Numbered from the stretch's first letter, positions 1 to 64,000 are shown. The stretch: DNA of 64,000 bases from a virus (IMGVR_UViG_3300029305_005387); one strand, 5' to 3'. Numbers and translations: made by a program. Notes: a model not told the origin generated them from the letters alone.

Positions 1-2
1 TA

Positions 3-461
3 ATGCATTTAAAGGATACTAAGAATATAGCTGGTGAAAGAGTAATTGTTATGAACAACATGTATGCTCATAAACTGGTCAATGAAGATGAGAAGAAAAT
101 TAAAGTTTATCTGACAAAAGGAACTGTTGGAACTATTAGTAAATGTAATAAACATGCTGAAATCACTAGATTCGTACCTATTGATTTCAAGACTGAATTT
201 TATCATGAACCATTTACTGAGTTAATGATGGACAGACATTACCTGAACGGGGTAATGACCCCGTCCAGGCAACAAAAACCAGATGAATATATTGAATTAC
301 AATATGCATATGCTTTATCAACATCTCTTAGTAGATTATCTCATTGGGATAAAGTTACTGTCATTGCTGATAACAATGAAGAGTATGATGAAGAAACACA
401 ACGAAGATTATTATACAATGCTATTTCACGAGCGAAACGTTCTATGACATTAGTAATTTAA
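3..461 (+). CDS. C-terminal part of a RecD/Dda-like SF1 helicase (probably truncated by window edge; motif V degenerate)
   Basis: YAYALSTSLSRLSHWDKVTV resembles motif V (YAxTxHKSQGSEFDxV); LLYNAISRAK matches motif VI (LLYTAITRAK). Confidence 0.6.
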   Translation: MHLKDTKNIAGERVIVMNNMYAHKLVNEDEKKIKVYLTKGTVGTISKCNKHAEITRFVPIDFKTEFYHEPFTELMMDRHYLNGVMTPSRQQKPDEYIELQYAYALSTSLSRLSHWDKVTVIADNNEEYDEETQRRLLYNAISRAKRSMTLVI

Positions 462-1771
462 TTTTGTTTAGAACATTTCTTCAGAACTATTTGGTGTGAT
501 GATTTCATATACTGACCAGACTCTGCCATTATAAAATGATACGCATATGCAATACGGTAAGTAAATGAACCGTATTCTCGTTGTTTAGAGGCTTCTTCGA
601 ATACTAATTTGTATGTTTTATTTAAAGTGAATGCATTTATATCTAAATTTTCTCCACTGATATAAATTACACATTCATTTTCTTCCATACGAGCTTGTAA
701 AATAGATGGTGTATACTTATTGTCATCTTTACGTGTATAACGAATATACTCATTTCGTTGATTCATAAAAGACTGATCAGCAGAAGCTGTGTCAATAGTA
801 ATATCATCAGTAATAACTACTTTAGCTTCACTACCCATTTCTGCATTTTTAGAAATAGATGGTTTTTGTGGACTAACATTTTCTTCAGGTATATCAATAT
901 AGAAAACTTTTTCTTCTGGTTTACGTACCATACCATTACCTGGTGTAGCTTTATCACGCACTGGAATAAGGAAAGTTGTTTCAGTCCACTCATCTTTTTC
1001 TTTAGCAGTAACTTTACCATTGGTATTGATGATATAAAGTTTATTCAAATCATAAAATATTGAAGCTCCAAACTTATATAGTCCATAATATTGATCTAAG
1101 TATATCAATCCTTTATATGCAGGATTAGATGGAACTAATAATTCTTGATATACCTCGTCATTTTCAATTGGACTCATTAAAACTTTTTTATGTCCAGTTT
1201 CTGTAAGTAATTCACCTACAATATCTTGAAGTGGTGCAGAAGTAAATACTTTATTAAAAGTTTTATTTGAAGCATTTAATATTTTTGGATTGAATAGATA
1301 TATATCAAAAGCCTCTTGAGATGTGAAATAATCTTCTCCTTCGAGATCATTAGAATTATATTCAGTACCAGTATCCATTTCCTCAGTTTGTTCCATAGAC
1401 TTTGTGTCAATAGACTCATCGTCATCATTTAAATAGATACTAAATTCTATGTTCCAAACCTCTTCTGGTCCTGTTATAATGGTCTCAGCTTCTCTGTCAA
1501 GACCAAGTTTATCTAACGCAAATTTTACAGTGATTTCTCTTTTATTTTTGATGACCCACAATTTATGTTTAGTATCCATACGTAGTTTGACCTTTAATAT
1601 GGATCTAATATTAAATTCGAAATCATCGAGTTTTTCAATTGATAAAATATTAGTGAAATCTAATTCAAATTTTTCAGTACCTTTAGCAAGTATTAACATT
1701 GGTACATTATATTTACAAAGAAATACAGAGTCTTCTTTTTCATTAACTAATTCTTTTATAGCCATAAACAA
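458..1771 (-). CDS. Hypothetical protein, possibly baseplate hub/tail component
   Basis: 437-aa ORF with GGAGG RBS; function inferred only from context. Confidence 0.35.
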   Translation of the reverse strand: MFMAIKELVNEKEDSVFLCKYNVPMLILAKGTEKFELDFTNILSIEKLDDFEFNIRSILKVKLRMDTKHKLWVIKNKREITVKFALDKLGLDREAETIITGPEEVWNIEFSIYLNDDDESIDTKSMEQTEEMDTGTEYNSNDLEGEDYFTSQEAFDIYLFNPKILNASNKTFNKVFTSAPLQDIVGELLTETGHKKVLMSPIENDEVYQELLVPSNPAYKGLIYLDQYYGLYKFGASIFYDLNKLYIINTNGKVTAKEKDEWTETTFLIPVRDKATPGNGMVRKPEEKVFYIDIPEENVSPQKPSISKNAEMGSEAKVVITDDITIDTASADQSFMNQRNEYIRYTRKDDNKYTPSILQARMEENECVIYISGENLDINAFTLNKTYKLVFEEASKQREYGSFTYRIAYAYHFIMAESGQYMKSSHQIVLKKCSKQN

Positions 1772-1856
1772 TAAACCTCCTTTAAATTAGGGGATAAATA
1801 ATACTATTGATTAACTTAAGTTAAATATAAAGTAACATAGAAAGGAATGAGATAAA

Positions 1857-2807
1857 ATGTCTAAATTAATTCGAATGAAAGATAAAGTATCTACAATCGA
1901 TGACAAGCAAATTGGCGGATTACGTGGTGAAGTTATTTTTGGTATCGGACGTCATGATGTTCATTATACTGATCCATATGGTAACCCAGCAGTGAGATCA
2001 GAATTTGAAAAGGAACTATTTAGAAGTGAAAATATTGTTCCTATTGGGGGTTATCAATTTGCCTTCGATAAACTGTTCAATATTGGATTAGATCAGAATA
2101 CTACTTTACGAGTAGGAGATCTCAATGATGAAGCTCCTCAAATGAAAATTGGTGTTCCAAGAGGTAGATATAAATCTATCCACTACAATGCTGAAACTAA
2201 TATTGGGGGAACAGAAAATCTTCCAAAAAACGGTGGAATTAACATTTCTGCGATGAATTTTGTATTTGGTTTCATGATTGGTGACGGTGGATGTAGAGAA
2301 GACAATATCACTCCTATTGCTCCTGATTATAAAAATAGATCTTTGTATAGACCTATTCCATTTAGAATGAGCAATGATGGTTATCCATTTCCAAGAGGTA
2401 AATATTTTGGCAAATCAGATCTTTATAGTAATAACTCAAATATTATCACTTCATATTATGTAAAGAAATTTGATAATCCAGATCCTCATATTGTTCATGT
2501 TTGGGTTACTAATCGTAATGGTGAAATGGAAATTGTTGATGATACAGTATTTTCCTCTACATCTAGTGCAGCGATTGAATCATATGTAGAAATGAATTTT
2601 TCTATTGATGAAAATGATTGTAGAGGTTTCTTTACCACTACAGATAGTACTCCTAGAGTAAGTGAATTGGCTCTTGTATCTGGTTGGTACAACTCAGAAG
2701 AAGATGATTATGAATCATTAAGAATTTTTACTAAATATACTCGTCCAGTTATTGCATTAGCTGAAGGAGATTCAATTGAAGGTATTTATCGTCTTTATGC
2801 AAGATAA
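1857..2807 (+). CDS. Putative virion/baseplate structural protein
   Basis: 316-aa ORF with RBS; NIVPIGG...IGDGG...ELALVSG pattern reminiscent of baseplate/tail-fibre attachment proteins. Confidence 0.4.
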   Translation: MSKLIRMKDKVSTIDDKQIGGLRGEVIFGIGRHDVHYTDPYGNPAVRSEFEKELFRSENIVPIGGYQFAFDKLFNIGLDQNTTLRVGDLNDEAPQMKIGVPRGRYKSIHYNAETNIGGTENLPKNGGINISAMNFVFGFMIGDGGCREDNITPIAPDYKNRSLYRPIPFRMSNDGYPFPRGKYFGKSDLYSNNSNIITSYYVKKFDNPDPHIVHVWVTNRNGEMEIVDDTVFSSTSSAAIESYVEMNFSIDENDCRGFFTTTDSTPRVSELALVSGWYNSEEDDYESLRIFTKYTRPVIALAEGDSIEGIYRLYAR

Positions 2808-2810
2808 TAT

Positions 2811-2843
2811 AAAGGAATGGGGCTGTTTTAGCCCCATTCCTTT
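2811..2843 (+). terminator. Intrinsic terminator hairpin
   Basis: aaaggaatggggct-gtttt-agccccattccttt right after the stop codon. Confidence 0.75.
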
Positions 2844-2930
2844 TGTCATTTATTCAATAAAAAGTGGTTAACGTTTGAATAAAGGAATATCCTGATTGTT
2901 ACAAAAATAAAGAAAAGGAGATGAGAAGAT

Positions 2931-3548
2931 ATGACACGTCCAAAAAATAAATCGTTTATAAATATTGAAACGATTCTAATTTTATCAATTGCAATCTGTA
3001 TCATATTCCTCAATAGTTACACTACTACTAAAATTGCTCAATTAGAACAAGCAGGTACTGAAGCAATGTTCATTAAAGAGGGTCTTGAATTCCCAGAAAG
3101 TCAAGAACTCGAAAGTGAAATTATTAAATACCGACCTGATGGGTGTAAAATGATTGAAATGTATAATGATGAATTTGAATTAATGTTTGCAATTCAATTT
3201 GATCAAGGTTATCATGAACATGACACTGATATTACACAATACTCAGAAATGATTGAGATTCTAAGTAGTAACAAAGAGGGTCAAACATCAATTAACCATG
3301 ATGATTATGAAGAAGAAGTTTATTTTCAATGGGTGACAAATGATGTCGGAGAAGATAGACTTGTAATTGTCTATAGTACGAAAGATAATGTAGAAAACAT
3401 ATGGGTATTTTCACTAGTATGTTATCTAGTACTTATTCTGGTATTTGCATTACTAATTAGACTACATCTGAAAGAATACAATGCCAAAATTAATCACTAT
3501 AAACAAATATCTAGCAATGCTATAGATGAGGTTAATAGAAAACATTAA
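2931..3548 (+). CDS. Two-TM membrane protein with extracytoplasmic Cache/PAS-like domain
   Basis: Hydrophobic segments at ~aa 10-28 and ~157-177 flank a soluble domain ending in YFQWV...RLVIVYS. Confidence 0.55.
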   Translation: MTRPKNKSFINIETILILSIAICIIFLNSYTTTKIAQLEQAGTEAMFIKEGLEFPESQELESEIIKYRPDGCKMIEMYNDEFELMFAIQFDQGYHEHDTDITQYSEMIEILSSNKEGQTSINHDDYEEEVYFQWVTNDVGEDRLVIVYSTKDNVENIWVFSLVCYLVLILVFALLIRLHLKEYNAKINHYKQISSNAIDEVNRKH

Positions 3549-4218
3549 AATTTCATCGAGGGGAGATATTTGTATGAAGATTAATAAACCGAAATTCAAT
3601 TTTAAAGATAAATTCAAATGGATACGTTATGAAGTATTTCTGATGATTGCAATCATACTTGGTTTAATGTATATGAATCTATATGAGAATATGGTACACC
3701 ATAATACATTTCTTAGTGTTTCACCAGATACTGTTAATATTGCTATTCTTCATAATTCTGAAGATGCACGAGTGTTTGCTGAACAAGGATGGCCAATTAT
3801 AGAATTCCCTCTAGATGCAACTCAATTTATCACATTATATGATGAAAATCAAAATGAAATATCACAAATTATTCTTGGGGATATTTTCAATCTATATAAT
3901 GATATTGATGGATTACAAAACTGGTGGGATATATTTGAAAGAAATGAATATGGATACATAAATCTCAGTTCAATGGGTTCAAATATGATAGTTAATTATC
4001 AATGGATACATTTTGATGATACATCCTATTTGTTAGTATATAATACAGATATTTCCATGAAAAACATGTTAAATGCATTTAACATTGTTTCATATGCAAC
4101 TATCATTCTTTCCTTCATAGCGTTGGTGAGTGCAATATATTGGAGATATCATGGATTAACAAATACTTACAAGAAATTGAATGAAGAAGTTCAAAAAATC
4201 ATTCACCAACGAGAATAA
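3526..4218 (+). CDS. Two-TM membrane protein, paralogue of upstream gene (start probably ~3574)
   Basis: Same topology; NYQWI...YLLVYNT aligns with YFQWV...LVIVYST. Confidence 0.55.
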   Translation: MRLIENIKISSRGDICMKINKPKFNFKDKFKWIRYEVFLMIAIILGLMYMNLYENMVHHNTFLSVSPDTVNIAILHNSEDARVFAEQGWPIIEFPLDATQFITLYDENQNEISQIILGDIFNLYNDIDGLQNWWDIFERNEYGYINLSSMGSNMIVNYQWIHFDDTSYLLVYNTDISMKNMLNAFNIVSYATIILSFIALVSAIYWRYHGLTNTYKKLNEEVQKIIHQRE

Positions 4219-4259
4219 TGTAATAGATATTCAACCATAGGAAGGAGGACTGATGCATT

Positions 4260-4667
4260 GTGGATCAATATCTATCAACAGTTATTATTGCAATAATAAC
4301 AGGTGTTTTTTCTGTGATCACATTATTGATACAAAAGAAACAAGATAAAGTGATTAGTAAAATCGATGAACAAACATTATTCATTGAACGAGAAAAAGCA
4401 CTTAAACAAAAATTAACAAAAAAGGAGACAGAACGTGAAACATTAATTCATGAAATTATGATTCTCATTCTTGACACTAATTTATATATCATGAAAAACA
4501 CCAATGCAGGTGGTGATGTAACACCTACAGATGAAACCATGAAAGCTTCTGAGGATTTGAAGAATCGATTCAACTCCGTGTCAGATGAAATTGATGAACT
4601 CACGAAGGAATATGAAATGATTCTTGATCTCAGTAAAGAATATCAAAAAGAAGTCAAGAAGCATTAA
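4260..4667 (+). CDS. Single-TM coiled-coil protein, holin-like candidate
   Basis: N-terminal TM VIIAIITGVFSVITLLI followed by a charged coiled coil. Confidence 0.4.
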   Translation: MDQYLSTVIIAIITGVFSVITLLIQKKQDKVISKIDEQTLFIEREKALKQKLTKKETERETLIHEIMILILDTNLYIMKNTNAGGDVTPTDETMKASEDLKNRFNSVSDEIDELTKEYEMILDLSKEYQKEVKKH

Positions 4668-4685
4668 CCTCCTTTAAAGTCTATC

Positions 4686-4726
4686 AAATGTGTAAAGGTA
4701 GGGATAATCCCTACCTTTACACATTT
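4686..4726 (+). terminator. Long-stem hairpin terminator
   Basis: aaatgtgtaaaggtaggga-taa-tccctacctttacacattt, 19-bp arms. Confidence 0.75.
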
Positions 4727-4880
4727 CTCATTTATATATTATAGACTAAATGACTGGTAAAATATATAACTTTCACCTTTGTATTGATAAATTAAAAGTT
4801 ATTTGATTATCTACTATGAGGGTAAAGTTGTGTAGCAACTGGTGATTTGCAAAAATATTATATTAAAGGAGGATTTACCC

Positions 4881-5450
4881 ATGAAGACGGTAAACGAAAC
4901 ACTAAGCAAGGTAAAAGGTAGCGACAAAGTTAATGACATTCTTACAGGCAAAGGCAGCTTCTCTCAGGCAGGATTTAGTGATCTTGTAAATGCAATGGTT
5001 AATGATACTACATTCAAGGTTACTACTTATGGCAAGGATGGTAAGGCCAATGGAGAACTCTCTATCAGTGAAATGATTAGAGATGACTTGAAGAAGACTC
5101 TTGACAAGGCTAAGTATCCTCAGAAGTCTGAAGCTGATGTACTTAACAATTGTGAGATTGTTACAAACGGACTTGCAAAGGCTATTCCTCAGATTGTAAT
5201 GCAGCAGCTTGCATGCGGTAAGAAGTTTGATCTTCCTACTCAGGAAAAGATGGTAGGTAGTATCTATCTTGCTAATAATCCTGGTAAGGTTAAGGATGTA
5301 CAGATTCGTGATCCTAAGACTCAGGAAAATCTTGGTACAGCTACAATTACAACTCAGGATTCTATTCAGGTTCGTGTTAAGAGTCCTGTACCTCAGCATC
5401 TTTCCACAAAGGTTCGTAAGGATGTAAATGGTAAGGTAGTAAATCAGTAA
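4881..5450 (+). CDS. Extended HU/IHF-like DNA-binding protein (putative, abundant)
   Basis: ATG at 4881 after AAGGAGG; C-terminal GKKFDLP...IRDPKTQE...VRVKSP resembles the HU beta-arm (RNPxTGE); codon usage like the major structural genes. Confidence 0.5.
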   Translation: MKTVNETLSKVKGSDKVNDILTGKGSFSQAGFSDLVNAMVNDTTFKVTTYGKDGKANGELSISEMIRDDLKKTLDKAKYPQKSEADVLNNCEIVTNGLAKAIPQIVMQQLACGKKFDLPTQEKMVGSIYLANNPGKVKDVQIRDPKTQENLGTATITTQDSIQVRVKSPVPQHLSTKVRKDVNGKVVNQ

Positions 5451-5467
5451 TTAATCAGCATCATTAA

Positions 5468-5503
5468 AATACAGAGGATCCCATTCATGGGATCCTCTGT
5501 ATT
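5468..5503 (+). terminator. Hairpin terminator
   Basis: aatacagaggatccca-ttca-tgggatcctctgtatt. Confidence 0.75.
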
Positions 5504-5653
5504 ATTTGTTTCATGTAATATTGACATTAATTGTTTTATAAAATTATTTTTAGTTACATGAATATACTAAAATGATAAAAGTTGCTCTATATGAGCAATG
5601 GTGAAATTTATAAGGCGTTTTTTTAATAAAAACTATTTTAGGAGGACAATCCG

Positions 5654-6442
5654 ATGTATATTGATAATCAAAATAATTTTATGAGACGTTTAATGATAAT
5701 ACTAATGGTCCATTTTATTATGACATTTATACTTGTATATGGACCAATATATTCAAATGTAACTCAGCATACTGCAATGGTTGTAAATGCTGCTGGAAAT
5801 AATATTGAATATAACGGTGTTGAATATACTAATATTAATACACTAACTGAGGAACCTGCCATTGAAACTGTTACAATACTTTTATCAATGTCTGGAAGTA
5901 TTACATATGAAAGTTCAATAGTAGAAGAAATTTCTGAACCAGTAGAAATTATTGAAACACCACCTGTAGTGGAAATCGCTTCTGAATCTGAGGAAATGTC
6001 CATAATGGAGAAAACTATAGTTGATGAAGTTATCGAGGAAGAAACAACTCCAGAATTATCATATAACTTTAGTGAAGTTCCATTAAGTGAAGGAGATTTA
6101 GAAGCAGTAATTAATAATTGTGAAAACTTTGGTATACCAATACCTATTGCTTTAGGTCTTATAGATGTCGAATCTGATTTTAATACAACTGCAGTATCAT
6201 CTAGTGGATGTTATGGTTTGATGCAACTACATCCAAAATATTTTGACACAAGTACTTCTACTCAACAACAAATCCATGACGGATTCGAATATCTATCATC
6301 ACATTATAAAAAGTATGAAGACTGGATTTCTGCTCTTAATTGTTACAATGCAGGTCATTACACAGGAGATACCAAATATCCAAATAAAGTAATGAGAGAT
6401 GCTGAAAAATGGTCTGAAATAACTGGAATTCCAATAGAGTAA
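5654..6442 (+). CDS. Membrane-anchored/secreted lytic transglycosylase (SLT domain)
   Basis: N-terminal TM, acidic linker, SLT motifs VESDFN (catalytic Glu), GLMQL, ALNCYNAG. Confidence 0.85.
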   Translation: MYIDNQNNFMRRLMIILMVHFIMTFILVYGPIYSNVTQHTAMVVNAAGNNIEYNGVEYTNINTLTEEPAIETVTILLSMSGSITYESSIVEEISEPVEIIETPPVVEIASESEEMSIMEKTIVDEVIEEETTPELSYNFSEVPLSEGDLEAVINNCENFGIPIPIALGLIDVESDFNTTAVSSSGCYGLMQLHPKYFDTSTSTQQQIHDGFEYLSSHYKKYEDWISALNCYNAGHYTGDTKYPNKVMRDAEKWSEITGIPIE

Positions 6443-6475
6443 TAAAATCATAAACAATAAATCAAAGGAGGTTTA

Positions 6476-6718
6476 TTGTTTATGGACGCACACGATATCG
6501 AAATTCTAAAAGAATTTTTCAAAACAGAACCTATTCGTACCAGAGGAACTGCGGAAGGTATTATCGTAAAAGGGAGAAGAAAACAAATTAAAATTTACGA
6601 TGGTCGAAATGGAACATACCAGATCCAAGCTTTTAAAAACGGATCAACAATTCCATATCTTGTAGATGAAATACCTACGTATTCTCTTAGAGAATATATT
6701 GCCCGCTTGTATGAATAA
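6476..6718 (+). CDS. Hypothetical protein
   Basis: 80-aa ORF with GGAGG RBS. Confidence 0.6.
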   Translation: MFMDAHDIEILKEFFKTEPIRTRGTAEGIIVKGRRKQIKIYDGRNGTYQIQAFKNGSTIPYLVDEIPTYSLREYIARLYE

Positions 6719-6736
6719 AAAGAAAGGTGAAAACAT

Positions 6737-6892
6737 ATGAACGAACACCGAGATGAATTAAAATTTCCTTGTACATATAATGAAAATAAACTTACAACAG
6801 TTTCGTTATGTATGAGATGTAAAGAATCTAACAATTGCGATTTATATGCAACAATGTTAGATGAAGCAGAAGAATATAATAAAGATGAATAA
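6737..6892 (+). CDS. Small Cys-containing protein (51 aa), absent from ORF track
   Basis: GAAAGGTG RBS; MNEHRDELKFPC...LCMRCKESNNCDLY...; C..CxxC..C possible Zn binding. Confidence 0.55.
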   Translation: MNEHRDELKFPCTYNENKLTTVSLCMRCKESNNCDLYATMLDEAEEYNKDE

Positions 6893-6928
6893 AAAATAAT
6901 GGTGGGCGTTATACCCACCATTATTTTT
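6892..6928. terminator. Bidirectional terminator between convergent genes
   Basis: aaaaataatggtggg-cgttata-cccaccattattttt. Confidence 0.75.
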
Positions 6929-6931
6929 TAT

Positions 6932-7285
6932 TCATCTATCGTCATCTTTATCTTTTGATTTATGACAACTTCCACCTACAAAGATTCCCAACGCAAATGC
7001 TCCAACAATTCCAGCAATAGCGAAGTTACGATTTCTAACGTTATTCTCGTATACACGATTTAACATTAAACCAAATTCGTCATTGTTATTCGAAGGGAAC
7101 AAATCCGTAGAAATTGCAATTACATCAGGAGCTTTCTCTTGTAGAGATTCTGAAGAATGAGGTTGGTATACAGTTGCCATAACTCGATTCAGATTTTTTC
7201 TACTAGGTGGTAGACCTTTTGTAACATAATCTACTATGTCATATTGGGTTTCGTATACTACGTTTTCTGGTTTTACTAATAACAT
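6932..7285 (-). CDS. Hypothetical protein with C-terminal TM
   Basis: ATG at 7285 after AAGGAGG; C-terminal FAIAGIVGAFALGIFVGG. Confidence 0.6.
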   Translation of the reverse strand: MLLVKPENVVYETQYDIVDYVTKGLPPSRKNLNRVMATVYQPHSSESLQEKAPDVIAISTDLFPSNNNDEFGLMLNRVYENNVRNRNFAIAGIVGAFALGIFVGGSCHKSKDKDDDR

Positions 7286-7431
7286 ATTATTTACCTCCTT
7301 ATATGTGTTTTGAAGATAATTATTAATCTTCTTATTCGTATAATATATCATCTTAGCATTACCATAAACGTATATGGTAGAACGGAATTAATAAAGATAT
7401 ATCGTAATAAACATAAGGAGGCTTCAGGATT

Positions 7432-9453
7432 ATGTCAGATAATACAAACCTAATGCGTGAACTTTATATCCTTGAGGATGAAAACAATCCTTATGGGTCT
7501 AGATCTAAAGGTATATGGCCACCTACTATATTAGATCAGGTATATGATAACTTATCTCCTACAAATAAAACACTGAGAACTATTTTAGAAGAATTAAGAC
7601 ATGATATTCTTACTGGGGGAATTGGCAATATTACATTTCCAGTCACAACTGTTAATGGAATGAATGGAGATGTAATTATTAATGCGAAACATTTAGGTTT
7701 AGAAAATGTTGATAATACATCTGATAATGAAAAACCATTATCAAAACCTCAACGTCTTGCAGTGATGGAACTTCTAAAAGGATTCAAATATGAAGTAGAT
7801 TTAAGTGATTTATATGACCATATTAGAGACTCAAATAATCCTCATGGAATAACTTTTGAACACATTAATCGAAATAATGAGATTGGAAATTATATCTCTC
7901 AATATATCTTGAAACATGAAAATGATCAAACATCTCATCAAGATATTAGAAATTTAATCAAGGATATTGATTATTCTGTTAAAAATATTCACAATGATGT
8001 TGAAGAAAGAATTTCTATTGCTCTTAGAATTTTGGATCAACATTATGCAGATGAAGGAGCACATTCACCTTTATTTGATAAAAAAGAAGATGTATTGAAT
8101 AAAGTATTTGATTTTGAAAATGTTGATCATAAACGATATCCATCCGTAAGAGCAGTTGTAGATTATGTAACATCCGTAGCTAATACTTTAAGATCTGAGA
8201 TCACTACAATAGAAAACTGGATAGATGATATTATCGTTATTAGATCAAGAGATGATTTGCCATCTGCAAGTATTAAGACTTACCGTAAAGCATATTTCAT
8301 TCGTAGAGGATTAAATAATAATGATGAGATTGCCATTTGTCGAATAAATCCTGATAATACAACTTATTCTTGGGATATTTCTACATTTGATACGTATGCA
8401 AAATTTGATGAATCTTATTTTATTAACACAGATGATGGTTTATCTCTAAATACAACTAATATAGCTGAAACATTAATCAATGAAGGAAATATGAATAAAG
8501 GTATTTCTGAAATTGTTAATTCAGTATTATTTGAATCCACTGCAATAATCAATTTCAATATTAATGAACTAGGAGAATTAACTGTTGAATATGATGAAAG
8601 ATATCCTGATCCTATTCTATATATTGATGAAAATGGTGAATTGATACTAGAAGCAGATGATGGAACTCTTTCTGAATTCTTGGTTGAAAATTGTAACTTC
8701 GAAATTGTAAATGGACGATTAATTCTTACAACTGAAGATATTGATATTGTAAATATTGGACATGGAAAGATTGCTAATTACTATACGAAGGATGAAATCG
8801 ATGAATTTTCATTCATTAATAGTATTCAGATATTATCAGGAACAGAGAATGGAACCATTCGATATTATATAAATAACGATATATCTACAATGTCTCCTGA
8901 TATTAAAGTTACTGGTATTAATAAACTCGCATTTCTTGAAAAGGTAACTGAAAATGAAATAGAAGACAACTCAGTCCATTCTCAACACATTCTAAACAGG
9001 GCAATTCAATATCGTCATATGGGAGAAAAGGCAGTATCTGCTGAAAATATGAGAGGATCTTACAATACTATATTTGGCAATGTTGAAGATTCTCAAGGTA
9101 ACACGGTTAGAGAGATTCCTTTGACATATCTTGTAGAAGTTTTTCAGCCATATATTAAAGATTTTATTGCTCAGTATTTAACATCTTCTCCTGAAATGAA
9201 GTCAATACTAAAGGATATCTATGAAGAAATAATTGCTGAGGAAATCATGAGTGAAGCTCCTATTACATTAACCATTCAAGATGGTTCATTAATAGCAACT
9301 TATGATGAGACTCAGTATAGTGAACCTGATATTGAAATTGATAAAGACGGGTATTTGATTTTAAATTCATCAGATACTGCAATTGATCAATACTTGGAAA
9401 GTATTTTCTTTAATATAGTTGATTCAACGTTAGTAATGACCGTAAATGAATAA
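7432..9453 (+). CDS. Tail fibre-like virion protein
   Basis: VTTVNG, LGLENVDNTSD.KP, H..D.NNPH motifs typical of phage fibres; shares N-terminus and motifs with 18934-23451. Confidence 0.7.
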   Translation: MSDNTNLMRELYILEDENNPYGSRSKGIWPPTILDQVYDNLSPTNKTLRTILEELRHDILTGGIGNITFPVTTVNGMNGDVIINAKHLGLENVDNTSDNEKPLSKPQRLAVMELLKGFKYEVDLSDLYDHIRDSNNPHGITFEHINRNNEIGNYISQYILKHENDQTSHQDIRNLIKDIDYSVKNIHNDVEERISIALRILDQHYADEGAHSPLFDKKEDVLNKVFDFENVDHKRYPSVRAVVDYVTSVANTLRSEITTIENWIDDIIVIRSRDDLPSASIKTYRKAYFIRRGLNNNDEIAICRINPDNTTYSWDISTFDTYAKFDESYFINTDDGLSLNTTNIAETLINEGNMNKGISEIVNSVLFESTAIINFNINELGELTVEYDERYPDPILYIDENGELILEADDGTLSEFLVENCNFEIVNGRLILTTEDIDIVNIGHGKIANYYTKDEIDEFSFINSIQILSGTENGTIRYYINNDISTMSPDIKVTGINKLAFLEKVTENEIEDNSVHSQHILNRAIQYRHMGEKAVSAENMRGSYNTIFGNVEDSQGNTVREIPLTYLVEVFQPYIKDFIAQYLTSSPEMKSILKDIYEEIIAEEIMSEAPITLTIQDGSLIATYDETQYSEPDIEIDKDGYLILNSSDTAIDQYLESIFFNIVDSTLVMTVNE

Positions 9454-9455
9454 TG

Positions 9456-9488
9456 GTATGGAGAGGCTTATCATAAGCCTCTCCATAC
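9456..9488 (+). terminator. Hairpin terminator
   Basis: gtatggagaggctta-tca-taagcctctccatac. Confidence 0.7.
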
Positions 9489-9530
9489 TTTACTATTTTA
9501 TTAATTATTCTCATTTTGGAGGGATTAAAT

Positions 9531-11837
9531 ATGCAACATTTTAAGTTAGAAAAAGATTGTGTATTGTACAAAACACAATTTGAAAAGTATATGCTTGATA
9601 TATTTGGAGACCACCGTCTGGATAGATATTCTTTAGATTTAGATGGAATTTTATTTAGAATTAAATATATGACTAAGCATAAAAGAGATCTTGATAAGAT
9701 TCCAGAATTACAAGAGAAATTTACTAATATTGCAATCCAGTTAAGAAAATGCTTTGGTGAATTTCTCTTTAACTTCTTAGCTCAGATTATAACAATTCCT
9801 GAACCATTTAAACTTGACAATATTGTTGATATTCTTGCTCATGATGTGAAGATGGATCCGAATTATGTAAAGTTTAAAATGATATTAATTTCAGATAGTA
9901 AAGAATATATTGAATATGTAGATTCAGCTTTTCCAGATAATGAAGTATTTAATATGTTTCCAAACGAATACTTTAGATTTTATACTGATTCATACAATGA
10001 TGGAATTGCTAAAGCATATCCAGAACTATTTGAAAATAAACATCAGGACAAGATTGGTGTTGGAGCTGATGGAGATGTATTCTGCCACAACTTTACTTTT
10101 CAGACAGGAGAACGTTGTTCACTGAACTGTACGTATTGTGTTCCAGATGGTACCAAAGTTACATTACCAGATTATTCAATGAAAAATATTGAAGATATCC
10201 AAGTAGGTGATAAAGTATTGGCAGTAGATGAACATCATCCTGTTGGTAAAGAACATACATTACGAGAATCTGAAGTTACACATGTTTTCAAAAGGGAAAC
10301 AAATGGTTATTTTAAGATATCTCATAGAGCTTTAAAAGAACCTATTTGTATTACTGGTGAGCATCCTGTAAAAACAGAGAGACGTGGATGGATACCTGTA
10401 AATATGTTAAGATCAACGGATAAAATTTTGATATCTTCAATAGATCCATATGATTTTTATTCTACGAATTTTAAAAATCCATCATTTATAATGAATAAAA
10501 TCTCAAATTCATATCATTACTATAAAACGCAATACATTGGTGGATTTAAACTTGAAAATATTAAAGAAAAATGTACAGTGTATAATTTGGAAACAACTGA
10601 ACATACTTACGCTATTGGAAGATTATTAGTTCATAATTGTTATCAGTTTAATAAATCAGAAATGAGAATGAGTTTTGAAACTGCAAAGAAGTTTATTGAT
10701 AATTTATTGACTGATCAATATGGATATATTAATCAATATAATTCTCCTGCCATCATTATGGAGTTTATTGGTGGCGAACCTTTGCTTGAAATTAATCTTA
10801 CAAGAAAGATTTATGAATATTTTCTTGATAGATGTTACGAATTAAATCATCCTTGGTTTACTCTTCATAGACTTTCAATATGTTCTAATGGTATGCAATA
10901 TTTCGATAAAGAAGTTCAAGATTTTTTTAAAGAATATTCTTCACAAATTTCATTCAATATTTCCATTGATGGAAATAAAGAATTACATGATGCTTGTAGA
11001 GTTCAACCAAATGGAGAAGGAAGTTATGATATTGATATATGTGCACTGAATCATTATAATAAACATTTTACACCAGAGAGAAATTCTAAGATGACTTTGG
11101 CTCCATCTAATATTTCATATCTATTTGATTCAGTCGTAAACTTTATTAACAACGGAATGACAGTTATTAATATTAACTGCATTTTCGAAGAGGGTTGGAA
11201 CCAAGAGACTGCACGAATTGAATATTATCAGTTAAAGAAATTAGCTGAGTATATATTAGAGAATGATTTAGATCATCTTTATATAGCCATATTTAATGAA
11301 CGTCAAGAAGACGTGATGCCTAAAGAACAGGATGGATCATTTTGTGGAGGTGCCGGTTCCATGCTTGCTATGAGACCTAATGGACAGTTTTATCCATGTA
11401 TTCGTTACATGCCATCTTCTGTTGGTAATAATGTAAAAGATCTTTGTATTGGAACTGTCGATACAGGTATTCATGGACGAGAAGAAGGATCTGATATCAT
11501 TAGAATGTTAGATAGAATTACACGACGTGCACAAAACAATGACATCTGTTATGAATGTCCAATTTCAAATGATTGTGCTTCTTGTTTAGCATTAGGACAT
11601 ACAGTATTTGGTACTCCTAATAAGAGAACAAACTTCATCTGTATCCAAATGATTGCTGAGGCGTTAGCTAATGTATTTTACTGGAATGCATTATTAATCA
11701 AACATCCAGAATATAATCTCGATGTAAGAAAAAATAATGTTCCAGATAAATGGGCTCTCTTAGTAATAGATGAAGAAGAACTTGATTATTTGAAAAAACT
11801 TGAAGCATATGCAATGATCATAAAGATGGAAAGATAA
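9531..11837 (+). CDS. Radical SAM/SPASM peptide maturase (CXXX-repeat target family-like), intein-containing
   Basis: After intein removal CSLNCTYC (CxxxCxxC); FIGGEPLL; ISIDG..ELHD; SPASM CGGAG...YPC...CYECPISNDCASC...C; ATG 9531 after GGAGGG. Confidence 0.88.
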   Translation: MQHFKLEKDCVLYKTQFEKYMLDIFGDHRLDRYSLDLDGILFRIKYMTKHKRDLDKIPELQEKFTNIAIQLRKCFGEFLFNFLAQIITIPEPFKLDNIVDILAHDVKMDPNYVKFKMILISDSKEYIEYVDSAFPDNEVFNMFPNEYFRFYTDSYNDGIAKAYPELFENKHQDKIGVGADGDVFCHNFTFQTGERCSLNCTYCVPDGTKVTLPDYSMKNIEDIQVGDKVLAVDEHHPVGKEHTLRESEVTHVFKRETNGYFKISHRALKEPICITGEHPVKTERRGWIPVNMLRSTDKILISSIDPYDFYSTNFKNPSFIMNKISNSYHYYKTQYIGGFKLENIKEKCTVYNLETTEHTYAIGRLLVHNCYQFNKSEMRMSFETAKKFIDNLLTDQYGYINQYNSPAIIMEFIGGEPLLEINLTRKIYEYFLDRCYELNHPWFTLHRLSICSNGMQYFDKEVQDFFKEYSSQISFNISIDGNKELHDACRVQPNGEGSYDIDICALNHYNKHFTPERNSKMTLAPSNISYLFDSVVNFINNGMTVININCIFEEGWNQETARIEYYQLKKLAEYILENDLDHLYIAIFNERQEDVMPKEQDGSFCGGAGSMLAMRPNGQFYPCIRYMPSSVGNNVKDLCIGTVDTGIHGREEGSDIIRMLDRITRRAQNNDICYECPISNDCASCLALGHTVFGTPNKRTNFICIQMIAEALANVFYWNALLIKHPEYNLDVRKNNVPDKWALLVIDEEELDYLKKLEAYAMIIKMER
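10137..10637 (+). mobile_element. Mini-intein (167 aa, no homing endonuclease) inside the radical SAM CxxxCxxC motif
   Basis: Block A CVPDGTKV...IEDIQVGDKV; block B ITGEHPV; blocks F/G VYNLETTEHTY...LVHN followed by +1 Cys. Confidence 0.92.
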
Positions 11838-11843
11838 AATGAT

Positions 11844-11873
11844 ACACAGGAGAGGGATTTCCCTCTCCTGTGT
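11844..11873. terminator. Bidirectional hairpin terminator
   Basis: acacaggagaggga-tt-tccctctcctgtgt between convergent genes. Confidence 0.7.
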
Positions 11874-11894
11874 TTATACACTAACTTATGATAA

Positions 11895-12422
11895 TTAAGC
11901 AGTTGTATCAGGTTCAGTTGTTTCTGTACCATCTTCTGCAGGTTCTTCAGATTCATTAGAATCTTCTGCACCTGCATCGGTACCAGCGTCTTCATCTTCT
12001 GCATCCTTAGTATAAGTTACAGTAACTTCAACGCCTTCAGCTACCATATCACCAGTCAATAAAGTCTGATCAGCAGTATAACCTACGAAACTAGGAGGTG
12101 CATACGTGTATTCACCGCCAACATTGAACATTCTTTCTACAGGATCAGGAACTGTTAGATCTTCAGGACCTTCGAATGTTACTTTAAGAGCTGCACGAGC
12201 TGCAACTACATCGATGTCATTACCAGGACCTTCTTTTTCTTCAGATGCTTCAGCTTCAGGATCTTCCATTTTAGCTACAAGCTCAGGAACAATCTGTTTG
12301 AATTCCTCACGAGTGATCTGAATTCCAGGTACACTGTTGAAAAGATAATGCAAAGCATTAAACAATTCATTTGCTGCACCGGCAGTATCACCAGCAGCAA
12401 TACATTCATTAATTTTAGCCAT
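11895..12422 (-). CDS. Acidic protein with MucBP-like domain
   Basis: GGEYTYAPPSFVGYT...GDMVAEGVEVTVTYTK resembles MucBP; acidic tail; ATG 12422 after AAAGGAG. Confidence 0.55.
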   Translation of the reverse strand: MAKINECIAAGDTAGAANELFNALHYLFNSVPGIQITREEFKQIVPELVAKMEDPEAEASEEKEGPGNDIDVVAARAALKVTFEGPEDLTVPDPVERMFNVGGEYTYAPPSFVGYTADQTLLTGDMVAEGVEVTVTYTKDAEDEDAGTDAGAEDSNESEEPAEDGTETTEPDTTA

Positions 12423-12509
12423 ATTAAAGACTCCTTTCATGATTTACTTTTGTTTTATCCAGTTTATTTCCCAGGATTAATTATCTGTAATTAGAAAATT
12501 ATGAATGAA

Positions 12510-12523
12510 AACGACTATTTAAT
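12510..12523 (+). promoter_or_regulatory. Candidate late promoter upstream of the Cys-rich gene
   Basis: AACGACTATTTAAT, 12 of 14 identical to the capsid-gene motif. Confidence 0.5.
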
Positions 12524-12551
12524 TATTGATTTCTATCGTGGAGGTGTTAAT

Positions 12552-14801
12552 ATGAATAAAGATCTTTATTCAAATCAAGAATTCACTGAATTAAAACACC
12601 GATTAAATCAGGAAATACAGAGAAGAAGTACATTTTCTTGGTGGGATCCGCTAACAACACCATCTGTTGGAGAAGATAAATCATCTCCAATGTCATTACC
12701 TGATATCGGTCAACGAGTTTCAGTTGATGATAAAACATATACAATCAATAATCCTTCTGAGGGATCTATTGAAAGGACTAAAAATATTCATTATCAAAAT
12801 CATGGAGATAGTCCATCAGGTGATGATAGTGAATTTATTTCAACAGTTCCAAATACATCTGCAGCTAAAATGGATGCAGATGAAATGAGAAACTTTTTGG
12901 TTGGTTTATCTAAAATAAAAGATATCAATCTTTTTTATGGTAGAGATGAAATCCCAGGTCTTGCTTATAGAGATCCATCTGGAATAGAAGAAGTACTAAC
13001 AAGTGCTGAAAAAGATAAATTACATGAATATATTGTAGGTGAATATTCAAAGAATGATCCTAATAATGGAGCTAACGATCATTTAGACGGAAATTATCCT
13101 AGTAATATTCACGAAGTTCATTACGATATTGAAAATGGAATTGCTGTAATGAAATCCGGAGAATATGATGGAGAAGAATTAAACACCCATGATGGTTTAG
13201 GTCCTAATAATTTCTTTGATGATTATGGGGCAGAACCAGGAGATGGTGATTTTCATCCTTATAACAGAGGATATACTCCACAAAGTAGACGAGATTGGAA
13301 AATACATAATAATCAACGTAAAACAGAAAAGGTTTATGTTACTGAAGGAGGAATACCAACTTCTTCTTTTGGACCAAATCCTAGAAATCCAGTCCAAGGT
13401 AAAGAATATAAATCTCGTCCAGTATTTAAAGGATCTCCAAGTACTTGTCAGGTTGCTTGTACTGGTCTATGTAGCGTTACTTGTGATGATCAATGTTCAG
13501 AATCTTGTTCTTCAACATGTTGGAGTCGATGTGGTAATGCTTGTACTTCTTCATGTGGTAATGCTTGCACAGGTTGTAGTACTTTATGTTATACATCTTG
13601 CAAAACTAAATGTGAAAACATTTCTGGATATGCTTGTGTAACTGCTGGAGCAAAAGCTATTAAAATAACAACATCTGGTGGCACTAATGGTGTACCTGCA
13701 AAAAATGAAATCCAAGCAGAAACATATTCATGTCAAGGATGTTCATATAGTTGTCAATTTTATCCTAATAAAAAGACAACTTGTTGGGATGCTGGATGTA
13801 TGGGTAATTGTTTTATCTCTTGTAACACAGCATGTTCAACTGCCTGTACTGGTGGTTGTATTAATAATACAGCTGAAGAAGGTACTTCATATAAAACTGG
13901 TAAAGGCAGAGGATGTTCTTCTGGATGTACATTAAACTGTATTGGAAATTGTTCTGGGACATGTGAAGGACAATGTGTGACAACTTGTTGGCATGCATGT
14001 AAAGAAACATGTACTGACAATTGTACATTCGAATGTTCTACAAATTGTGGAAGTGGTTGTGCTAGTGGATGTAAAGATGGTTGTACAGGATGTACAGGAA
14101 CTTGTGAATCTTATTGTGAAGGACAAACCGATTCAATAGGATGTACAGGTTGTAGCACAAAAGGCGGTTGTACATCTACTTGTCAGCATGGCTGTAATAA
14201 AAATTGTGTTGGTATAGGATGTAGATCAATTTGTGGTATTGAAGCTGCTGGAGCTTGTGAAGCTAATTGTAGAATCAATTGTATGAGTTCTAGTTGTTCA
14301 GCTATGTGTTCTAATCAATGTTCAGATCAATGTACAACATGTGTCAATACCTGTGGATTTGGATGTGGGTATTGTTCTTCCGTATGTTCTTCTGGTTGTG
14401 ATGCTGCTTGTGAAATCACGTGTAGTGAGAAGTGTGAACATTCTTGTGAAAATAATTGTGTTCAGTCTTGTAGTGAAGAATGTGGCGGATGTTCTTCATT
14501 ATGCTTCTCATGTGTTGGAATGTGTATTGGAGTTTGTAGTGTACATTGTGAAAATGGATGTACCAGTTGTTCAGTAATGTGCGGATGGTGGTGTGATTCT
14601 TCATGTAATCAACAATGCTTTGCAAATTGTGACACTTTCTGTATATCTGATTGCTCTGGTTCTTGTATAACATTCTTAATGAGTAAAGCTAATACTACCA
14701 TTGGACCTGAAAATAACCCTACAGCTGAAGGATATAAGTGTCCTCATCCTTCTAATAGAGAAGAGGAACGTGAATCATTTATTATTAGGAAGGATGAATA
14801 A
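12552..14801 (+). CDS. Large Cys-rich CXXX-repeat protein, putative radical SAM substrate
   Basis: ~300 Cys-free N-terminal residues, then ~89 Cys (hand count) mostly at CxxxC with interspersed CxxC spacing; ATG 12552 after GGAGGT. Confidence 0.8.
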   Translation: MNKDLYSNQEFTELKHRLNQEIQRRSTFSWWDPLTTPSVGEDKSSPMSLPDIGQRVSVDDKTYTINNPSEGSIERTKNIHYQNHGDSPSGDDSEFISTVPNTSAAKMDADEMRNFLVGLSKIKDINLFYGRDEIPGLAYRDPSGIEEVLTSAEKDKLHEYIVGEYSKNDPNNGANDHLDGNYPSNIHEVHYDIENGIAVMKSGEYDGEELNTHDGLGPNNFFDDYGAEPGDGDFHPYNRGYTPQSRRDWKIHNNQRKTEKVYVTEGGIPTSSFGPNPRNPVQGKEYKSRPVFKGSPSTCQVACTGLCSVTCDDQCSESCSSTCWSRCGNACTSSCGNACTGCSTLCYTSCKTKCENISGYACVTAGAKAIKITTSGGTNGVPAKNEIQAETYSCQGCSYSCQFYPNKKTTCWDAGCMGNCFISCNTACSTACTGGCINNTAEEGTSYKTGKGRGCSSGCTLNCIGNCSGTCEGQCVTTCWHACKETCTDNCTFECSTNCGSGCASGCKDGCTGCTGTCESYCEGQTDSIGCTGCSTKGGCTSTCQHGCNKNCVGIGCRSICGIEAAGACEANCRINCMSSSCSAMCSNQCSDQCTTCVNTCGFGCGYCSSVCSSGCDAACEITCSEKCEHSCENNCVQSCSEECGGCSSLCFSCVGMCIGVCSVHCENGCTSCSVMCGWWCDSSCNQQCFANCDTFCISDCSGSCITFLMSKANTTIGPENNPTAEGYKCPHPSNREEERESFIIRKDE
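13446..14666 (+). repeat. CXXX protein-level repeat region
   Basis: 12-nt periodic TGT codons, e.g. CQVACTGLCSVTCDDQCSESCSSTC. Confidence 0.9.
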
Positions 14802-14803
14802 AT

Positions 14804-15070
14804 ATGGGAAGAATAAGTGAAGTAAAATATATACAAGTTGATCCAATTGATTATGATGTACATGAAGCTGCTCAACACTATTTTCATTCTAATGTAATTC
14901 CGATTCATGAAATGTTTTATGTTGGATATGAAGAATATGAATTAAAACAAAATTCTATTCGTAATAACATCACTAGAGATAATAGGGACGATAGTCTAAA
15001 ATTGAATACGTCTACATTTGGGATATCGATAAAAAATAATCAAGTCATTCTGGTAATCGATAAAGCATAA
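14804..15070 (+). CDS. Hypothetical protein, likely co-transcribed with the Cys-rich gene
   Basis: 88-aa ORF starting 2 nt after the upstream stop. Confidence 0.6.
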   Translation: MGRISEVKYIQVDPIDYDVHEAAQHYFHSNVIPIHEMFYVGYEEYELKQNSIRNNITRDNRDDSLKLNTSTFGISIKNNQVILVIDKA

Positions 15071-15073
15071 CAT

Positions 15074-15105
15074 TTAAGAGAGGAGCTATATAGCTCCTCT
15101 CTTAA
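15074..15105. terminator. Perfect 32-bp palindrome, bidirectional terminator
   Basis: ttaagagaggagctat|atagctcctctcttaa. Confidence 0.7.
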
Positions 15106-15111
15106 TCATCT

Positions 15112-15411
15112 TTACATCATTTCATATACTTGAATTGAATTTCCGGAAACTTCATATCCATCATAATTCCAGACATATTGAGAAAATCTAAAATGTTCAG
15201 GAACAAACTCATTTGTGATTCTGTATTTGATAGCTTCAATTTTAGAAGTAATCGGAATAAGAGATTCTTCAAGCTTCTCAAATTTATTAGGATCATCTGC
15301 TACCTGTGTTAATACTCTCGTACGGATTGTTTCCTTTGTTAGTAATTCAGATAATTCTCTAGCAAGTTCATCAGGAATTGTAAAATTTCCTCGTAATACT
15401 TGATTGATCAT
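15112..15411 (-). CDS. Small helical protein, possible CXXX-repeat modification system accessory protein
   Basis: 99 aa, helical hairpin then aromatic YVWNYDGYE tail; size and layout recall TIGR04116-type proteins (by eye only). Confidence 0.4.
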   Translation of the reverse strand: MINQVLRGNFTIPDELARELSELLTKETIRTRVLTQVADDPNKFEKLEESLIPITSKIEAIKYRITNEFVPEHFRFSQYVWNYDGYEVSGNSIQVYEMM

Positions 15412-15432
15412 GTTAATAACCTCCTCTGATTA

Positions 15433-16419
15433 TCATATTAACTTCAGTAGTTCCCCTCTGAAACTTTTAATATTCTTAGTTTCTTTTACAACATCTGAAG
15501 CAGAAATATTGATAATATTGTTACCAGCTAGAAGAGTAATACACATGAAAATCAAGTATTCAATGTTATCAACTGCAAGTGTAGAAGGAATATAATAATA
15601 ATTGATCCAATCATTTAGTAAAGTTCCTAAGTGTGCAGATCTCATACGAGGAGAAGCTGTTTTAAGTAAATCAATTAATTCACTGACCTTGTGAGGATTT
15701 GCATTATCATATTCATGAACAATTTCATTAGCTCTCATTTCATCAAGATATTTAATATGAGCTTTTGAAATTGTATTAATATTTTCTGCAGTATCATTAG
15801 ATTCAAAGATATTCTCTAAGAAAAATCTATTAATCCAATATTGAATAGTATCGAATGTGATCTTATCTGCAGCTACAGAAAATTGTCTGTTAATAATTCT
15901 CGTAAAGAACTTTGTGTAAATTTCCATCAGAATTTTCTGTAGATATTGATTTCTTGCAAGATTAGCATAATTATTCTTTAATCCATTTGCAATCAATGCA
16001 CCAGTTAAAAGATCTCTCAATACAGGTGCTTGCATTGATAATACACCATCTCTGGAAACCTGAATGTACTTATCAACAAACACGTATGTTACAAATCCTC
16101 GTTTTGTTTTAAGTGTAATGAATGGAATTGCTTGTGTTAATGATAATGATTGAACGTTATTGTAGATTAAAACTACTCTTTCTTCATCAAATGCTTTCAT
16201 TGCAGCTCTTGTTAGAGAATCACTAATCTGCTTGACAGCAATATATGCTGCTTCAATATCCTCATTTGTGAGGTGTTTAGCAGTTTTAATTAGATCAATA
16301 GCTTTGTCTAATGTAGTTCTACTTTTATCCATGTGATTTATTCCACTGGATCCACTTCCATCTCCATTAAATACTTCAGAGTGTACTAATGAAGATTCCA
16401 TATAACCTGTAATAGCCAT
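15433..16419 (-). CDS. Hypothetical protein, probably virion-associated
   Basis: ~328-aa ORF, RBS, late-type promoter motif, N-terminal YMES possible protease site. Confidence 0.45.
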   Translation of the reverse strand: MAITGYMESSLVHSEVFNGDGSGSSGINHMDKSRTTLDKAIDLIKTAKHLTNEDIEAAYIAVKQISDSLTRAAMKAFDEERVVLIYNNVQSLSLTQAIPFITLKTKRGFVTYVFVDKYIQVSRDGVLSMQAPVLRDLLTGALIANGLKNNYANLARNQYLQKILMEIYTKFFTRIINRQFSVAADKITFDTIQYWINRFFLENIFESNDTAENINTISKAHIKYLDEMRANEIVHEYDNANPHKVSELIDLLKTASPRMRSAHLGTLLNDWINYYYIPSTLAVDNIEYLIFMCITLLAGNNIINISASDVVKETKNIKSFRGELLKLI

Positions 16420-16462
16420 AAAGTTAAACACTCCTTTCTATAATTAAGTTTCTGTCTTGACT

Positions 16463-16705
16463 TTATACGATTGCATTTGTAACCTTTTGAACAATCTCAG
16501 GTAGTTCATCATTTACTTCTGTTAGTTTATAAATTATGAGCACTTCTCTATTATCATCTCTATATTGTGGATGAATGAGAGAATTAAATTTTATATCTAC
16601 AATTTCTACATTGTATCTAGAATCTTCTTGTATTTTTAATAAGAATTCATTAATTCTACTTTCTAATACTTCATATTTACATTGTATAAATTTTACTTTT
16701 AACAT
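16463..16705 (-). CDS. Hypothetical protein
   Basis: 80-aa ORF directly downstream of the exonuclease. Confidence 0.55.
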   Translation of the reverse strand: MLKVKFIQCKYEVLESRINEFLLKIQEDSRYNVEIVDIKFNSLIHPQYRDDNREVLIIYKLTEVNDELPEIVQKVTNAIV

Positions 16706-16707
16706 TT

Positions 16708-17607
16708 TTATTTCACCTCAATTTTATCTAATCTTTGTGGAAGTAATGAGAAACGCATTACATCTATCAATGAGTATAATTCTAATTCATGTATTACATC
16801 ATATAGCTCATCTGGAAATGGTTCTGTACGATATAACATATCGACAGAAAGATCTAAAAGTTTATAGTCAGTTACAATGGTTACCAGTTTTCTAGTAAAT
16901 TCTATGTCTTTTTCTCCGGCTATTAATCTTTCTCGAATTTTCATTTTAATCTCAGTAAGTCTTCTATAAATAGATTCTAAAGATCCAAATTTATTCATTA
17001 ATTCTAATGCAGTTCTTTCTCCAATTCCATGAATGCCAATAATATTATCAGAACGATCCCCTTGTAAAATCTTTAATTCAATCCATTGTTCTGGAGTGAG
17101 ATTATATTTTTCTCTCATAAAATCTTTATCAACGAAATCACTATTTCTAGGTGACTGAATAAAAGTATGATCTGTTACAAGTTGATACATATCTTTATCT
17201 GAAGAAATAATTATAACATCCATATCATTGTCTTCACCTAAACGTGAAATCATACCCAATACATCATCAGCTTCATAAAGTTCATTATTCAAAGTTTGAA
17301 ATCCTAATAGAGCAATTAATTGAGATATGTATCTCATTTGATCTATAATATCTTGATCATGTTTTTTACGTTGTGCTTTGTATCCTGGATACATCTTCCT
17401 TCTAAATGTACGTTTTCTACTAATATCATTAGCGAATACAATAAAGTCTGGCTCAAAAGTTTCTTTTAACATTTTTAATTTAAAGAAAAACCCTTTAATT
17501 GCATTAACATTGATACCCTTAGAGTTGACTAAGTGTTGTCCATAATAACTAGCAAATGCCACGTTATTAAAGTCAATTGCTAGTATTAATTTTCTTTTTT
17601 CTTCCAT
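16708..17607 (-). CDS. 5'-3' exonuclease / flap endonuclease (Pol I N-terminal domain, T5 D15-like)
   Basis: IDFNN, FRRKMYPGYKAQRK, EADDVLG, SSDKDMYQL, GDRSDNIIGIHGIGERTA (H3TH). Confidence 0.93.
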   Translation of the reverse strand: MEEKRKLILAIDFNNVAFASYYGQHLVNSKGINVNAIKGFFFKLKMLKETFEPDFIVFANDISRKRTFRRKMYPGYKAQRKKHDQDIIDQMRYISQLIALLGFQTLNNELYEADDVLGMISRLGEDNDMDVIIISSDKDMYQLVTDHTFIQSPRNSDFVDKDFMREKYNLTPEQWIELKILQGDRSDNIIGIHGIGERTALELMNKFGSLESIYRRLTEIKMKIRERLIAGEKDIEFTRKLVTIVTDYKLLDLSVDMLYRTEPFPDELYDVIHELELYSLIDVMRFSLLPQRLDKIEVK

Positions 17608-17699
17608 ATTATTTTATCCTTTCTATAAGTAAGTAAATAATAGTAATTTAGAAACGAGTTTATATTTCGTCCATAATTAATGCGATAATATATAAACAA

Positions 17700-17731
17700 G
17701 ATTAGGAGGAGTCAATTGACTCCTCCTAATC
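17700..17731 (-). terminator. Perfect 32-bp palindrome terminator
   Basis: gattaggaggagtcaa|ttgactcctcctaatc. Confidence 0.7.
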
Positions 17732-17733
17732 AA

Positions 17734-18495
17734 TTACTTATAAACTTCTATTTTGAAAGGTAGATGCTTTCCATTTACAGTTATTGATTCGATGGTGTGT
17801 TCTAATAATCCGTATGAACCTACCATATTATGATTAGGATCGGACATATTACGAGCAATACCTATTGCAGCTACTGGATAAAAATCTGAATCTCTACGAT
17901 ATGATGGTAATAAAATCATTGAAGAAAATTTTGATACATTACGTTCACTGTTTATCTCATATTGAGGTAAATTATCATTTTTCTTAAACATTCTATTCCA
18001 TCCAGTTACATATGGACCATATGATTCATAAACGGTATATCCTGAAATATTTATTGCAATATTATCAAACTCACAACTCATTGGATTATCATTAATATCT
18101 GAAATAGAAATAGAAGATCCATCCGAAAGTATTGCATATAATCTTCCTATGAAAAGAAAATTACCTTCCACCTCATATTTATCTTTAGAATATTCAAATA
18201 ATAAAGTTTTTGTGTTAAGATTTTCTTCTTTATCATAATGAATTTGTAAAATATTTTCAAGATCTTCATTAAATTCTAATTCAGGATACATTGGATGATG
18301 AATTTGTTTGTTCAGTAAATAAACCATACGAAAACTCATAATATCTTCAGCTTTAAAAGTCTTCTTTGGAGTATCTCTTCGCCATATACCATTTATGTTC
18401 ATCCATTGTTCTGTATCTCTCCATATACCATTAATACATGTCTGTGGATTATCTACTTCTCTCCATATGTTATTTATATTGACAGGAACTGACAT
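17734..18495 (-). CDS. Tail fibre-associated / receptor-binding tip protein (putative)
   Basis: Three N-terminal NIN(G/N)IWR-type repeats typical of fibre-tip modules; downstream of the long fibre gene. Confidence 0.5.
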   Translation of the reverse strand: MSVPVNINNIWREVDNPQTCINGIWRDTEQWMNINGIWRRDTPKKTFKAEDIMSFRMVYLLNKQIHHPMYPELEFNEDLENILQIHYDKEENLNTKTLLFEYSKDKYEVEGNFLFIGRLYAILSDGSSISISDINDNPMSCEFDNIAINISGYTVYESYGPYVTGWNRMFKKNDNLPQYEINSERNVSKFSSMILLPSYRRDSDFYPVAAIGIARNMSDPNHNMVGSYGLLEHTIESITVNGKHLPFKIEVYK

Positions 18496-18510
18496 TTTTA
18501 GATACCTCCT

Positions 18511-18915
18511 TTAATTTGAAATATTAGGAGGTATCCAGTTACCATTTAAATATAATTGATACTCTTCATATGTCAATTGAGCAATATTTATCACATGAAT
18601 ATTTTCAAACTCATCCTGTGAAATAAATCCTGGCATTTTATCAACTTTTCTAGTTTCAGTTCTACTAGATATAAAAATATTATATCCTTCTGCAATTAGT
18701 GTTTTTACATTGGATTCATTTTCATAATTCATATATGAATAAAGATGATTAGTTTTGCCAGGATTATTAAATATAGATGTAAGTTCTTTGAGATCCATAT
18801 AGGAAGGATCTATTTCAATGGATAATGTGTCTCTTGTAATTCCATTGATTATTCGAGGACCTCCAAGAATGCGAATTACTTCAAGTTGAGTTGAATCATT
18901 TAATTCTAAAATCAT
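18511..18915 (-). CDS. Hypothetical tail-associated protein
   Basis: 134-aa ORF in the fibre operon. Confidence 0.5.
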   Translation of the reverse strand: MILELNDSTQLEVIRILGGPRIINGITRDTLSIEIDPSYMDLKELTSIFNNPGKTNHLYSYMNYENESNVKTLIAEGYNIFISSRTETRKVDKMPGFISQDEFENIHVINIAQLTYEEYQLYLNGNWIPPNISN

Positions 18916-18933
18916 TTTAAACCCCTCCTTCCT

Positions 18934-21900
18934 TTATGAATAACGGAACCAGATATCACCATTCTGTCCATCGGTAGGTCTTCTATAAGAAATAATAGTA
19001 TTTCTAATAGCTCTTCTTTCAAGATCAGAATGCTTTTTAACTGTTGTATATGCAGGTAATTCAATTTCTTGAACAAGTTTATCTCCATTGATGGATTCAT
19101 CTTGCATTTTACTCATAGAAATAGATTTATCTGCAATCTTTTCTTCTGTTACAGATTCATTTCTAATTTTACTATTATCGATAGCATTATCTAGAATATG
19201 AACTGTATTGATCATTTCTTCATTAGCAAGTTTCTGAGCACCGATTGAAAAATCTTGAATCTTATTACCTTTGATAGAATTCATTTGAATCTTATCATCA
19301 TTAATACTTTCATTTTCAATCATTTCAGAATTAACTTTAACCCAATCAACTTTACCAGTTTCTTTATTCATAGAAATAACTGTATTTGGATCTTCAGAAT
19401 CCTTGAATAAATCAGGGGTTAAAGTTTCTTTTTCAACCATTTCTCCAGTTATATTTGTCCATACTGGGTCAGTATTCGCATCAGTAACTGCAAGTACTTT
19501 ATTAGGTTGCTCACTAGTGAATAATTTCTTACCTGTAACTGCACGATCGTTGATATAATCTGTAATTACAGAATCTTCTTTTAGTATTGCACCCTTTTGT
19601 TCATTATATCCATATCCAGTGATGTCAATCATTGGTTCTGATTCAGGTTCAATTTCTCCAGTAATGATACCACGAATTCTAGATACATCAATAGGAGCAA
19701 TCTCGTTTTCTTTTACTTCAAAGGAACTAGAAGCATATGTAACTTCTAATGTTCCGTCAACCATGTCACTGATATCTTTATTAGAAATACTTAGTACTTC
19801 ATCACCATAGTCAGTGTACATAGATGGATTATTTGTAACTACTTGATCATTATTAAGTATAGCATACATTGTATCTTGTGAAATAGGAATAATATAAGAG
19901 TAATCAACTCCAGAACCATTTCCACATCCACAATTACAAGACGAACCAGAATTTCCTTCAAGAGTAAGATTAATACTACCATCTTCAGTATCTTCAACAG
20001 AAACTTCACCATCGATAATAGCACGAATTCTTTCTGCAGAAATTGGTTCTATAACAATATCACCAATTTGTGTACTTTCAGAAGATTCCTCAACAATTAA
20101 TTCCTCATCAACGATAGCTTCGAGAATAGATTCATCAATACGATCAAATTCAACGTCATTATACGTAAATGATTCATTTGAACTTGCTTCAGTTTCACCT
20201 GCAAGTATACTTAGAATGGTTTCATCACTGATGTCATCTATGGTGATATTTCTAGTAACACTAGAACTTGAATCATTACCAGAATCTCCAGTACCTGGTG
20301 AACCACCGCTATTCAATCCACCATAACAAGGAATTCTTGATTGTAGATTAGAATTGAATTTTGCCAAATGCTCGATAATTCTATCAATAACCCACTGACA
20401 GTCCGGTATTAATTCACCATCACCATTATCATCACTTGCTTGTGGTGCTGGACGAACTTCTACTTTCGGTGAACCAAGTAATTCAATACTTCTTACCAGC
20501 TTATCTCTGGTAATAGAAGCATTTTCAATCATGTCCTCGACTACTTTCATATATTGAGGAGCTGAACCGGCTTCACTTACTCCAAGAATTACATTAGATA
20601 CTTCCGAAGATTTAAGTTTAGATATATCTATTAATCCATCTGGTAAAATTACTTCTCCTTCATGAGAATAATTACCCATCATAGATTTAATAGTTTTTCG
20701 CACCCAAGCAGTATCAGGAATAGAATTATCATTTGAATATTCGGCTGGTCTATCGGCAATTCGTGTATTACCATAAAATAGTAAATCGTGTTTTAATTTA
20801 GAATGACCAATAGATCCATCTTCAATAAACTCTTCCGTGATCTGAATAAAATCAGGTACATCTCCAATATTAACAGAACCTAATACTCTGAAAGGTCTTT
20901 CACTTCTGAATATTTTTTCACCAGTAACAGACATATCTTCGATCATATCTGTTTGAATTTGCATCCATTTTATTTGATCACTATCTTTTCCGATACCAAT
21001 AATTCTACTCTTTATATCAGGAATTGCTAATTTGCTTATTTCTATTGAATGATCGGCAATATGTTCATTAATAATAACCTCTGGTAGAATATGCGTAGAA
21101 TCAATTATCTGCTTTGCTAAATATTTAGAGGTGATAGATTCATCTTTAATGTTAGAAATGTCAAACTTAACATCTTCTCCTAACATTTTAGAAGTAATCT
21201 TCATATATTTAGCAGGTGTATTAGCATCTTCAACAGCAAGTACCATATCAGAGATACTACTACTAAATATCTTCTCACCAGTAACGGAATAATCCTCGAT
21301 GAAATCTGTAGTAAGTTTCATCCATTTTGGAGTTCTATTAATTAAATCAAAACCCAAAATAGATTTATTGATATCAGGAATTGCTAGTTTTTCTTCAGTT
21401 ATGGATTCATCAATAATAGCATCAGTTCCAACAGAAGCTGTAGCCATCATTTCTCTTGTGATCTGAGAATATTGAGGGTGTCCACCATCTGGACCAACAG
21501 CTAGTACTCTATTAGGGATTTCAGATTTAAAAATCTTTTCACTAGTTACAGAAGATTCTTCAAGAGCTAATGTAGAAACAGAATCTTTATCGAGAACTCT
21601 TTTAGATACTGATCTATTCGCTAATTTTTCTTCAGTAACTGCATTAGATTTAATATTGTGGGAATCTACAGATTCATCATCCAACATATCTGAATTAATT
21701 CTGCCCCAGTAAGCATCTCCATTAACTTCAGTAACTATTAAAGCTCTATTTTTCAATGGAGAAGAAAAAAGATGTTCTCCGCTTACTGAATGCGGAGCAA
21801 TATTTTTTCCAGTAATAGTAATATTGCTGAATAACTTACGAACCCATGATGTATCAGGAATACTGTTATCATCAGATTCTAATACAGGAGATTCATTTAA

Positions 21901-23451
21901 TTTAACATTACGCAATACTGCATATTGAGCAATCTTATCTCCAGTAACTGCATTTTCTCTGATGTTATTTGTATCAACTGCAGTATCTGCAATTTTTTCA
22001 TGAGTTACTGATTTATCTGATAATTTGGATGTAGATATAGCATTATCAGCAATCATCTCATTAATTACTTGCATCCACTCTGCATCTGATCCAGCTTCTT
22101 TTACAGCTAAAATCCTATTAGATATTTCAGATGTAAATAATACTCTACCTGTAAGTGTATGAGTTTCAATATTAGAATCTTTAATAGTTCCATCTGCAAT
22201 CTTTTCTGTTGTAATAGATCCATCAGCATAGTTGATGGTAGTAATTGTTAAATCAGCTATCTTATTACCAGTAATAGATTTATCGGCATACACAGAATTA
22301 CCTAAAGAATTATCTAATATCTCATTAGAAGTAATGCTCTTTGGAATAATTGAAGCACTTATAAGATTTGCATCTTTATTTACTTCAATTTTGATATGGG
22401 TTCCAATTGTACCTATATATTTCTGAACTAGATTCTGAATACTGATACGCTTAGAAGATCCATTTAATTCAGTAATAACCAATTCATTAGTTTCCTGATC
22501 TACAGTAATTTCATCAACTAAACCATCAGTAACAATTGGAATAGATACGACTGAAGTATCATTAAAAGATATCAATAATCTACCTTTTGTTTGATCATAA
22601 TTGATATCAATTACATATTTCAAGTCACCATATAAACCACTAATTCCAGAAATTAATGCATTTAAATTATCTAATGCATTCTTAGTTGCTCTAGAAATAG
22701 GTTTATCAATATCGGAAGTATTATCTACATTACTTAACCCAATCTGATCTTTAGTTACTTCATGTGGATTATTTTTATCAAGAGTATGATTTTCAAAAGT
22801 AACTAAATCTACTGCACCAATCTGTTTAGCTGTTACATGATGAGGATTTTCATAATCAGATATATGTTTAGTAATATTAACTCCGAATTGAGTAGAATCA
22901 ATTTCTGTTATTATATTAGACATTTCTTTTCTAATATCAGAAATTAATTTTGTTATCGCAGCTTGAGAAACAATACCTGTTTCATCATCGCCTAATTCAT
23001 TATATATTTCTGGCCTACCAACAATTGCAGTCCATAGTAATTTGGTCGTGTCATCACCAGTAGCATTTCCATTATTATCTACAAAGCCATATTTACGAAG
23101 TAATTCACCTACAGCTTTTTCTGTTGGAATTCTATCACTTCGTTGAGAAGCTTCATCGTATGGAATTTTAGTACTAATTTGAATAGATCCAATAGCACCA
23201 GCTGCTCCACCATAAGTTACTAAATTATCAGCTGATTTAGCAGGGATAAGAGGTTGACGTCCATTCAAATCAGAATTAATTTGTTCTAATACTTCTGCTA
23301 ATGTAGGACTATCCTCATCGTACATATCCTGTCGTACAGCTTTAAATACAGTAATAGGAAATGTGTTCTTATAATTTAGATTAGGTGGAGGAGTGGCGTT
23401 GGGATCTATCCACACACGTGATTGAATAATTTCATGTCCTATTAGTCCCAT
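18934..23451 (-). CDS. Long tail fibre protein (1505 aa)
   Basis: NPHxVT..QIG repeats, many I.D.S(I/V)T..K(I/L) repeats, C-terminal PTDGQNGDIWF. Confidence 0.75.
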   Translation of the reverse strand: MGLIGHEIIQSRVWIDPNATPPPNLNYKNTFPITVFKAVRQDMYDEDSPTLAEVLEQINSDLNGRQPLIPAKSADNLVTYGGAAGAIGSIQISTKIPYDEASQRSDRIPTEKAVGELLRKYGFVDNNGNATGDDTTKLLWTAIVGRPEIYNELGDDETGIVSQAAITKLISDIRKEMSNIITEIDSTQFGVNITKHISDYENPHHVTAKQIGAVDLVTFENHTLDKNNPHEVTKDQIGLSNVDNTSDIDKPISRATKNALDNLNALISGISGLYGDLKYVIDINYDQTKGRLLISFNDTSVVSIPIVTDGLVDEITVDQETNELVITELNGSSKRISIQNLVQKYIGTIGTHIKIEVNKDANLISASIIPKSITSNEILDNSLGNSVYADKSITGNKIADLTITTINYADGSITTEKIADGTIKDSNIETHTLTGRVLFTSEISNRILAVKEAGSDAEWMQVINEMIADNAISTSKLSDKSVTHEKIADTAVDTNNIRENAVTGDKIAQYAVLRNVKLNESPVLESDDNSIPDTSWVRKLFSNITITGKNIAPHSVSGEHLFSSPLKNRALIVTEVNGDAYWGRINSDMLDDESVDSHNIKSNAVTEEKLANRSVSKRVLDKDSVSTLALEESSVTSEKIFKSEIPNRVLAVGPDGGHPQYSQITREMMATASVGTDAIIDESITEEKLAIPDINKSILGFDLINRTPKWMKLTTDFIEDYSVTGEKIFSSSISDMVLAVEDANTPAKYMKITSKMLGEDVKFDISNIKDESITSKYLAKQIIDSTHILPEVIINEHIADHSIEISKLAIPDIKSRIIGIGKDSDQIKWMQIQTDMIEDMSVTGEKIFRSERPFRVLGSVNIGDVPDFIQITEEFIEDGSIGHSKLKHDLLFYGNTRIADRPAEYSNDNSIPDTAWVRKTIKSMMGNYSHEGEVILPDGLIDISKLKSSEVSNVILGVSEAGSAPQYMKVVEDMIENASITRDKLVRSIELLGSPKVEVRPAPQASDDNGDGELIPDCQWVIDRIIEHLAKFNSNLQSRIPCYGGLNSGGSPGTGDSGNDSSSSVTRNITIDDISDETILSILAGETEASSNESFTYNDVEFDRIDESILEAIVDEELIVEESSESTQIGDIVIEPISAERIRAIIDGEVSVEDTEDGSINLTLEGNSGSSCNCGCGNGSGVDYSYIIPISQDTMYAILNNDQVVTNNPSMYTDYGDEVLSISNKDISDMVDGTLEVTYASSSFEVKENEIAPIDVSRIRGIITGEIEPESEPMIDITGYGYNEQKGAILKEDSVITDYINDRAVTGKKLFTSEQPNKVLAVTDANTDPVWTNITGEMVEKETLTPDLFKDSEDPNTVISMNKETGKVDWVKVNSEMIENESINDDKIQMNSIKGNKIQDFSIGAQKLANEEMINTVHILDNAIDNSKIRNESVTEEKIADKSISMSKMQDESINGDKLVQEIELPAYTTVKKHSDLERRAIRNTIISYRRPTDGQNGDIWFRYS

Positions 23452-23573
23452 TTTGTAATCACTCCTTCTTTATAAACTGTGATATCTTTAAAGAAGGGTT
23501 GCTCACGAATACTGAACCAAGACCATTCTTTAAAGATATGCTTGGAGTATACAAGTAAACTAAATAAAGGAGG

Positions 23574-24164
23574 ATGGCAGAAATGAGCAATAATGTATAT
23601 CAATTTCTTGATGATCTTGGAACACAAGAATTCATCGATGTTGTAAAAGAAATCGCTGAAGAAAATTTGGAAAAATCCATATGTACAGATATAGATTCTG
23701 AAAGTACGGATAATGAAATGCCTAGTGCTAAAAGTGTATTATCATTGATAGATCAGGTTATTAATGTCATTAATAATACGACTGGAGAAATTTCAGATGT
23801 CAAAAAATCTTTACAAGATGCATGTGGATACTGTGGTATAACAGTTGCTGGTATTGGTGCTTCTAGTATTATGGAACATCTTAAGTTCAGTTTTATTACT
23901 GGTGATATCAATACATTAGTGACTAATCCGGATAGTTCAATATTATATTTCCAACATGATTCAGAAGATGATAATACATGGACAATGTATATTTACAAAG
24001 ATAAATGGTTAGCTGTAGGAGAAACTAAATATGATCTTCTGAATTACTGGAGTAAAGATAATGATGAAATACTACAGGAAGTATATAATCGTGTAATTGG
24101 ATCTATTGCATCGAATAATATAAAAACAAAAGCAACTTCAGCATATACTAAGATCGTTAAATAA
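23574..24164 (+). CDS. Virion fibre/decoration family paralogue 1
   Basis: FLD..G N-terminus and TGDI...YFQHD...TWTMYIY...W..VG.T...YWSK motif shared with the next two genes. Confidence 0.55.
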   Translation: MAEMSNNVYQFLDDLGTQEFIDVVKEIAEENLEKSICTDIDSESTDNEMPSAKSVLSLIDQVINVINNTTGEISDVKKSLQDACGYCGITVAGIGASSIMEHLKFSFITGDINTLVTNPDSSILYFQHDSEDDNTWTMYIYKDKWLAVGETKYDLLNYWSKDNDEILQEVYNRVIGSIASNNIKTKATSAYTKIVK

Positions 24165-24175
24165 CAAAGGTGAAA

Positions 24176-24207
24176 TAGTAGGACGAGGCAATTGCCTCGT
24201 CCTACTA
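24176..24207. terminator. Perfect 32-bp palindrome, bidirectional terminator
   Basis: tagtaggacgaggcaa|ttgcctcgtcctacta. Confidence 0.7.
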
Positions 24208-24240
24208 CCTCTATATCTTTATTATATATCGGAGGATATA

Positions 24241-25104
24241 TTAGTCAAGATAAGCGTTGTCGCCAGTGTAAGGATCAGTGTTAGCAAATGCAGTAGCAAC
24301 AGCAGAGCTGATGGTATCTTCTGCAATAGCTTCCATGATCAAGTTCTTCAACTCGTTAACGCTTGCATCGCTCTTATCCCAGTAATTGGACAAGGAGATG
24401 GAAGTGTCACCAACACAAAGCCATTCGTAAGTATCTTCACCAGTCTTGTTGTAGATGTAAAGGTTGTAAGTAGTGTCTTCAACCTGAGCAACGTTTGCAT
24501 AGATTGCATCGTCATCAGCTACAACATCAGTAGTTACAGTACCGTCTACAACCTTGTATACAACACCAGTATCAGGATCTACGTAAGCTTCGTATCCATC
24601 ACTAGCAGCATGAGAACCATCTGCAGCCAACAGGAAACCATCGTTACCTACAGAGTAGCTAGGTTCATCATGCTGAAGATAGATCACGTCAGTCTTAGCT
24701 TCACCAGCAGGTACCTGAGTTTCGATGTCACCAGTTACTACCTGATAAGTCAAGTGAGTAAGAGCAGAGATTTCAGTACGAACCTTTGCAATTTCACCAT
24801 ATACAGTAGCAGTAGTAGCACCGTCAGCTGCAGTACCAATTGCATTCTTAAGAGCCTTAACCTTGTCAAGTACAGTATTACCAGTACCGTCAATAGTAGT
24901 ATCGAAGTTATCGATATTACCAATCAAGCCAAGCAATACCTTTGCAGCAAGAACGTGATTGTCATCATTGTATGCATCAGCAGTGATGCCTACAGTAGAA
25001 TCAATGATACGTTCCTTGATACGAGAGTTAGCTCCACGCAGGATATAAGTCGCTAGTGCCTGCACACCAGATTCATCGAGGAAATTGAATTTTTCAACTG
25101 CCAT
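24241..25104 (-). CDS. Virion fibre/decoration family paralogue 2 (likely abundant)
   Basis: FLDESG; VTGDI...YLQHD..[insert]..TYNLYIY...WLCVGDT...YWDK; optimised codon usage. Confidence 0.6.
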   Translation of the reverse strand: MAVEKFNFLDESGVQALATYILRGANSRIKERIIDSTVGITADAYNDDNHVLAAKVLLGLIGNIDNFDTTIDGTGNTVLDKVKALKNAIGTAADGATTATVYGEIAKVRTEISALTHLTYQVVTGDIETQVPAGEAKTDVIYLQHDEPSYSVGNDGFLLAADGSHAASDGYEAYVDPDTGVVYKVVDGTVTTDVVADDDAIYANVAQVEDTTYNLYIYNKTGEDTYEWLCVGDTSISLSNYWDKSDASVNELKNLIMEAIAEDTISSAVATAFANTDPYTGDNAYLD

Positions 25105-25190
25105 AATTGAGTCATCCTTTCTATTCTTTTTATAGTTTTGAGATTTGTTATAATGGATATTCCACTATTACATTATTTGTTATTCTGTAA

Positions 25191-25985
25191 TTATTCTGTA
25201 GTAACCGTAGAAGTATACTCTACGTTAATAGTAGCATCTTCCTTAGGCATTACACCACTAATTACAGTTTGAGTAGTTGTGTAACCATCAACTACTGGGG
25301 ATTCAACTTCATAGTCTTCACCAGAAGTTACCTTAGCTGAATATGCTTCAGCAACAGAATTTCCTTCAGTATCAACATAGTTAATAGTTAAAGTGAACTG
25401 AGATGGGAATGCATCTGTTTTAAGCATAGCTTCATCAAGAATTGCAGTAAGTTCATCAGCTTCAATACCATTGAGATCTTCAGAACTTACTTTACCACCT
25501 ACAACTTCAGCCAAAGCTTCGATGTCACTAGTAATTGTATCAATTCCAAGTGCAACACGGAGCTCAGCGATGTCTCCTTCTGATTTGGACCAGTAACCAC
25601 TTAGATCAATATCAGTATTACCAAGGCAGAACCAACTACCAGTAGTTTCTTCTTCAGTAGTATCTGTGATCCAAACGTACATCATCCAAGTTGTATCTTC
25701 TTCAGAGTCACGCTGTAGATATATGAAATTACTAGATCTTTCAGCTTCAGGAACCTGAACATCAATATCTCCAGTGACAGTTTTAAAGCTAGTATGTTTG
25801 CTATTCTGAATAGCTTTATACACAGCTAATGCACTAGGAGTATGATTATCATCACTAGAAGCATTTACTTCAGTAACAATACGTTCTGCAATCTTAGTAT
25901 TGACACTCTGTAAGATGCCTTTAGTAAGTTCTTTCACACCTGCACGATCTAGAAATTCATATTTCATAATTTCATTGATATCCAT
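25191..25985 (-). CDS. Virion fibre/decoration family paralogue 3 with C-terminal MucBP domain
   Basis: FLDRAG; YLQRD..TWMMYVW...WFCLGNT..YWSK; C-terminal LTINYVDTEG...GEDYEVESPVVDGYT...GVMPKEDATINVEY. Confidence 0.65.
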   Translation of the reverse strand: MDINEIMKYEFLDRAGVKELTKGILQSVNTKIAERIVTEVNASSDDNHTPSALAVYKAIQNSKHTSFKTVTGDIDVQVPEAERSSNFIYLQRDSEEDTTWMMYVWITDTTEEETTGSWFCLGNTDIDLSGYWSKSEGDIAELRVALGIDTITSDIEALAEVVGGKVSSEDLNGIEADELTAILDEAMLKTDAFPSQFTLTINYVDTEGNSVAEAYSAKVTSGEDYEVESPVVDGYTTTQTVISGVMPKEDATINVEYTSTVTTE

Positions 25986-26033
25986 ACTTTTTACCCTCCT
26001 TCTTTCAGATTTATAGACTTGTTTCGTCTACAT

Positions 26034-26177
26034 TTATTCTTCTAATAAGGAGGTATCTTCTTCAATATTTTCAGATTTTATGAATCGTTCATCAATTCTT
26101 GTATTTATTGCTTTAAACATCTCTTCAGCAAATTTTTGGATTTCTTCCACAGTCATGAGTTTCATAATATCATCCAT
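26034..26177 (-). CDS. 47-aa mini-paralogue of the N-terminal helix of the decoration family (absent from ORF track)
   Basis: GGGAGG RBS; MDDIMKLMTVEEIQKFAEEMFKAINTRIDERF aligns with MDINEIMKYEFLDRAGVKELTKGILQSVNTKIAERI. Confidence 0.5.
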   Translation of the reverse strand: MDDIMKLMTVEEIQKFAEEMFKAINTRIDERFIKSENIEEDTSLLEE

Positions 26178-26206
26178 ATGAATATTATCCCTCCCTAAAT
26201 AAAAGC

Positions 26207-27637
26207 TTACTCTTCAAATGAATCTCCCGTATCTTCATCCAGGCTTTCAAGCATTTCACTTATCCAATCATGAGAAATCGGAGCAATTACTTCTTCTAAT
26301 GTTTCTGTGACTGAATCAGAAATCTCTTCATCAATAGAATCATCGAATTTCTTTAATTCTTCAACTTCTTTTTGCAATTCATCAATTTTCTTTAATAAAG
26401 CTTTAATAAACTTAGCTTTACTAGGAGGAATATTTGGTTTGATTGGAGGTTTTGTAGGCTTCTCAGGAAGTTCTGGAATCTCAGGATTTACTGTCTCTCC
26501 GCTTTCAGGATGTAAATCTTTAATCACAGAGACAAGTGTCTGAATACTTTCATTCAACTGATTGATGACTGTATTCTGTTCATAATCCATTTTGTTAATT
26601 CCAGATTGATTGTTCTGAGGATTACAATTACAAGAAGTATTTCCTTGAGTTTGATAATATGGAGATTTCAAAGCTTCTGCTATATAAGAGGAATCATTTA
26701 CTACAATAATGTCATTCTTCCATATAGAGAATTTGAAAATAATTCTATGACCAGGATTGATTAAAAATGTTCTGTTCACATGAATAGTTCCACATGCCAT
26801 TGCAAGTGTTTTAGTTCCCTTATGATTGATTTCTTCTAAATGAAGAATCATATCTTTATTTTCTTCGTCATAATGGTAGAATCTATTAAAGAAAGTCCAT
26901 GTAGGAGGACAAAAACTTCTTTGGAAAGATTCATCAAACGAATGTCTTGTTTGAACCTGTTGGTGATAATTGTAAATATCAGATTCACAACCATAAAAAT
27001 ATTCAACCATTTTAGGATCGTAGATCATACTCTGTTTAACTCTAGGAGTTTTTGGATCATTTTTAACACATTCATAGAACATCTGAATTGATGTAATACG
27101 AAGCATCATCGGTTCAGTACCATGAGTAAATTGATCAATAGTTGAAACCATTGAATTACAGAAGTTTACAACAATAGCATTGTCATTAATATCACTCTGG
27201 TTAATAGCCATGAAATAATTGCGTTCAGGAATCCTGATTGTTTCAATTGCAGAACGAAGAACTTGACCAGTTCTCTTATTTTCTAACTGATAATTTACTC
27301 TCAACATTATACCTTTACGAAACACAGGTAACTGATGTTCAAGCATATCATAATTATTTTTAATAAGAGTAATCAAATCATTCTGTTTTGTCATATTACC
27401 AATGATATTGAGACCACCATCAGAAGCACGTTTTCCAATATCGTCAATACTAATATCAACAATAGTTCTCATACATTCAGATTGATCAATAAAGATTTCA
27501 CTCTTAATGATGGAACTATCTATTTGTTGAAAAGATCTTTGATCTAGGTACTCTGCTACAAGATAAGGAATCCCATTTAAATTGAGATATGCATTTGTAT
27601 GTACAGAATTCTGATCACAACACGTACAGTTGTTCAT
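26207..27637 (-). CDS. Hypothetical virion protein
   Basis: 476 aa, Pro-rich linker and coiled-coil C-terminus; late-type promoter motif upstream. Confidence 0.45.
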   Translation of the reverse strand: MNNCTCCDQNSVHTNAYLNLNGIPYLVAEYLDQRSFQQIDSSIIKSEIFIDQSECMRTIVDISIDDIGKRASDGGLNIIGNMTKQNDLITLIKNNYDMLEHQLPVFRKGIMLRVNYQLENKRTGQVLRSAIETIRIPERNYFMAINQSDINDNAIVVNFCNSMVSTIDQFTHGTEPMMLRITSIQMFYECVKNDPKTPRVKQSMIYDPKMVEYFYGCESDIYNYHQQVQTRHSFDESFQRSFCPPTWTFFNRFYHYDEENKDMILHLEEINHKGTKTLAMACGTIHVNRTFLINPGHRIIFKFSIWKNDIIVVNDSSYIAEALKSPYYQTQGNTSCNCNPQNNQSGINKMDYEQNTVINQLNESIQTLVSVIKDLHPESGETVNPEIPELPEKPTKPPIKPNIPPSKAKFIKALLKKIDELQKEVEELKKFDDSIDEEISDSVTETLEEVIAPISHDWISEMLESLDEDTGDSFEE

Positions 27638-27697
27638 ATCTATATCTCCTTTCTTAAAATAAATTGGAATTCAATGTTATCCATTACTGATCTGTTT

Positions 27698-28909
27698 TCA
27701 GTTAAGTCCGAGGATTTTACGCATAATAAATATGATAATTGGTGTATAAAGATAAATATCTTTATGATATACGGAAGATATTAATGCATCTGCTGTATAT
27801 AATGAAATATCAGTCATTGAAATATCTGATTTATTAATATACTTCCAAATCAATTTTTCATATTCGTTAATAGGTTCTTCACTTGTATTCATGAAAGCAT
27901 TAAATTGGACATCATCGAAATATGAATATTGAAGATGTCTATCATTGGTATTGAGAGGATGTATTACTTGAACATCATCTTCTCCCCATTCTACAAAAGA
28001 AGAATATCTATATTCAGATGCATATCGTAAATTGAAATTAAATTTCTGAAGTAATCTTGCAGGTGCACCTAATTCCAGCCAACTGAAAATAGAATTATTA
28101 TATTTAATTGGTAACATTGAATCTCTTAGCTTATCTTGTAATACTATTACTTTACCTGAATTTGAGAAGTTCATTAAACTATATTTGCCGATAAACTCAT
28201 TGGCACACATATCAAACCATCGATCACCATTTTCATCTTTGTATAAAAAACAATTATGTTTTTCATCATAGAACAATGCTCTATATGATACAATCATCTG
28301 GTTAATCATTTGAAGAATCTGACCTTTAGTCACGAAATCATCTTCTCTAATAATTGGATTTAAATTTGTACCAATGGCATTTAATTCAGTATGATATTTA
28401 TCAATGACTTGATATGTTCTTAATTTCTGAATTGATTCATGAGATGTGGTTTGTAAATGATATCTAATCTTATAAAATCCATCAGGTTTCATACTATCAT
28501 AAGATACATTGGTTACCTGAAATAGATGAATCATTTTCAAATGTTTTACGATGAAAAGGTCCATTGGTTTAGGAACTATAGTAGATGGCAATATAGTACA
28601 TTCACCATCAACATTGATATCTTCAATTTGTTGTTCATCAGTATTCTCTGGATTTGCTTGTCCAAAATCATATAATGGAAAATTATCAATTTCATTATAT
28701 CTGATAGGGGCATGTTTACCAAATAACTCATCTATATCTTTTGTACCACGATCAACAGTTGAAGAGTTTTCATCTTGTGAAAAATATGTAGTAAGAATAG
28801 CACCACTACCGTGATATTTATTCATTTGAGAATTTAAACGTTCTTCAAATTTAAATATATTCCCATTAATGAGAGTACTTTCATCAAAAATTAATTGACT
28901 CATAATCAC
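27698..28909 (-). CDS. Jumbo-phage virion structural protein (possibly neck/head completion)
   Basis: 403 aa; TTYF...PIRYNEI...GECTILPSTIVPKPMDLF pattern recalled from phiKZ/AR9-like virion proteins. Confidence 0.45.
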   Translation of the reverse strand: MIMSQLIFDESTLINGNIFKFEERLNSQMNKYHGSGAILTTYFSQDENSSTVDRGTKDIDELFGKHAPIRYNEIDNFPLYDFGQANPENTDEQQIEDINVDGECTILPSTIVPKPMDLFIVKHLKMIHLFQVTNVSYDSMKPDGFYKIRYHLQTTSHESIQKLRTYQVIDKYHTELNAIGTNLNPIIREDDFVTKGQILQMINQMIVSYRALFYDEKHNCFLYKDENGDRWFDMCANEFIGKYSLMNFSNSGKVIVLQDKLRDSMLPIKYNNSIFSWLELGAPARLLQKFNFNLRYASEYRYSSFVEWGEDDVQVIHPLNTNDRHLQYSYFDDVQFNAFMNTSEEPINEYEKLIWKYINKSDISMTDISLYTADALISSVYHKDIYLYTPIIIFIMRKILGLN

Positions 28910-28963
28910 ACTTCCTTTCTTAATATTTCAATAAAGTTGTTATAAGGAGGTCCGAAAATAAAA

Positions 28964-28999
28964 AATAAAGGATGGGAGATATATCTCCCATCCTTTATT
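28964..28999 (-). terminator. Perfect 36-bp palindrome terminator
   Basis: aataaaggatgggagata|tatctcccatcctttatt. Confidence 0.7.
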
Positions 29000-29001
29000 A
29001 A

Positions 29002-29259
29002 TTATCGATTAACTACACCAACTTGATCAGCAAGGTTCATGATATTAATAGAGGATTGAACTCTAGATTTCAGCATTGAATACATTGGAATACTTGTAGG
29101 ATATAACCTCATACCTTCATCAATATTTCCAATAATTTCTTCTAGAATTGATTTTCTCTTGATATAATAAACTCTACTTTCAACATTTCCAGAACTCAGT
29201 GATTTTAGCTCTTCGATTCCTTTTAATACGTTTTCATGAATTTCGTTAAATGTTCTCAT
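29002..29259 (-). CDS. Hypothetical protein
   Basis: 85-aa ORF with AGGAGG RBS. Confidence 0.55.
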   Translation of the reverse strand: MRTFNEIHENVLKGIEELKSLSSGNVESRVYYIKRKSILEEIIGNIDEGMRLYPTSIPMYSMLKSRVQSSINIMNLADQVGVVNR

Positions 29260-29274
29260 AATAAACCTCCTATG

Positions 29275-29571
29275 TTAATTAATCTTTCTAAAACCAGCAA
29301 ACATTGCTAAACCTGCAGATCCATCGTTACATTTACAAGGAACATGTAACGGTACTTGATACAAATATGGATTTCCTTGAAACATTTGATTCTGGATTAC
29401 CATTCCTAATAATTCTGGTAACTTGTCATATGGAATTTCTCGAGGATTACCTACAACAAGCATACGTCCGCAAAGTGGACATTTATAACATGGCTGATAT
29501 AAAGATTTTCCAGTTTCTTGTTTTACTGACATTGGTGAATTATTTTCTGTTTTCTTTTTAAATAGATTCAT
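29275..29571 (-). CDS. Small Zn-ribbon protein
   Basis: YKCPLCG ... HVPCKC..G; AAGGAGG RBS. Confidence 0.55.
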   Translation of the reverse strand: MNLFKKKTENNSPMSVKQETGKSLYQPCYKCPLCGRMLVVGNPREIPYDKLPELLGMVIQNQMFQGNPYLYQVPLHVPCKCNDGSAGLAMFAGFRKIN

Positions 29572-29601
29572 TATTATAAAATCCTCCTTTTTAAACTTTA
29601 A

Positions 29602-29638
29602 ATATACAGAAGAGGACTAATAGTCCTCTTCTGTATAT
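29602..29638 (-). terminator. Near-perfect palindrome terminator
   Basis: 18-bp arms around a single central A. Confidence 0.7.
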
Positions 29639-29643
29639 AGTTA

Positions 29644-31326
29644 TTATTTTAGCATGTTATAATATACTCCATGCTTTTCTACTAGTTCTTGATGACTTCC
29701 TGATTCTACCACTGTACCGTTTTGGATCACATAAATTATATCACAATTTTGTATAGTTGATAATCTATGAGCGATTGTTATTATAGTCTTTCCTTCCAAG
29801 GCATCTACTGCATCTTGAATGATAGTTTCAGATTCATTATCGAGAGCACTTGTGGCTTCGTCTAGTAGTATAATTTCCGGGTTCTTAAGAAATAATCTTG
29901 CTAAAGATATTCTCTGTTTCTGTCCACCTGATAGTTTTAAACCTCTTGGCCCAACTTCTGTGTCAAACTTCTTGTCCAATGACAATATGAATTCTAGAAT
30001 ATGAGCTTTGTTGCAGGCATCTAATAATTCATTTTCAGTAGCATGAGATGAACCATACATGATATTTTCTTTAATAGTTCCAGGAAAGATTATGTTTTCC
30101 TGATGTACAGATCCAACGTGTTTTCTATAACTATCAAGTGTTATCTCGTTTAACGGAACTCCATCAATTGTTATTTCTCCACCCTTATGATCATAGAAAC
30201 GATTCAGAAGTTTAAATAAAGTTGATTTTCCACCACCACTAGTTCCACAAATTCCTATTTTCTGCCCTTTCTTAATTTTCATATTAACGCCAGCTAATGT
30301 ATTGTTAGAATTATCATATGAAAATGTTACATTTTTGAGATTAATTTCATCCTTAAATTCTAACAACTCTACAGACCCATCTCTCATCAAACCAGGATAT
30401 TCAATAATATTTTTATATTCATCTTTCAATGACATGTTATCAGAAATATCAGATATAAAATCAAGTATTGCTAACATTGGATCCATGAGTTTAAATACTA
30501 GCATTATTAAACTCATTGCTTGAGCTTGATTAAGAGCTTCAAGAGAAAGCTGATAAATTGTATATCCAATTACAATAATTAATCCAACTGCTTCAACACC
30601 ATCTATTGATCCATATAATATTGAATTAATTTTTGCTTTCTTTATTTGGTTTCCGCATATTTCTTGATTTTTATTTCTTATAGAAATTCGATGTTCTTCA
30701 ACTGTATTAAATGATCTAACCTCGGCAAATCCATTAATGATGTTTTCTACTTCCTGATTCCTTTTTCTTTTGACAACTGTAAACGCTTCATCAATTTTCA
30801 TATACTCTTTATAAACTTTACTGAAAATTATCATTCCTATGAAATAAATGATGATTATTGGAATTATCATATCTCCACCAATTTGATACATTGTAAACAA
30901 TGTTATGATTATCGCACAGCAACGAATGATGAAAGCTCCGGTATTCATACCGATACTAGAAATCTTACTGAGAAATTCTTGAGCAGTATTAATTCGAGCA
31001 ACCGAATATTTAGTAAACATTTTGTATTCAGCACCTAGAATTTTATCTACATATCTATTGATCAATGTAGTATACACTTGTTTGATACTAGCTGTTCGTA
31101 AATAACCAACAAGAGAACTTGCAATTATATTCGTGATTAGTACGAATACGAGTGTGATCAAATGATTAATCCAATTTTCAATATCACCGAAAATATTGGA
31201 TATCATTATCACTAAATAGTTACTGATTACCACTGTTACAAGATTACAGATAAACCAACATAACAACATCATGCAAGCTTTCTTATCTTGTAACCATTCT
31301 TTGAAAATAAATTTCATTTTAAGCAC
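29644..31326 (-). CDS. ABC exporter half-transporter (fused TMD+NBD, MsbA/Sav1866-type); start may be ATG 31317
   Basis: ~6 TM helices; Walker A GTSGGGKST; signature LSGGQKQR; Walker B ILLDEATSALD; H-loop IAHRLST. Confidence 0.93.
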   Translation of the reverse strand: MLKMKFIFKEWLQDKKACMMLLCWFICNLVTVVISNYLVIMISNIFGDIENWINHLITLVFVLITNIIASSLVGYLRTASIKQVYTTLINRYVDKILGAEYKMFTKYSVARINTAQEFLSKISSIGMNTGAFIIRCCAIIITLFTMYQIGGDMIIPIIIIYFIGMIIFSKVYKEYMKIDEAFTVVKRKRNQEVENIINGFAEVRSFNTVEEHRISIRNKNQEICGNQIKKAKINSILYGSIDGVEAVGLIIVIGYTIYQLSLEALNQAQAMSLIMLVFKLMDPMLAILDFISDISDNMSLKDEYKNIIEYPGLMRDGSVELLEFKDEINLKNVTFSYDNSNNTLAGVNMKIKKGQKIGICGTSGGGKSTLFKLLNRFYDHKGGEITIDGVPLNEITLDSYRKHVGSVHQENIIFPGTIKENIMYGSSHATENELLDACNKAHILEFILSLDKKFDTEVGPRGLKLSGGQKQRISLARLFLKNPEIILLDEATSALDNESETIIQDAVDALEGKTIITIAHRLSTIQNCDIIYVIQNGTVVESGSHQELVEKHGVYYNMLK

Positions 31327-31385
31327 CTTCCTTTTCTTTATTATACATTAATAATATATTTACATAAAAAGAAATGATGCGTTTA

Positions 31386-31428
31386 AAATAATATGGAGAG
31401 AGGATTAAATCCTCTCTCCATATTATTT
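31386..31428 (-). terminator. Near-perfect palindrome terminator
   Basis: 21-bp arms around a single central A. Confidence 0.7.
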
Positions 31429-31431
31429 GTA

Positions 31432-32541
31432 TTATTCGCTAACGGATTCAGATTCTTCTGTGATTGGAGGTGTTACTTCGTGTTCAGTTTCAGGTTCCTT
31501 AATGAAATCAATAAACTGATCTTCAAAAGCAATGATATTATTAAGCAGATTCTGCTTTCTTTCCTCTCTCCAAGTATTGCGGATAAATGCATCTAAAGCA
31601 ATAACCATACAAACAGTCTTCACACGACCATCATCTTCAGGATCACTTGCTTTACAATATCCACATGTTGCCATGAAATATAATAGAAGAACATTGTTAG
31701 CTTTATGATATTTCTCAGGAAGGAATCTCTGTTCAAACTGTGCAATTTCCAAAATGAACTTCTGAGAAATCTTTAACTGGGAAAGTTTTGTTCTACATCT
31801 TTCAAGCCAATATTCAATCTTCTTTGGATCTCCAAGTGCTTTGAGAATACGATCTCTTTCATCTTCTGCAAAAGGTTTAGCTAACCATCCAAGGAATTTT
31901 CGATCATAATAAAGATCGATACTTTCCTGCATCTTAGCTTTCTTTTCAGGATCTTCTTCCTCTTCAGCCTTTGCTTTGAGAACTTCAATATTCTTTTCTT
32001 CTTCTACTTCAAGTAGTTCAAGATAAGCATCATGAATCTGACGATATTCACGCATAGTTGTTAACCAACCAAAGAAGTCATTACAAGCAGCCTTAATTCG
32101 ATCAACTGTCTGAGAGAACATAACACCATGAATAGGATGCTCCTCACCAAAGATTCTATTTACTTCTTCTTCAGTAATACAGTCAATACCATTTAAATGA
32201 TCCCAGTTATTTCTTTCTTCTTCACTGATATCTTCAGGCATAGGAGTACGATGATCATCGTTCCATTTACCAAGTTCTTTCATATGAGTATCATTAATAT
32301 GTAACTCACGAGCAGAAGCACTCCACTGATTCTGCATAATCTGAACCATCATTTCAGCCTGCTTCATAAGTTCTTCAATCTGTTTCATACTCATTTCATT
32401 AATTGGGTTTTCAGGATCCAATTCAATAGGACCACTTTCCGCAATCTCTTCCTGAACTGCTTCTACAGTTTCGTTTTCTTTAATTTCTTCTTGTGCAGTT
32501 TCACTACCAGGAAATGCAATTACTTTACTTTCGTCACTCAT
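31432..32541 (-). CDS. Hypothetical acidic helical protein
   Basis: 369-aa ORF, AAGGAGG RBS, downstream of RNAP beta. Confidence 0.6.
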   Translation of the reverse strand: MSDESKVIAFPGSETAQEEIKENETVEAVQEEIAESGPIELDPENPINEMSMKQIEELMKQAEMMVQIMQNQWSASARELHINDTHMKELGKWNDDHRTPMPEDISEEERNNWDHLNGIDCITEEEVNRIFGEEHPIHGVMFSQTVDRIKAACNDFFGWLTTMREYRQIHDAYLELLEVEEEKNIEVLKAKAEEEEDPEKKAKMQESIDLYYDRKFLGWLAKPFAEDERDRILKALGDPKKIEYWLERCRTKLSQLKISQKFILEIAQFEQRFLPEKYHKANNVLLLYFMATCGYCKASDPEDDGRVKTVCMVIALDAFIRNTWREERKQNLLNNIIAFEDQFIDFIKEPETEHEVTPPITEESESVSE

Positions 32542-32564
32542 GTTAAATATCCTCCTTAAACATG

Positions 32565-33017
32565 TTAAATTTCATCTACTGTTTTTGATAGTAGATCTTT
32601 AATGGTATCCATTGTTATACGAATAATATATGATTCGTAAAACTCTTTAGTGAATAGTGTGTCATCAAATATGATTCTATCAGCATTAATACTGTCATGT
32701 ACTTCATTACTGATATCTGCCACTAAAGTTCTGATATTTTCTTTCGTTGTCATTTCAACTTTATGATTGTCAATGAAATCTCTGAAATGCAAGAAAGTTA
32801 CTTGGGTTGTAAACATACGAACATATTTCAATATATCTTCAGAATATTGAGTGTTCTTTCGTTCACTATCTTTCTTTAATTTTGCATTTAGTTCTTGTAA
32901 TTCTTCTTCTCTCTTTTTTAATATGAGATAGTTTCGGAGCACACATAAAAATGCTCCGAAACTAATCAACATTGATACAGAGAGAATAGGAATAATGATT
33001 TTATAAATTTCTTCCAT
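32565..33017 (-). CDS. Hypothetical single-TM protein
   Basis: N-terminal TM IIIPILSVSMLISFGAFLCVL then coiled coil. Confidence 0.6.
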   Translation of the reverse strand: MEEIYKIIIPILSVSMLISFGAFLCVLRNYLILKKREEELQELNAKLKKDSERKNTQYSEDILKYVRMFTTQVTFLHFRDFIDNHKVEMTTKENIRTLVADISNEVHDSINADRIIFDDTLFTKEFYESYIIRITMDTIKDLLSKTVDEI

Positions 33018-33034
33018 ATCATTTACCTCTCTTT

Positions 33035-36000
33035 TTATTTGCTGATAGCGAAATCTTCCAAATGAGTCTTAAACAAGTTGATTATATTATCAGTGAGATA
33101 TTTCTTCTTGAATGGAAGATTTTCTACTACATAGTCCCAAACTTCGTCAACATCATCAATATCTCCAGGATTCTCTTTAAGATATCTTCTGTATATTTTA
33201 CCAAGTTTCTTGAGATGATACATTTCATTAGATGTGCAGAAGATTGTACTATTACCTACTACAAATCCTACACTATCTTCATCGTGTTCTGCCTCACCGA
33301 TATATTCATCTTCATCGATGATTGTTTCCATACGTACTCCTAATGATTTCAGATATACCTGAAGAACTTCTACAGATCGTTGAGTAAAATTATCCGGAAT
33401 ATTATAATGACCATCTTCTGATAATATAGCTTCATACATATAACGTCTTCCATCAATTGAAGATCTGTATAGTGCACTAACTAATGCGAAGTCTTGAGGA
33501 TCTGTAATTACAAGGAAATTAGGCGTTTCGTACTCCCCAAATCTACAAGGGATTTTCTTAACTTTCAATTTCGTGAATAGATTAGACTATATCTTCAAAT
33601 AATATCTATTACCAATATTATTTGCCCTCCATTTCCATATTGCACTATTTATCATTCCACTATAAATAGACTAATGAATTCATTAGCTGTACTCTACTGA
33701 CTGTATTAGTATCGTATTTCTCGAATACTACAGTTGGTCGATAGTCGTTGAACTTTATACTGTGTTTATTGACGTTTAACTGGTATACTATATAAACAAC
33801 TAATATGTTTCCATGATCTTTTAGTATTAATATCATAAATTAACGTTTTAGGAACATTCATAATCTCAGATATTTCCATTATTTTCACATTTGGATTTTC
33901 TAACATTTTACAAATATTATGAATTTTATCTTCTGAATATTCATTTCTAAAATTTATCGAAGGAATATTATATTCAGAAGAAATATGTGTCCATGTTTCA
34001 CCTTTTCTAATATGATAAATAATTATAGATGAAACACCTGTTAATTCTGATATTAAAGCTGGATTACTATTAGTATTTTCTAACATTTCACATACTAATC
34101 TAATTTGTTCTTCAGTATACACATTTTCTGGATGTTTAATACCTTTAATGTCTAAAAGACCAGTATCTACTGCATGTTGCATATTTTCTTGAATTGTGAC
34201 CCATTCTAAGTTCCCAACCCAATTACATGTTTTAATACCATTCTTGTGATTTACAAATGGTTTATTCTCTGGATTTGGAATAAATGCTTCAGCTACTAAC
34301 CTATGTATGGAACGTTTATATGGTTTTTCTTTTAGACCATAAATATTTATCATCAGATATCCAGCATTTGTAACAGCACCTTGAATAGTTTGATTTTTAA
34401 CATTTATCACAACGCCTGTATTACTAATCTTATATCCTGAATCTTTACCATCAATAATCACTGGTTTCCATACAGGATTATTCAGATCATGAATGTATTG
34501 ATTTAACAATTGTATTTCTGCAATTTGTAATTCATAATCATTCTTGTTAAATAGATATTGAGAATGTTTATTTCTTTCTTCTTGTAATAATTTATCTAAT
34601 TTAGATAGTTTCATATTGATTACCTCCTTTCTATATAGAATATATGATTTGATTTTAGTCAATAATATACACAGTATTTTAGCTGCGGATTATCCAATCT
34701 TATAACGTTTTTACCATCCCTAACCCATTACAGTTAGTACTAACACTGTCCATTACTGGCAGCTGTGGTAGTTATAAGCTCTAAGGAACTTCCCGCAATT
34801 AAAAGGGTTTAAAGCCAACTAGATTTGTAGTTAATCGGCTTTGTTGATTTCCAATCTCTACCAGTTTTATTCGAGTTACTCTTCTCAGGTAGAGATTCAT
34901 CACCAATGGCTCCAGAAGATCTAACAGAGAAACCTTTCTCACCGGACTGTTTAAGCATCATGATATATTGATATCCAACATAATCGTCACCAATCCAAAT
35001 ATCCCTTCCCCACTTTGGTTTAGGAGCAAAGATATGATAAGGTTTAATAATATCACCATACTTTTCATATATCTCTAAGATAGAATCTCGTAATGACCAT
35101 TCTTCATTGAAAGGTTCCCATCTTGAATATAATCCATTATTGGTGATAAGTAATCCATTTCTATCTACAGAGATACAGTCTTGAATGAAATGTTTCTTTT
35201 GATAATCTGATAAACCATCATAAATATCTTCTAAATCTTTAGTCTGTTTAGGATTTAAGATTCGTAATATATCGAACATAAATTCTTTTTGTTCTTCTAT
35301 AGTATCTAAAGTTGCTGCATGTTTTCTAGCACGATCTAGAATAAATGTAACTGATCCTTCATACATAACCATTGGAATAGTACGATTGATAATAGCCAAT
35401 GGATTAGTTATTAAATCTACTCGTTCTCGTACTCCTTTAGCATGTTTTACACCATATTGATCAGTTGTCATTTCTGTAGTTAAATATGGCATTTCTTCAT
35501 CTGGCCATATACTACATGTCACAGTCTTGTTTCCATGCCTCGGTTTCTTACACATTGATTCGCAACATCAATGCAGCAACTTAATGCTTCTTATGCTTTC
35601 ACATAACGACAGTAGAATTTCACTACTGAAGGATCTTTCGATCGTCGAGATCATATCTTTCATAGTAATTATACTATGACCGGCATTTCGATTTAAGGGA
35701 TTCTCACCCACCTCTTAGACCTTATTCAGTCCTGCTTAGGCCCTACTCCTATTGATAATATTAATTTATTAATATTATCCAAGGGATGATCGTTGAACTC
35801 ATATCCTGTTTAGGATACTTCGCTGCGTCGGTTGTCCCTATTTCTAACATTTTTACTATACCTTTGGAATTACCCATTGCCCCATAGTATATCACTATCT
35901 ATGGTTAGTAGTTAGAACTTAACAGGAGTTTCCCGCAATTAGCACGATTTTACGTCGGCATGCATTTTACCGACTATTTTGCGGCCGACTTTGACGGTTT

Positions 36001-37111
36001 CTTTACTTCTAATCAGAATCTCTACCATAATATTTGAAAATACAGAATCATTGAAAGCCCATTGAGCATCTGTATCCAAATAGTTCATAGCTTTACGTTT
36101 CCATCTATTGATTTCCTTGTCGATATTTTTGGAACCGCTTTTCAGAATTTTCTTACATACTTTATACACATCAGTGTAGAACCATCTTGCATCATTGTAA
36201 TACTGAATAAGTTGTTTTGTAACCTTATTGGTTTTGATATTAGGATTATTGCAGTATACATTGATATCGATAATTTCAGAATCTTTAGGACAGTAATATT
36301 TAGCATCTGATTGATTGATATGATGTAAAGAAATATCTCTCATGTCAGAAAACATTCTACTTTCTTTAATCTGACGAGTAGCTGCTAAAATACCATCACT
36401 GATAATATCACCTATATTCGGAAGACCTTGATATTCTCCTTCTTTACCATAGAGATTCAGAAGAATAGTATTTTCACTAATAGGTATGGTCTTTGATGTT
36501 ACATTATTTGCTACCATTCTTTTTGCAAAAGATTCTGATAGAATAATGGCATCATCCTGTACAGCTGGATGTGCACCATATAGAATTCGACCATTTACAC
36601 CAATTGAAGTATTTCCGTATTCATCATAAGATGTAGTTGAATATAACATTGTACCTTCAGGAATAATTTCACCAACTTCTGCAGCATCAAGAAAATCATT
36701 CTTGTAATCGAAACCAAAATTCTCAGTAAGATTTTCTACTTGATTTCTCTCTACTACTGTATACGAGTCATCCTGCCTGCAATATAAGAAGTATAAAGCA
36801 ACGTTACATTTACCTTTTAGAAGGTTTTCATATTTCTTACAGATTGCATATACTTCATATTCCTTATCTGCTCTTTTATAGAATGAAGAATGTTCACCGG
36901 TAATATTTTCTTTACCATCATACAGGAATGGAAACTCTGGATTATCTAATGTAAGATGTTGCGTATGATGTTTAATGTTCATCGTACTACGCATTACATT
37001 GTTACCTCCATAGAAATCACCTTGACCTGTTAATGCTAATTTCTTTTTCCCTTTGAGCTCTTCATTTTTTCGTTGCAGTTCTTGGATGAGGTTATACTTT
37101 TCTCTAACCAT
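33035..37111 (-). CDS. Phage multisubunit RNA polymerase beta subunit, C-terminal half; three exons 37111-35969, 35540-34834, 33545-33035 (786 aa spliced)
   Basis: Splicing restores GRKIVG|RHGNK and KPI|RFGEYE; also QDDAIILSES, DLITNPLAIINR, YIMMLKQ..KGFSVRS (beta conserved regions). Confidence 0.9.
33546..34833 (-). mobile_element. Group I intron (1288 nt) with HNH ORF in RNAP beta
   Basis: P1 AAAGCCGAU/GUUGGCUUU; P10 CAAAUCUA/UAGAUUUG; AATTGCGGGAA, AATCCGCAGC, GTTCAACGACTA, AAGATATAGTC; terminal G. Confidence 0.92.
33766..34614 (-). CDS. Intron-encoded HNH homing endonuclease (NUMOD4/HNH type)
   Basis: YKISNTG, IHRLVAEAFIPNPENKPFVNHKNGIKTCNWVGNLEWVT..EN..HA; ATG 34614 after AAAGGAGG. Confidence 0.92.
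   Translation of the reverse strand: MKLSKLDKLLQEERNKHSQYLFNKNDYELQIAEIQLLNQYIHDLNNPVWKPVIIDGKDSGYKISNTGVVINVKNQTIQGAVTNAGYLMINIYGLKEKPYKRSIHRLVAEAFIPNPENKPFVNHKNGIKTCNWVGNLEWVTIQENMQHAVDTGLLDIKGIKHPENVYTEEQIRLVCEMLENTNSNPALISELTGVSSIIIYHIRKGETWTHISSEYNIPSINFRNEYSEDKIHNICKMLENPNVKIMEISEIMNVPKTLIYDINTKRSWKHISCLYSIPVKRQ
35541..35968 (-). mobile_element. Group I intron (428 nt, ORF-less) in RNAP beta
   Basis: P1 GUCGGU/GCCGAC with U.G splice site; AATTGCGGGAA; P7 GAUCA/UGAUC; terminal G before AGG CAT GGA. Confidence 0.88.
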
Positions 37112-37194
37112 TTTATATCCTCCTTTTCTGTGTTGAGTGTTAATAAATTAAGACGGTGAGTGAATTAAACATTGTTGTCTTAATTGTTAAGGGC

Positions 37195-37204
37195 AGAATA
37201 TATA
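37195..37204 (-). promoter_or_regulatory. Candidate early promoter TATATATTCT upstream of RNAP beta
   Basis: Motif recurs upstream of several non-structural genes. Confidence 0.5.
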
Positions 37205-37226
37205 AATATTTATTTGGACAAAAAAT

Positions 37227-37262
37227 GATACAATCCAGAGGGAATTCCCTCTGGATTGTATC
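37227..37262 (-). terminator. Perfect 36-bp palindrome terminator after tail tube
   Basis: gatacaatccagagggaa|ttccctctggattgtatc. Confidence 0.7.
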
Positions 37263-37306
37263 TGTATATATTTAAGGAAAGGAAGTGGTAGTAAACCGTT
37301 ATGGGA

Positions 37307-38383
37307 TTATTCCTGTGCAAAACCATCCCAAGAAGTTCCAGCAGATCTTCCTGGCTGACCAGCAAGTTTGCCATCAACCATACTCTTGAGACCAATGTTC
37401 TTAGTAACAGGTGCAGTAGTGGTAGTAAATACAGGAACGTTACCGATATTAGTACCAGTTGCACTATCAACCGGAACAGCACCAAGAGACCTATTAAACA
37501 AGTTAGCATTACCGTTTGCATATACAGCATCACCAAGTTCAGGGTTGAAGTTCAGTGAGTTAGATACAATACGATACTGTTTTAACAAGTCATTTGCAAT
37601 TGCTGTGATGATAGGAGATCTGTACACAACGCAGTTGAAAGTAACGTCATAAGTTACGTTATCATGAGTTCCGCCCTGAGCCATATCAAGGATTGCTCCC
37701 TGATTAATTCCCTTAGGATAACAGTCTGCAAGTAATACAGCACGTTCAACTTGAGCACCGGAACGATCATGCATGATATAGATGAATTCTGCAGTATGAT
37801 TTGCTTCATTGAATGCAATACCATCTGTACTTTCACCATTACGTGCATACAAACGTTTCTCTTTACCATCTGCGTCAGTACCACCTGAAATCCAGCCACC
37901 ATAAGTAGCAAGACCACTGTTCTCATCACCGATGGCGTTCATCCAACCATCAATAACAGTGAATACAGGTGCACCCACCATTTCATACAAACCAATAGTA
38001 ATTTCATTGGTTGTTTCTTTAGTTACTGTAGGAGTAAAGAACTGGCGACCTGCAAAACCACCCTGAATAGGTGTAGATGCATTTTCAATTGTTTTCTCCT
38101 GGAAACCAGTAACAGATCTATTCATATATTCAAGCATGTGCTTAAATTGAATGAACAAAGAGTTTGTGTTATACAAGTCATCTCCACCAGCAAACATTTT
38201 AGCGATTGCTAAAGGAGGACGTACCATAAATAATCGACCGAAACCATTGAGCATTGGAGAATAGTTACGTAATGCATGATGAGTTGCATTAGTACCACCA
38301 ACGAACATAGAGTATTTGGTGAAGTCAGGAGCATCAAACTGACGACCTCCGGTCTGACTGGTGATTACATTTTTAAGAGCCAT
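37307..38383 (-). CDS. Tail tube protein (putative)
   Basis: Start overlaps the sheath stop; optimised codons; layout (..W...I.D..SG....LADCYP...VTF) typical of tube proteins. Confidence 0.7.
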   Translation of the reverse strand: MALKNVITSQTGGRQFDAPDFTKYSMFVGGTNATHHALRNYSPMLNGFGRLFMVRPPLAIAKMFAGGDDLYNTNSLFIQFKHMLEYMNRSVTGFQEKTIENASTPIQGGFAGRQFFTPTVTKETTNEITIGLYEMVGAPVFTVIDGWMNAIGDENSGLATYGGWISGGTDADGKEKRLYARNGESTDGIAFNEANHTAEFIYIMHDRSGAQVERAVLLADCYPKGINQGAILDMAQGGTHDNVTYDVTFNCVVYRSPIITAIANDLLKQYRIVSNSLNFNPELGDAVYANGNANLFNRSLGAVPVDSATGTNIGNVPVFTTTTAPVTKNIGLKSMVDGKLAGQPGRSAGTSWDGFAQE

Positions 38384-40842
38384 TAACTTTCACCTCCATC
38401 AGAATAATCAGGTCTCTGGATATTAATTTCAAGAATGATTCTCTTAATAATATCACGGAATTTAACTACACAGTAGCAGTGCATAATCATGCGTTCCTGC
38501 TCCCACTCATTAGCTTTGAACTCAATGTTGATATCCTGAACCATTGTACCAATCCAAGGACGATAAATCGCCATCTGAGCATCAGTATAACCCTTACGAG
38601 CTTCAGGTTCATTCCAGTTGTACAGATAATTGCGGTTAGCCTGTTCAAGACCTTTCTTAAGTCTGTTAAGAACACGAACGTTATTCTCTTCAAGCAATGC
38701 AGAAGCATCAAGCTGACGAGTATTCTGAACAGCACGCTGAACAATTCTACCCTCTTCACGAGTTAAGTAGTAATTGAAACGATTTGTGAACAGAAGTTCC
38801 TTAACATCCCAGTCGATAAGATCAATATCAGGTTGGAAGGTATCACGAATCATAGAGTTAGCTGCAGTAAGTGCATTATTCTTCTGAACGCAAGTTAACT
38901 GAGCAAGACCATATACGAAAGGTTTGTTCAAACCTTCATGGATGATATGATTGATCAATTCTTTAGCAATGAAGTAAGAAGTTGTAACTTTAACTCGTCT
39001 GCCAGTATAAGGATCAAAAATATCATAACAACCCAAGTCGATAGAAGTTGCACGTCCAGTGAACTCACTAAACATTTCAATGATATCCATCAACTCAGTA
39101 GAAGCATTAACATTCTTAATACCTACATTACCACAGTCAAGATATAAAGAACAACCAGCACCCATGTCTTCTGCAATAGTCATACCATTGCGGTTTCTGA
39201 ATTCGTTAAGATCGTACATAGCACGTTTAACGTTAATATCAGTAACATCAATGGCACCAGAACTTGCAGTAATTGCTAACTGCTGATAATCTGCATCTGT
39301 CAGGACAGTACTATTACTATATAGATTCTGGATAGAATCATCAAGTGTCAAGTCACCTTCAGAAGTCATATTATAGTTAGCATCGAACATGAAGTCAAGG
39401 TTTACTCTTGCAGGACTTAAGATCTTACGATCCTTATATCCACGGAATGCAGAAACATATTCACGAGAGAGTAATAGTTTCATTTCTGCAGCAGTAGGAG
39501 CACGAGTTACTCCATCAACAGTAATCTCTTCGAAATCACCATCATGACCGCCAGTAAACATGATACCTCTAGAATTAGTGATATCAATACCATCGTACTG
39601 ATCGTCATCAGCAGCAGCTTCTACACCTTCATCGTATGTAATGTTTCCTGCATCAGTATCAATATGAGATACAGTATAACGCCAACGATATCCACCATTG
39701 TTTTCATCTGCAAGTACAAGTACAGAAGCACCTACAGTTGCAGTAGCCCAATCGGATAGATTCTGAGGCATCATAGATGCATTTGCAACTTCCATATCAG
39801 GAGCAACATAAGGACCAGTGCTCTTCATTGTGTAGTTTCTGTAGTAAGGAATAATCTCGTTAGAACGAGTATTCAATACAGTACCAAACATAGGATCGAA
39901 AGTTTCTTCACTAATTGCCATAGCAATTTCAAGATCAGCTAACTGATCATCAGTAGAAGCATTCTGAGCCAAGTAAGTCTGGTTAGATTCTACAATCTTC
40001 TTATAGAAGTCATAAAGTTTCAGATAATTATCTTCGAAAGGATAAATATATACAGGACAGCTACCAGTAGCAAACTGATCTAATACGTCACTAATTAAAG
40101 TAGACATATTGAAACGAGTTGTCTGATATAAAGAACCAGAGAAGATATTGGATACACGAGATACACCAGCTGTATTAGTAATCAAAGACCACTTATACAT
40201 CTTCATCTCATATTCTTTTTCTGCATCAGTGTCTCTACGGAAACACATAGCATATTTATTACCATATTTACCACGACCGACAGAACGAACGTAAGCAAGA
40301 GGTAATGTCATATAACCAGTCTGAGCATCAGGTACTTCACTTGCAAGAGAATTAGCAACTTCAAGAATTGCCATATCATCAGTGCTACCTTCAGTCAAAC
40401 GAGGTTTGCCAGCATACGCAACATCGAATTTGATTTCGAAACGTTTTAGACCAGTTTCCTGACCTAAATCATCTAATTCATTACCTTCACGATATTTCGC
40501 AAGAAGAATCATGTTTGCATAAGTAGCATTATCAGGAAGAACGCGGCAGAACCAAACGTTCGTACTTCCGTTGAATAAAAGATCAGCCTGTAGAGAAGCC
40601 TGACCATATTTCTGGAAGTTACCCTGACCGAATAAAGCTTTCTTTGTTGGTAGATCACTTATACGAACGAAAGTATTGTCAATACCCTGATCAGCACCAG
40701 TAACTACGACTGTCGCATAAGGGAGTTCGCTAGTATCACTAGGCTGAGCAGTAGTTTCATCGTAAAAAGTGTCATCAAGAATTACCGTATGCACATGAGG
40801 ATGTGCATAGTACGGAATAATTTGGACGCTAGATTCACCCAT
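38383..40842 (-). CDS. Tail sheath protein
   Basis: 819 aa; LFG......GQ...N...VWFCRV N-terminus; C-terminal SAL..ENNVRVL...VKFRDIIKRIILEINI sheath-like domain. Confidence 0.8.
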   Translation of the reverse strand: MGESSVQIIPYYAHPHVHTVILDDTFYDETTAQPSDTSELPYATVVVTGADQGIDNTFVRISDLPTKKALFGQGNFQKYGQASLQADLLFNGSTNVWFCRVLPDNATYANMILLAKYREGNELDDLGQETGLKRFEIKFDVAYAGKPRLTEGSTDDMAILEVANSLASEVPDAQTGYMTLPLAYVRSVGRGKYGNKYAMCFRRDTDAEKEYEMKMYKWSLITNTAGVSRVSNIFSGSLYQTTRFNMSTLISDVLDQFATGSCPVYIYPFEDNYLKLYDFYKKIVESNQTYLAQNASTDDQLADLEIAMAISEETFDPMFGTVLNTRSNEIIPYYRNYTMKSTGPYVAPDMEVANASMMPQNLSDWATATVGASVLVLADENNGGYRWRYTVSHIDTDAGNITYDEGVEAAADDDQYDGIDITNSRGIMFTGGHDGDFEEITVDGVTRAPTAAEMKLLLSREYVSAFRGYKDRKILSPARVNLDFMFDANYNMTSEGDLTLDDSIQNLYSNSTVLTDADYQQLAITASSGAIDVTDINVKRAMYDLNEFRNRNGMTIAEDMGAGCSLYLDCGNVGIKNVNASTELMDIIEMFSEFTGRATSIDLGCYDIFDPYTGRRVKVTTSYFIAKELINHIIHEGLNKPFVYGLAQLTCVQKNNALTAANSMIRDTFQPDIDLIDWDVKELLFTNRFNYYLTREEGRIVQRAVQNTRQLDASALLEENNVRVLNRLKKGLEQANRNYLYNWNEPEARKGYTDAQMAIYRPWIGTMVQDINIEFKANEWEQERMIMHCYCVVKFRDIIKRIILEINIQRPDYSDGGES

Positions 40843-40923
40843 AATTGTACACTCCTTTACTATATTTTTTGATGAATTTAATGAGACATCTTCATTATTA
40901 ATCTGGTTCTATATTTTCTATGA

Positions 40924-41637
40924 TCAATAGTGAATGATTTTCTCTAATGGTGATACAGGTTCTTCAATATTTTCGGCAGAATTGTTAATACCATTTGATA
41001 TCATAGTACCGATATCTTCAAAGACCATACCACTAAATGTTGATAGATCTTTAACTACAGATCTTACATTTCCTGTTTGATAATCATAACCATTAGGTTT
41101 TGATTGTCGAGCATAATATTGCCCATAACGTTCTTTCATATTGTTTGGATTACGATAAATGCTTGCAATGATCATTTCATATATTTTTGATGGAACTTTA
41201 TAACTTACACCAGAAATTTCCAAGTTTCTCCACCAAATGTCAATCACCTTTGTATAGTTTAAAGTACGAGGAAGTTTACCAGATAACATACTATCTAGGA
41301 ATGCACCTGCTACTTCTCTTCCTTTAGGTAATGTTTGGTGGATAATATAAGAATCTTTCATGTACTGTAAAGTCATTACAGAAATAATCTTTCCGTGTAC
41401 TTTAATATTTTCTACTTTAGATTCATATACTATGAAATTTGTAATAACTGGAACATTGAAGAGTTTTAACTCTCCTTCTTGTCCATTAGGAAACGCTCGT
41501 GTATAAACAATACCGAGTGCTTCAATAGATGCACCTCTGTTTACAGCAATTCCTGAGTTGAAATATTCCATTGGGATATATATTTCCATATAATCGTTGC
41601 AATAAATTTTTCCTGATTTTGCGTATAAAATACCCAT
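40924..41637 (-). CDS. Putative RNA polymerase beta' extreme C-terminal fragment
   Basis: VPSKIYEMIIASIYR and LSTFSGMVFEDIGTMISNG...SPLEKII resemble beta' KHIEVIVRQM and SFISAASFQET...LKENVI. Confidence 0.5.
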   Translation of the reverse strand: MGILYAKSGKIYCNDYMEIYIPMEYFNSGIAVNRGASIEALGIVYTRAFPNGQEGELKLFNVPVITNFIVYESKVENIKVHGKIISVMTLQYMKDSYIIHQTLPKGREVAGAFLDSMLSGKLPRTLNYTKVIDIWWRNLEISGVSYKVPSKIYEMIIASIYRNPNNMKERYGQYYARQSKPNGYDYQTGNVRSVVKDLSTFSGMVFEDIGTMISNGINNSAENIEEPVSPLEKIIHY

Positions 41638-41655
41638 GTTTATTGTTACACCTCC

Positions 41656-41850
41656 TTACTCGATTTGTAGATATCTTATTACCTTTGGATTATTTTTCAT
41701 ATCATCCAACGCTTCTTCTATTGTATTAAACTTACAAGGACAAATATGACCTTTCGTAGTATTTATATAACTATATCCGGATCCATCTTTGTGAGGAAGA
41801 AGTAATACTTCAATATTATCATCTTCTCGTTCTACTAAAAATTTTAACAT
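41656..41850 (-). CDS. Hypothetical protein
   Basis: 64-aa ORF abutting the terminase stop, RBS AGGAGG. Confidence 0.5.
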   Translation of the reverse strand: MLKFLVEREDDNIEVLLLPHKDGSGYSYINTTKGHICPCKFNTIEEALDDMKNNPKVIRYLQIE

Positions 41851-44800
41851 TTAATATCTTCCTCCTGTTCCATTAATATCATCAAAGAACCATGAGCCTA
41901 GATCCACAGTATCAGAAGGATTAAAATCTCTATCTTCTCTAGAGTAAATTGGATCATTCATAAAAGATAAAGTATCACATAAAGTTCTAATTTGAGATTC
42001 CATTCTTGCAGAAGCATCCATAACTTCAGCGTCATATGAAACTACTTCTTTGCCTCCTGAATTAACTAATGCAGTTTCTTGAGAAGTGATTCCTCCAGCA
42101 GGAGGTTCTTCAGGTAACTGAATTGGTCCATATAATGGATTATCACCTTTAATGATACCAAATGTTTCAAGATTATCTCCAGTATAATAAATATAGATGG
42201 CATGTAGATATGCCATTACACAGTCATCATGTTCACCCTTATCGGCTTCAATACGTCCAGTAGATGTTTTAATCAATTTACACAAATCATCTACTAAGTA
42301 TTCAGTAGTAAGAATATCTTTACATACATCGACATGTTGGAATAACAATTCAAACATTGCATCACGGACTTTCTTGCTTAAGAATGTACCGTATTTTCTA
42401 TACTGTTCTGACAATGATTTCAATTCTTGTGTTCCGTCTTCTGATGTTAATTCCTCTAATTCTTGAGCTTTTCTAGACCAATACAAGTTATCTCTAATAT
42501 CAGTCTCTAATAGCATCTGAATTAAATAAATACCCATTGAGTTCTTTTCTGGAATTAATACTGCCTTAGGAATATATTCATGAACTAATTCAATCAACAT
42601 TCGAACTGCATTAGGTCCAGAAATATATGGAGATTTAAATTCAGCAGCAATCTTCAAGTTAAATGGGTTAATAATATACACTGAGAAGTTATCTCCTCCG
42701 CCACCGCCAGCAGGGTCAATACCAACAAGATACGGGATATTTTCATCAAGATCTTTAGGACGACCGAATTGGTATCCTGCTCCATGTTCGTAAAGTTTAT
42801 ATAACCATTTTCCACAAATCAAAAGATCATTTGTTGATTTCTTCATATTAGAAATCAAATATTCAATATCTTCAGCACTAATTGCAGAGTTGTTAGAACC
42901 ACGAAGTCTCTGTAATAAGATTTCACGACGAATTGCCATCTTATCACCAGATAATGCAAACTGATCTAATACCCAGTTATAGTCTTTACGTAACTGGAAA
43001 TATTGATATTCAATATAATATACATCAATTACTTCACGAGTTTTCTTCTCTTCTGAAGAGTGGTAATCTTCTCTGAAAGCAGATTTATATTCTTTAATCT
43101 GCTCTTCCGTCATGTCATATATTTTTTCAGTCCAAGGAATCATTGACTGAATAATAGGTAAAGCTTCACGACCCTCGCGAGTATCCAGGTTACCCGTTAT
43201 ATTCACACAGTTCGCAACACTGTGCAGTTCTCTAAACTCAATTCATTATATTCATATGAATTGAAAATGAACTTCCCTATCTCTCGATAGGATACTTGAC
43301 TATATCTCCATCCACATACAATATTTTATGTGGAGCAATCCATTTCCATTTAAGGGATTTTCACCCACCACCATTGGCAATTGTGGTCGTACTCCTATTG
43401 CCGACTTTCACGGCTTATTTCAGGATAGTCGATGAACTTTACTCTGAATAAGATCAGAGTCTTAGCTGCGGATTGTCTGTACCATGTACCTTTTTACTAT
43501 ACCTTCCACATTACTGGTTGCCACTATGATATCACTACCATAGTTTAGTAGTACACGTTTAACCAGAGTTTCCCGAACAATTAAGATTGGAAAACTATAT
43601 GTTACCATATAGCCACCCCGTTTTATACTATAATTTCTTTAATTTCATTTTCATTGAGAAGAATACTTTCGTTTTCTTTTATGGCTTTCATTTTATTTAT
43701 TTTTAGTATTCGTTTATTGATAGATCGTCGTAATAAACTATCTTCTTTAGTTCCATCATTTTTATACCAAAATATTTGTAAATTTCGTTTCTTGGTATAT
43801 TAGATGAAATCATTCTAGATAACACATTTTCATCAATATTTCGTACAGTATGAGCTCTTTTTTCTGGTTTAAAATATTCTTTGCTAATCTGAGACCAAAT
43901 ATTTCCACTTTTAATATTACGAATAACATTCTTGTATCGTAATTCTTCCTTAGGATCATTTATAACAATTTTATTCAGTCCCAATATATCATAAATTTCA
44001 TCAGTAGTTTTACCATCTACATGAAGTTTACATATCTGATGAATTTGATCTAAAGAAAATTTACTATTTTTATCTTTTGGAAGATATTCTTTTTCAGAAT
44101 TAGATGAAGTTTCATACTCATATTGTGATACTACGTCTATCCAAATCTTTTTATGTCTAAGCCTATGAATAAGTGTATACATTGACATATCTTCTTTAGA
44201 ATTATAATCAATTCGTACTTTATTCATTACTTTACGAAAAACTTCCATATTATTCATTCCATTTACAAACATTTTGCATATATCATGAATTAAAGTTTCT
44301 GGATAGATATTCGTAGATGAATTTTCTCCACGTGTATTATATAAACCAGTAGCATGAGCTCTACGAGTATTTTCTGCAGATGTTACCCATTCTAGATTTG
44401 TATAATGATTATTTTGTTTATTACCATCAATATGATCAATTTGTAAACGAATATCTCTATTTTTTTAAACAAAATTCATATGCGACTATTCTATGAACTC
44501 CATAATTGTTTTTACTAAGAGCGATCCTTAGATATCCATCTGAATCAACGTGAGATGATACAAATCGTTCGAATAAAGTATCATAGACTTTGCCATATTC
44601 TGATATGAAATATCTATTTTGATCTACTCCTGGATATGTAACTTTTCTGTATTCTTCTCTTTTAGTATTTTTCATATTTTATATCTCCTTTAACATAGTA
44701 TTTTCAGTTAATACCATGATATATGAAAAATACATTTAAAATCATAGCAATTTTACTTGAGGTGTGCAAGACATAAGTCTGCAATAAGGCTTACCTGCAG

Positions 44801-45566
44801 CTGCAGCGTTTTCAGAAGCTGTTTTAAACAATGGAGCTGAGTTAGCCATAATTTCTCCAAAGAATGGAGTATGTTCAATTTCGTCAAAATAAAGAATAGC
44901 ACCAGAACCACCACGACCAAGACCCTGGGCATGAGATAATGAAGTTGGTTTTGGATGAATTTCCAGAGTATTGTGTAACAAGTTATTCTCTAACTTTTCA
45001 GTAGCCTGACGAGATTTCTTTATTTTTCCATCTTCTCCCATGAATCGTCTAAATTGTAACCATTCAGGAAGTAATTCAATATTACTTTTTAAATGAGCTA
45101 AGTTTCGTTTTGTATTATCAGTTTCCTTACCAAAGAAATGCATGTGTAAGTTTTGGGATAATTGAAATGCCCATAGAATTGGTCCACCAATTGTTCCAGT
45201 AGTCTTATATGTCTGACGAGGTTCACAAATACAATTATCTTGATGACGTTCGAAACACCATATTACTGCAGCTAATCCACGATGTAGTGAGTAAGGTACT
45301 ACACCTTTATCGGTTCTCATACGTACACACATACGTATGAATGCCCAAACATTATGTTGAAATTCTTGCATTAATGCTTTAATTTCTTGCTCAGTAATAT
45401 TAGGTTTAAATGGATCTATATCAGCAACTCTTGGATTGTCTATTCTAAGCATGAAGTAATAATTCTTAATTCCAACAGCCTTTAATTCTTTAGCTGTAAT
45501 TAAGAATGATTCATTCGACGTGCCAAAATCGTAAAAATGACCATTAATCTGTTTAATATCACTCAT
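41851..45566 (-). CDS. terL: Terminase large subunit; two exons 45566-44760 and 43194-41851 (716 aa spliced)
   Basis: Walker A PRQTYKT, Walker B YFDE, spliced motif III SCTP|GN, nuclease GIDPAGG..D and HDDCVMA. Confidence 0.9.
43195..44759 (-). mobile_element. Group I intron (1565 nt) in terL, HNH gene placed 5' of the catalytic core
   Basis: Exon ends CACCU, pairs with GGGUG at ~43615-43619; core AATTGTTCGGGAA, AATCCGCAGC, GTTCATCGACTA, AGATATAGTC; terminal G. Confidence 0.85.
43623..44675 (-). pseudogene. HNH homing endonuclease with two homopolymer frameshifts
   Basis: VHRIVAYEF continues in +1 frame as IDHIDGNKQNNHYTNLEWVT..EN..RA past an A7 run (~44460-44466); second shift at an A5 run (~43759-43763). 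Confidence 0.75.
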
Positions 45567-45627
45567 TATGTTATTTCCTCCTTTCCTATAGTAAACTTAA
45601 TGTTTTAGTTTATCGACATACGCAACT

Positions 45628-45637
45628 TATATATTCT
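45628..45637 (+). promoter_or_regulatory. Candidate early promoter upstream of the DHH operon
   Basis: TATATATTCT ~50 nt upstream of the ATG. Confidence 0.5.
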
Positions 45638-45685
45638 TATTATAGAAGAAACCAAAACATCTAAAATACTTAAAGAAAGAAGGAA

Positions 45686-46687
45686 ATGAAAATGTACAAA
45701 AAAGTTTTATTTACACATGATGATATGGATGGAGCCGGTTGCCGTATCGTATTTGAATTAGCACATAGACATCTTGAAAAAGGAAAGGATTATGAGATAT
45801 TCAACTGTTCAAACAATGGAGTTGATGAAACAGCTTTATCTATTTTCAGAAATGAACAGTTTGATCCTGTGAACACACATGTTATCTTTGCTGATATATG
45901 TTGTTCTGTGCAAGCACTTGAAGTCTTCAAATCTAAAGAAGTTAAAGTTGATATCTTTGACCATCATAGAACTAACTTCCCTGTTCAGCAGGTATATCCT
46001 GATGCACAAATTGTTCCTGAAAATGTATTGGGAGTACAGGAAAGTGGAACATCTCTCCTTTATCAGTATTTCTACAATATTGATGATTTTACTGGAGAGC
46101 ATTTCAAGAATCTTGATGAAGTAATGTTTTCAAAGTTGGTAGACACTATCCGTTCATATGATACATATGAATGGAAGACTACCAATAATATTCTGGCAAA
46201 GGAACTGCAGACATTATTCTATCTCCTTGGGATGGATAAGTTCTGTGAGCGGTATATAAAGAAGATTAGTGATGTTGAAAACAAAGATAACCATTTGATT
46301 TCACTAACAGACATGGACTTTGTATCTACGAAAATTGAGAATGAACAAAAGGTAATTGACAACTTTACACCTGATGATGTATTTGAATTTATGCTTCGTG
46401 GATATAACATTGCATTCATTCTCACAACAAAGGGTGCATCTATTAGTGAACTCGGTTATCAGTTCTTGACTAAGTATCCTCAGTATGATGCAATGATCTA
46501 TTTCTCTCCTTATAACGGAGGAAAGTTTGAAATGAGAACCGTGAGGGACGATATTGATATGGGTGCGATGTTTGCAATGCCTATCGGTGGTGGTGGTCAT
46601 CCTAAAGCTGCAGGTGCACCATTACCTCAGTCTTCTCAGGATATGATGGTTGACATGCTGATTGACGTACTGAATGGGAGGTTCTGA
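45686..46687 (+). CDS. DHH/DHHA1 family phosphoesterase (NrnB/nanoRNase-like)
   Basis: THDDMDG, FAD, IFDHH, GGGGHPKAAG. Confidence 0.9.
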   Translation: MKMYKKVLFTHDDMDGAGCRIVFELAHRHLEKGKDYEIFNCSNNGVDETALSIFRNEQFDPVNTHVIFADICCSVQALEVFKSKEVKVDIFDHHRTNFPVQQVYPDAQIVPENVLGVQESGTSLLYQYFYNIDDFTGEHFKNLDEVMFSKLVDTIRSYDTYEWKTTNNILAKELQTLFYLLGMDKFCERYIKKISDVENKDNHLISLTDMDFVSTKIENEQKVIDNFTPDDVFEFMLRGYNIAFILTTKGASISELGYQFLTKYPQYDAMIYFSPYNGGKFEMRTVRDDIDMGAMFAMPIGGGGHPKAAGAPLPQSSQDMMVDMLIDVLNGRF

Positions 46688-46693
46688 TCTCAA

Positions 46694-47104
46694 TTGAACT
46701 ATAGAGACTTGAGATACATTAAAACAGCCGCGAAAATTGCCGAGCATAGCACATATGCTCGGCATTCTATCGGTTGTGTAGTAGTCTATAGAAACACCAT
46801 AATTTCAACTGGGTGCAATAAGGATCGTACCGATCCATTGCAGAAAAAATATAATAAAGAGAGGAATATTTCTGATAATTATCCTCACAAGATACATGCA
46901 GAAGTAGATGCTATTAAACATATAATTGATCTTGATATTGATTGGAAGAATGTTTCTATCTATATAGTTAGATTAAGAAAAGATCAACCTTATGGAATGG
47001 CTCGACCTTGTAAATCTTGTATGTCTTTAATAAAGGACCTTGGTATCAGAAATATTTATTACACGACAAATGATGGTATCGCACATGAAAGATTGGAGGA
47101 TTAA
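46694..47104 (+). CDS. Zn-dependent cytidine/dCMP deaminase-family protein
   Basis: HAEVDA and PCKSC motifs. Confidence 0.88.
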   Translation: MNYRDLRYIKTAAKIAEHSTYARHSIGCVVVYRNTIISTGCNKDRTDPLQKKYNKERNISDNYPHKIHAEVDAIKHIIDLDIDWKNVSIYIVRLRKDQPYGMARPCKSCMSLIKDLGIRNIYYTTNDGIAHERLED

Positions 47105-47105
47105 T

Positions 47106-47876
47106 ATGATACAAATTAACAATGAATTGGTAAAGACATTATCATACTATTATGATGTAGCAACAATATATCTTATGAATAAATATAATATTAATACAAT
47201 TCAGATTCATGTATTTCCAGAAGCTAGGGGACATTTTTTCAATGCTATTAAAAAGAAAGGAAAAAGTATTGGATTAGATATTGAATTTACTAAAATCCAT
47301 GATCCAAATATTCCATTTTTGTTTGATAATTTTCCAGATTATATTGATGAAGAAGATCGTGAGTTAGAAGATTTAATGGATATATTTAAAAAAGATACAA
47401 GTGCAATATACAACATCGATGTTCGTAAAGAATATAAAACAAAACAATCAGGTATCTTAAACGCAACATCTCAAGGATGTTTTGAGTTAATTAGAAAATG
47501 GAAAACAGAAAGGTTTGATAATACAGGAATTAATATCGGAATTATTGGGAGAGGAACATCTGTTGGTTATATGGATCTTGCCCATAGACTAGTGGAAAAT
47601 AATGATACTCTTGTATTATGTCATTCTCATACATTAGATACAATTCAAATGGTTAGTAAATGTGATATAATTGTATCATGTCTTGATGATGGTGATATAT
47701 ATCCTTTAGAAATGTTTAAAGATAAAAGTGTTATTGATATAGGATATGCATATAAAGATGCAATTCATATTGGTACCCTTACAACATCTATTTTGGTATA
47801 TAGAGCATTATCGAGTATAACTGATAAAAGATGGATTAAAGATTCTATCATGCCTTTTAAAAAGAGATACGAATAA
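47106..47876 (+). CDS. Divergent FolD-like (methylene-THF dehydrogenase NAD(P)-binding) protein
   Basis: ATSQG, IIGRGTSVG, LCHSHT, CDIIVS, VIDIG match the FolD C-terminal domain; ATG 47106 after GGAGG. Confidence 0.65.
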   Translation: MIQINNELVKTLSYYYDVATIYLMNKYNINTIQIHVFPEARGHFFNAIKKKGKSIGLDIEFTKIHDPNIPFLFDNFPDYIDEEDRELEDLMDIFKKDTSAIYNIDVRKEYKTKQSGILNATSQGCFELIRKWKTERFDNTGINIGIIGRGTSVGYMDLAHRLVENNDTLVLCHSHTLDTIQMVSKCDIIVSCLDDGDIYPLEMFKDKSVIDIGYAYKDAIHIGTLTTSILVYRALSSITDKRWIKDSIMPFKKRYE

Positions 47877-47878
47877 GA

Positions 47879-47922
47879 ATATAAAATGCAATGGATCGTT
47901 AACGATCCATTGCATTTTATAT
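47879..47922. terminator. Perfect 44-bp palindrome, bidirectional terminator
   Basis: atataaaatgcaatggatcgtt|aacgatccattgcattttatat. Confidence 0.75.
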
Positions 47923-47937
47923 ATATATTTTTTTATT

Positions 47938-50097
47938 TTATCCTTCATATCCAGGAGGATATTGATTTACATCAATGAGTGGTCGTTCATTTGGTTTTGG
48001 AATTTTTGTATCCATTATATTTTTATAACATTGAAGAAGTTGTGTACGCATATTCTGTAGATATGGTTTACTATGAGGAACAATATATTTCTTACTACCA
48101 ACTTCAAGTAATTCAATATACCATTCAACCAATTCAATCTTAGAAATACAATATGAAGCAATCATATGTTTATCAGTTGCATCTCTAATGGATTCTGTTT
48201 CAATTGTAATATATGCTACAGTATCTGCAGGAATCTTCTTTAATTTTTTTACACCAAATTTTTCCTGTAGATATTTAACTTCAGGATTTTTCTGATTGAA
48301 ACACCATTCCTTATCCAAATTTTCATGAATAAATTTATCTTCATATTTTTGGATATCTTCAGAGTATACACCTTCAAAATATTTGTTAACTTCTTCAGGT
48401 AATGAATATAGATCTTGTAAACTTTCATTAAGGGGATCGGATGATTCTCTTATCTTTTTAATAATGTCTTCAAGATCATTGATAATACGTTTCTTTTCTT
48501 TATCAGGAGCAGCATATCTTGTATAGATATTTCTAATGAATTTAGTTACTGTATTGATATCTTCCTGAGAAATTTTAAATGTGTTCTTATTACTCATATC
48601 AACATCATCAAAAATAAAGAGTAACTGCATAGGTAGAGTTACAATACCACTAAGTTTAGTAGTAACTACTAAGTATTTTAACTCTCTATTCAATTTCATT
48701 ACTTCATTCATGATCTTTGTAGAATAAATTTCTACTCCTGAATCATAATATTTTATTAGTGCTTTAAAGAAGTTGAAAGCATCATCAGGATTCTTCATTG
48801 TATGGAAGATACGAGGAGACATTTTAATATGAATCTCTGGATTCTGATGTAAAAATCCATTGAGAGTTTCTCTACCGCCTACAAATCGAGACACAAAATC
48901 TTTACCCATCTTAGGGGTTTTGATTTGTAAAGTATTAAAAGACTGATAAGAATCTAATGTGATAGAAAATTTTCTATATCCCTTCGCCCATACAGGTAGT
49001 AAGTTTTTTGTAATAATATTTGCATAGATATTTGCAGTATACTGTGTAACTTTGTAATTCTGCTTATTATTGCAATTATTAATAATATCCTGAGATAATT
49101 GTCTTAACACTTTCTTCGCTTCAGCTTCTGACATCTCACTATTATATTCAGGCTCAGGATTATTTGATTCTAGTAGTACATTTGGAACAAGTCCTTCCAT
49201 TCGGGACCATAATTTTTCTACATATACAGAATCAAGATTTAAATGGAATAGTGCAGTATCATCAGATTCTTCATATATCAATTCTTTTGTACCATTATCT
49301 TCCATATTACATTCATTTAGAATAAGATCAATAATCTCTTCATTGATATTCTCAGACATCTCATTGACTACTTGAATAGTTCCGGAATATGTACCATCTG
49401 AATGTCTACACAGCAAAGTATCTCCAATTTCACCATTCTCTGTAATGGAATCAGTTAATTTGGTCTTGTTTAAGATCATTTGATTAGATTCTAAAATAAA
49501 CTTTTGTAATCCATATGGAAGTTCTTCCATTTCAATAAACATAATCTCATTATGATGATCCATATCATTGACGGATTCTTTTATTGGTTTTATATTCTTT
49601 ATAGGTTTATCTTCAAATAGTTCCCATAATTCTTTTGCAACTTTTTGTTTAGTCCATAGATCTAAACCTTCAAAATGTTCCCCATGTTCTGATTCACAAG
49701 TAAGTTTCATGTCATACTTACGACGAACTTTACTTCTGACAGATACATGTACATTTCTAATCAATCCATGGAAGAATTCTTCATCTTCCGTATTACGATT
49801 ATTAGTAACATGAGCAGTTAGTTGAATCATACAACTGTAACGTTTACCTTGTTTATAGATTCTAACTGAGCCAACTTCAGATCTGTCTGATGGTACCGTT
49901 AGAAATTCTTCCAACATAGTTTTTGCCCACTGTTGTGTATTAAGATATTCATATTTCTTAGAATTAAACATAGTATTTGCTGTAGTAGCAACTAACTTAT
50001 GTACTTCCATAACTCTAATACGGACATCTTCCGGTAGATCACCTAGATAGACATCACGTACTTGTTTAGTAGCTTTACTGATGGCCATATTATACAT
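47938..50097 (-). CDS. Putative internal head/virion protein
   Basis: 719 aa, next to capsid gene, several xES candidate protease sites. Confidence 0.5.
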   Translation of the reverse strand: MYNMAISKATKQVRDVYLGDLPEDVRIRVMEVHKLVATTANTMFNSKKYEYLNTQQWAKTMLEEFLTVPSDRSEVGSVRIYKQGKRYSCMIQLTAHVTNNRNTEDEEFFHGLIRNVHVSVRSKVRRKYDMKLTCESEHGEHFEGLDLWTKQKVAKELWELFEDKPIKNIKPIKESVNDMDHHNEIMFIEMEELPYGLQKFILESNQMILNKTKLTDSITENGEIGDTLLCRHSDGTYSGTIQVVNEMSENINEEIIDLILNECNMEDNGTKELIYEESDDTALFHLNLDSVYVEKLWSRMEGLVPNVLLESNNPEPEYNSEMSEAEAKKVLRQLSQDIINNCNNKQNYKVTQYTANIYANIITKNLLPVWAKGYRKFSITLDSYQSFNTLQIKTPKMGKDFVSRFVGGRETLNGFLHQNPEIHIKMSPRIFHTMKNPDDAFNFFKALIKYYDSGVEIYSTKIMNEVMKLNRELKYLVVTTKLSGIVTLPMQLLFIFDDVDMSNKNTFKISQEDINTVTKFIRNIYTRYAAPDKEKKRIINDLEDIIKKIRESSDPLNESLQDLYSLPEEVNKYFEGVYSEDIQKYEDKFIHENLDKEWCFNQKNPEVKYLQEKFGVKKLKKIPADTVAYITIETESIRDATDKHMIASYCISKIELVEWYIELLEVGSKKYIVPHSKPYLQNMRTQLLQCYKNIMDTKIPKPNERPLIDVNQYPPGYEG

Positions 50098-50154
50098 CTC
50101 CTTACTTAAATTATTCTCTGAGTAAATTCATTATAATCTAGTCGGTTAAAATAT

Positions 50155-50189
50155 GATATAGTAGCAGGGTTAAACCCTGCTACTATATC
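50155..50189 (-). terminator. Palindromic terminator after major capsid gene
   Basis: gatatagtagcagggtt-a-aaccctgctactatatc. Confidence 0.75.
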
Positions 50190-50229
50190 TGAGGAGGTAT
50201 TTACATGCCAAATGTATCGTATTACATGA

Positions 50230-52107
50230 TTAGATCATGCTAGAAGCACTTGTTACCATAGTATCCCAAGGTGCACCAACTACAGGTGGACGAGTAGGAG
50301 CATCACCGTATACCTTAGCAGAGTTGAGCATAATCAAGTCAGCCTGGATACCCTGAATTGCAAGAGTCTTGAATCGGCTAGTAGCAGTAACAATGTTGTA
50401 TGCACCGCCAGGAGCATTAGGACTCTGGTAAGCAGTCTGAGACTGAGAAGTCAACAGATGAGAAGTATACTTCAAGTGACGGAAGCTAATGTGTTCAGCA
50501 TCTGTAGGATAACCATAGATGTGAAGTACAAGTTCACGACAATTCTGAGTTGCACCATAAGGATCTTTAGATTCTACAGGATCAACTGTATATGCATCAT
50601 ACAAGTTAGTAGCAACTACACGGATGTTAGCACCCATATCAGTAGCGAAACCATATGCGTTGTTTACATCAATACCACCGATGCTTGCACCCTGCTGAAC
50701 TTTCCAACCAACGAATTCAGAAATAAGCTGAGTAGCCATTGGGTTACCAACGATAACAAAGGAAAGACCTTCGATCTTAGCCATTTCAGTCAAGTGATGG
50801 ATGATACTCTTAAGCTTGAACTGGATAGCAGTGCTGATGTATTTGAAAGGATCACCAGCGAAACCAGCAGGAGGATTCAAGTCAACCTTGTAAGAACGAG
50901 CCATGCTTTCAAGCTTGTATGTATCAGTTACAACACCCTCATACTTCTTAAATTCATCATTTAAGAACTGGATAACAGTCATACATTCGTTCATTTCCTG
51001 AACACGAACGATTTCATCTACCATACGGTTGTAGTAGTTGATATCAAGCAATGCAGCAGCATCTTCAATCTCTTCGATAGAGAAAGGCATGTTATAACGA
51101 GCACCATCTTCGATAGTGAAACGAAGAATGTCACGTTTCTCACGTACAGATACATGACGAAGGTTCTTTTCATTAGAAAGGTAACCAGAGAAGATTACAC
51201 CTTCAACCTGACCAGTAGTAGAAGCCATAGAGATAATACCCTTCATGAAGTCTACCTTGCCAGCAAGAACATCATCGATCTGAGTACCTTCATGTACGAA
51301 GTTCAAATCACCGTTTACAAGAGTACCACCAGTACTGAATTCAACAGTAATACCATTACCACGAAGAATAATAGTTTCACCACCAACTACGATACCGATG
51401 ATCTTGAACTGGAAGCTGAGCTTATCAATTGCAGGATTACCATCTGTCAAGTTAGAGATAATGTCGAACTTGTTAAGACGACCATCTTCGAACATAACAG
51501 CTTCTTCACGAATAGGATGACCCTTAGCTGCAGCCCACATTTTCTGCCAAGTACCATCAAACATGCACTTAGGATATTCAAGCTCTTCACCAGTCTGGTT
51601 GTTAACAATGTAAGTGGTACGAATATGTTTGGTAATAGCAGGAGACTTAACAGTCTCAACTTCGATGATATCTTTAATGATAGAGCTGAAGAACTGCTTA
51701 ACCAGCACAGGGAATTCTAAAGTAGCGATAGGTAGGAAACCAGTGATAGAAGCAGACTCAGTATAGCTGCGAACTTTGGTATCCCAGAATCTTTCAACAT
51801 TTTCAATTACAGAAGCAACGTGAGGGTCATTAGGGGACATCTCTCTATATGCTTCAAATACAGGAGTCAATAAATCAGTCTTATACTGCTCCATGAATGC
51901 ACGGTCACTTAACATTGCACGAGAGTCACGCTTAATGTCAATACCGATCTGATTTTTGTAACTTTCATAAAGTTCCTCAAAGTGTTCATTGAAGGATTTA
52001 GTTCCTTCCTTTTGGAATGCACCGAAAGAGCTCTTATGCTCTTCATATGCACTGTTTTTGCGTTCATTAGCTGATTCATAAAACCAGCCTACACCATTCT
52101 TAGCCAT
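50230..52107 (-). CDS. Major capsid protein precursor
   Basis: 625 aa, strongly optimised codons, helical propeptide ending YTES|A then GFLPIATLEFPVLVKQF N-arm as in myovirus capsids; own late promoter and terminator. Confidence 0.75.
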   Translation of the reverse strand: MAKNGVGWFYESANERKNSAYEEHKSSFGAFQKEGTKSFNEHFEELYESYKNQIGIDIKRDSRAMLSDRAFMEQYKTDLLTPVFEAYREMSPNDPHVASVIENVERFWDTKVRSYTESASITGFLPIATLEFPVLVKQFFSSIIKDIIEVETVKSPAITKHIRTTYIVNNQTGEELEYPKCMFDGTWQKMWAAAKGHPIREEAVMFEDGRLNKFDIISNLTDGNPAIDKLSFQFKIIGIVVGGETIILRGNGITVEFSTGGTLVNGDLNFVHEGTQIDDVLAGKVDFMKGIISMASTTGQVEGVIFSGYLSNEKNLRHVSVREKRDILRFTIEDGARYNMPFSIEEIEDAAALLDINYYNRMVDEIVRVQEMNECMTVIQFLNDEFKKYEGVVTDTYKLESMARSYKVDLNPPAGFAGDPFKYISTAIQFKLKSIIHHLTEMAKIEGLSFVIVGNPMATQLISEFVGWKVQQGASIGGIDVNNAYGFATDMGANIRVVATNLYDAYTVDPVESKDPYGATQNCRELVLHIYGYPTDAEHISFRHLKYTSHLLTSQSQTAYQSPNAPGGAYNIVTATSRFKTLAIQGIQADLIMLNSAKVYGDAPTRPPVVGAPWDTMVTSASSMI

Positions 52108-52155
52108 GGATCATATCTCCTTTACTTTTAAATTTTTATTAGCTTTTGCCTCAAG

Positions 52156-52169
52156 ATTACATAGTTGTT
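52156..52169 (-). promoter_or_regulatory. Candidate late promoter AACA-N6-TAAT upstream of capsid gene
   Basis: AACAACTATGTAAT; same layout at 26010-26023 and 27683-27696. Confidence 0.55.
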
Positions 52170-52758
52170 ACTTAATATCCTTAATCCCTTTGCTAATTCC
52201 TTTATCAAAAGAATCATTTAGTAATTTGAGTAAATTCAAGCATTTGTTAAAGAATAGTAAGTTCTTAGAATAGTTCTCATTTACGAAATAATTCTTCAGA
52301 TATAGATGAATGTTTTCATCTAGCTTGGATAAAGATTTTGTAATGTTTAAAGTGTCTGGTGATAACGTATATAGAATATCCATATTACTTCTGATAGAAG
52401 CCTGCTGACTTCTTATGTTACTCAATAATGAAAGATATTTCTGATATAAATTCATGTTCATTATAGCAGATACTTTATCATCAAGTCCTAAGTTTTTAAC
52501 ATTACTATCAGAACTTTCACCCTCTTCTCCACCGTCAGTAAATGAACCGTCACTAGAGAAGTCATCGTCTCCCATCATATCAGGAGGAGCATCATCGTCG
52601 GTTGTTTCTGGATCGTCCGGAATATCCGGTGGGTCCTCTAATGTTGCATCTTCTGGTATATCTGGAGGATTTGAGATATCAGCTGGAGCTGTATCAGGAG
52701 GGTCGTCACCAGGAGCTTCAAACAAAAATTGTTCAAATATGTTTGGATACTTATCCAT
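52168..52758 (-). CDS. Acidic Pro/Asp-rich head protein
   Basis: LFEA then PPD repeats; directly upstream of the capsid gene. Confidence 0.5.
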   Translation of the reverse strand: MDKYPNIFEQFLFEAPGDDPPDTAPADISNPPDIPEDATLEDPPDIPDDPETTDDDAPPDMMGDDDFSSDGSFTDGGEEGESSDSNVKNLGLDDKVSAIMNMNLYQKYLSLLSNIRSQQASIRSNMDILYTLSPDTLNITKSLSKLDENIHLYLKNYFVNENYSKNLLFFNKCLNLLKLLNDSFDKGISKGIKDIK

Positions 52759-52794
52759 TTATCTTGTAATACCTCCTTTCCACCATTAAGAAGC

Positions 52795-55700
52795 TTAGAT
52801 TATTTTGGACCAACCTTTTCCTCCGCCAACCCTTAAAAGCTTCTTATTTAATTCGTTCTTAAATCTCATAAGCTGATATTTAGCTTTATTATCACCATTA
52901 CGATCAGCATCTTGGATTTTAGTTTCACAGATCTCAATCTCTGTCTTTAATTCCCCAATCATTTCGTTACGGATACGGAATTCTTTCTTGTTTTTACCAA
53001 TTCCTCTTGTAACTGTTAAGAATAGGAATATAGGATTTAATAATAGTCCTGCCTTTAATAAAGAACCTGCTGCAATTGCTTTTTTAATTGCACTGAATAA
53101 ATTGGAACGAGCATGTGGATCTGCCATTCGTTCTTTAATATTCGTTTCATCAGCATCCTTCCAATTGCTAATCATATTGGAAATCCAATCTTTAGTTCTA
53201 TTAACAGGTTTCATAGCAGCTCTAGCAACACTCTTAACATTTTGCATAGTTTGTTTAGATTTCTGCTGATGTTTCATGAGTTCTTTATCAATATCCTGAA
53301 TTGTATCTCTAATAGGATGATCAGATTCTGGACGATTATCGTCAGCATCACCTACTGCCTCTGTGAATACTTTTGATTGGAAATCTAAATCCATTTTCCA
53401 AGGTTCATAAGATTCTTTCTTAACCACATCTTTCTTAGTATCAACACTAATAACATCAGGAATCCATTTATCTGAAGATCTATATTTTGATAAATATTTT
53501 ATAGCTTCTTCATCAGAAACATGGAAGCCTTTCATCTCAAGATCACCAATAATATCTGGAATATTATTAAGTTCCATATCAGTTGAACGATTAGCTTCAT
53601 CAGAATCAATAATCTCGTTATTAATATTTACAATAGAATGATCCCCTTTATCATCCCAATATGTAGACATGAATGTTGGCCATTTTTCAATATCTCCTAC
53701 TTTATATGTGGAAATATGGAATTTAGTCCTACCAGATTCAAGCAGATCATGAACACTTTTTAGATCTTTATCATTTAAACATAAAGATTTACCACTGATC
53801 ATATGACGAGCAGCAAATATACCAACAATTCGAATTTCATCGGTAATCTCTTTTTTTTCATAAAGATCATAAATACCAATTATTTTACAATCTTTGGCTT
53901 GGAAATCAAGATAACCAATGTCACCAATATAATCATTCAAGAACTTAGTTAACATTTCTTTACGTTTTCTCACATGATGTTTATAATTTATAATTCCTTT
54001 TAACATCACCATGAAAGATCTAATATGTTTAGTTGCTTTTAATCCTCTATGATTTTCTTTATTTACCTCTTCAGCAACAGAAGCAACATGATCTCTCATT
54101 GCTTTTGATAATCCTACATTTGTAACTTCACAATCCTGAAGTGAATATGTGATTTTGATCATATGTCCGTTATCGTAATTAAATGCAGCTTTATAAGCTT
54201 TATCGAATTTCTTATTACGAACATCAACTGCTTCTGAGATATAATTTTCAGTGATAGATTCTTTGAATTCTTTCTGTATATATTTTTCAATGCTATCCAA
54301 AAGTTTTTTAGGGAATCTTTTAGCAATAAAAGATAAAGGTTTCCATCCGAAAGTATCTTCAAAGTCCTCTTCTTCGATGTGACCAGTAAATTTACCGTCT
54401 TCTTCACCGATAAAAATAGCTGAATAGTAACCATACCACCAGTCATCAGAATTTTTTACATGCTGTTTTACCCACGGAGATACTGCAAATTTATTAGCGT
54501 TAAACTGAATTTGAGTTCCTAAACGTTTTACATTCTTTACTTTGCTCTGGGCTTCTTCATGTAATTCTCTAATAGCAGCTTCTTTAGGACTTTCACCTTT
54601 ATCCCATCCACCACCTGGGAATTCCCATTGACCATTTGGTTTGTGTTTAATCAGAGTATTCCATTCATCATTAATCTTTTTCAGAACAATGATAACAGAT
54701 CTACCTCTCATAGGTTTGGAATAACCTTTTACTTGAATACAGCAGTTATCTACACCATTATCTGATTTAATAAACCATTTTTTCATGATATGATTATCAT
54801 ACATATTTTCATCAAGATAATATGAAGATGATTCTACAAACTGAAAATCCACTTCTTCAAGTGAATGAAAATCATTAGAATCAACCGATGAAGATGTATT
54901 ATTATCTGAATTTACTCGTTTACCTGTAGAGTGATCATCATGAGAACTATGATGTTTATTGAACGAATTTGTATTTTTGTTCAAGGAGTTATTGTAATTA
55001 TAGTAGTAATAATTATTTACTCCAGATGGAGTTCTCAGTTCATCTTTCTCAGTTTCATTGTTCATTTCAGACGAAATATTATCTGGTTTGGATACAGGTG
55101 TATTATCATGATTAATAGATGAAGCTGGTCTTTTATATGAATCGATATCAGAATTATCAATATGAGGTTTATCATCTTCACCATAATTAGCCATATCATG
55201 ATTTCTGGAAATATAATTTGCTGGATTACCAGTTTTTTTATCTCTAGTATTCACAATCCAAGGAGTAGCTTCAGTAACAGGAGCATGGTTTCCTGGTAGC
55301 ATCGGAATAACACTATCTGCAACATCCTCTGTTATTTTAATACCATTTGGAAGTGATTCATAAATGTGTCTTTTATTGTAAATACGATTTACAATTGTAA
55401 GAATATTTAAATCCTGATCTGCCAAATTATAAAGATCAATAATGACTTTTTCAATCCAATCCATAGCTCTGTTAATGTTTCGGATATTATTATTAATGAT
55501 TTCATACTTTTCATTATCGATTTCTTTAGAATATACTTTAGGACGTTTGATAACGGCTCTCATGTAATTTCCGCCAAAAGATAATTTATCTTTTACTTTA
55601 ATGAAATCACGCAGCAATGAATCCAGATCAGATTTAAACTTCTTAACTTTTTTCACAGTCATGGTGATTTTATTCAAATCAATCTGTGATGCTTTCATCT

Positions 55701-55902
55701 TACAAGATGTATCAGATTTAAACTTCTTAATTTCATTATTCAAGTTATTTTTCTCTGATGTAGGATGTTTAATAAGTTTATTTGTTTCATTACTAACAAG
55801 ATTAAGGAATTCTTCAGTTATTCCAAGAATAGGTTCATATGAATCATAAAGTATTCCCATATCTTCATTTGATTCCATAAATATACTAAAATATTCATTC
55901 AT
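52795..55902 (-). CDS. Large internal head protein containing a Nudix hydrolase domain
   Basis: WEFPGGGWDKGESPKEAAIRELHEE is a Nudix box; many xES/xEA sites; ATG 55902 after AAGGTAGGTG. Confidence 0.7.
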   Translation of the reverse strand: MNEYFSIFMESNEDMGILYDSYEPILGITEEFLNLVSNETNKLIKHPTSEKNNLNNEIKKFKSDTSCKMKASQIDLNKITMTVKKVKKFKSDLDSLLRDFIKVKDKLSFGGNYMRAVIKRPKVYSKEIDNEKYEIINNNIRNINRAMDWIEKVIIDLYNLADQDLNILTIVNRIYNKRHIYESLPNGIKITEDVADSVIPMLPGNHAPVTEATPWIVNTRDKKTGNPANYISRNHDMANYGEDDKPHIDNSDIDSYKRPASSINHDNTPVSKPDNISSEMNNETEKDELRTPSGVNNYYYYNYNNSLNKNTNSFNKHHSSHDDHSTGKRVNSDNNTSSSVDSNDFHSLEEVDFQFVESSSYYLDENMYDNHIMKKWFIKSDNGVDNCCIQVKGYSKPMRGRSVIIVLKKINDEWNTLIKHKPNGQWEFPGGGWDKGESPKEAAIRELHEEAQSKVKNVKRLGTQIQFNANKFAVSPWVKQHVKNSDDWWYGYYSAIFIGEEDGKFTGHIEEEDFEDTFGWKPLSFIAKRFPKKLLDSIEKYIQKEFKESITENYISEAVDVRNKKFDKAYKAAFNYDNGHMIKITYSLQDCEVTNVGLSKAMRDHVASVAEEVNKENHRGLKATKHIRSFMVMLKGIINYKHHVRKRKEMLTKFLNDYIGDIGYLDFQAKDCKIIGIYDLYEKKEITDEIRIVGIFAARHMISGKSLCLNDKDLKSVHDLLESGRTKFHISTYKVGDIEKWPTFMSTYWDDKGDHSIVNINNEIIDSDEANRSTDMELNNIPDIIGDLEMKGFHVSDEEAIKYLSKYRSSDKWIPDVISVDTKKDVVKKESYEPWKMDLDFQSKVFTEAVGDADDNRPESDHPIRDTIQDIDKELMKHQQKSKQTMQNVKSVARAAMKPVNRTKDWISNMISNWKDADETNIKERMADPHARSNLFSAIKKAIAAGSLLKAGLLLNPIFLFLTVTRGIGKNKKEFRIRNEMIGELKTEIEICETKIQDADRNGDNKAKYQLMRFKNELNKKLLRVGGGKGWSKII

Positions 55903-55924
55903 GCATATCTCACCTACCTTTTCA

Positions 55925-57535
55925 TTATAATTTATTGATGATCCAATCCAAAATTTTATCAAATGTTTTTAGATCATCCATTCTTTCTTTTAATAATAAT
56001 TTTGGTAAATCATTATTATATTCAAGAATTTCTTCTTTATGTTCTTCGAAAATTTCATGAACACGTTTTTTGAATTCATCATATTTCTTATTGAATTCTA
56101 GACGATCTTTTACATTCATTACATAGAATGATCTTGGTAAAATCGTGATGTCTTCAGGACGAATTCTACTATAATCTCGATGTAAGTTTTTAGGATTAGA
56201 GCATTGAAGAATGTATGATACAAATGTAGAGCAAACATATCGTTTGTTATTCTTTATAGGTTTACCAACATATGCTTTCAAAAGATTTGAATATGCATAT
56301 AGAGTGTCATTTGAGTTTGCTAACTTTTTGGCAAATTTCAGCATTCGTTCTTTATCTTCTTTAGGAACAAACATTACACAAATATAGATTGAATCAGTAC
56401 TTAACCATGAAGGATTTTCCATGATATTGTCGGTTACACATCCTTCATCATCAAAAGAATACATATCAGTCATATCATCATTGAATGATACAACTGCATG
56501 AGAATAATTATCTCCTCTAGTTAAGAATTTGATTTGATGTTTGAATTTAATTGAATTCAATTCTTCTTGTGTTTTTAATGTACCATCTGATCTTAGTTTA
56601 TCTTCTGAGTAAGATTTCACTAATCCATAGATAGGAACTAAATCATCTTCAGAAATCTTTTTCTTTTCACCTACTCGATCATCTTCTTCAAAGATAACCC
56701 CATCCAATTCTTCATATAAAGAATAAATGTCAGAAGAAACAGATTCATGAATTTCGTCAGACCATGTCATGCAATATTCTTTGAAGTTAATCAATGCTTT
56801 AATAGAATCAATTTCTTCATCAGAATATTCATATACTGCATCATTGTTACCCATGACTACTGACTCGCGGTAAACTTGTGTATTTCGATCTCTCATATTT
56901 TCAACAACTGCGGAATGAGTACGTTCATACAATGATTGCAGATTAATTCCAGTATTCGTAGAAGCATATACAGTCCATTCACAGATCATAGGATCTACCA
57001 ATACTTCCTCAAAATACTTTTTGATTATATTTCCAGCTCCAAGCTGGTCAGTCGTGATTAACAAATCCGGAATTGCACATTCATTAAACTTTTTATACAT
57101 TCCAGACAATAATTCACGATTTTGTTTACCACTTGAATGTCGACCATAATATGTTTTAATGTAGTCAGAAGGAACAGAATCTGCATAGTATTCGTACATT
57201 GCAAAACATTTAATATATTTATTACGATAAGATTCCAACCATGTTTTACACTCTTCATATTTAGAGACATTGATTTCATTAACAGTGCCTTTATGAATAC
57301 ATTCATCAACAATGTTCATGACATTTTCAAATGCAGCAATTGGTAATCCATATTTATCAACAAACTCTTTGAATGTAGATAGTCCTATATCTGATTTGAT
57401 TATATATTCTAAATTCGAAATATAATCAGAAGGGCTATTTTCGAAAAGTTCATTGACGGATTCTTTATATGCAGAAATGTCGATTTCTTTTCTGCTATTT
57501 TTAGCATTTAAGTAAAGATTTTTTATATCTTTCAT
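55925..57535 (-). CDS. Head protein with C-terminal permuted papain-like (YaeF/YiiX, NlpC/P60) domain
   Basis: YSHAVVSF ... YAYSNLL ... YVCSTFVSYIL ... IRPEDI: His-before-Cys permuted order. Confidence 0.65.
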   Translation of the reverse strand: MKDIKNLYLNAKNSRKEIDISAYKESVNELFENSPSDYISNLEYIIKSDIGLSTFKEFVDKYGLPIAAFENVMNIVDECIHKGTVNEINVSKYEECKTWLESYRNKYIKCFAMYEYYADSVPSDYIKTYYGRHSSGKQNRELLSGMYKKFNECAIPDLLITTDQLGAGNIIKKYFEEVLVDPMICEWTVYASTNTGINLQSLYERTHSAVVENMRDRNTQVYRESVVMGNNDAVYEYSDEEIDSIKALINFKEYCMTWSDEIHESVSSDIYSLYEELDGVIFEEDDRVGEKKKISEDDLVPIYGLVKSYSEDKLRSDGTLKTQEELNSIKFKHQIKFLTRGDNYSHAVVSFNDDMTDMYSFDDEGCVTDNIMENPSWLSTDSIYICVMFVPKEDKERMLKFAKKLANSNDTLYAYSNLLKAYVGKPIKNNKRYVCSTFVSYILQCSNPKNLHRDYSRIRPEDITILPRSFYVMNVKDRLEFNKKYDEFKKRVHEIFEEHKEEILEYNNDLPKLLLKERMDDLKTFDKILDWIINKL

Positions 57536-57609
57536 CTCGTCAAAACCTCTTTTCTTAATTAGAATTTGATTTAAAGTTAATACATGGTGGAAAGGAGATC
57601 ATTAGTAAT

Positions 57610-60600
57610 ATGGCTAAGATTAAGAACACAAAACAAAAATCACTGACAAAAACGGAGAATATCAAAATTGATAAAATTAGTGTATTCTTCAGACGATCGA
57701 TACTAAAATCAATCGTAAAAATTTTAACAATGGAACATGGGGGGTTCCGAACGTTTAAGAGCGTTAAAAATATCAATCGATTGTTTACGAATATCGATAT
57801 GACTAAATATAAATCAAATGCAGAATTGGAATCATATATTTGGTGTATTAATTATATTTCAAAACAGTGGCTGTCTGGAGTAGTATCACCAGACATTATT
57901 GTTGAAATGGCAAAGAAACAACCGGAGTTCAATAATATCATTGAAGGAATTCTGAATGATTGCATTAATGATCAAAATATTGTAACACCTCCAGAAGCAA
58001 AAGCAATTTTTGATTTAATTTCAGAAGCACTCCAGTATGGATATATTGCATCAATGAAAGATGAGTATATTAATTTATTAGATGATATTAGTATGGATGA
58101 TCCAGGAGCTTTCAAAATATTAGTTGAACGATTATTCTTAGTTTCTCAATCATTATTAGATATCAAACATAATACGAATATGGTTGCTAATAAAGTTGAG
58201 TTTAACACAGCAGATATCGATTCAGTAAAAGAAGCAATTTCATCAACAATTGGATCTTTACGAACAACGAATAACATTTTTAAGACTGGAATTAAAAGAC
58301 TTAATACATTATTATCTCCTGGATACTTGAATGGTCGTCTATTTGTTTATCTCGGTCTTCCTGGAGCAGGTAAATCATTAATATTATTGAAATCAGCTTT
58401 AGATGCAAGAAAATATAATCCGGATTTCAGAGCAAGAACTCCAGGTATGAAACCAGCTGTATTATATATTACAATGGAAAACACATTTACAGAAACAATT
58501 GAACGAATTTGGAATATGACATTCGATGATCCAATTATCCAATATTCAGAAGAAGAAGCATTAGAAAAGATTTGTAACGAATTAGGTATTGATCGAGTAT
58601 TGAGAGACGATATTGCTGTATATTCAACAGATGAATCAACAGGTGAAACTACAAAATCATTAGCAGATTTATTATCTCCAGCTCCAGAAGAAAATAAATC
58701 CAATATTGAAATTGTAATGCAATATTATCCATATAGATCAATTAATACGGATGATTTGTTTACAATCATTCAGGACTTAAGAGATGAAAACCTGGAAGTA
58801 TGTATGTTGGTATTTGACTACATAAAACGTATCGAACCAGCTACACCAGCAGCAGATAATGTAAAACTGGAACTAAATAGAATTATTAATGAATTAAAAG
58901 CATTAGCAGTAATTCAAGACATTCCGGTTATCACAGCACATCAGATGAATAGAGCAGCTGCCTCAACTGTAGATGCTGCTGCTAGACAAGGTAAAGGTGA
59001 TACTAATAAATTAGTAGGTAGAGAAAATGTCGGTGATGCGTAAAATTATAAAAATTCCTGCGTATCTAAAATCCATTTAATTGCGGGGACGGGAGATTGA
59101 CCAACTCCATCTGGAAACCGATTCTGGATGTCTAATATCTTACATACTAAACTATGGTAGTGATATCATAGTGGCTCTAATTAATCACTAGAGGTATAGT
59201 AACAAGTGTAAGATTATATGATCAATCCGCAGCTAAGCAAGTAGTAAAATAATAAAATAATCTTAGATAAGTATCTGGTATAAATATGAAAGGAGGTTTA
59301 AATCTCTAATCATGACATCAATGGAAAGTATAGCAAATAATTTTCGTAATGAGAAATCATTAGAGTTATTTGATAAAAATGAATATGAGTTACAATTGGC
59401 TGAGATACAATTGCTGAATGAATATATTAAAGACTTAAAAGAACCAACATGGTTACCAGTGATTTACAACAAACAACCAACATTCTATGCAGTAAGTAAT
59501 ACAGGTGAAATTAGGAATATAATAACAGGTTTGATACTAAAGCAAAAGACTAATCAAAATGGATATAAAATGCTTAATTTAGGAATCAATGGTAAAAAGA
59601 TAACAACTACTGTTCATAAGTTAGTAGCTGAAGCATTCCTGATTAAACCTGAAGAAAAGTTAGTTGTAAATCATAAGAATGGTAAAAAGAATATTAACTG
59701 GTATAAGAATTTGGAATGGATTACGTACAAAGAGAATACTCAACATGCTATTGCAAATAATTTAGCAGGAAGAAATGGTACTACTAATCCAAATAATAAA
59801 TTTGATGAAAATATGATTCATCAAATATGTAAACTATTGGAAAGTGGTGTAACTCCAACTCAAATAAATAGAGATATACCTGGAACCCTCAATACTGCTG
59901 AAGGTATTAAGAGAGGTCGTCTGTGGAGAAATATTGCTAACCAATATAATATCCCAAAACCAGTTAGTACTATAAGATCACAAGAATTAAAAGACTATAT
60001 TACTGAATTAATATTTGCCGGATATTCCAATAGAGAAATCGTTCAAGCAGCTGGATTACCAGATACGGAAAAAGAACGTGAATATGTCGGTTTATTCAGA
60101 AGAAGATTATTCAAGCAACCAGATTAACCATATCAGATTAATTTAAGATTATTTTATTACTACTTGAAAGTTCAGAGACTATCGACCAACTATGATATTG
60201 GAGAAATACCATATCAATAGTCAGTAGAGTAGCACCTAAACCCTATTTAGGTATATAAGAACGGAATGCTTATATAGTAATGCGAAATGGTGGACATTGT
60301 GAATTTGGTAAAAGAGTTCATAATGATGATATAGTCCATATCACTATAGTGTGACTACTCTTCGTAAATCATGTTATAGTGATGTAGGGAGGTTATTGAA
60401 ACAGCAGATTGGGCAGCAGTACTAAACTCGGAGTACAAGCCTGGTACAGAAGATAAGTATATGACTATCAATGTTGTAAAGAGAAGACGTATCGATAGTG
60501 CAGACGCTGAATTTGCTAAATATACTTATCTTGCACATCCATTCTCTAAGACGAATGGTTTAAGACTTGTTGATGATATTAACCTAGGCAAGATATTATC

Positions 60601-60715
60601 ACTGCAGAGTCTATCTAGCGATATTGATATGCTTTCATTGAATAAAGAAAAAGCAAACGCAGTACCTAGATTAAAGATGATGGCTCAATCAGAATTTGAT
60701 GACGAAGATTACTAA
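57610..60715 (+). CDS. DnaB-like replicative helicase; two exons 57610-59041 and ~60387-60715 (~586 aa)
   Basis: Walker A GLPGAGKS, YITMEN, VFDYI, ITAHQMNR, spliced VGDA|WEVIETAD, arginine-finger VKRR. Confidence 0.88.
59042..60386 (+). mobile_element. Group I intron (~1345 nt) with HNH ORF in helicase
   Basis: P1 GAUGCGU/GCGUAUC; AATTGCGGGGA, AATCCGCAGC, GTTCAGAGACTA, GATATAGTCC; 3' boundary ambiguous by 1 nt. Confidence 0.88.
59312..60127 (+). CDS. Intron-encoded HNH homing endonuclease
   Basis: YAVSNTG, VHKLVAEAF, VNHKNGKKNINWYKNLEWIT..EN..HA. Confidence 0.92.
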   Translation: MTSMESIANNFRNEKSLELFDKNEYELQLAEIQLLNEYIKDLKEPTWLPVIYNKQPTFYAVSNTGEIRNIITGLILKQKTNQNGYKMLNLGINGKKITTTVHKLVAEAFLIKPEEKLVVNHKNGKKNINWYKNLEWITYKENTQHAIANNLAGRNGTTNPNNKFDENMIHQICKLLESGVTPTQINRDIPGTLNTAEGIKRGRLWRNIANQYNIPKPVSTIRSQELKDYITELIFAGYSNREIVQAAGLPDTEKEREYVGLFRRRLFKQPD

Positions 60716-60728
60716 AAAAGAATAAAAA

Positions 60729-60755
60729 AATTGGGAGCCGTAAAAGCTCCCAATT
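60729..60755. terminator. Bidirectional terminator
   Basis: aattgggagc-cgtaaaa-gctcccaatt flanked by A/T tracts. Confidence 0.7.
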
Positions 60756-60762
60756 ATTTTTT

Positions 60763-61071
60763 TTATTCTATCTCTTCATTTAATAGGTCTTCTACTTCTT
60801 CAGTGCCGGGGAATGCATCAATTGGATCCATTTCTGGATTCTCATTTAAGAATTCTTCTTCGTCCATTTCCCTACGTACAATATTAATGATTTCTGCTCC
60901 CATTATACCAGCTGTTTCAGAAATCTTTTCAAATAGTTCACGATCGTCATCATCCAAATCATCATCCTCTAAAATTTCTTTAATATCAATGATGAAAGAA
61001 TCTAACTTCATAACAGCTTGACGAATAATTCCTAGTGGTAATTTCATTTTATTTTCATCCATGTTTATCAA
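60763..61071 (-). CDS. Acidic hypothetical protein
   Basis: 102-aa ORF overlapping the upstream stop. Confidence 0.55.
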   Translation of the reverse strand: MINMDENKMKLPLGIIRQAVMKLDSFIIDIKEILEDDDLDDDDRELFEKISETAGIMGAEIINIVRREMDEEEFLNENPEMDPIDAFPGTEEVEDLLNEEIE

Positions 61072-61739
61072 CCTCCATATTTCATTTCATAATATTTACT
61101 AATACAGTCTGGGTAATTTTTACAACTACTACAATTGAATCCAATGATCTTTTCAGATAATTTTCTTGCATCTAAATATTTACAAATATCAGGATATAAT
61201 TGCATTTGTACAGTTAATTCATCTGGATCTGGAAGTTTATTCATTAATGATGATATCTTTCCAGAAATTAATTCATCTAAACTCCACGGACAATTGTTTG
61301 GAATATATAATACATTGTCTTTCAGATCAGAATATTCATCTAATAGTTCATTATATTCTTTAATTGCATTCATATAGGATTTTTCAAAATTTTCTTTTAA
61401 AAATATAATACAATCGTTCTTATCAAAATTACTATAATTCCATTCAGTCTTCTGTCTTAGCTCGTATTGTTTTGTAGTAACCGTCAATCTCCATTCATTA
61501 TGATTTCTATTATTCGTACAGTATTTTAGTTTTAATAAATGAAGCATAATGGTTTCTAAAAACGATCTAGCACTTCTCTGTTGTTCTTTTGCTTCTAAGT
61601 ATAGTTCAGCATCAAATGCTTCAGTCATTGGTATTCCTTCTTGTATTTGTTGAAGGGCTCTGTTAATCCTGTGTAATTCATCAGTTAATAATACTATTCT
61701 GTTTCTTAAATATTCAACATCTTTAGTTGCATCATACAT
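61068..61739 (-). CDS. DUF29-like protein
   Basis: RSARSFLETIMLHLLKLKY...W..T....R...P..CPWSLDEL matches the DUF29 pattern. Confidence 0.6.
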   Translation of the reverse strand: MYDATKDVEYLRNRIVLLTDELHRINRALQQIQEGIPMTEAFDAELYLEAKEQQRSARSFLETIMLHLLKLKYCTNNRNHNEWRLTVTTKQYELRQKTEWNYSNFDKNDCIIFLKENFEKSYMNAIKEYNELLDEYSDLKDNVLYIPNNCPWSLDELISGKISSLMNKLPDPDELTVQMQLYPDICKYLDARKLSEKIIGFNCSSCKNYPDCISKYYEMKYGG

Positions 61740-61807
61740 TGTTGTATCCTCCTTTTATTATATATTATTACTATAATAATATATAAAAGAAAGTGAGGTA
61801 ATAATAT

Positions 61808-63877
61808 ATGGAACGTCCTGAAAATTATTCATATTATGTTAATAAAAACAATGGTATTCCATTCAGAGATTGGCCGGATGAATGTAAAAGATATAAAAAC
61901 TATCAACGTATTATTCGTTTACATCCAGAATGGGCTACACTAACAATGGAAGAAATAAAAGTAAAGCAGAAGGAAAATCATCAGAAAGCTGCTGCTAATG
62001 CTCGTAAAGTCAATCAGGTTAAATGGAAGAATCTTTCTGAAGAAGAGAAGAAGAATATCAATAAGAAGAAAGGTAGTTTCTATCAAAATATGAGTGAAGA
62101 GGAAAAGAAAGCTCATAATGAAGTATTACGAGAACGATCACAAAAGTTCTGGGATGGAATGAGTGATCAAGAACGTAAAGATTTCGGAAAGTACCGATGG
62201 GACTTGAAAACAGAAGCAGAAAAGTTGGAGATTATCAATCGATTTAATCAAGCTGGTGTTGAACGAATGAAAAATCTTTCTAAAGAAGAAATTGATAGAC
62301 AAATAGCTGCGATGAATGAAACACGTAAAAAGAAACTAGAAGAAGATTTAGCATTTAGATTTGATCAGATTGCTTTATTAAGATTTAATAATGAAGAATA
62401 TTTCAATAGTTTAACTGAAGAAGAACGAAAAGAACACTATGAAAATATGGTAGCTAAGTCTGTAGCTAAACAGAAAGAAATGTGGGAAAACGATCCTGAA
62501 TATCGAGAAAAACAAATTGAGAGGTTAATAGCTATTAGTCCTCTCGGAAGTAGTGTTATTAAGGATAAATGGGAAAATGATCCAGAATTTAGATCTCGTA
62601 ATCTTGATATTCTTAATAAGGCTAGATATGAGTTTTGGAAATCATTAGATGCTAAAGAACGTTCTAAAATTCTTACCAGAAATAAATTGAATCAAAGATT
62701 TGAAAAACAATTCAACAGTTCCATATTGAGAAATGATTTTATTATAGAACCTGAATACATTATCAAGAATGATGAAAGTGTTAGTACTAATAAATGGGAT
62801 TATGCAATATTTGACAAGAATACCAAAGAATTAGTACTTTTATTAGATCTAGATGGTAAATTTTATCATGGAGATTCTAATGATTATACAGATATTCATT
62901 CTAATGAAGATGTTGATGAAAGAAGAGGTTATTTTGTACCATCGGATGTTAAAATTCAGATAATTACAGAAGATAATTTCATAGATGGATTTAAAGAATT
63001 AATGAAACAATTATACATGAATTATGATGAATATATTGAATCTTTATTTCATCAATATAAGAATATGGCATTCCCATATCCTCATTACACAAATAAAGAA
63101 CTTATCGATTCTATAAAACAACTTATTCGTTTTAATCCAGAACATAAATATTTGACATTATCCAGTAGAAATAGAGAGGGTGATCGTTTAATACAACATT
63201 TCCACCATTCAATATATCATGCAAAGAAGAATGGTAATATCAGTCCATACCAAGCATGGAACGATGATAAATTATTACGTAAATGCATTGAAAATAGAAC
63301 TCTGTATAGAACGAGTATTGATCCAAATAAAATACTCCAAGGATTTAATGTTAGTAAGATTGCACCGAAGGTCAGTGTATTCAGTGCAGGTAGAGCAAAG
63401 ATGATTATTAATAAATATTTATCACAATATAATGAAATATTTGATCCATTCAGTGGATTCTCAGGACGTATGTTAGGAGCAATATCATTAGGTAAAAGAT
63501 ACATTGGTCAAGATCTATCAGGAATACATGTGGAAGAGAGTAATAAGATAATCGATTTTCTGAAAAGAACTATCAATCATTATCCAAATATGATTCTTCC
63601 TACAGTAATTCAGAAAGATATATTAAAGTCTTCAGGAGAATGCCATTCTCTATTCACATGTCCTCCATATTCAGATAAAGAAATATGGCAATGTAATATA
63701 TGTGATAAGAGGACATGTGATGATTGGATAGACGAATGTCTATCTAGATTTAAATGTGAACGATATGTATTTATAGTAGATAATACTGTAAAGTATAAGG
63801 AATATATTGTAGATGAAATTGTAAACAAATCACATCTTGGAAAAAATAATGAATATGTAATAGTTATTGATAGATAG
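61808..63877 (+). CDS. Fusion of helical repeats, Vsr/DUF559-like nuclease and amino-DNA methyltransferase
   Basis: WENDPE repeats; WDYAIF...LDLDGKFYHG; MTase motif I FDPFSGFSG then motif IV-like TCPPY. Confidence 0.7.
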   Translation: MERPENYSYYVNKNNGIPFRDWPDECKRYKNYQRIIRLHPEWATLTMEEIKVKQKENHQKAAANARKVNQVKWKNLSEEEKKNINKKKGSFYQNMSEEEKKAHNEVLRERSQKFWDGMSDQERKDFGKYRWDLKTEAEKLEIINRFNQAGVERMKNLSKEEIDRQIAAMNETRKKKLEEDLAFRFDQIALLRFNNEEYFNSLTEEERKEHYENMVAKSVAKQKEMWENDPEYREKQIERLIAISPLGSSVIKDKWENDPEFRSRNLDILNKARYEFWKSLDAKERSKILTRNKLNQRFEKQFNSSILRNDFIIEPEYIIKNDESVSTNKWDYAIFDKNTKELVLLLDLDGKFYHGDSNDYTDIHSNEDVDERRGYFVPSDVKIQIITEDNFIDGFKELMKQLYMNYDEYIESLFHQYKNMAFPYPHYTNKELIDSIKQLIRFNPEHKYLTLSSRNREGDRLIQHFHHSIYHAKKNGNISPYQAWNDDKLLRKCIENRTLYRTSIDPNKILQGFNVSKIAPKVSVFSAGRAKMIINKYLSQYNEIFDPFSGFSGRMLGAISLGKRYIGQDLSGIHVEESNKIIDFLKRTINHYPNMILPTVIQKDILKSSGECHSLFTCPPYSDKEIWQCNICDKRTCDDWIDECLSRFKCERYVFIVDNTVKYKEYIVDEIVNKSHLGKNNEYVIVIDR

Positions 63878-63900
63878 GGAAGCAGTTGCTTCCCTATCTA
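63871..63900. terminator. Hairpin terminator
   Basis: tagatagggaagca-gt-tgcttccctatcta. Confidence 0.7.
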
Positions 63901-64000
63901 TATTTTTACAAATCTACTACTTTAAATGATTTTGATTTTTTTCTTAATATATCAGCACGTGCATTGGCCCATGCTCGTAATTGTTTTATATCAGCATCAG

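Follow-up and report, generated by a model that had tools for sequence, protein, structure and literature searches.

The CXXX-repeat radical SAM (rSAM) system comprises a maturase (TIGR04115), a target repeat (TIGR04114/PF27846), an accessory protein (TIGR04116) and a second maturase (TIGR04119). It has been catalogued for over a decade and, to our knowledge, has no known product. A literature search found no report of a phage cassette, no experiments on the CXXX-repeat system and no characterised TIGR04115 member. The bacterial targets are 55-175 aa long and carry a Tat or Sec leader (Tat in several cases). Better described relatives are the thioether-forming SPASM enzymes PapB (ranthipeptides) and CteB (SCIFF), each with two auxiliary clusters. 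Their substrates are short peptides that receive one to six cross-links at defined acceptor residues. In phages, covalent cross-links can harden the particle, as in the HK97 capsid, where isopeptide bonds form autocatalytically. A whole Cys-rich protein is modified in Methanococcus voltae, where the SPASM enzyme CrpC installs ranthionine cross-links in CrpA, as detected by MS (PMC13692751).

The locus described here lies in 64,000 nucleotides of viral DNA (IMGVR_UViG_3300029305_005387, the window). Judged from its sequences, it is a divergent jumbo-phage branch of the catalogued CXXX-repeat rSAM system and not a new kind of system. It shares with that system the best enzyme family, the target repeat, the S/T/G/N make-up between Cys residues and, probably, judged by profile comparison, a small helical accessory. 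It departs from that system in an enzyme that scores under the family cut-off, contains an intein and is extended by 190 aa at its N-terminus, in a two-domain target of 749 aa without a signal where the catalogued ones have 55-175 aa, in the lack of a TIGR04119 partner in the 46% of the genome covered, and in genes that are dispersed or divided among separate transcription units. Like CrpC/CrpA, it pairs an rSAM/SPASM enzyme with a large Cys-rich repeat protein bearing a conserved N-terminal region, a recognition region in CrpA and a candidate one here (PMC13692751), and AlphaFold confidence is low in the Cys region of both. However, CrpC belongs to TIGR04463, its system is archaeal and cellular rather than viral, and the CrpA repeats span 17 or 34 residues with CxxQ/D motifs instead of CXXX. 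The best explanation of the locus as a whole, to which we give a probability of about one half, is that the spliced enzyme cross-links the Cys-rich protein on the tail side of the particle, as a version of the CXXX system. The links would then come from a separate radical enzyme, unlike in HK97, and would be placed in a protein of the tail side.

The radical SAM/SPASM enzyme and its mini-intein

The enzyme is encoded on the plus strand (9531..11837) as a 768-aa precursor made up of an N-terminal extension, an N-extein, a mini-intein and a C-extein. The coordinates of the initial annotation hold, and the ATG at 9531 agrees with the N-termini of orthologs (MxxFKLEKD). TIGR04115 is the best family by about 190 bits (317 bits, 320 in a six-frame search), though under its cut-off of 350. 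The match covers profile positions 14-359, positions 1-13 being cut off by the intein; the intein-free ortholog of the relative L004 reaches 329 bits, also below the cut-off. The next family, PapB (NF047865), gives 128 bits for the window enzyme and 141 for that of L004, far under its cut-off of 340, and the CrpC family TIGR04463 gives the window enzyme 34 bits (cut-off 525). These scores agree with the grouping proposed at the outset, that of a CXXX-repeat maturase. A sulfatase-maturase identity was also considered and was rejected, the anSME profile (TIGR03942, cut-off 349) giving only 44 bits for the window enzyme (44-53 when L004 is included) against 317 for TIGR04115.

The N-terminal extension (about 189-190 aa, 9531..10097, plus strand) is confined to the jumbo-phage clade, being kept in seven orthologs and missing from small-phage and bacterial enzymes. 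It adopts a confident fold in the L004 model (pLDDT ~90) and shows no match to the accessory proteins nor to any PDB sequence. The first two Cys of the CxxxCxxC motif (C196 and C200, invariant alignment columns) follow at the end of the N-extein (10116..10136, plus strand). There the motif is split by a mini-intein of 167 aa without endonuclease domain (C203 to H368-N369; 10137..10637, plus strand), whose +1 residue, C370, supplies the third ligand of the cluster. The insertion begins with C203-VPDG, contains TGEHPV and ends in LLVHN369, followed by C370. It thus presents all the hallmarks of a class 1 mini-intein: Cys1, a block B TxxH, a C-terminal His-Asn, a Cys/Ser/Thr at +1 and exact absence from orthologs. 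Matches to the Hint and intein Pfam profiles are sub-threshold. The L004 and L005 orthologs lack exactly these 167 residues and read through the site as CSLNCTY/CYQFNK (the slash marks the insertion point), and the intein implied when the enzyme was first described as spliced is therefore real.

After splicing, C196, C200 and C370 would form the invariant CxxxCxxC motif. The C-extein (10638..11834, plus strand), which carries the TIGR04115 match, contains the radical SAM core and a SPASM domain with all seven Cys (C605, C623, C673, C676, C682, C685 and C704), invariant in two alignments. The AF2 model of the intein-free L004 ortholog (pLDDT 88) finds CteB as its best solved match (5WHY, E 7e-16) and also aligns with anSME (4K36, E 4e-11). 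An anSME-like fold is expected for any SPASM enzyme.

The cysteine-rich target and its predicted chemistry

The Cys-rich protein (749 aa, 12552..14801, plus strand) has 172 homologs, and PF27846 (tSAM_targ_Cxxx_rpt) is precomputed on the protein and on all of them. Its 89 Cys represent 11.9% of its residues, the median among the genome's long ORFs being 1.1%, and the first occurs at residue 299, in agreement with the early description of a ~750-aa protein with ~89 Cys behind a Cys-free domain. The CXXX-repeat region extends from there to the end of the dense run at residue 705 (13446..14666, plus strand) and contains 88 Cys in five blocks. Successive Cys are separated by a gap of 4 (CxxxC) in 68 cases and of 3 in nine; 2000 shuffles of the same region gave 18.1 +/- 3.4 CxxxC, with a maximum of 30. 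Across 63 homologs, all but one of the 89 Cys reach a conservation of at least 95%, with variable residues in between. In the jumbo clade, the number (86-89) and positions of the Cys are constant while the length spans 685-1072 aa. The S/T/G/N make-up between Cys is alike in jumbo, small-phage and bacterial peptide-type targets. A match to TIGR04114, suggested as a check, was not obtained for the 749-aa protein in a local NCBIfam scan, which does recognise the small-phage targets; the assignment to this repeat stands through PF27846, which describes the same repeat.

The Cys-free N-domain (residues 1-298, 12552..13445, plus strand) is modelled with a pLDDT of 70-86. Structural searches returned no relatives (best VIA Z 3.2, nothing with Foldseek). 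The lack of a recognisable fibre fold, like the score of the enzyme under the curated cut-off, speaks against the cross-linking view. An exhaustive phmmer search retrieved only 22 cluster representatives, nearly all of which align from the first residue of the protein, like the jumbo Cys-rich proteins. An N-terminal helix motif, LYSNxEFTxLKxRLNxEIxRR (12564..12635, plus strand), is common to the Cys-rich proteins of small phages. Aligned with hhalign, the small-phage and jumbo N-domains match at this helix with 87% probability (E 3.8e-6; score 43, where 40 shuffles reached at most 19), which makes the helix a candidate recognition element. No Tat or Sec signal was detected on the 749-aa protein; this absence, unlike the Tat signals of bacterial targets, favours cross-linking.

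The nearest characterised enzyme families, which score at most 128 bits on the window enzyme, point to thioether formation, and on balance we favour this chemistry. Better-scoring characterised families (PapB, QhpD, CcpM and the SCIFF maturase) all form thioethers from Cys. Another possibility, which we consider rather unlikely, is that the enzyme and target are a genuine pair with a different outcome: the Cys would bind metal or iron-sulfur clusters or form disulfides after release, or the enzyme would catalyse formylglycine-like oxidation, epimerisation or C-C bond formation. For the CXXX-repeat region, AF2 yields no fold (pLDDT 20-30) but short helices striped with Cys, an arrangement that could serve metal binding as well. 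The close structural match to anSME points in the same direction, as does the scarcity of the PapB-type CX3D/E acceptor pattern, which is not the rule in the target. The anSME profile score, far under its cut-off, argues against this alternative, and so does CrpC, a precedent for thioether formation on a Cys-rich protein (PMC13692751). What counts against the cross-linking explanation is that, in a pure CxxxC ladder, the residue at i+4 is itself a Cys and not the Asp/Glu acceptor of PapB-type CX3D motifs.

A candidate accessory protein and a neighbouring ORF

A 99-aa protein encoded on the minus strand (15112..15411) had been put forward as a candidate accessory. The ORF is present and conserved. 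The TIGR04116 HMM does not match it at E values up to 1, and the profile of the phage accessory family finds no match in the genome. The link to the accessory family comes from profile-profile comparison: hhalign relates the 99-aa family to the phage accessory family with 81% probability (E 1.2e-5, 85 columns, score 33.9; 80 shuffles gave at most 21.9), and that family matches one TIGR04116 member (71%, E 3.7e-5). From the first of these alignments, the 99-aa protein is probably a distant member of the CXXX-system accessory family. Its gene is usually found beside an unrelated virion structural gene, which tells against the cross-linking explanation.

An 88-aa ORF (14804..15070, plus strand) lies directly 3' of the Cys-rich gene in the window and in L004, L005, L006 and G001. 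It moves with that gene: in G001 both are 63 kb from the rSAM gene. No relation to the accessory family was detected, and the ORF may encode a partner or chaperone of the Cys-rich protein. As for the second maturase, the 46% of the genome that was covered gave only a 27-bit TIGR04119 match, to the SPASM region of the rSAM enzyme itself, and none was seen in the phage cassettes L001, L044, L058, L072, L107 and L111. Peptide-type clostridial enzymes carry a fused TIGR04119 part.

Phage setting and proposed role

Upstream of the enzyme lies a gene for a fibre-like protein of 673 aa (7432..9453, plus strand), with weak matches to tail-fibre and minor-tail PHROGs over residues 39-111 (E 2e-5) and a position kept in the jumbo clade (L004, L005, L006 and L011). 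A strong tail-fibre gene (1505 aa, 18934-23451, phrog_892, E 1e-33) is found 3.5 kb past the 99-aa gene, from which it is separated by a virion structural gene, a FEN-type exonuclease-like gene (recognised by eye) and others. The placement of the locus between two tail-fibre genes therefore holds only roughly. Terminator-like hairpins occur between the 673-aa gene and the rSAM gene (9455..9489), 3' of the rSAM gene, where one is common to a convergent 181-aa gene (11844..11873), and in the gap that separates the 88-aa ORF from the convergent 99-aa gene (15074..15105). The locus is therefore split into separate units.

Relatives of the enzyme are present on at least 500 viral contigs. Of the 80 best viral loci, 73 have a CXXX-rich ORF no more than 7 kb from the enzyme, and so do 67 of 80 bacterial-genome loci; in the viral ones the position is usually the end of the tail-fibre genes. 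Enzyme and target co-occur in every jumbo-clade relative examined; the genes adjoin in the window, L004, L005, L006/L008 and L011 and are 4 kb apart in L009. G001 and G006, which are complete genomes, retain both at a distance of 63-90 kb (63 kb in G001). The expected co-occurrence and synteny with fibre genes are thus borne out, by the jumbo clade and by hundreds of other phages in which the pair is found near fibre genes. This co-occurrence, together with family membership, indicates that the two proteins are very probably a dedicated enzyme-substrate pair. That the neighbourhood is a coincidence, the enzyme having another substrate and the Cys-rich protein folding alone, is highly improbable: only the separation in G001 and G006 speaks for it, against the frequencies given above, an enzyme family that is defined by its CXXX target, and the retention of both genes in all three genomes scored 100% complete (G001, G003 and G006).

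The phage setting, presented in the initial annotation as exceptional, is not: most of the sampled diversity of the family is borne by phages or prophages, and the window locus is one instance of a recurrent cassette. Enzymes of small phages and prophages score 471-652 bits on TIGR04115, above the cut-off of 350. Those of the jumbo clade form a separate long-stemmed branch with 100% support. The cassettes of small gut phages and prophages (MT835573, Desnuesiella massiliensis, Neglectibacter timonensis) resemble the window in the N-helix of the target, in the families of the enzyme and, probably, of the accessory, and in lying where the tail-fibre genes end. They differ in their shorter targets (170-480 aa, of which the N-domain takes up about 100), in an accessory gene directly 5' of the rSAM gene and in enzymes without N-extension. 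In the D. massiliensis prophage the order is baseplate, tail fibre, Cys protein, accessory, rSAM, holin, amidase; L044 and L072 have a similar layout.

The recurrence of the pair beside tail-fibre genes, in phages and prophages whose hosts are gut anaerobes, suggests enzymatic cross-linking of a particle protein. From gene context and domain fusions, we lean towards the Cys-rich protein being part of the virion or fibre. In L005, modules inserted in the Cys-rich protein match the local ortholog of the 673-aa fibre-like gene (E 3.5e-7), and in L058 one protein combines a CXXX region with two ALK/LTK-type glycine-rich domains (326 bits), an adjoining paralog having three. However, cargo classically occupies the interval between the tail-fibre and the lysis genes, and in temperate phages this slot, which also holds cargo genes ('morons'), weighs against cross-linking of a particle protein. 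The matured protein could instead act in the infected or lysogenic cell or be released at lysis, for example in metal or sulfur handling, in redox buffering or as a large factor of bacteriocin type, and its position near the fibre genes would be the usual insertion site of accessory genes. We regard such a cargo role as unlikely, although credible. The cassettes of temperate relatives sit exactly in this interval, hairpins make the window genes separate units, the genes are scattered in G001 and G006, and the bacterial relatives make small exported peptides. Moreover, for the M. voltae Crp genes the reported link is with growth on pyrite rather than with a structure (PMC13692751). Yet no complete genome of the jumbo clade, which is probably lytic, has lost the cassette, and the target lacks an export signal. 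Fusions join the CXXX region to glycine-rich multi-domain proteins, it carries modules that a fibre-like gene also has, and a constant set of Cys in proteins of very different length fits a structural domain.

Under the cross-linking explanation, splicing would remove the mini-intein and rebuild the CxxxCxxC cluster motif. The mature enzyme would recognise the target, probably through the conserved N-terminal helix and with the aid of the 99-aa accessory-like protein, and act on its 88 periodically spaced Cys. The most likely product is a series of many Cys-sulfur-to-carbon (thioether) cross-links, by which an otherwise unfoldable Cys/Ser/Thr/Gly-rich region would become a covalently stapled, redox-independent domain, most likely in the tail-fibre or host-recognition apparatus of the virion. 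The protein would be made in a strict anaerobe of the gut, in whose reducing cytoplasm disulfides are unavailable. A wider proposition, possible but more doubtful, is that, by means of a radical-SAM enzyme, phages of strict anaerobes staple dozens of Cys of a tail-fibre-associated protein into a poly-thioether domain, the jumbo clade doing so with dispersed genes acting in trans, the N-helix as address, the 99-aa protein as adaptor and the intein in the iron-sulfur motif as a possible switch of enzyme activity.

If the poly-thioether reading is true, enzymatic cross-linking of a virion component and radical-SAM modification of a structural protein of a virus would each be seen for the first time. 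As part of the virion, the Cys-rich protein would represent a new way of building phage particles, by means of an oxygen-sensitive radical enzyme, and provide a redox-proof, protease-resistant host-recognition module suited to viruses assembled in anaerobes and released into the gut. The CXXX-repeat system would then shift from an 'orphan peptide pathway' to a mostly phage-borne protein modification. With 88 sites in one chain, the 749-aa target would be an extreme substrate for processive radical SAM chemistry. The related prophages of cultured strains make the system testable. Habitat also favours the cross-linking explanation: the nearest cellular relatives belong to Oscillospiraceae, Lachnospiraceae and other Clostridia, and the DNA occurs in animal faeces and gut metagenomes.

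The cysteine-rich protein and its maturase

The three genes of the initial annotation, a radical SAM/SPASM enzyme (rSAM, 9531-11837), a Cys-rich protein (12552-14801) and a 99-aa protein (15112-15411), were all recovered at these positions. The Cys-rich product is 749 aa long and carries 89 Cys, none before residue 299 and 88 in residues 299-705. Successive Cys are exactly four residues apart 68 times, whereas shuffling this region gives 18.1 ± 3.4. The Cys content is 11.9% (median of 1.1% among long ORFs of the genome), and no other ORF of this kind occurs in the covered part of the genome.

A search of 5.8 billion proteins identified 172 homologs of 750-1260 aa, many of them from contigs as long as 298 kb. 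Every one bears the precomputed target-repeat profile PF27846, named 'tSAM_targ_Cxxx_rpt' in the Atlas, where the clusters bearing it are mostly viral. An alignment of 63 sequences (45-67% identity) shows conservation of at least 95% at 88 of the 89 Cys. The intervening triplets, mainly Ser, Thr, Gly and Asn, vary as much as the Cys-free N-terminal domain (residues 1-298). The number of Cys is constant across homologs (86-89) for a total length of 685-1072 aa. Some homologs carry C-terminal extensions of 140-250 aa that are absent from the window protein.

AF2 models computed with the homolog alignment reach a pLDDT of 70-86 for residues 1-298 and of 20-30 for the Cys region, which they leave unfolded. 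AlphaFold was likewise reported to fail on the Cys region of CrpA (PMC13692751). The N-terminal domain has no structural match in the PDB or BFVD (Foldseek) nor in the wide VIA search (best Z 3.2), and no distant sequence relatives except for its first ~30 residues. These align with the start of the ~100-aa N-terminal domain of small-phage Cys-rich proteins (87%, E 3.8e-6, score 43; shuffled controls ≤19). An N-terminal helix is common to the targets.

The 768-aa rSAM matches TIGR04115 ('radical SAM peptide maturase, CXXX-repeat target family') with 317 bits over model positions 14-359. Other radical SAM families give 128 bits (PapB), 80 (CcpM), 69 (QhpD), 63 (SCIFF maturase) and 44 (anaerobic sulfatase maturase); with 44 bits against 317, the enzyme does not group with the sulfatase maturases, a grouping that would have spoken against the reading in the initial annotation. 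The first 13 TIGR04115 positions are unmatched because a 167-aa mini-intein (10137-10637, plus strand) lies within the CxxxCxxC cluster motif. The site reads CSLNCTY[C...VHN]CYQFNK in the window, while CSLNCTY is directly followed by CYQFNK in two intein-free jumbo-clade orthologs (L004 and L005). Since the insertion lies exactly between these two segments, splicing would rebuild CxxxCxxC, the +1 Cys providing the third ligand. The seven SPASM Cys are invariant in ortholog alignments, and the active-site framework of a radical SAM/SPASM enzyme is predicted to be intact after splicing. The intein-free L004 ortholog scores 329 bits, still below the curated cut-off of 350, so the jumbo enzymes form a divergent branch. 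They also bear ~190 additional N-terminal residues specific to the clade, an extension that is confidently modelled in the L004 ortholog together with the rest of the protein (overall pLDDT 88, pTM 0.86). Among solved structures, those closest to the enzyme model are CteB (5WHY, E 7e-16), ChlB, anSME and SuiB. A profile of the extension retrieved nothing meaningful among PDB sequences.

In the L011 ortholog (2991-6380), the cluster-motif intein is larger and of LAGLIDADG type, and another intein interrupts the SPASM region. Hint/LAGLIDADG intein domains are also found in orthologs of the Cys-rich protein, both in homologs of ~1250 aa (P0031, P0047, P0048, P0052, P0078, P0092, P0116 and P0117) and in G008 (120570-123779). 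Inteins thus target the enzyme as well as its substrate in this clade.

Conservation of the enzyme-target pairing

The window (G+C ~31%) belongs to a 124.6-kb IMG/VR record of 46% completeness (CheckV). Related complete records measure 270-289 kb, which identifies its source as a jumbo phage. Metagenomes in which the Cys-rich gene is present come from animal faeces and guts, among them goat gut. Among GenBank phages, neither the locus (megablast) nor the N-terminal domain (tblastn) found a match.

The pairing of enzyme and target is conserved. The jumbo-clade order is a fibre-like gene, rSAM, the Cys gene and an 88-aa ORF; the opposite strand then carries the 99-aa gene, a virion structural gene and a gene that looks like a FEN-type nuclease. 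This order is common to the window and to the related loci L004, L005, L006/L008 and L011. In L009 the Cys gene lies 4 kb away on the other strand. Two complete genomes keep both genes at a distance of 63 kb (G001) and ~90 kb (G006).

At least 500 relatives of the enzyme came out of a pattern scan of IMG/VR. A CXXX-rich ORF lies within 7 kb in 73 of the 80 best viral loci, mostly just upstream of rSAM. Among prokaryotes, sampled at one genome per species, another scan gave at least 525 relatives and a nearby CXXX-rich ORF for 67 of the best 80. The best prokaryotic relatives occur in Oscillospiraceae, Lachnospiraceae and other Clostridia, at loci that we read as prophage tail modules. The order in Desnuesiella massiliensis mt10, for example, is baseplate genes, tail fibre, a 216-aa Cys protein, a 185-aa ORF, a 113-aa accessory protein, rSAM, holin and amidase.

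In a maximum likelihood tree, the jumbo enzymes form a single clade (100% support) with a long stem, among the small-phage and prophage sequences. A separate clade comprises the enzymes whose targets are short peptides; many of these enzymes are fused to the second maturase TIGR04119. The small-phage and prophage enzymes score 471-652 bits against TIGR04115, so the family catalogued as 'bacterial' already has phage members. No paper on a phage CXXX system was found in the literature. The components of the window system are catalogued families; what the window adds is a target larger and better conserved than the others described here (88 ladder Cys), a cluster motif interrupted by an intein, an enzyme with a new N-terminal domain, and trans-encoded parts.

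Several other arrangements were observed. In two viral contigs of 128-141 kb (L035, 86-6238; L036, 582-6246), one rSAM is preceded by 5-6 tandem CXXX-rich ORFs with as many as 968 aa and 104 Cys. Salmonella phage SEGD1 (L182, 3350-3754) contains an ORF of 134 aa with 20 Cys (16 CxxxC) that is missing from the annotation and overlaps annotated gp169. Two annotated radical SAM genes follow ~1.3 kb downstream, and a putative virion structural protein is encoded nearby. Brevibacillus sp. SYSU BS000544 (L163) harbours a relative of the cassette with a 321-aa Cys protein downstream of rSAM. Brevibacillus is usually aerobic and is an unexpected home for an oxygen-sensitive enzyme. The 6.8-kb sequence MT837480 (L002), filed as 'Bacteriophage sp.', encodes a Tat-signal CXXX peptide with TIGR04115, TIGR04119 and TIGR04116 proteins, followed by two ORFs that resemble TatA and TatC by eye. 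This contig looks bacterial rather than viral.

A possible role in the tail fibre

Gene context and domain fusions suggest that the target may be part of a fibre. Several unrelated phage types have the cassette at the distal end of their tail-fibre genes. Contigs of the L058 type encode an 816-aa protein (3744-6194) in which an N-terminal CXXX region of 220 aa precedes two ALK/LTK-type glycine-rich domains (PF12810, 326 bits). The gene ahead of it (762-3437) encodes three such domains without the Cys region. The receptor-binding tip of T-even gp38 adhesins is a glycine-rich bundle of polyproline-II helices (bioRxiv 10.1101/2023.11.25.568672), a likeness that extends to fold class as an analogy rather than to demonstrated homology. 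In the L005 Cys protein, inserted modules match the neighbouring fibre-like gene. However, the slot ahead of the lysis genes is also a typical site for cargo, and the N-terminal domain resembles no known fibre fold, both of which argue against a fibre part.

The N-terminal helix of the target, possibly read by an accessory protein, would bring the target to the enzyme, which would then form links from Cys sulfur to carbon repeatedly along the Cys ladder. The stapled domain would serve in the virion. Thioether formation is our best guess for this chemistry, by analogy, because thioethers are the product of all characterised relatives with better scores, and CrpC provides a whole-protein precedent (PMC13692751). 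Where the acceptors lie is not predictable, because the target does not generally follow the PapB-type CX3D/E pattern.

Accessory candidates and small neighbouring genes

The initial annotation proposed the 99-aa protein as the accessory factor. It has no match to the TIGR04116 HMM, and its gene directly follows the virion structural gene in 13 of 16 related loci. In G001 (L020, 427-1776), the 99-aa module forms the C-terminal end of a 449-aa protein without Pfam match; by eye, the first 350 aa of this protein resemble repeats of a beta-rich module. These features initially raised doubt, and the gene, which stays in place when rSAM moves, was first held to be tied solely to the structural gene. 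This reading was revised because of a 14-kb gap between these two genes in G006 and a profile match to a phage accessory family. The latter comprises ORFs of 89-137 aa immediately before rSAM in 56 phage loci, and aligns end-to-end with a genuine TIGR04116 member (71%, E 3.7e-5). It also aligns end-to-end with the 99-aa family (profile-profile, 81%, E 1.2e-5, 85 columns, score 33.9); with reversed or column-shuffled profiles the values do not exceed 12% (score ≤21.9), and two other small proteins of the locus give 3%. All relatives found for the 99-aa gene belong to one clade and have the rSAM-target system. The proposal thus stands in a modified form: the 99-aa protein is probably, from profile similarity, a distant accessory homolog encoded apart from the enzyme. 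A complex prediction with target residues 1-100 (score 0.02, mark 0.32) counts neither way. The accessory-family profile retrieved nothing meaningful among PDB sequences.

Two further accessory candidates were rejected by hhalign. The N-terminal extension of rSAM gave at most 3% against a TIGR04116 member, the 94-aa and 202-aa proteins of the small cassette locus L001 and the phage accessory family; for the 88-aa ORF the values were at most 3.5%. The 88-aa ORF (14804-15070, plus strand) matches no family. It always directly follows the Cys gene, including in G001 where rSAM is 63 kb away, and is a candidate second partner. No TIGR04119-type partner was found in the covered part of the window genome. 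A 181-aa acidic protein (11895-12440, minus strand), divergent from the Cys gene, narrowly misses the MucBP cut-off (22.3 bits against 23). G001 encodes a 96-aa relative of this protein in the same position beside the Cys gene.
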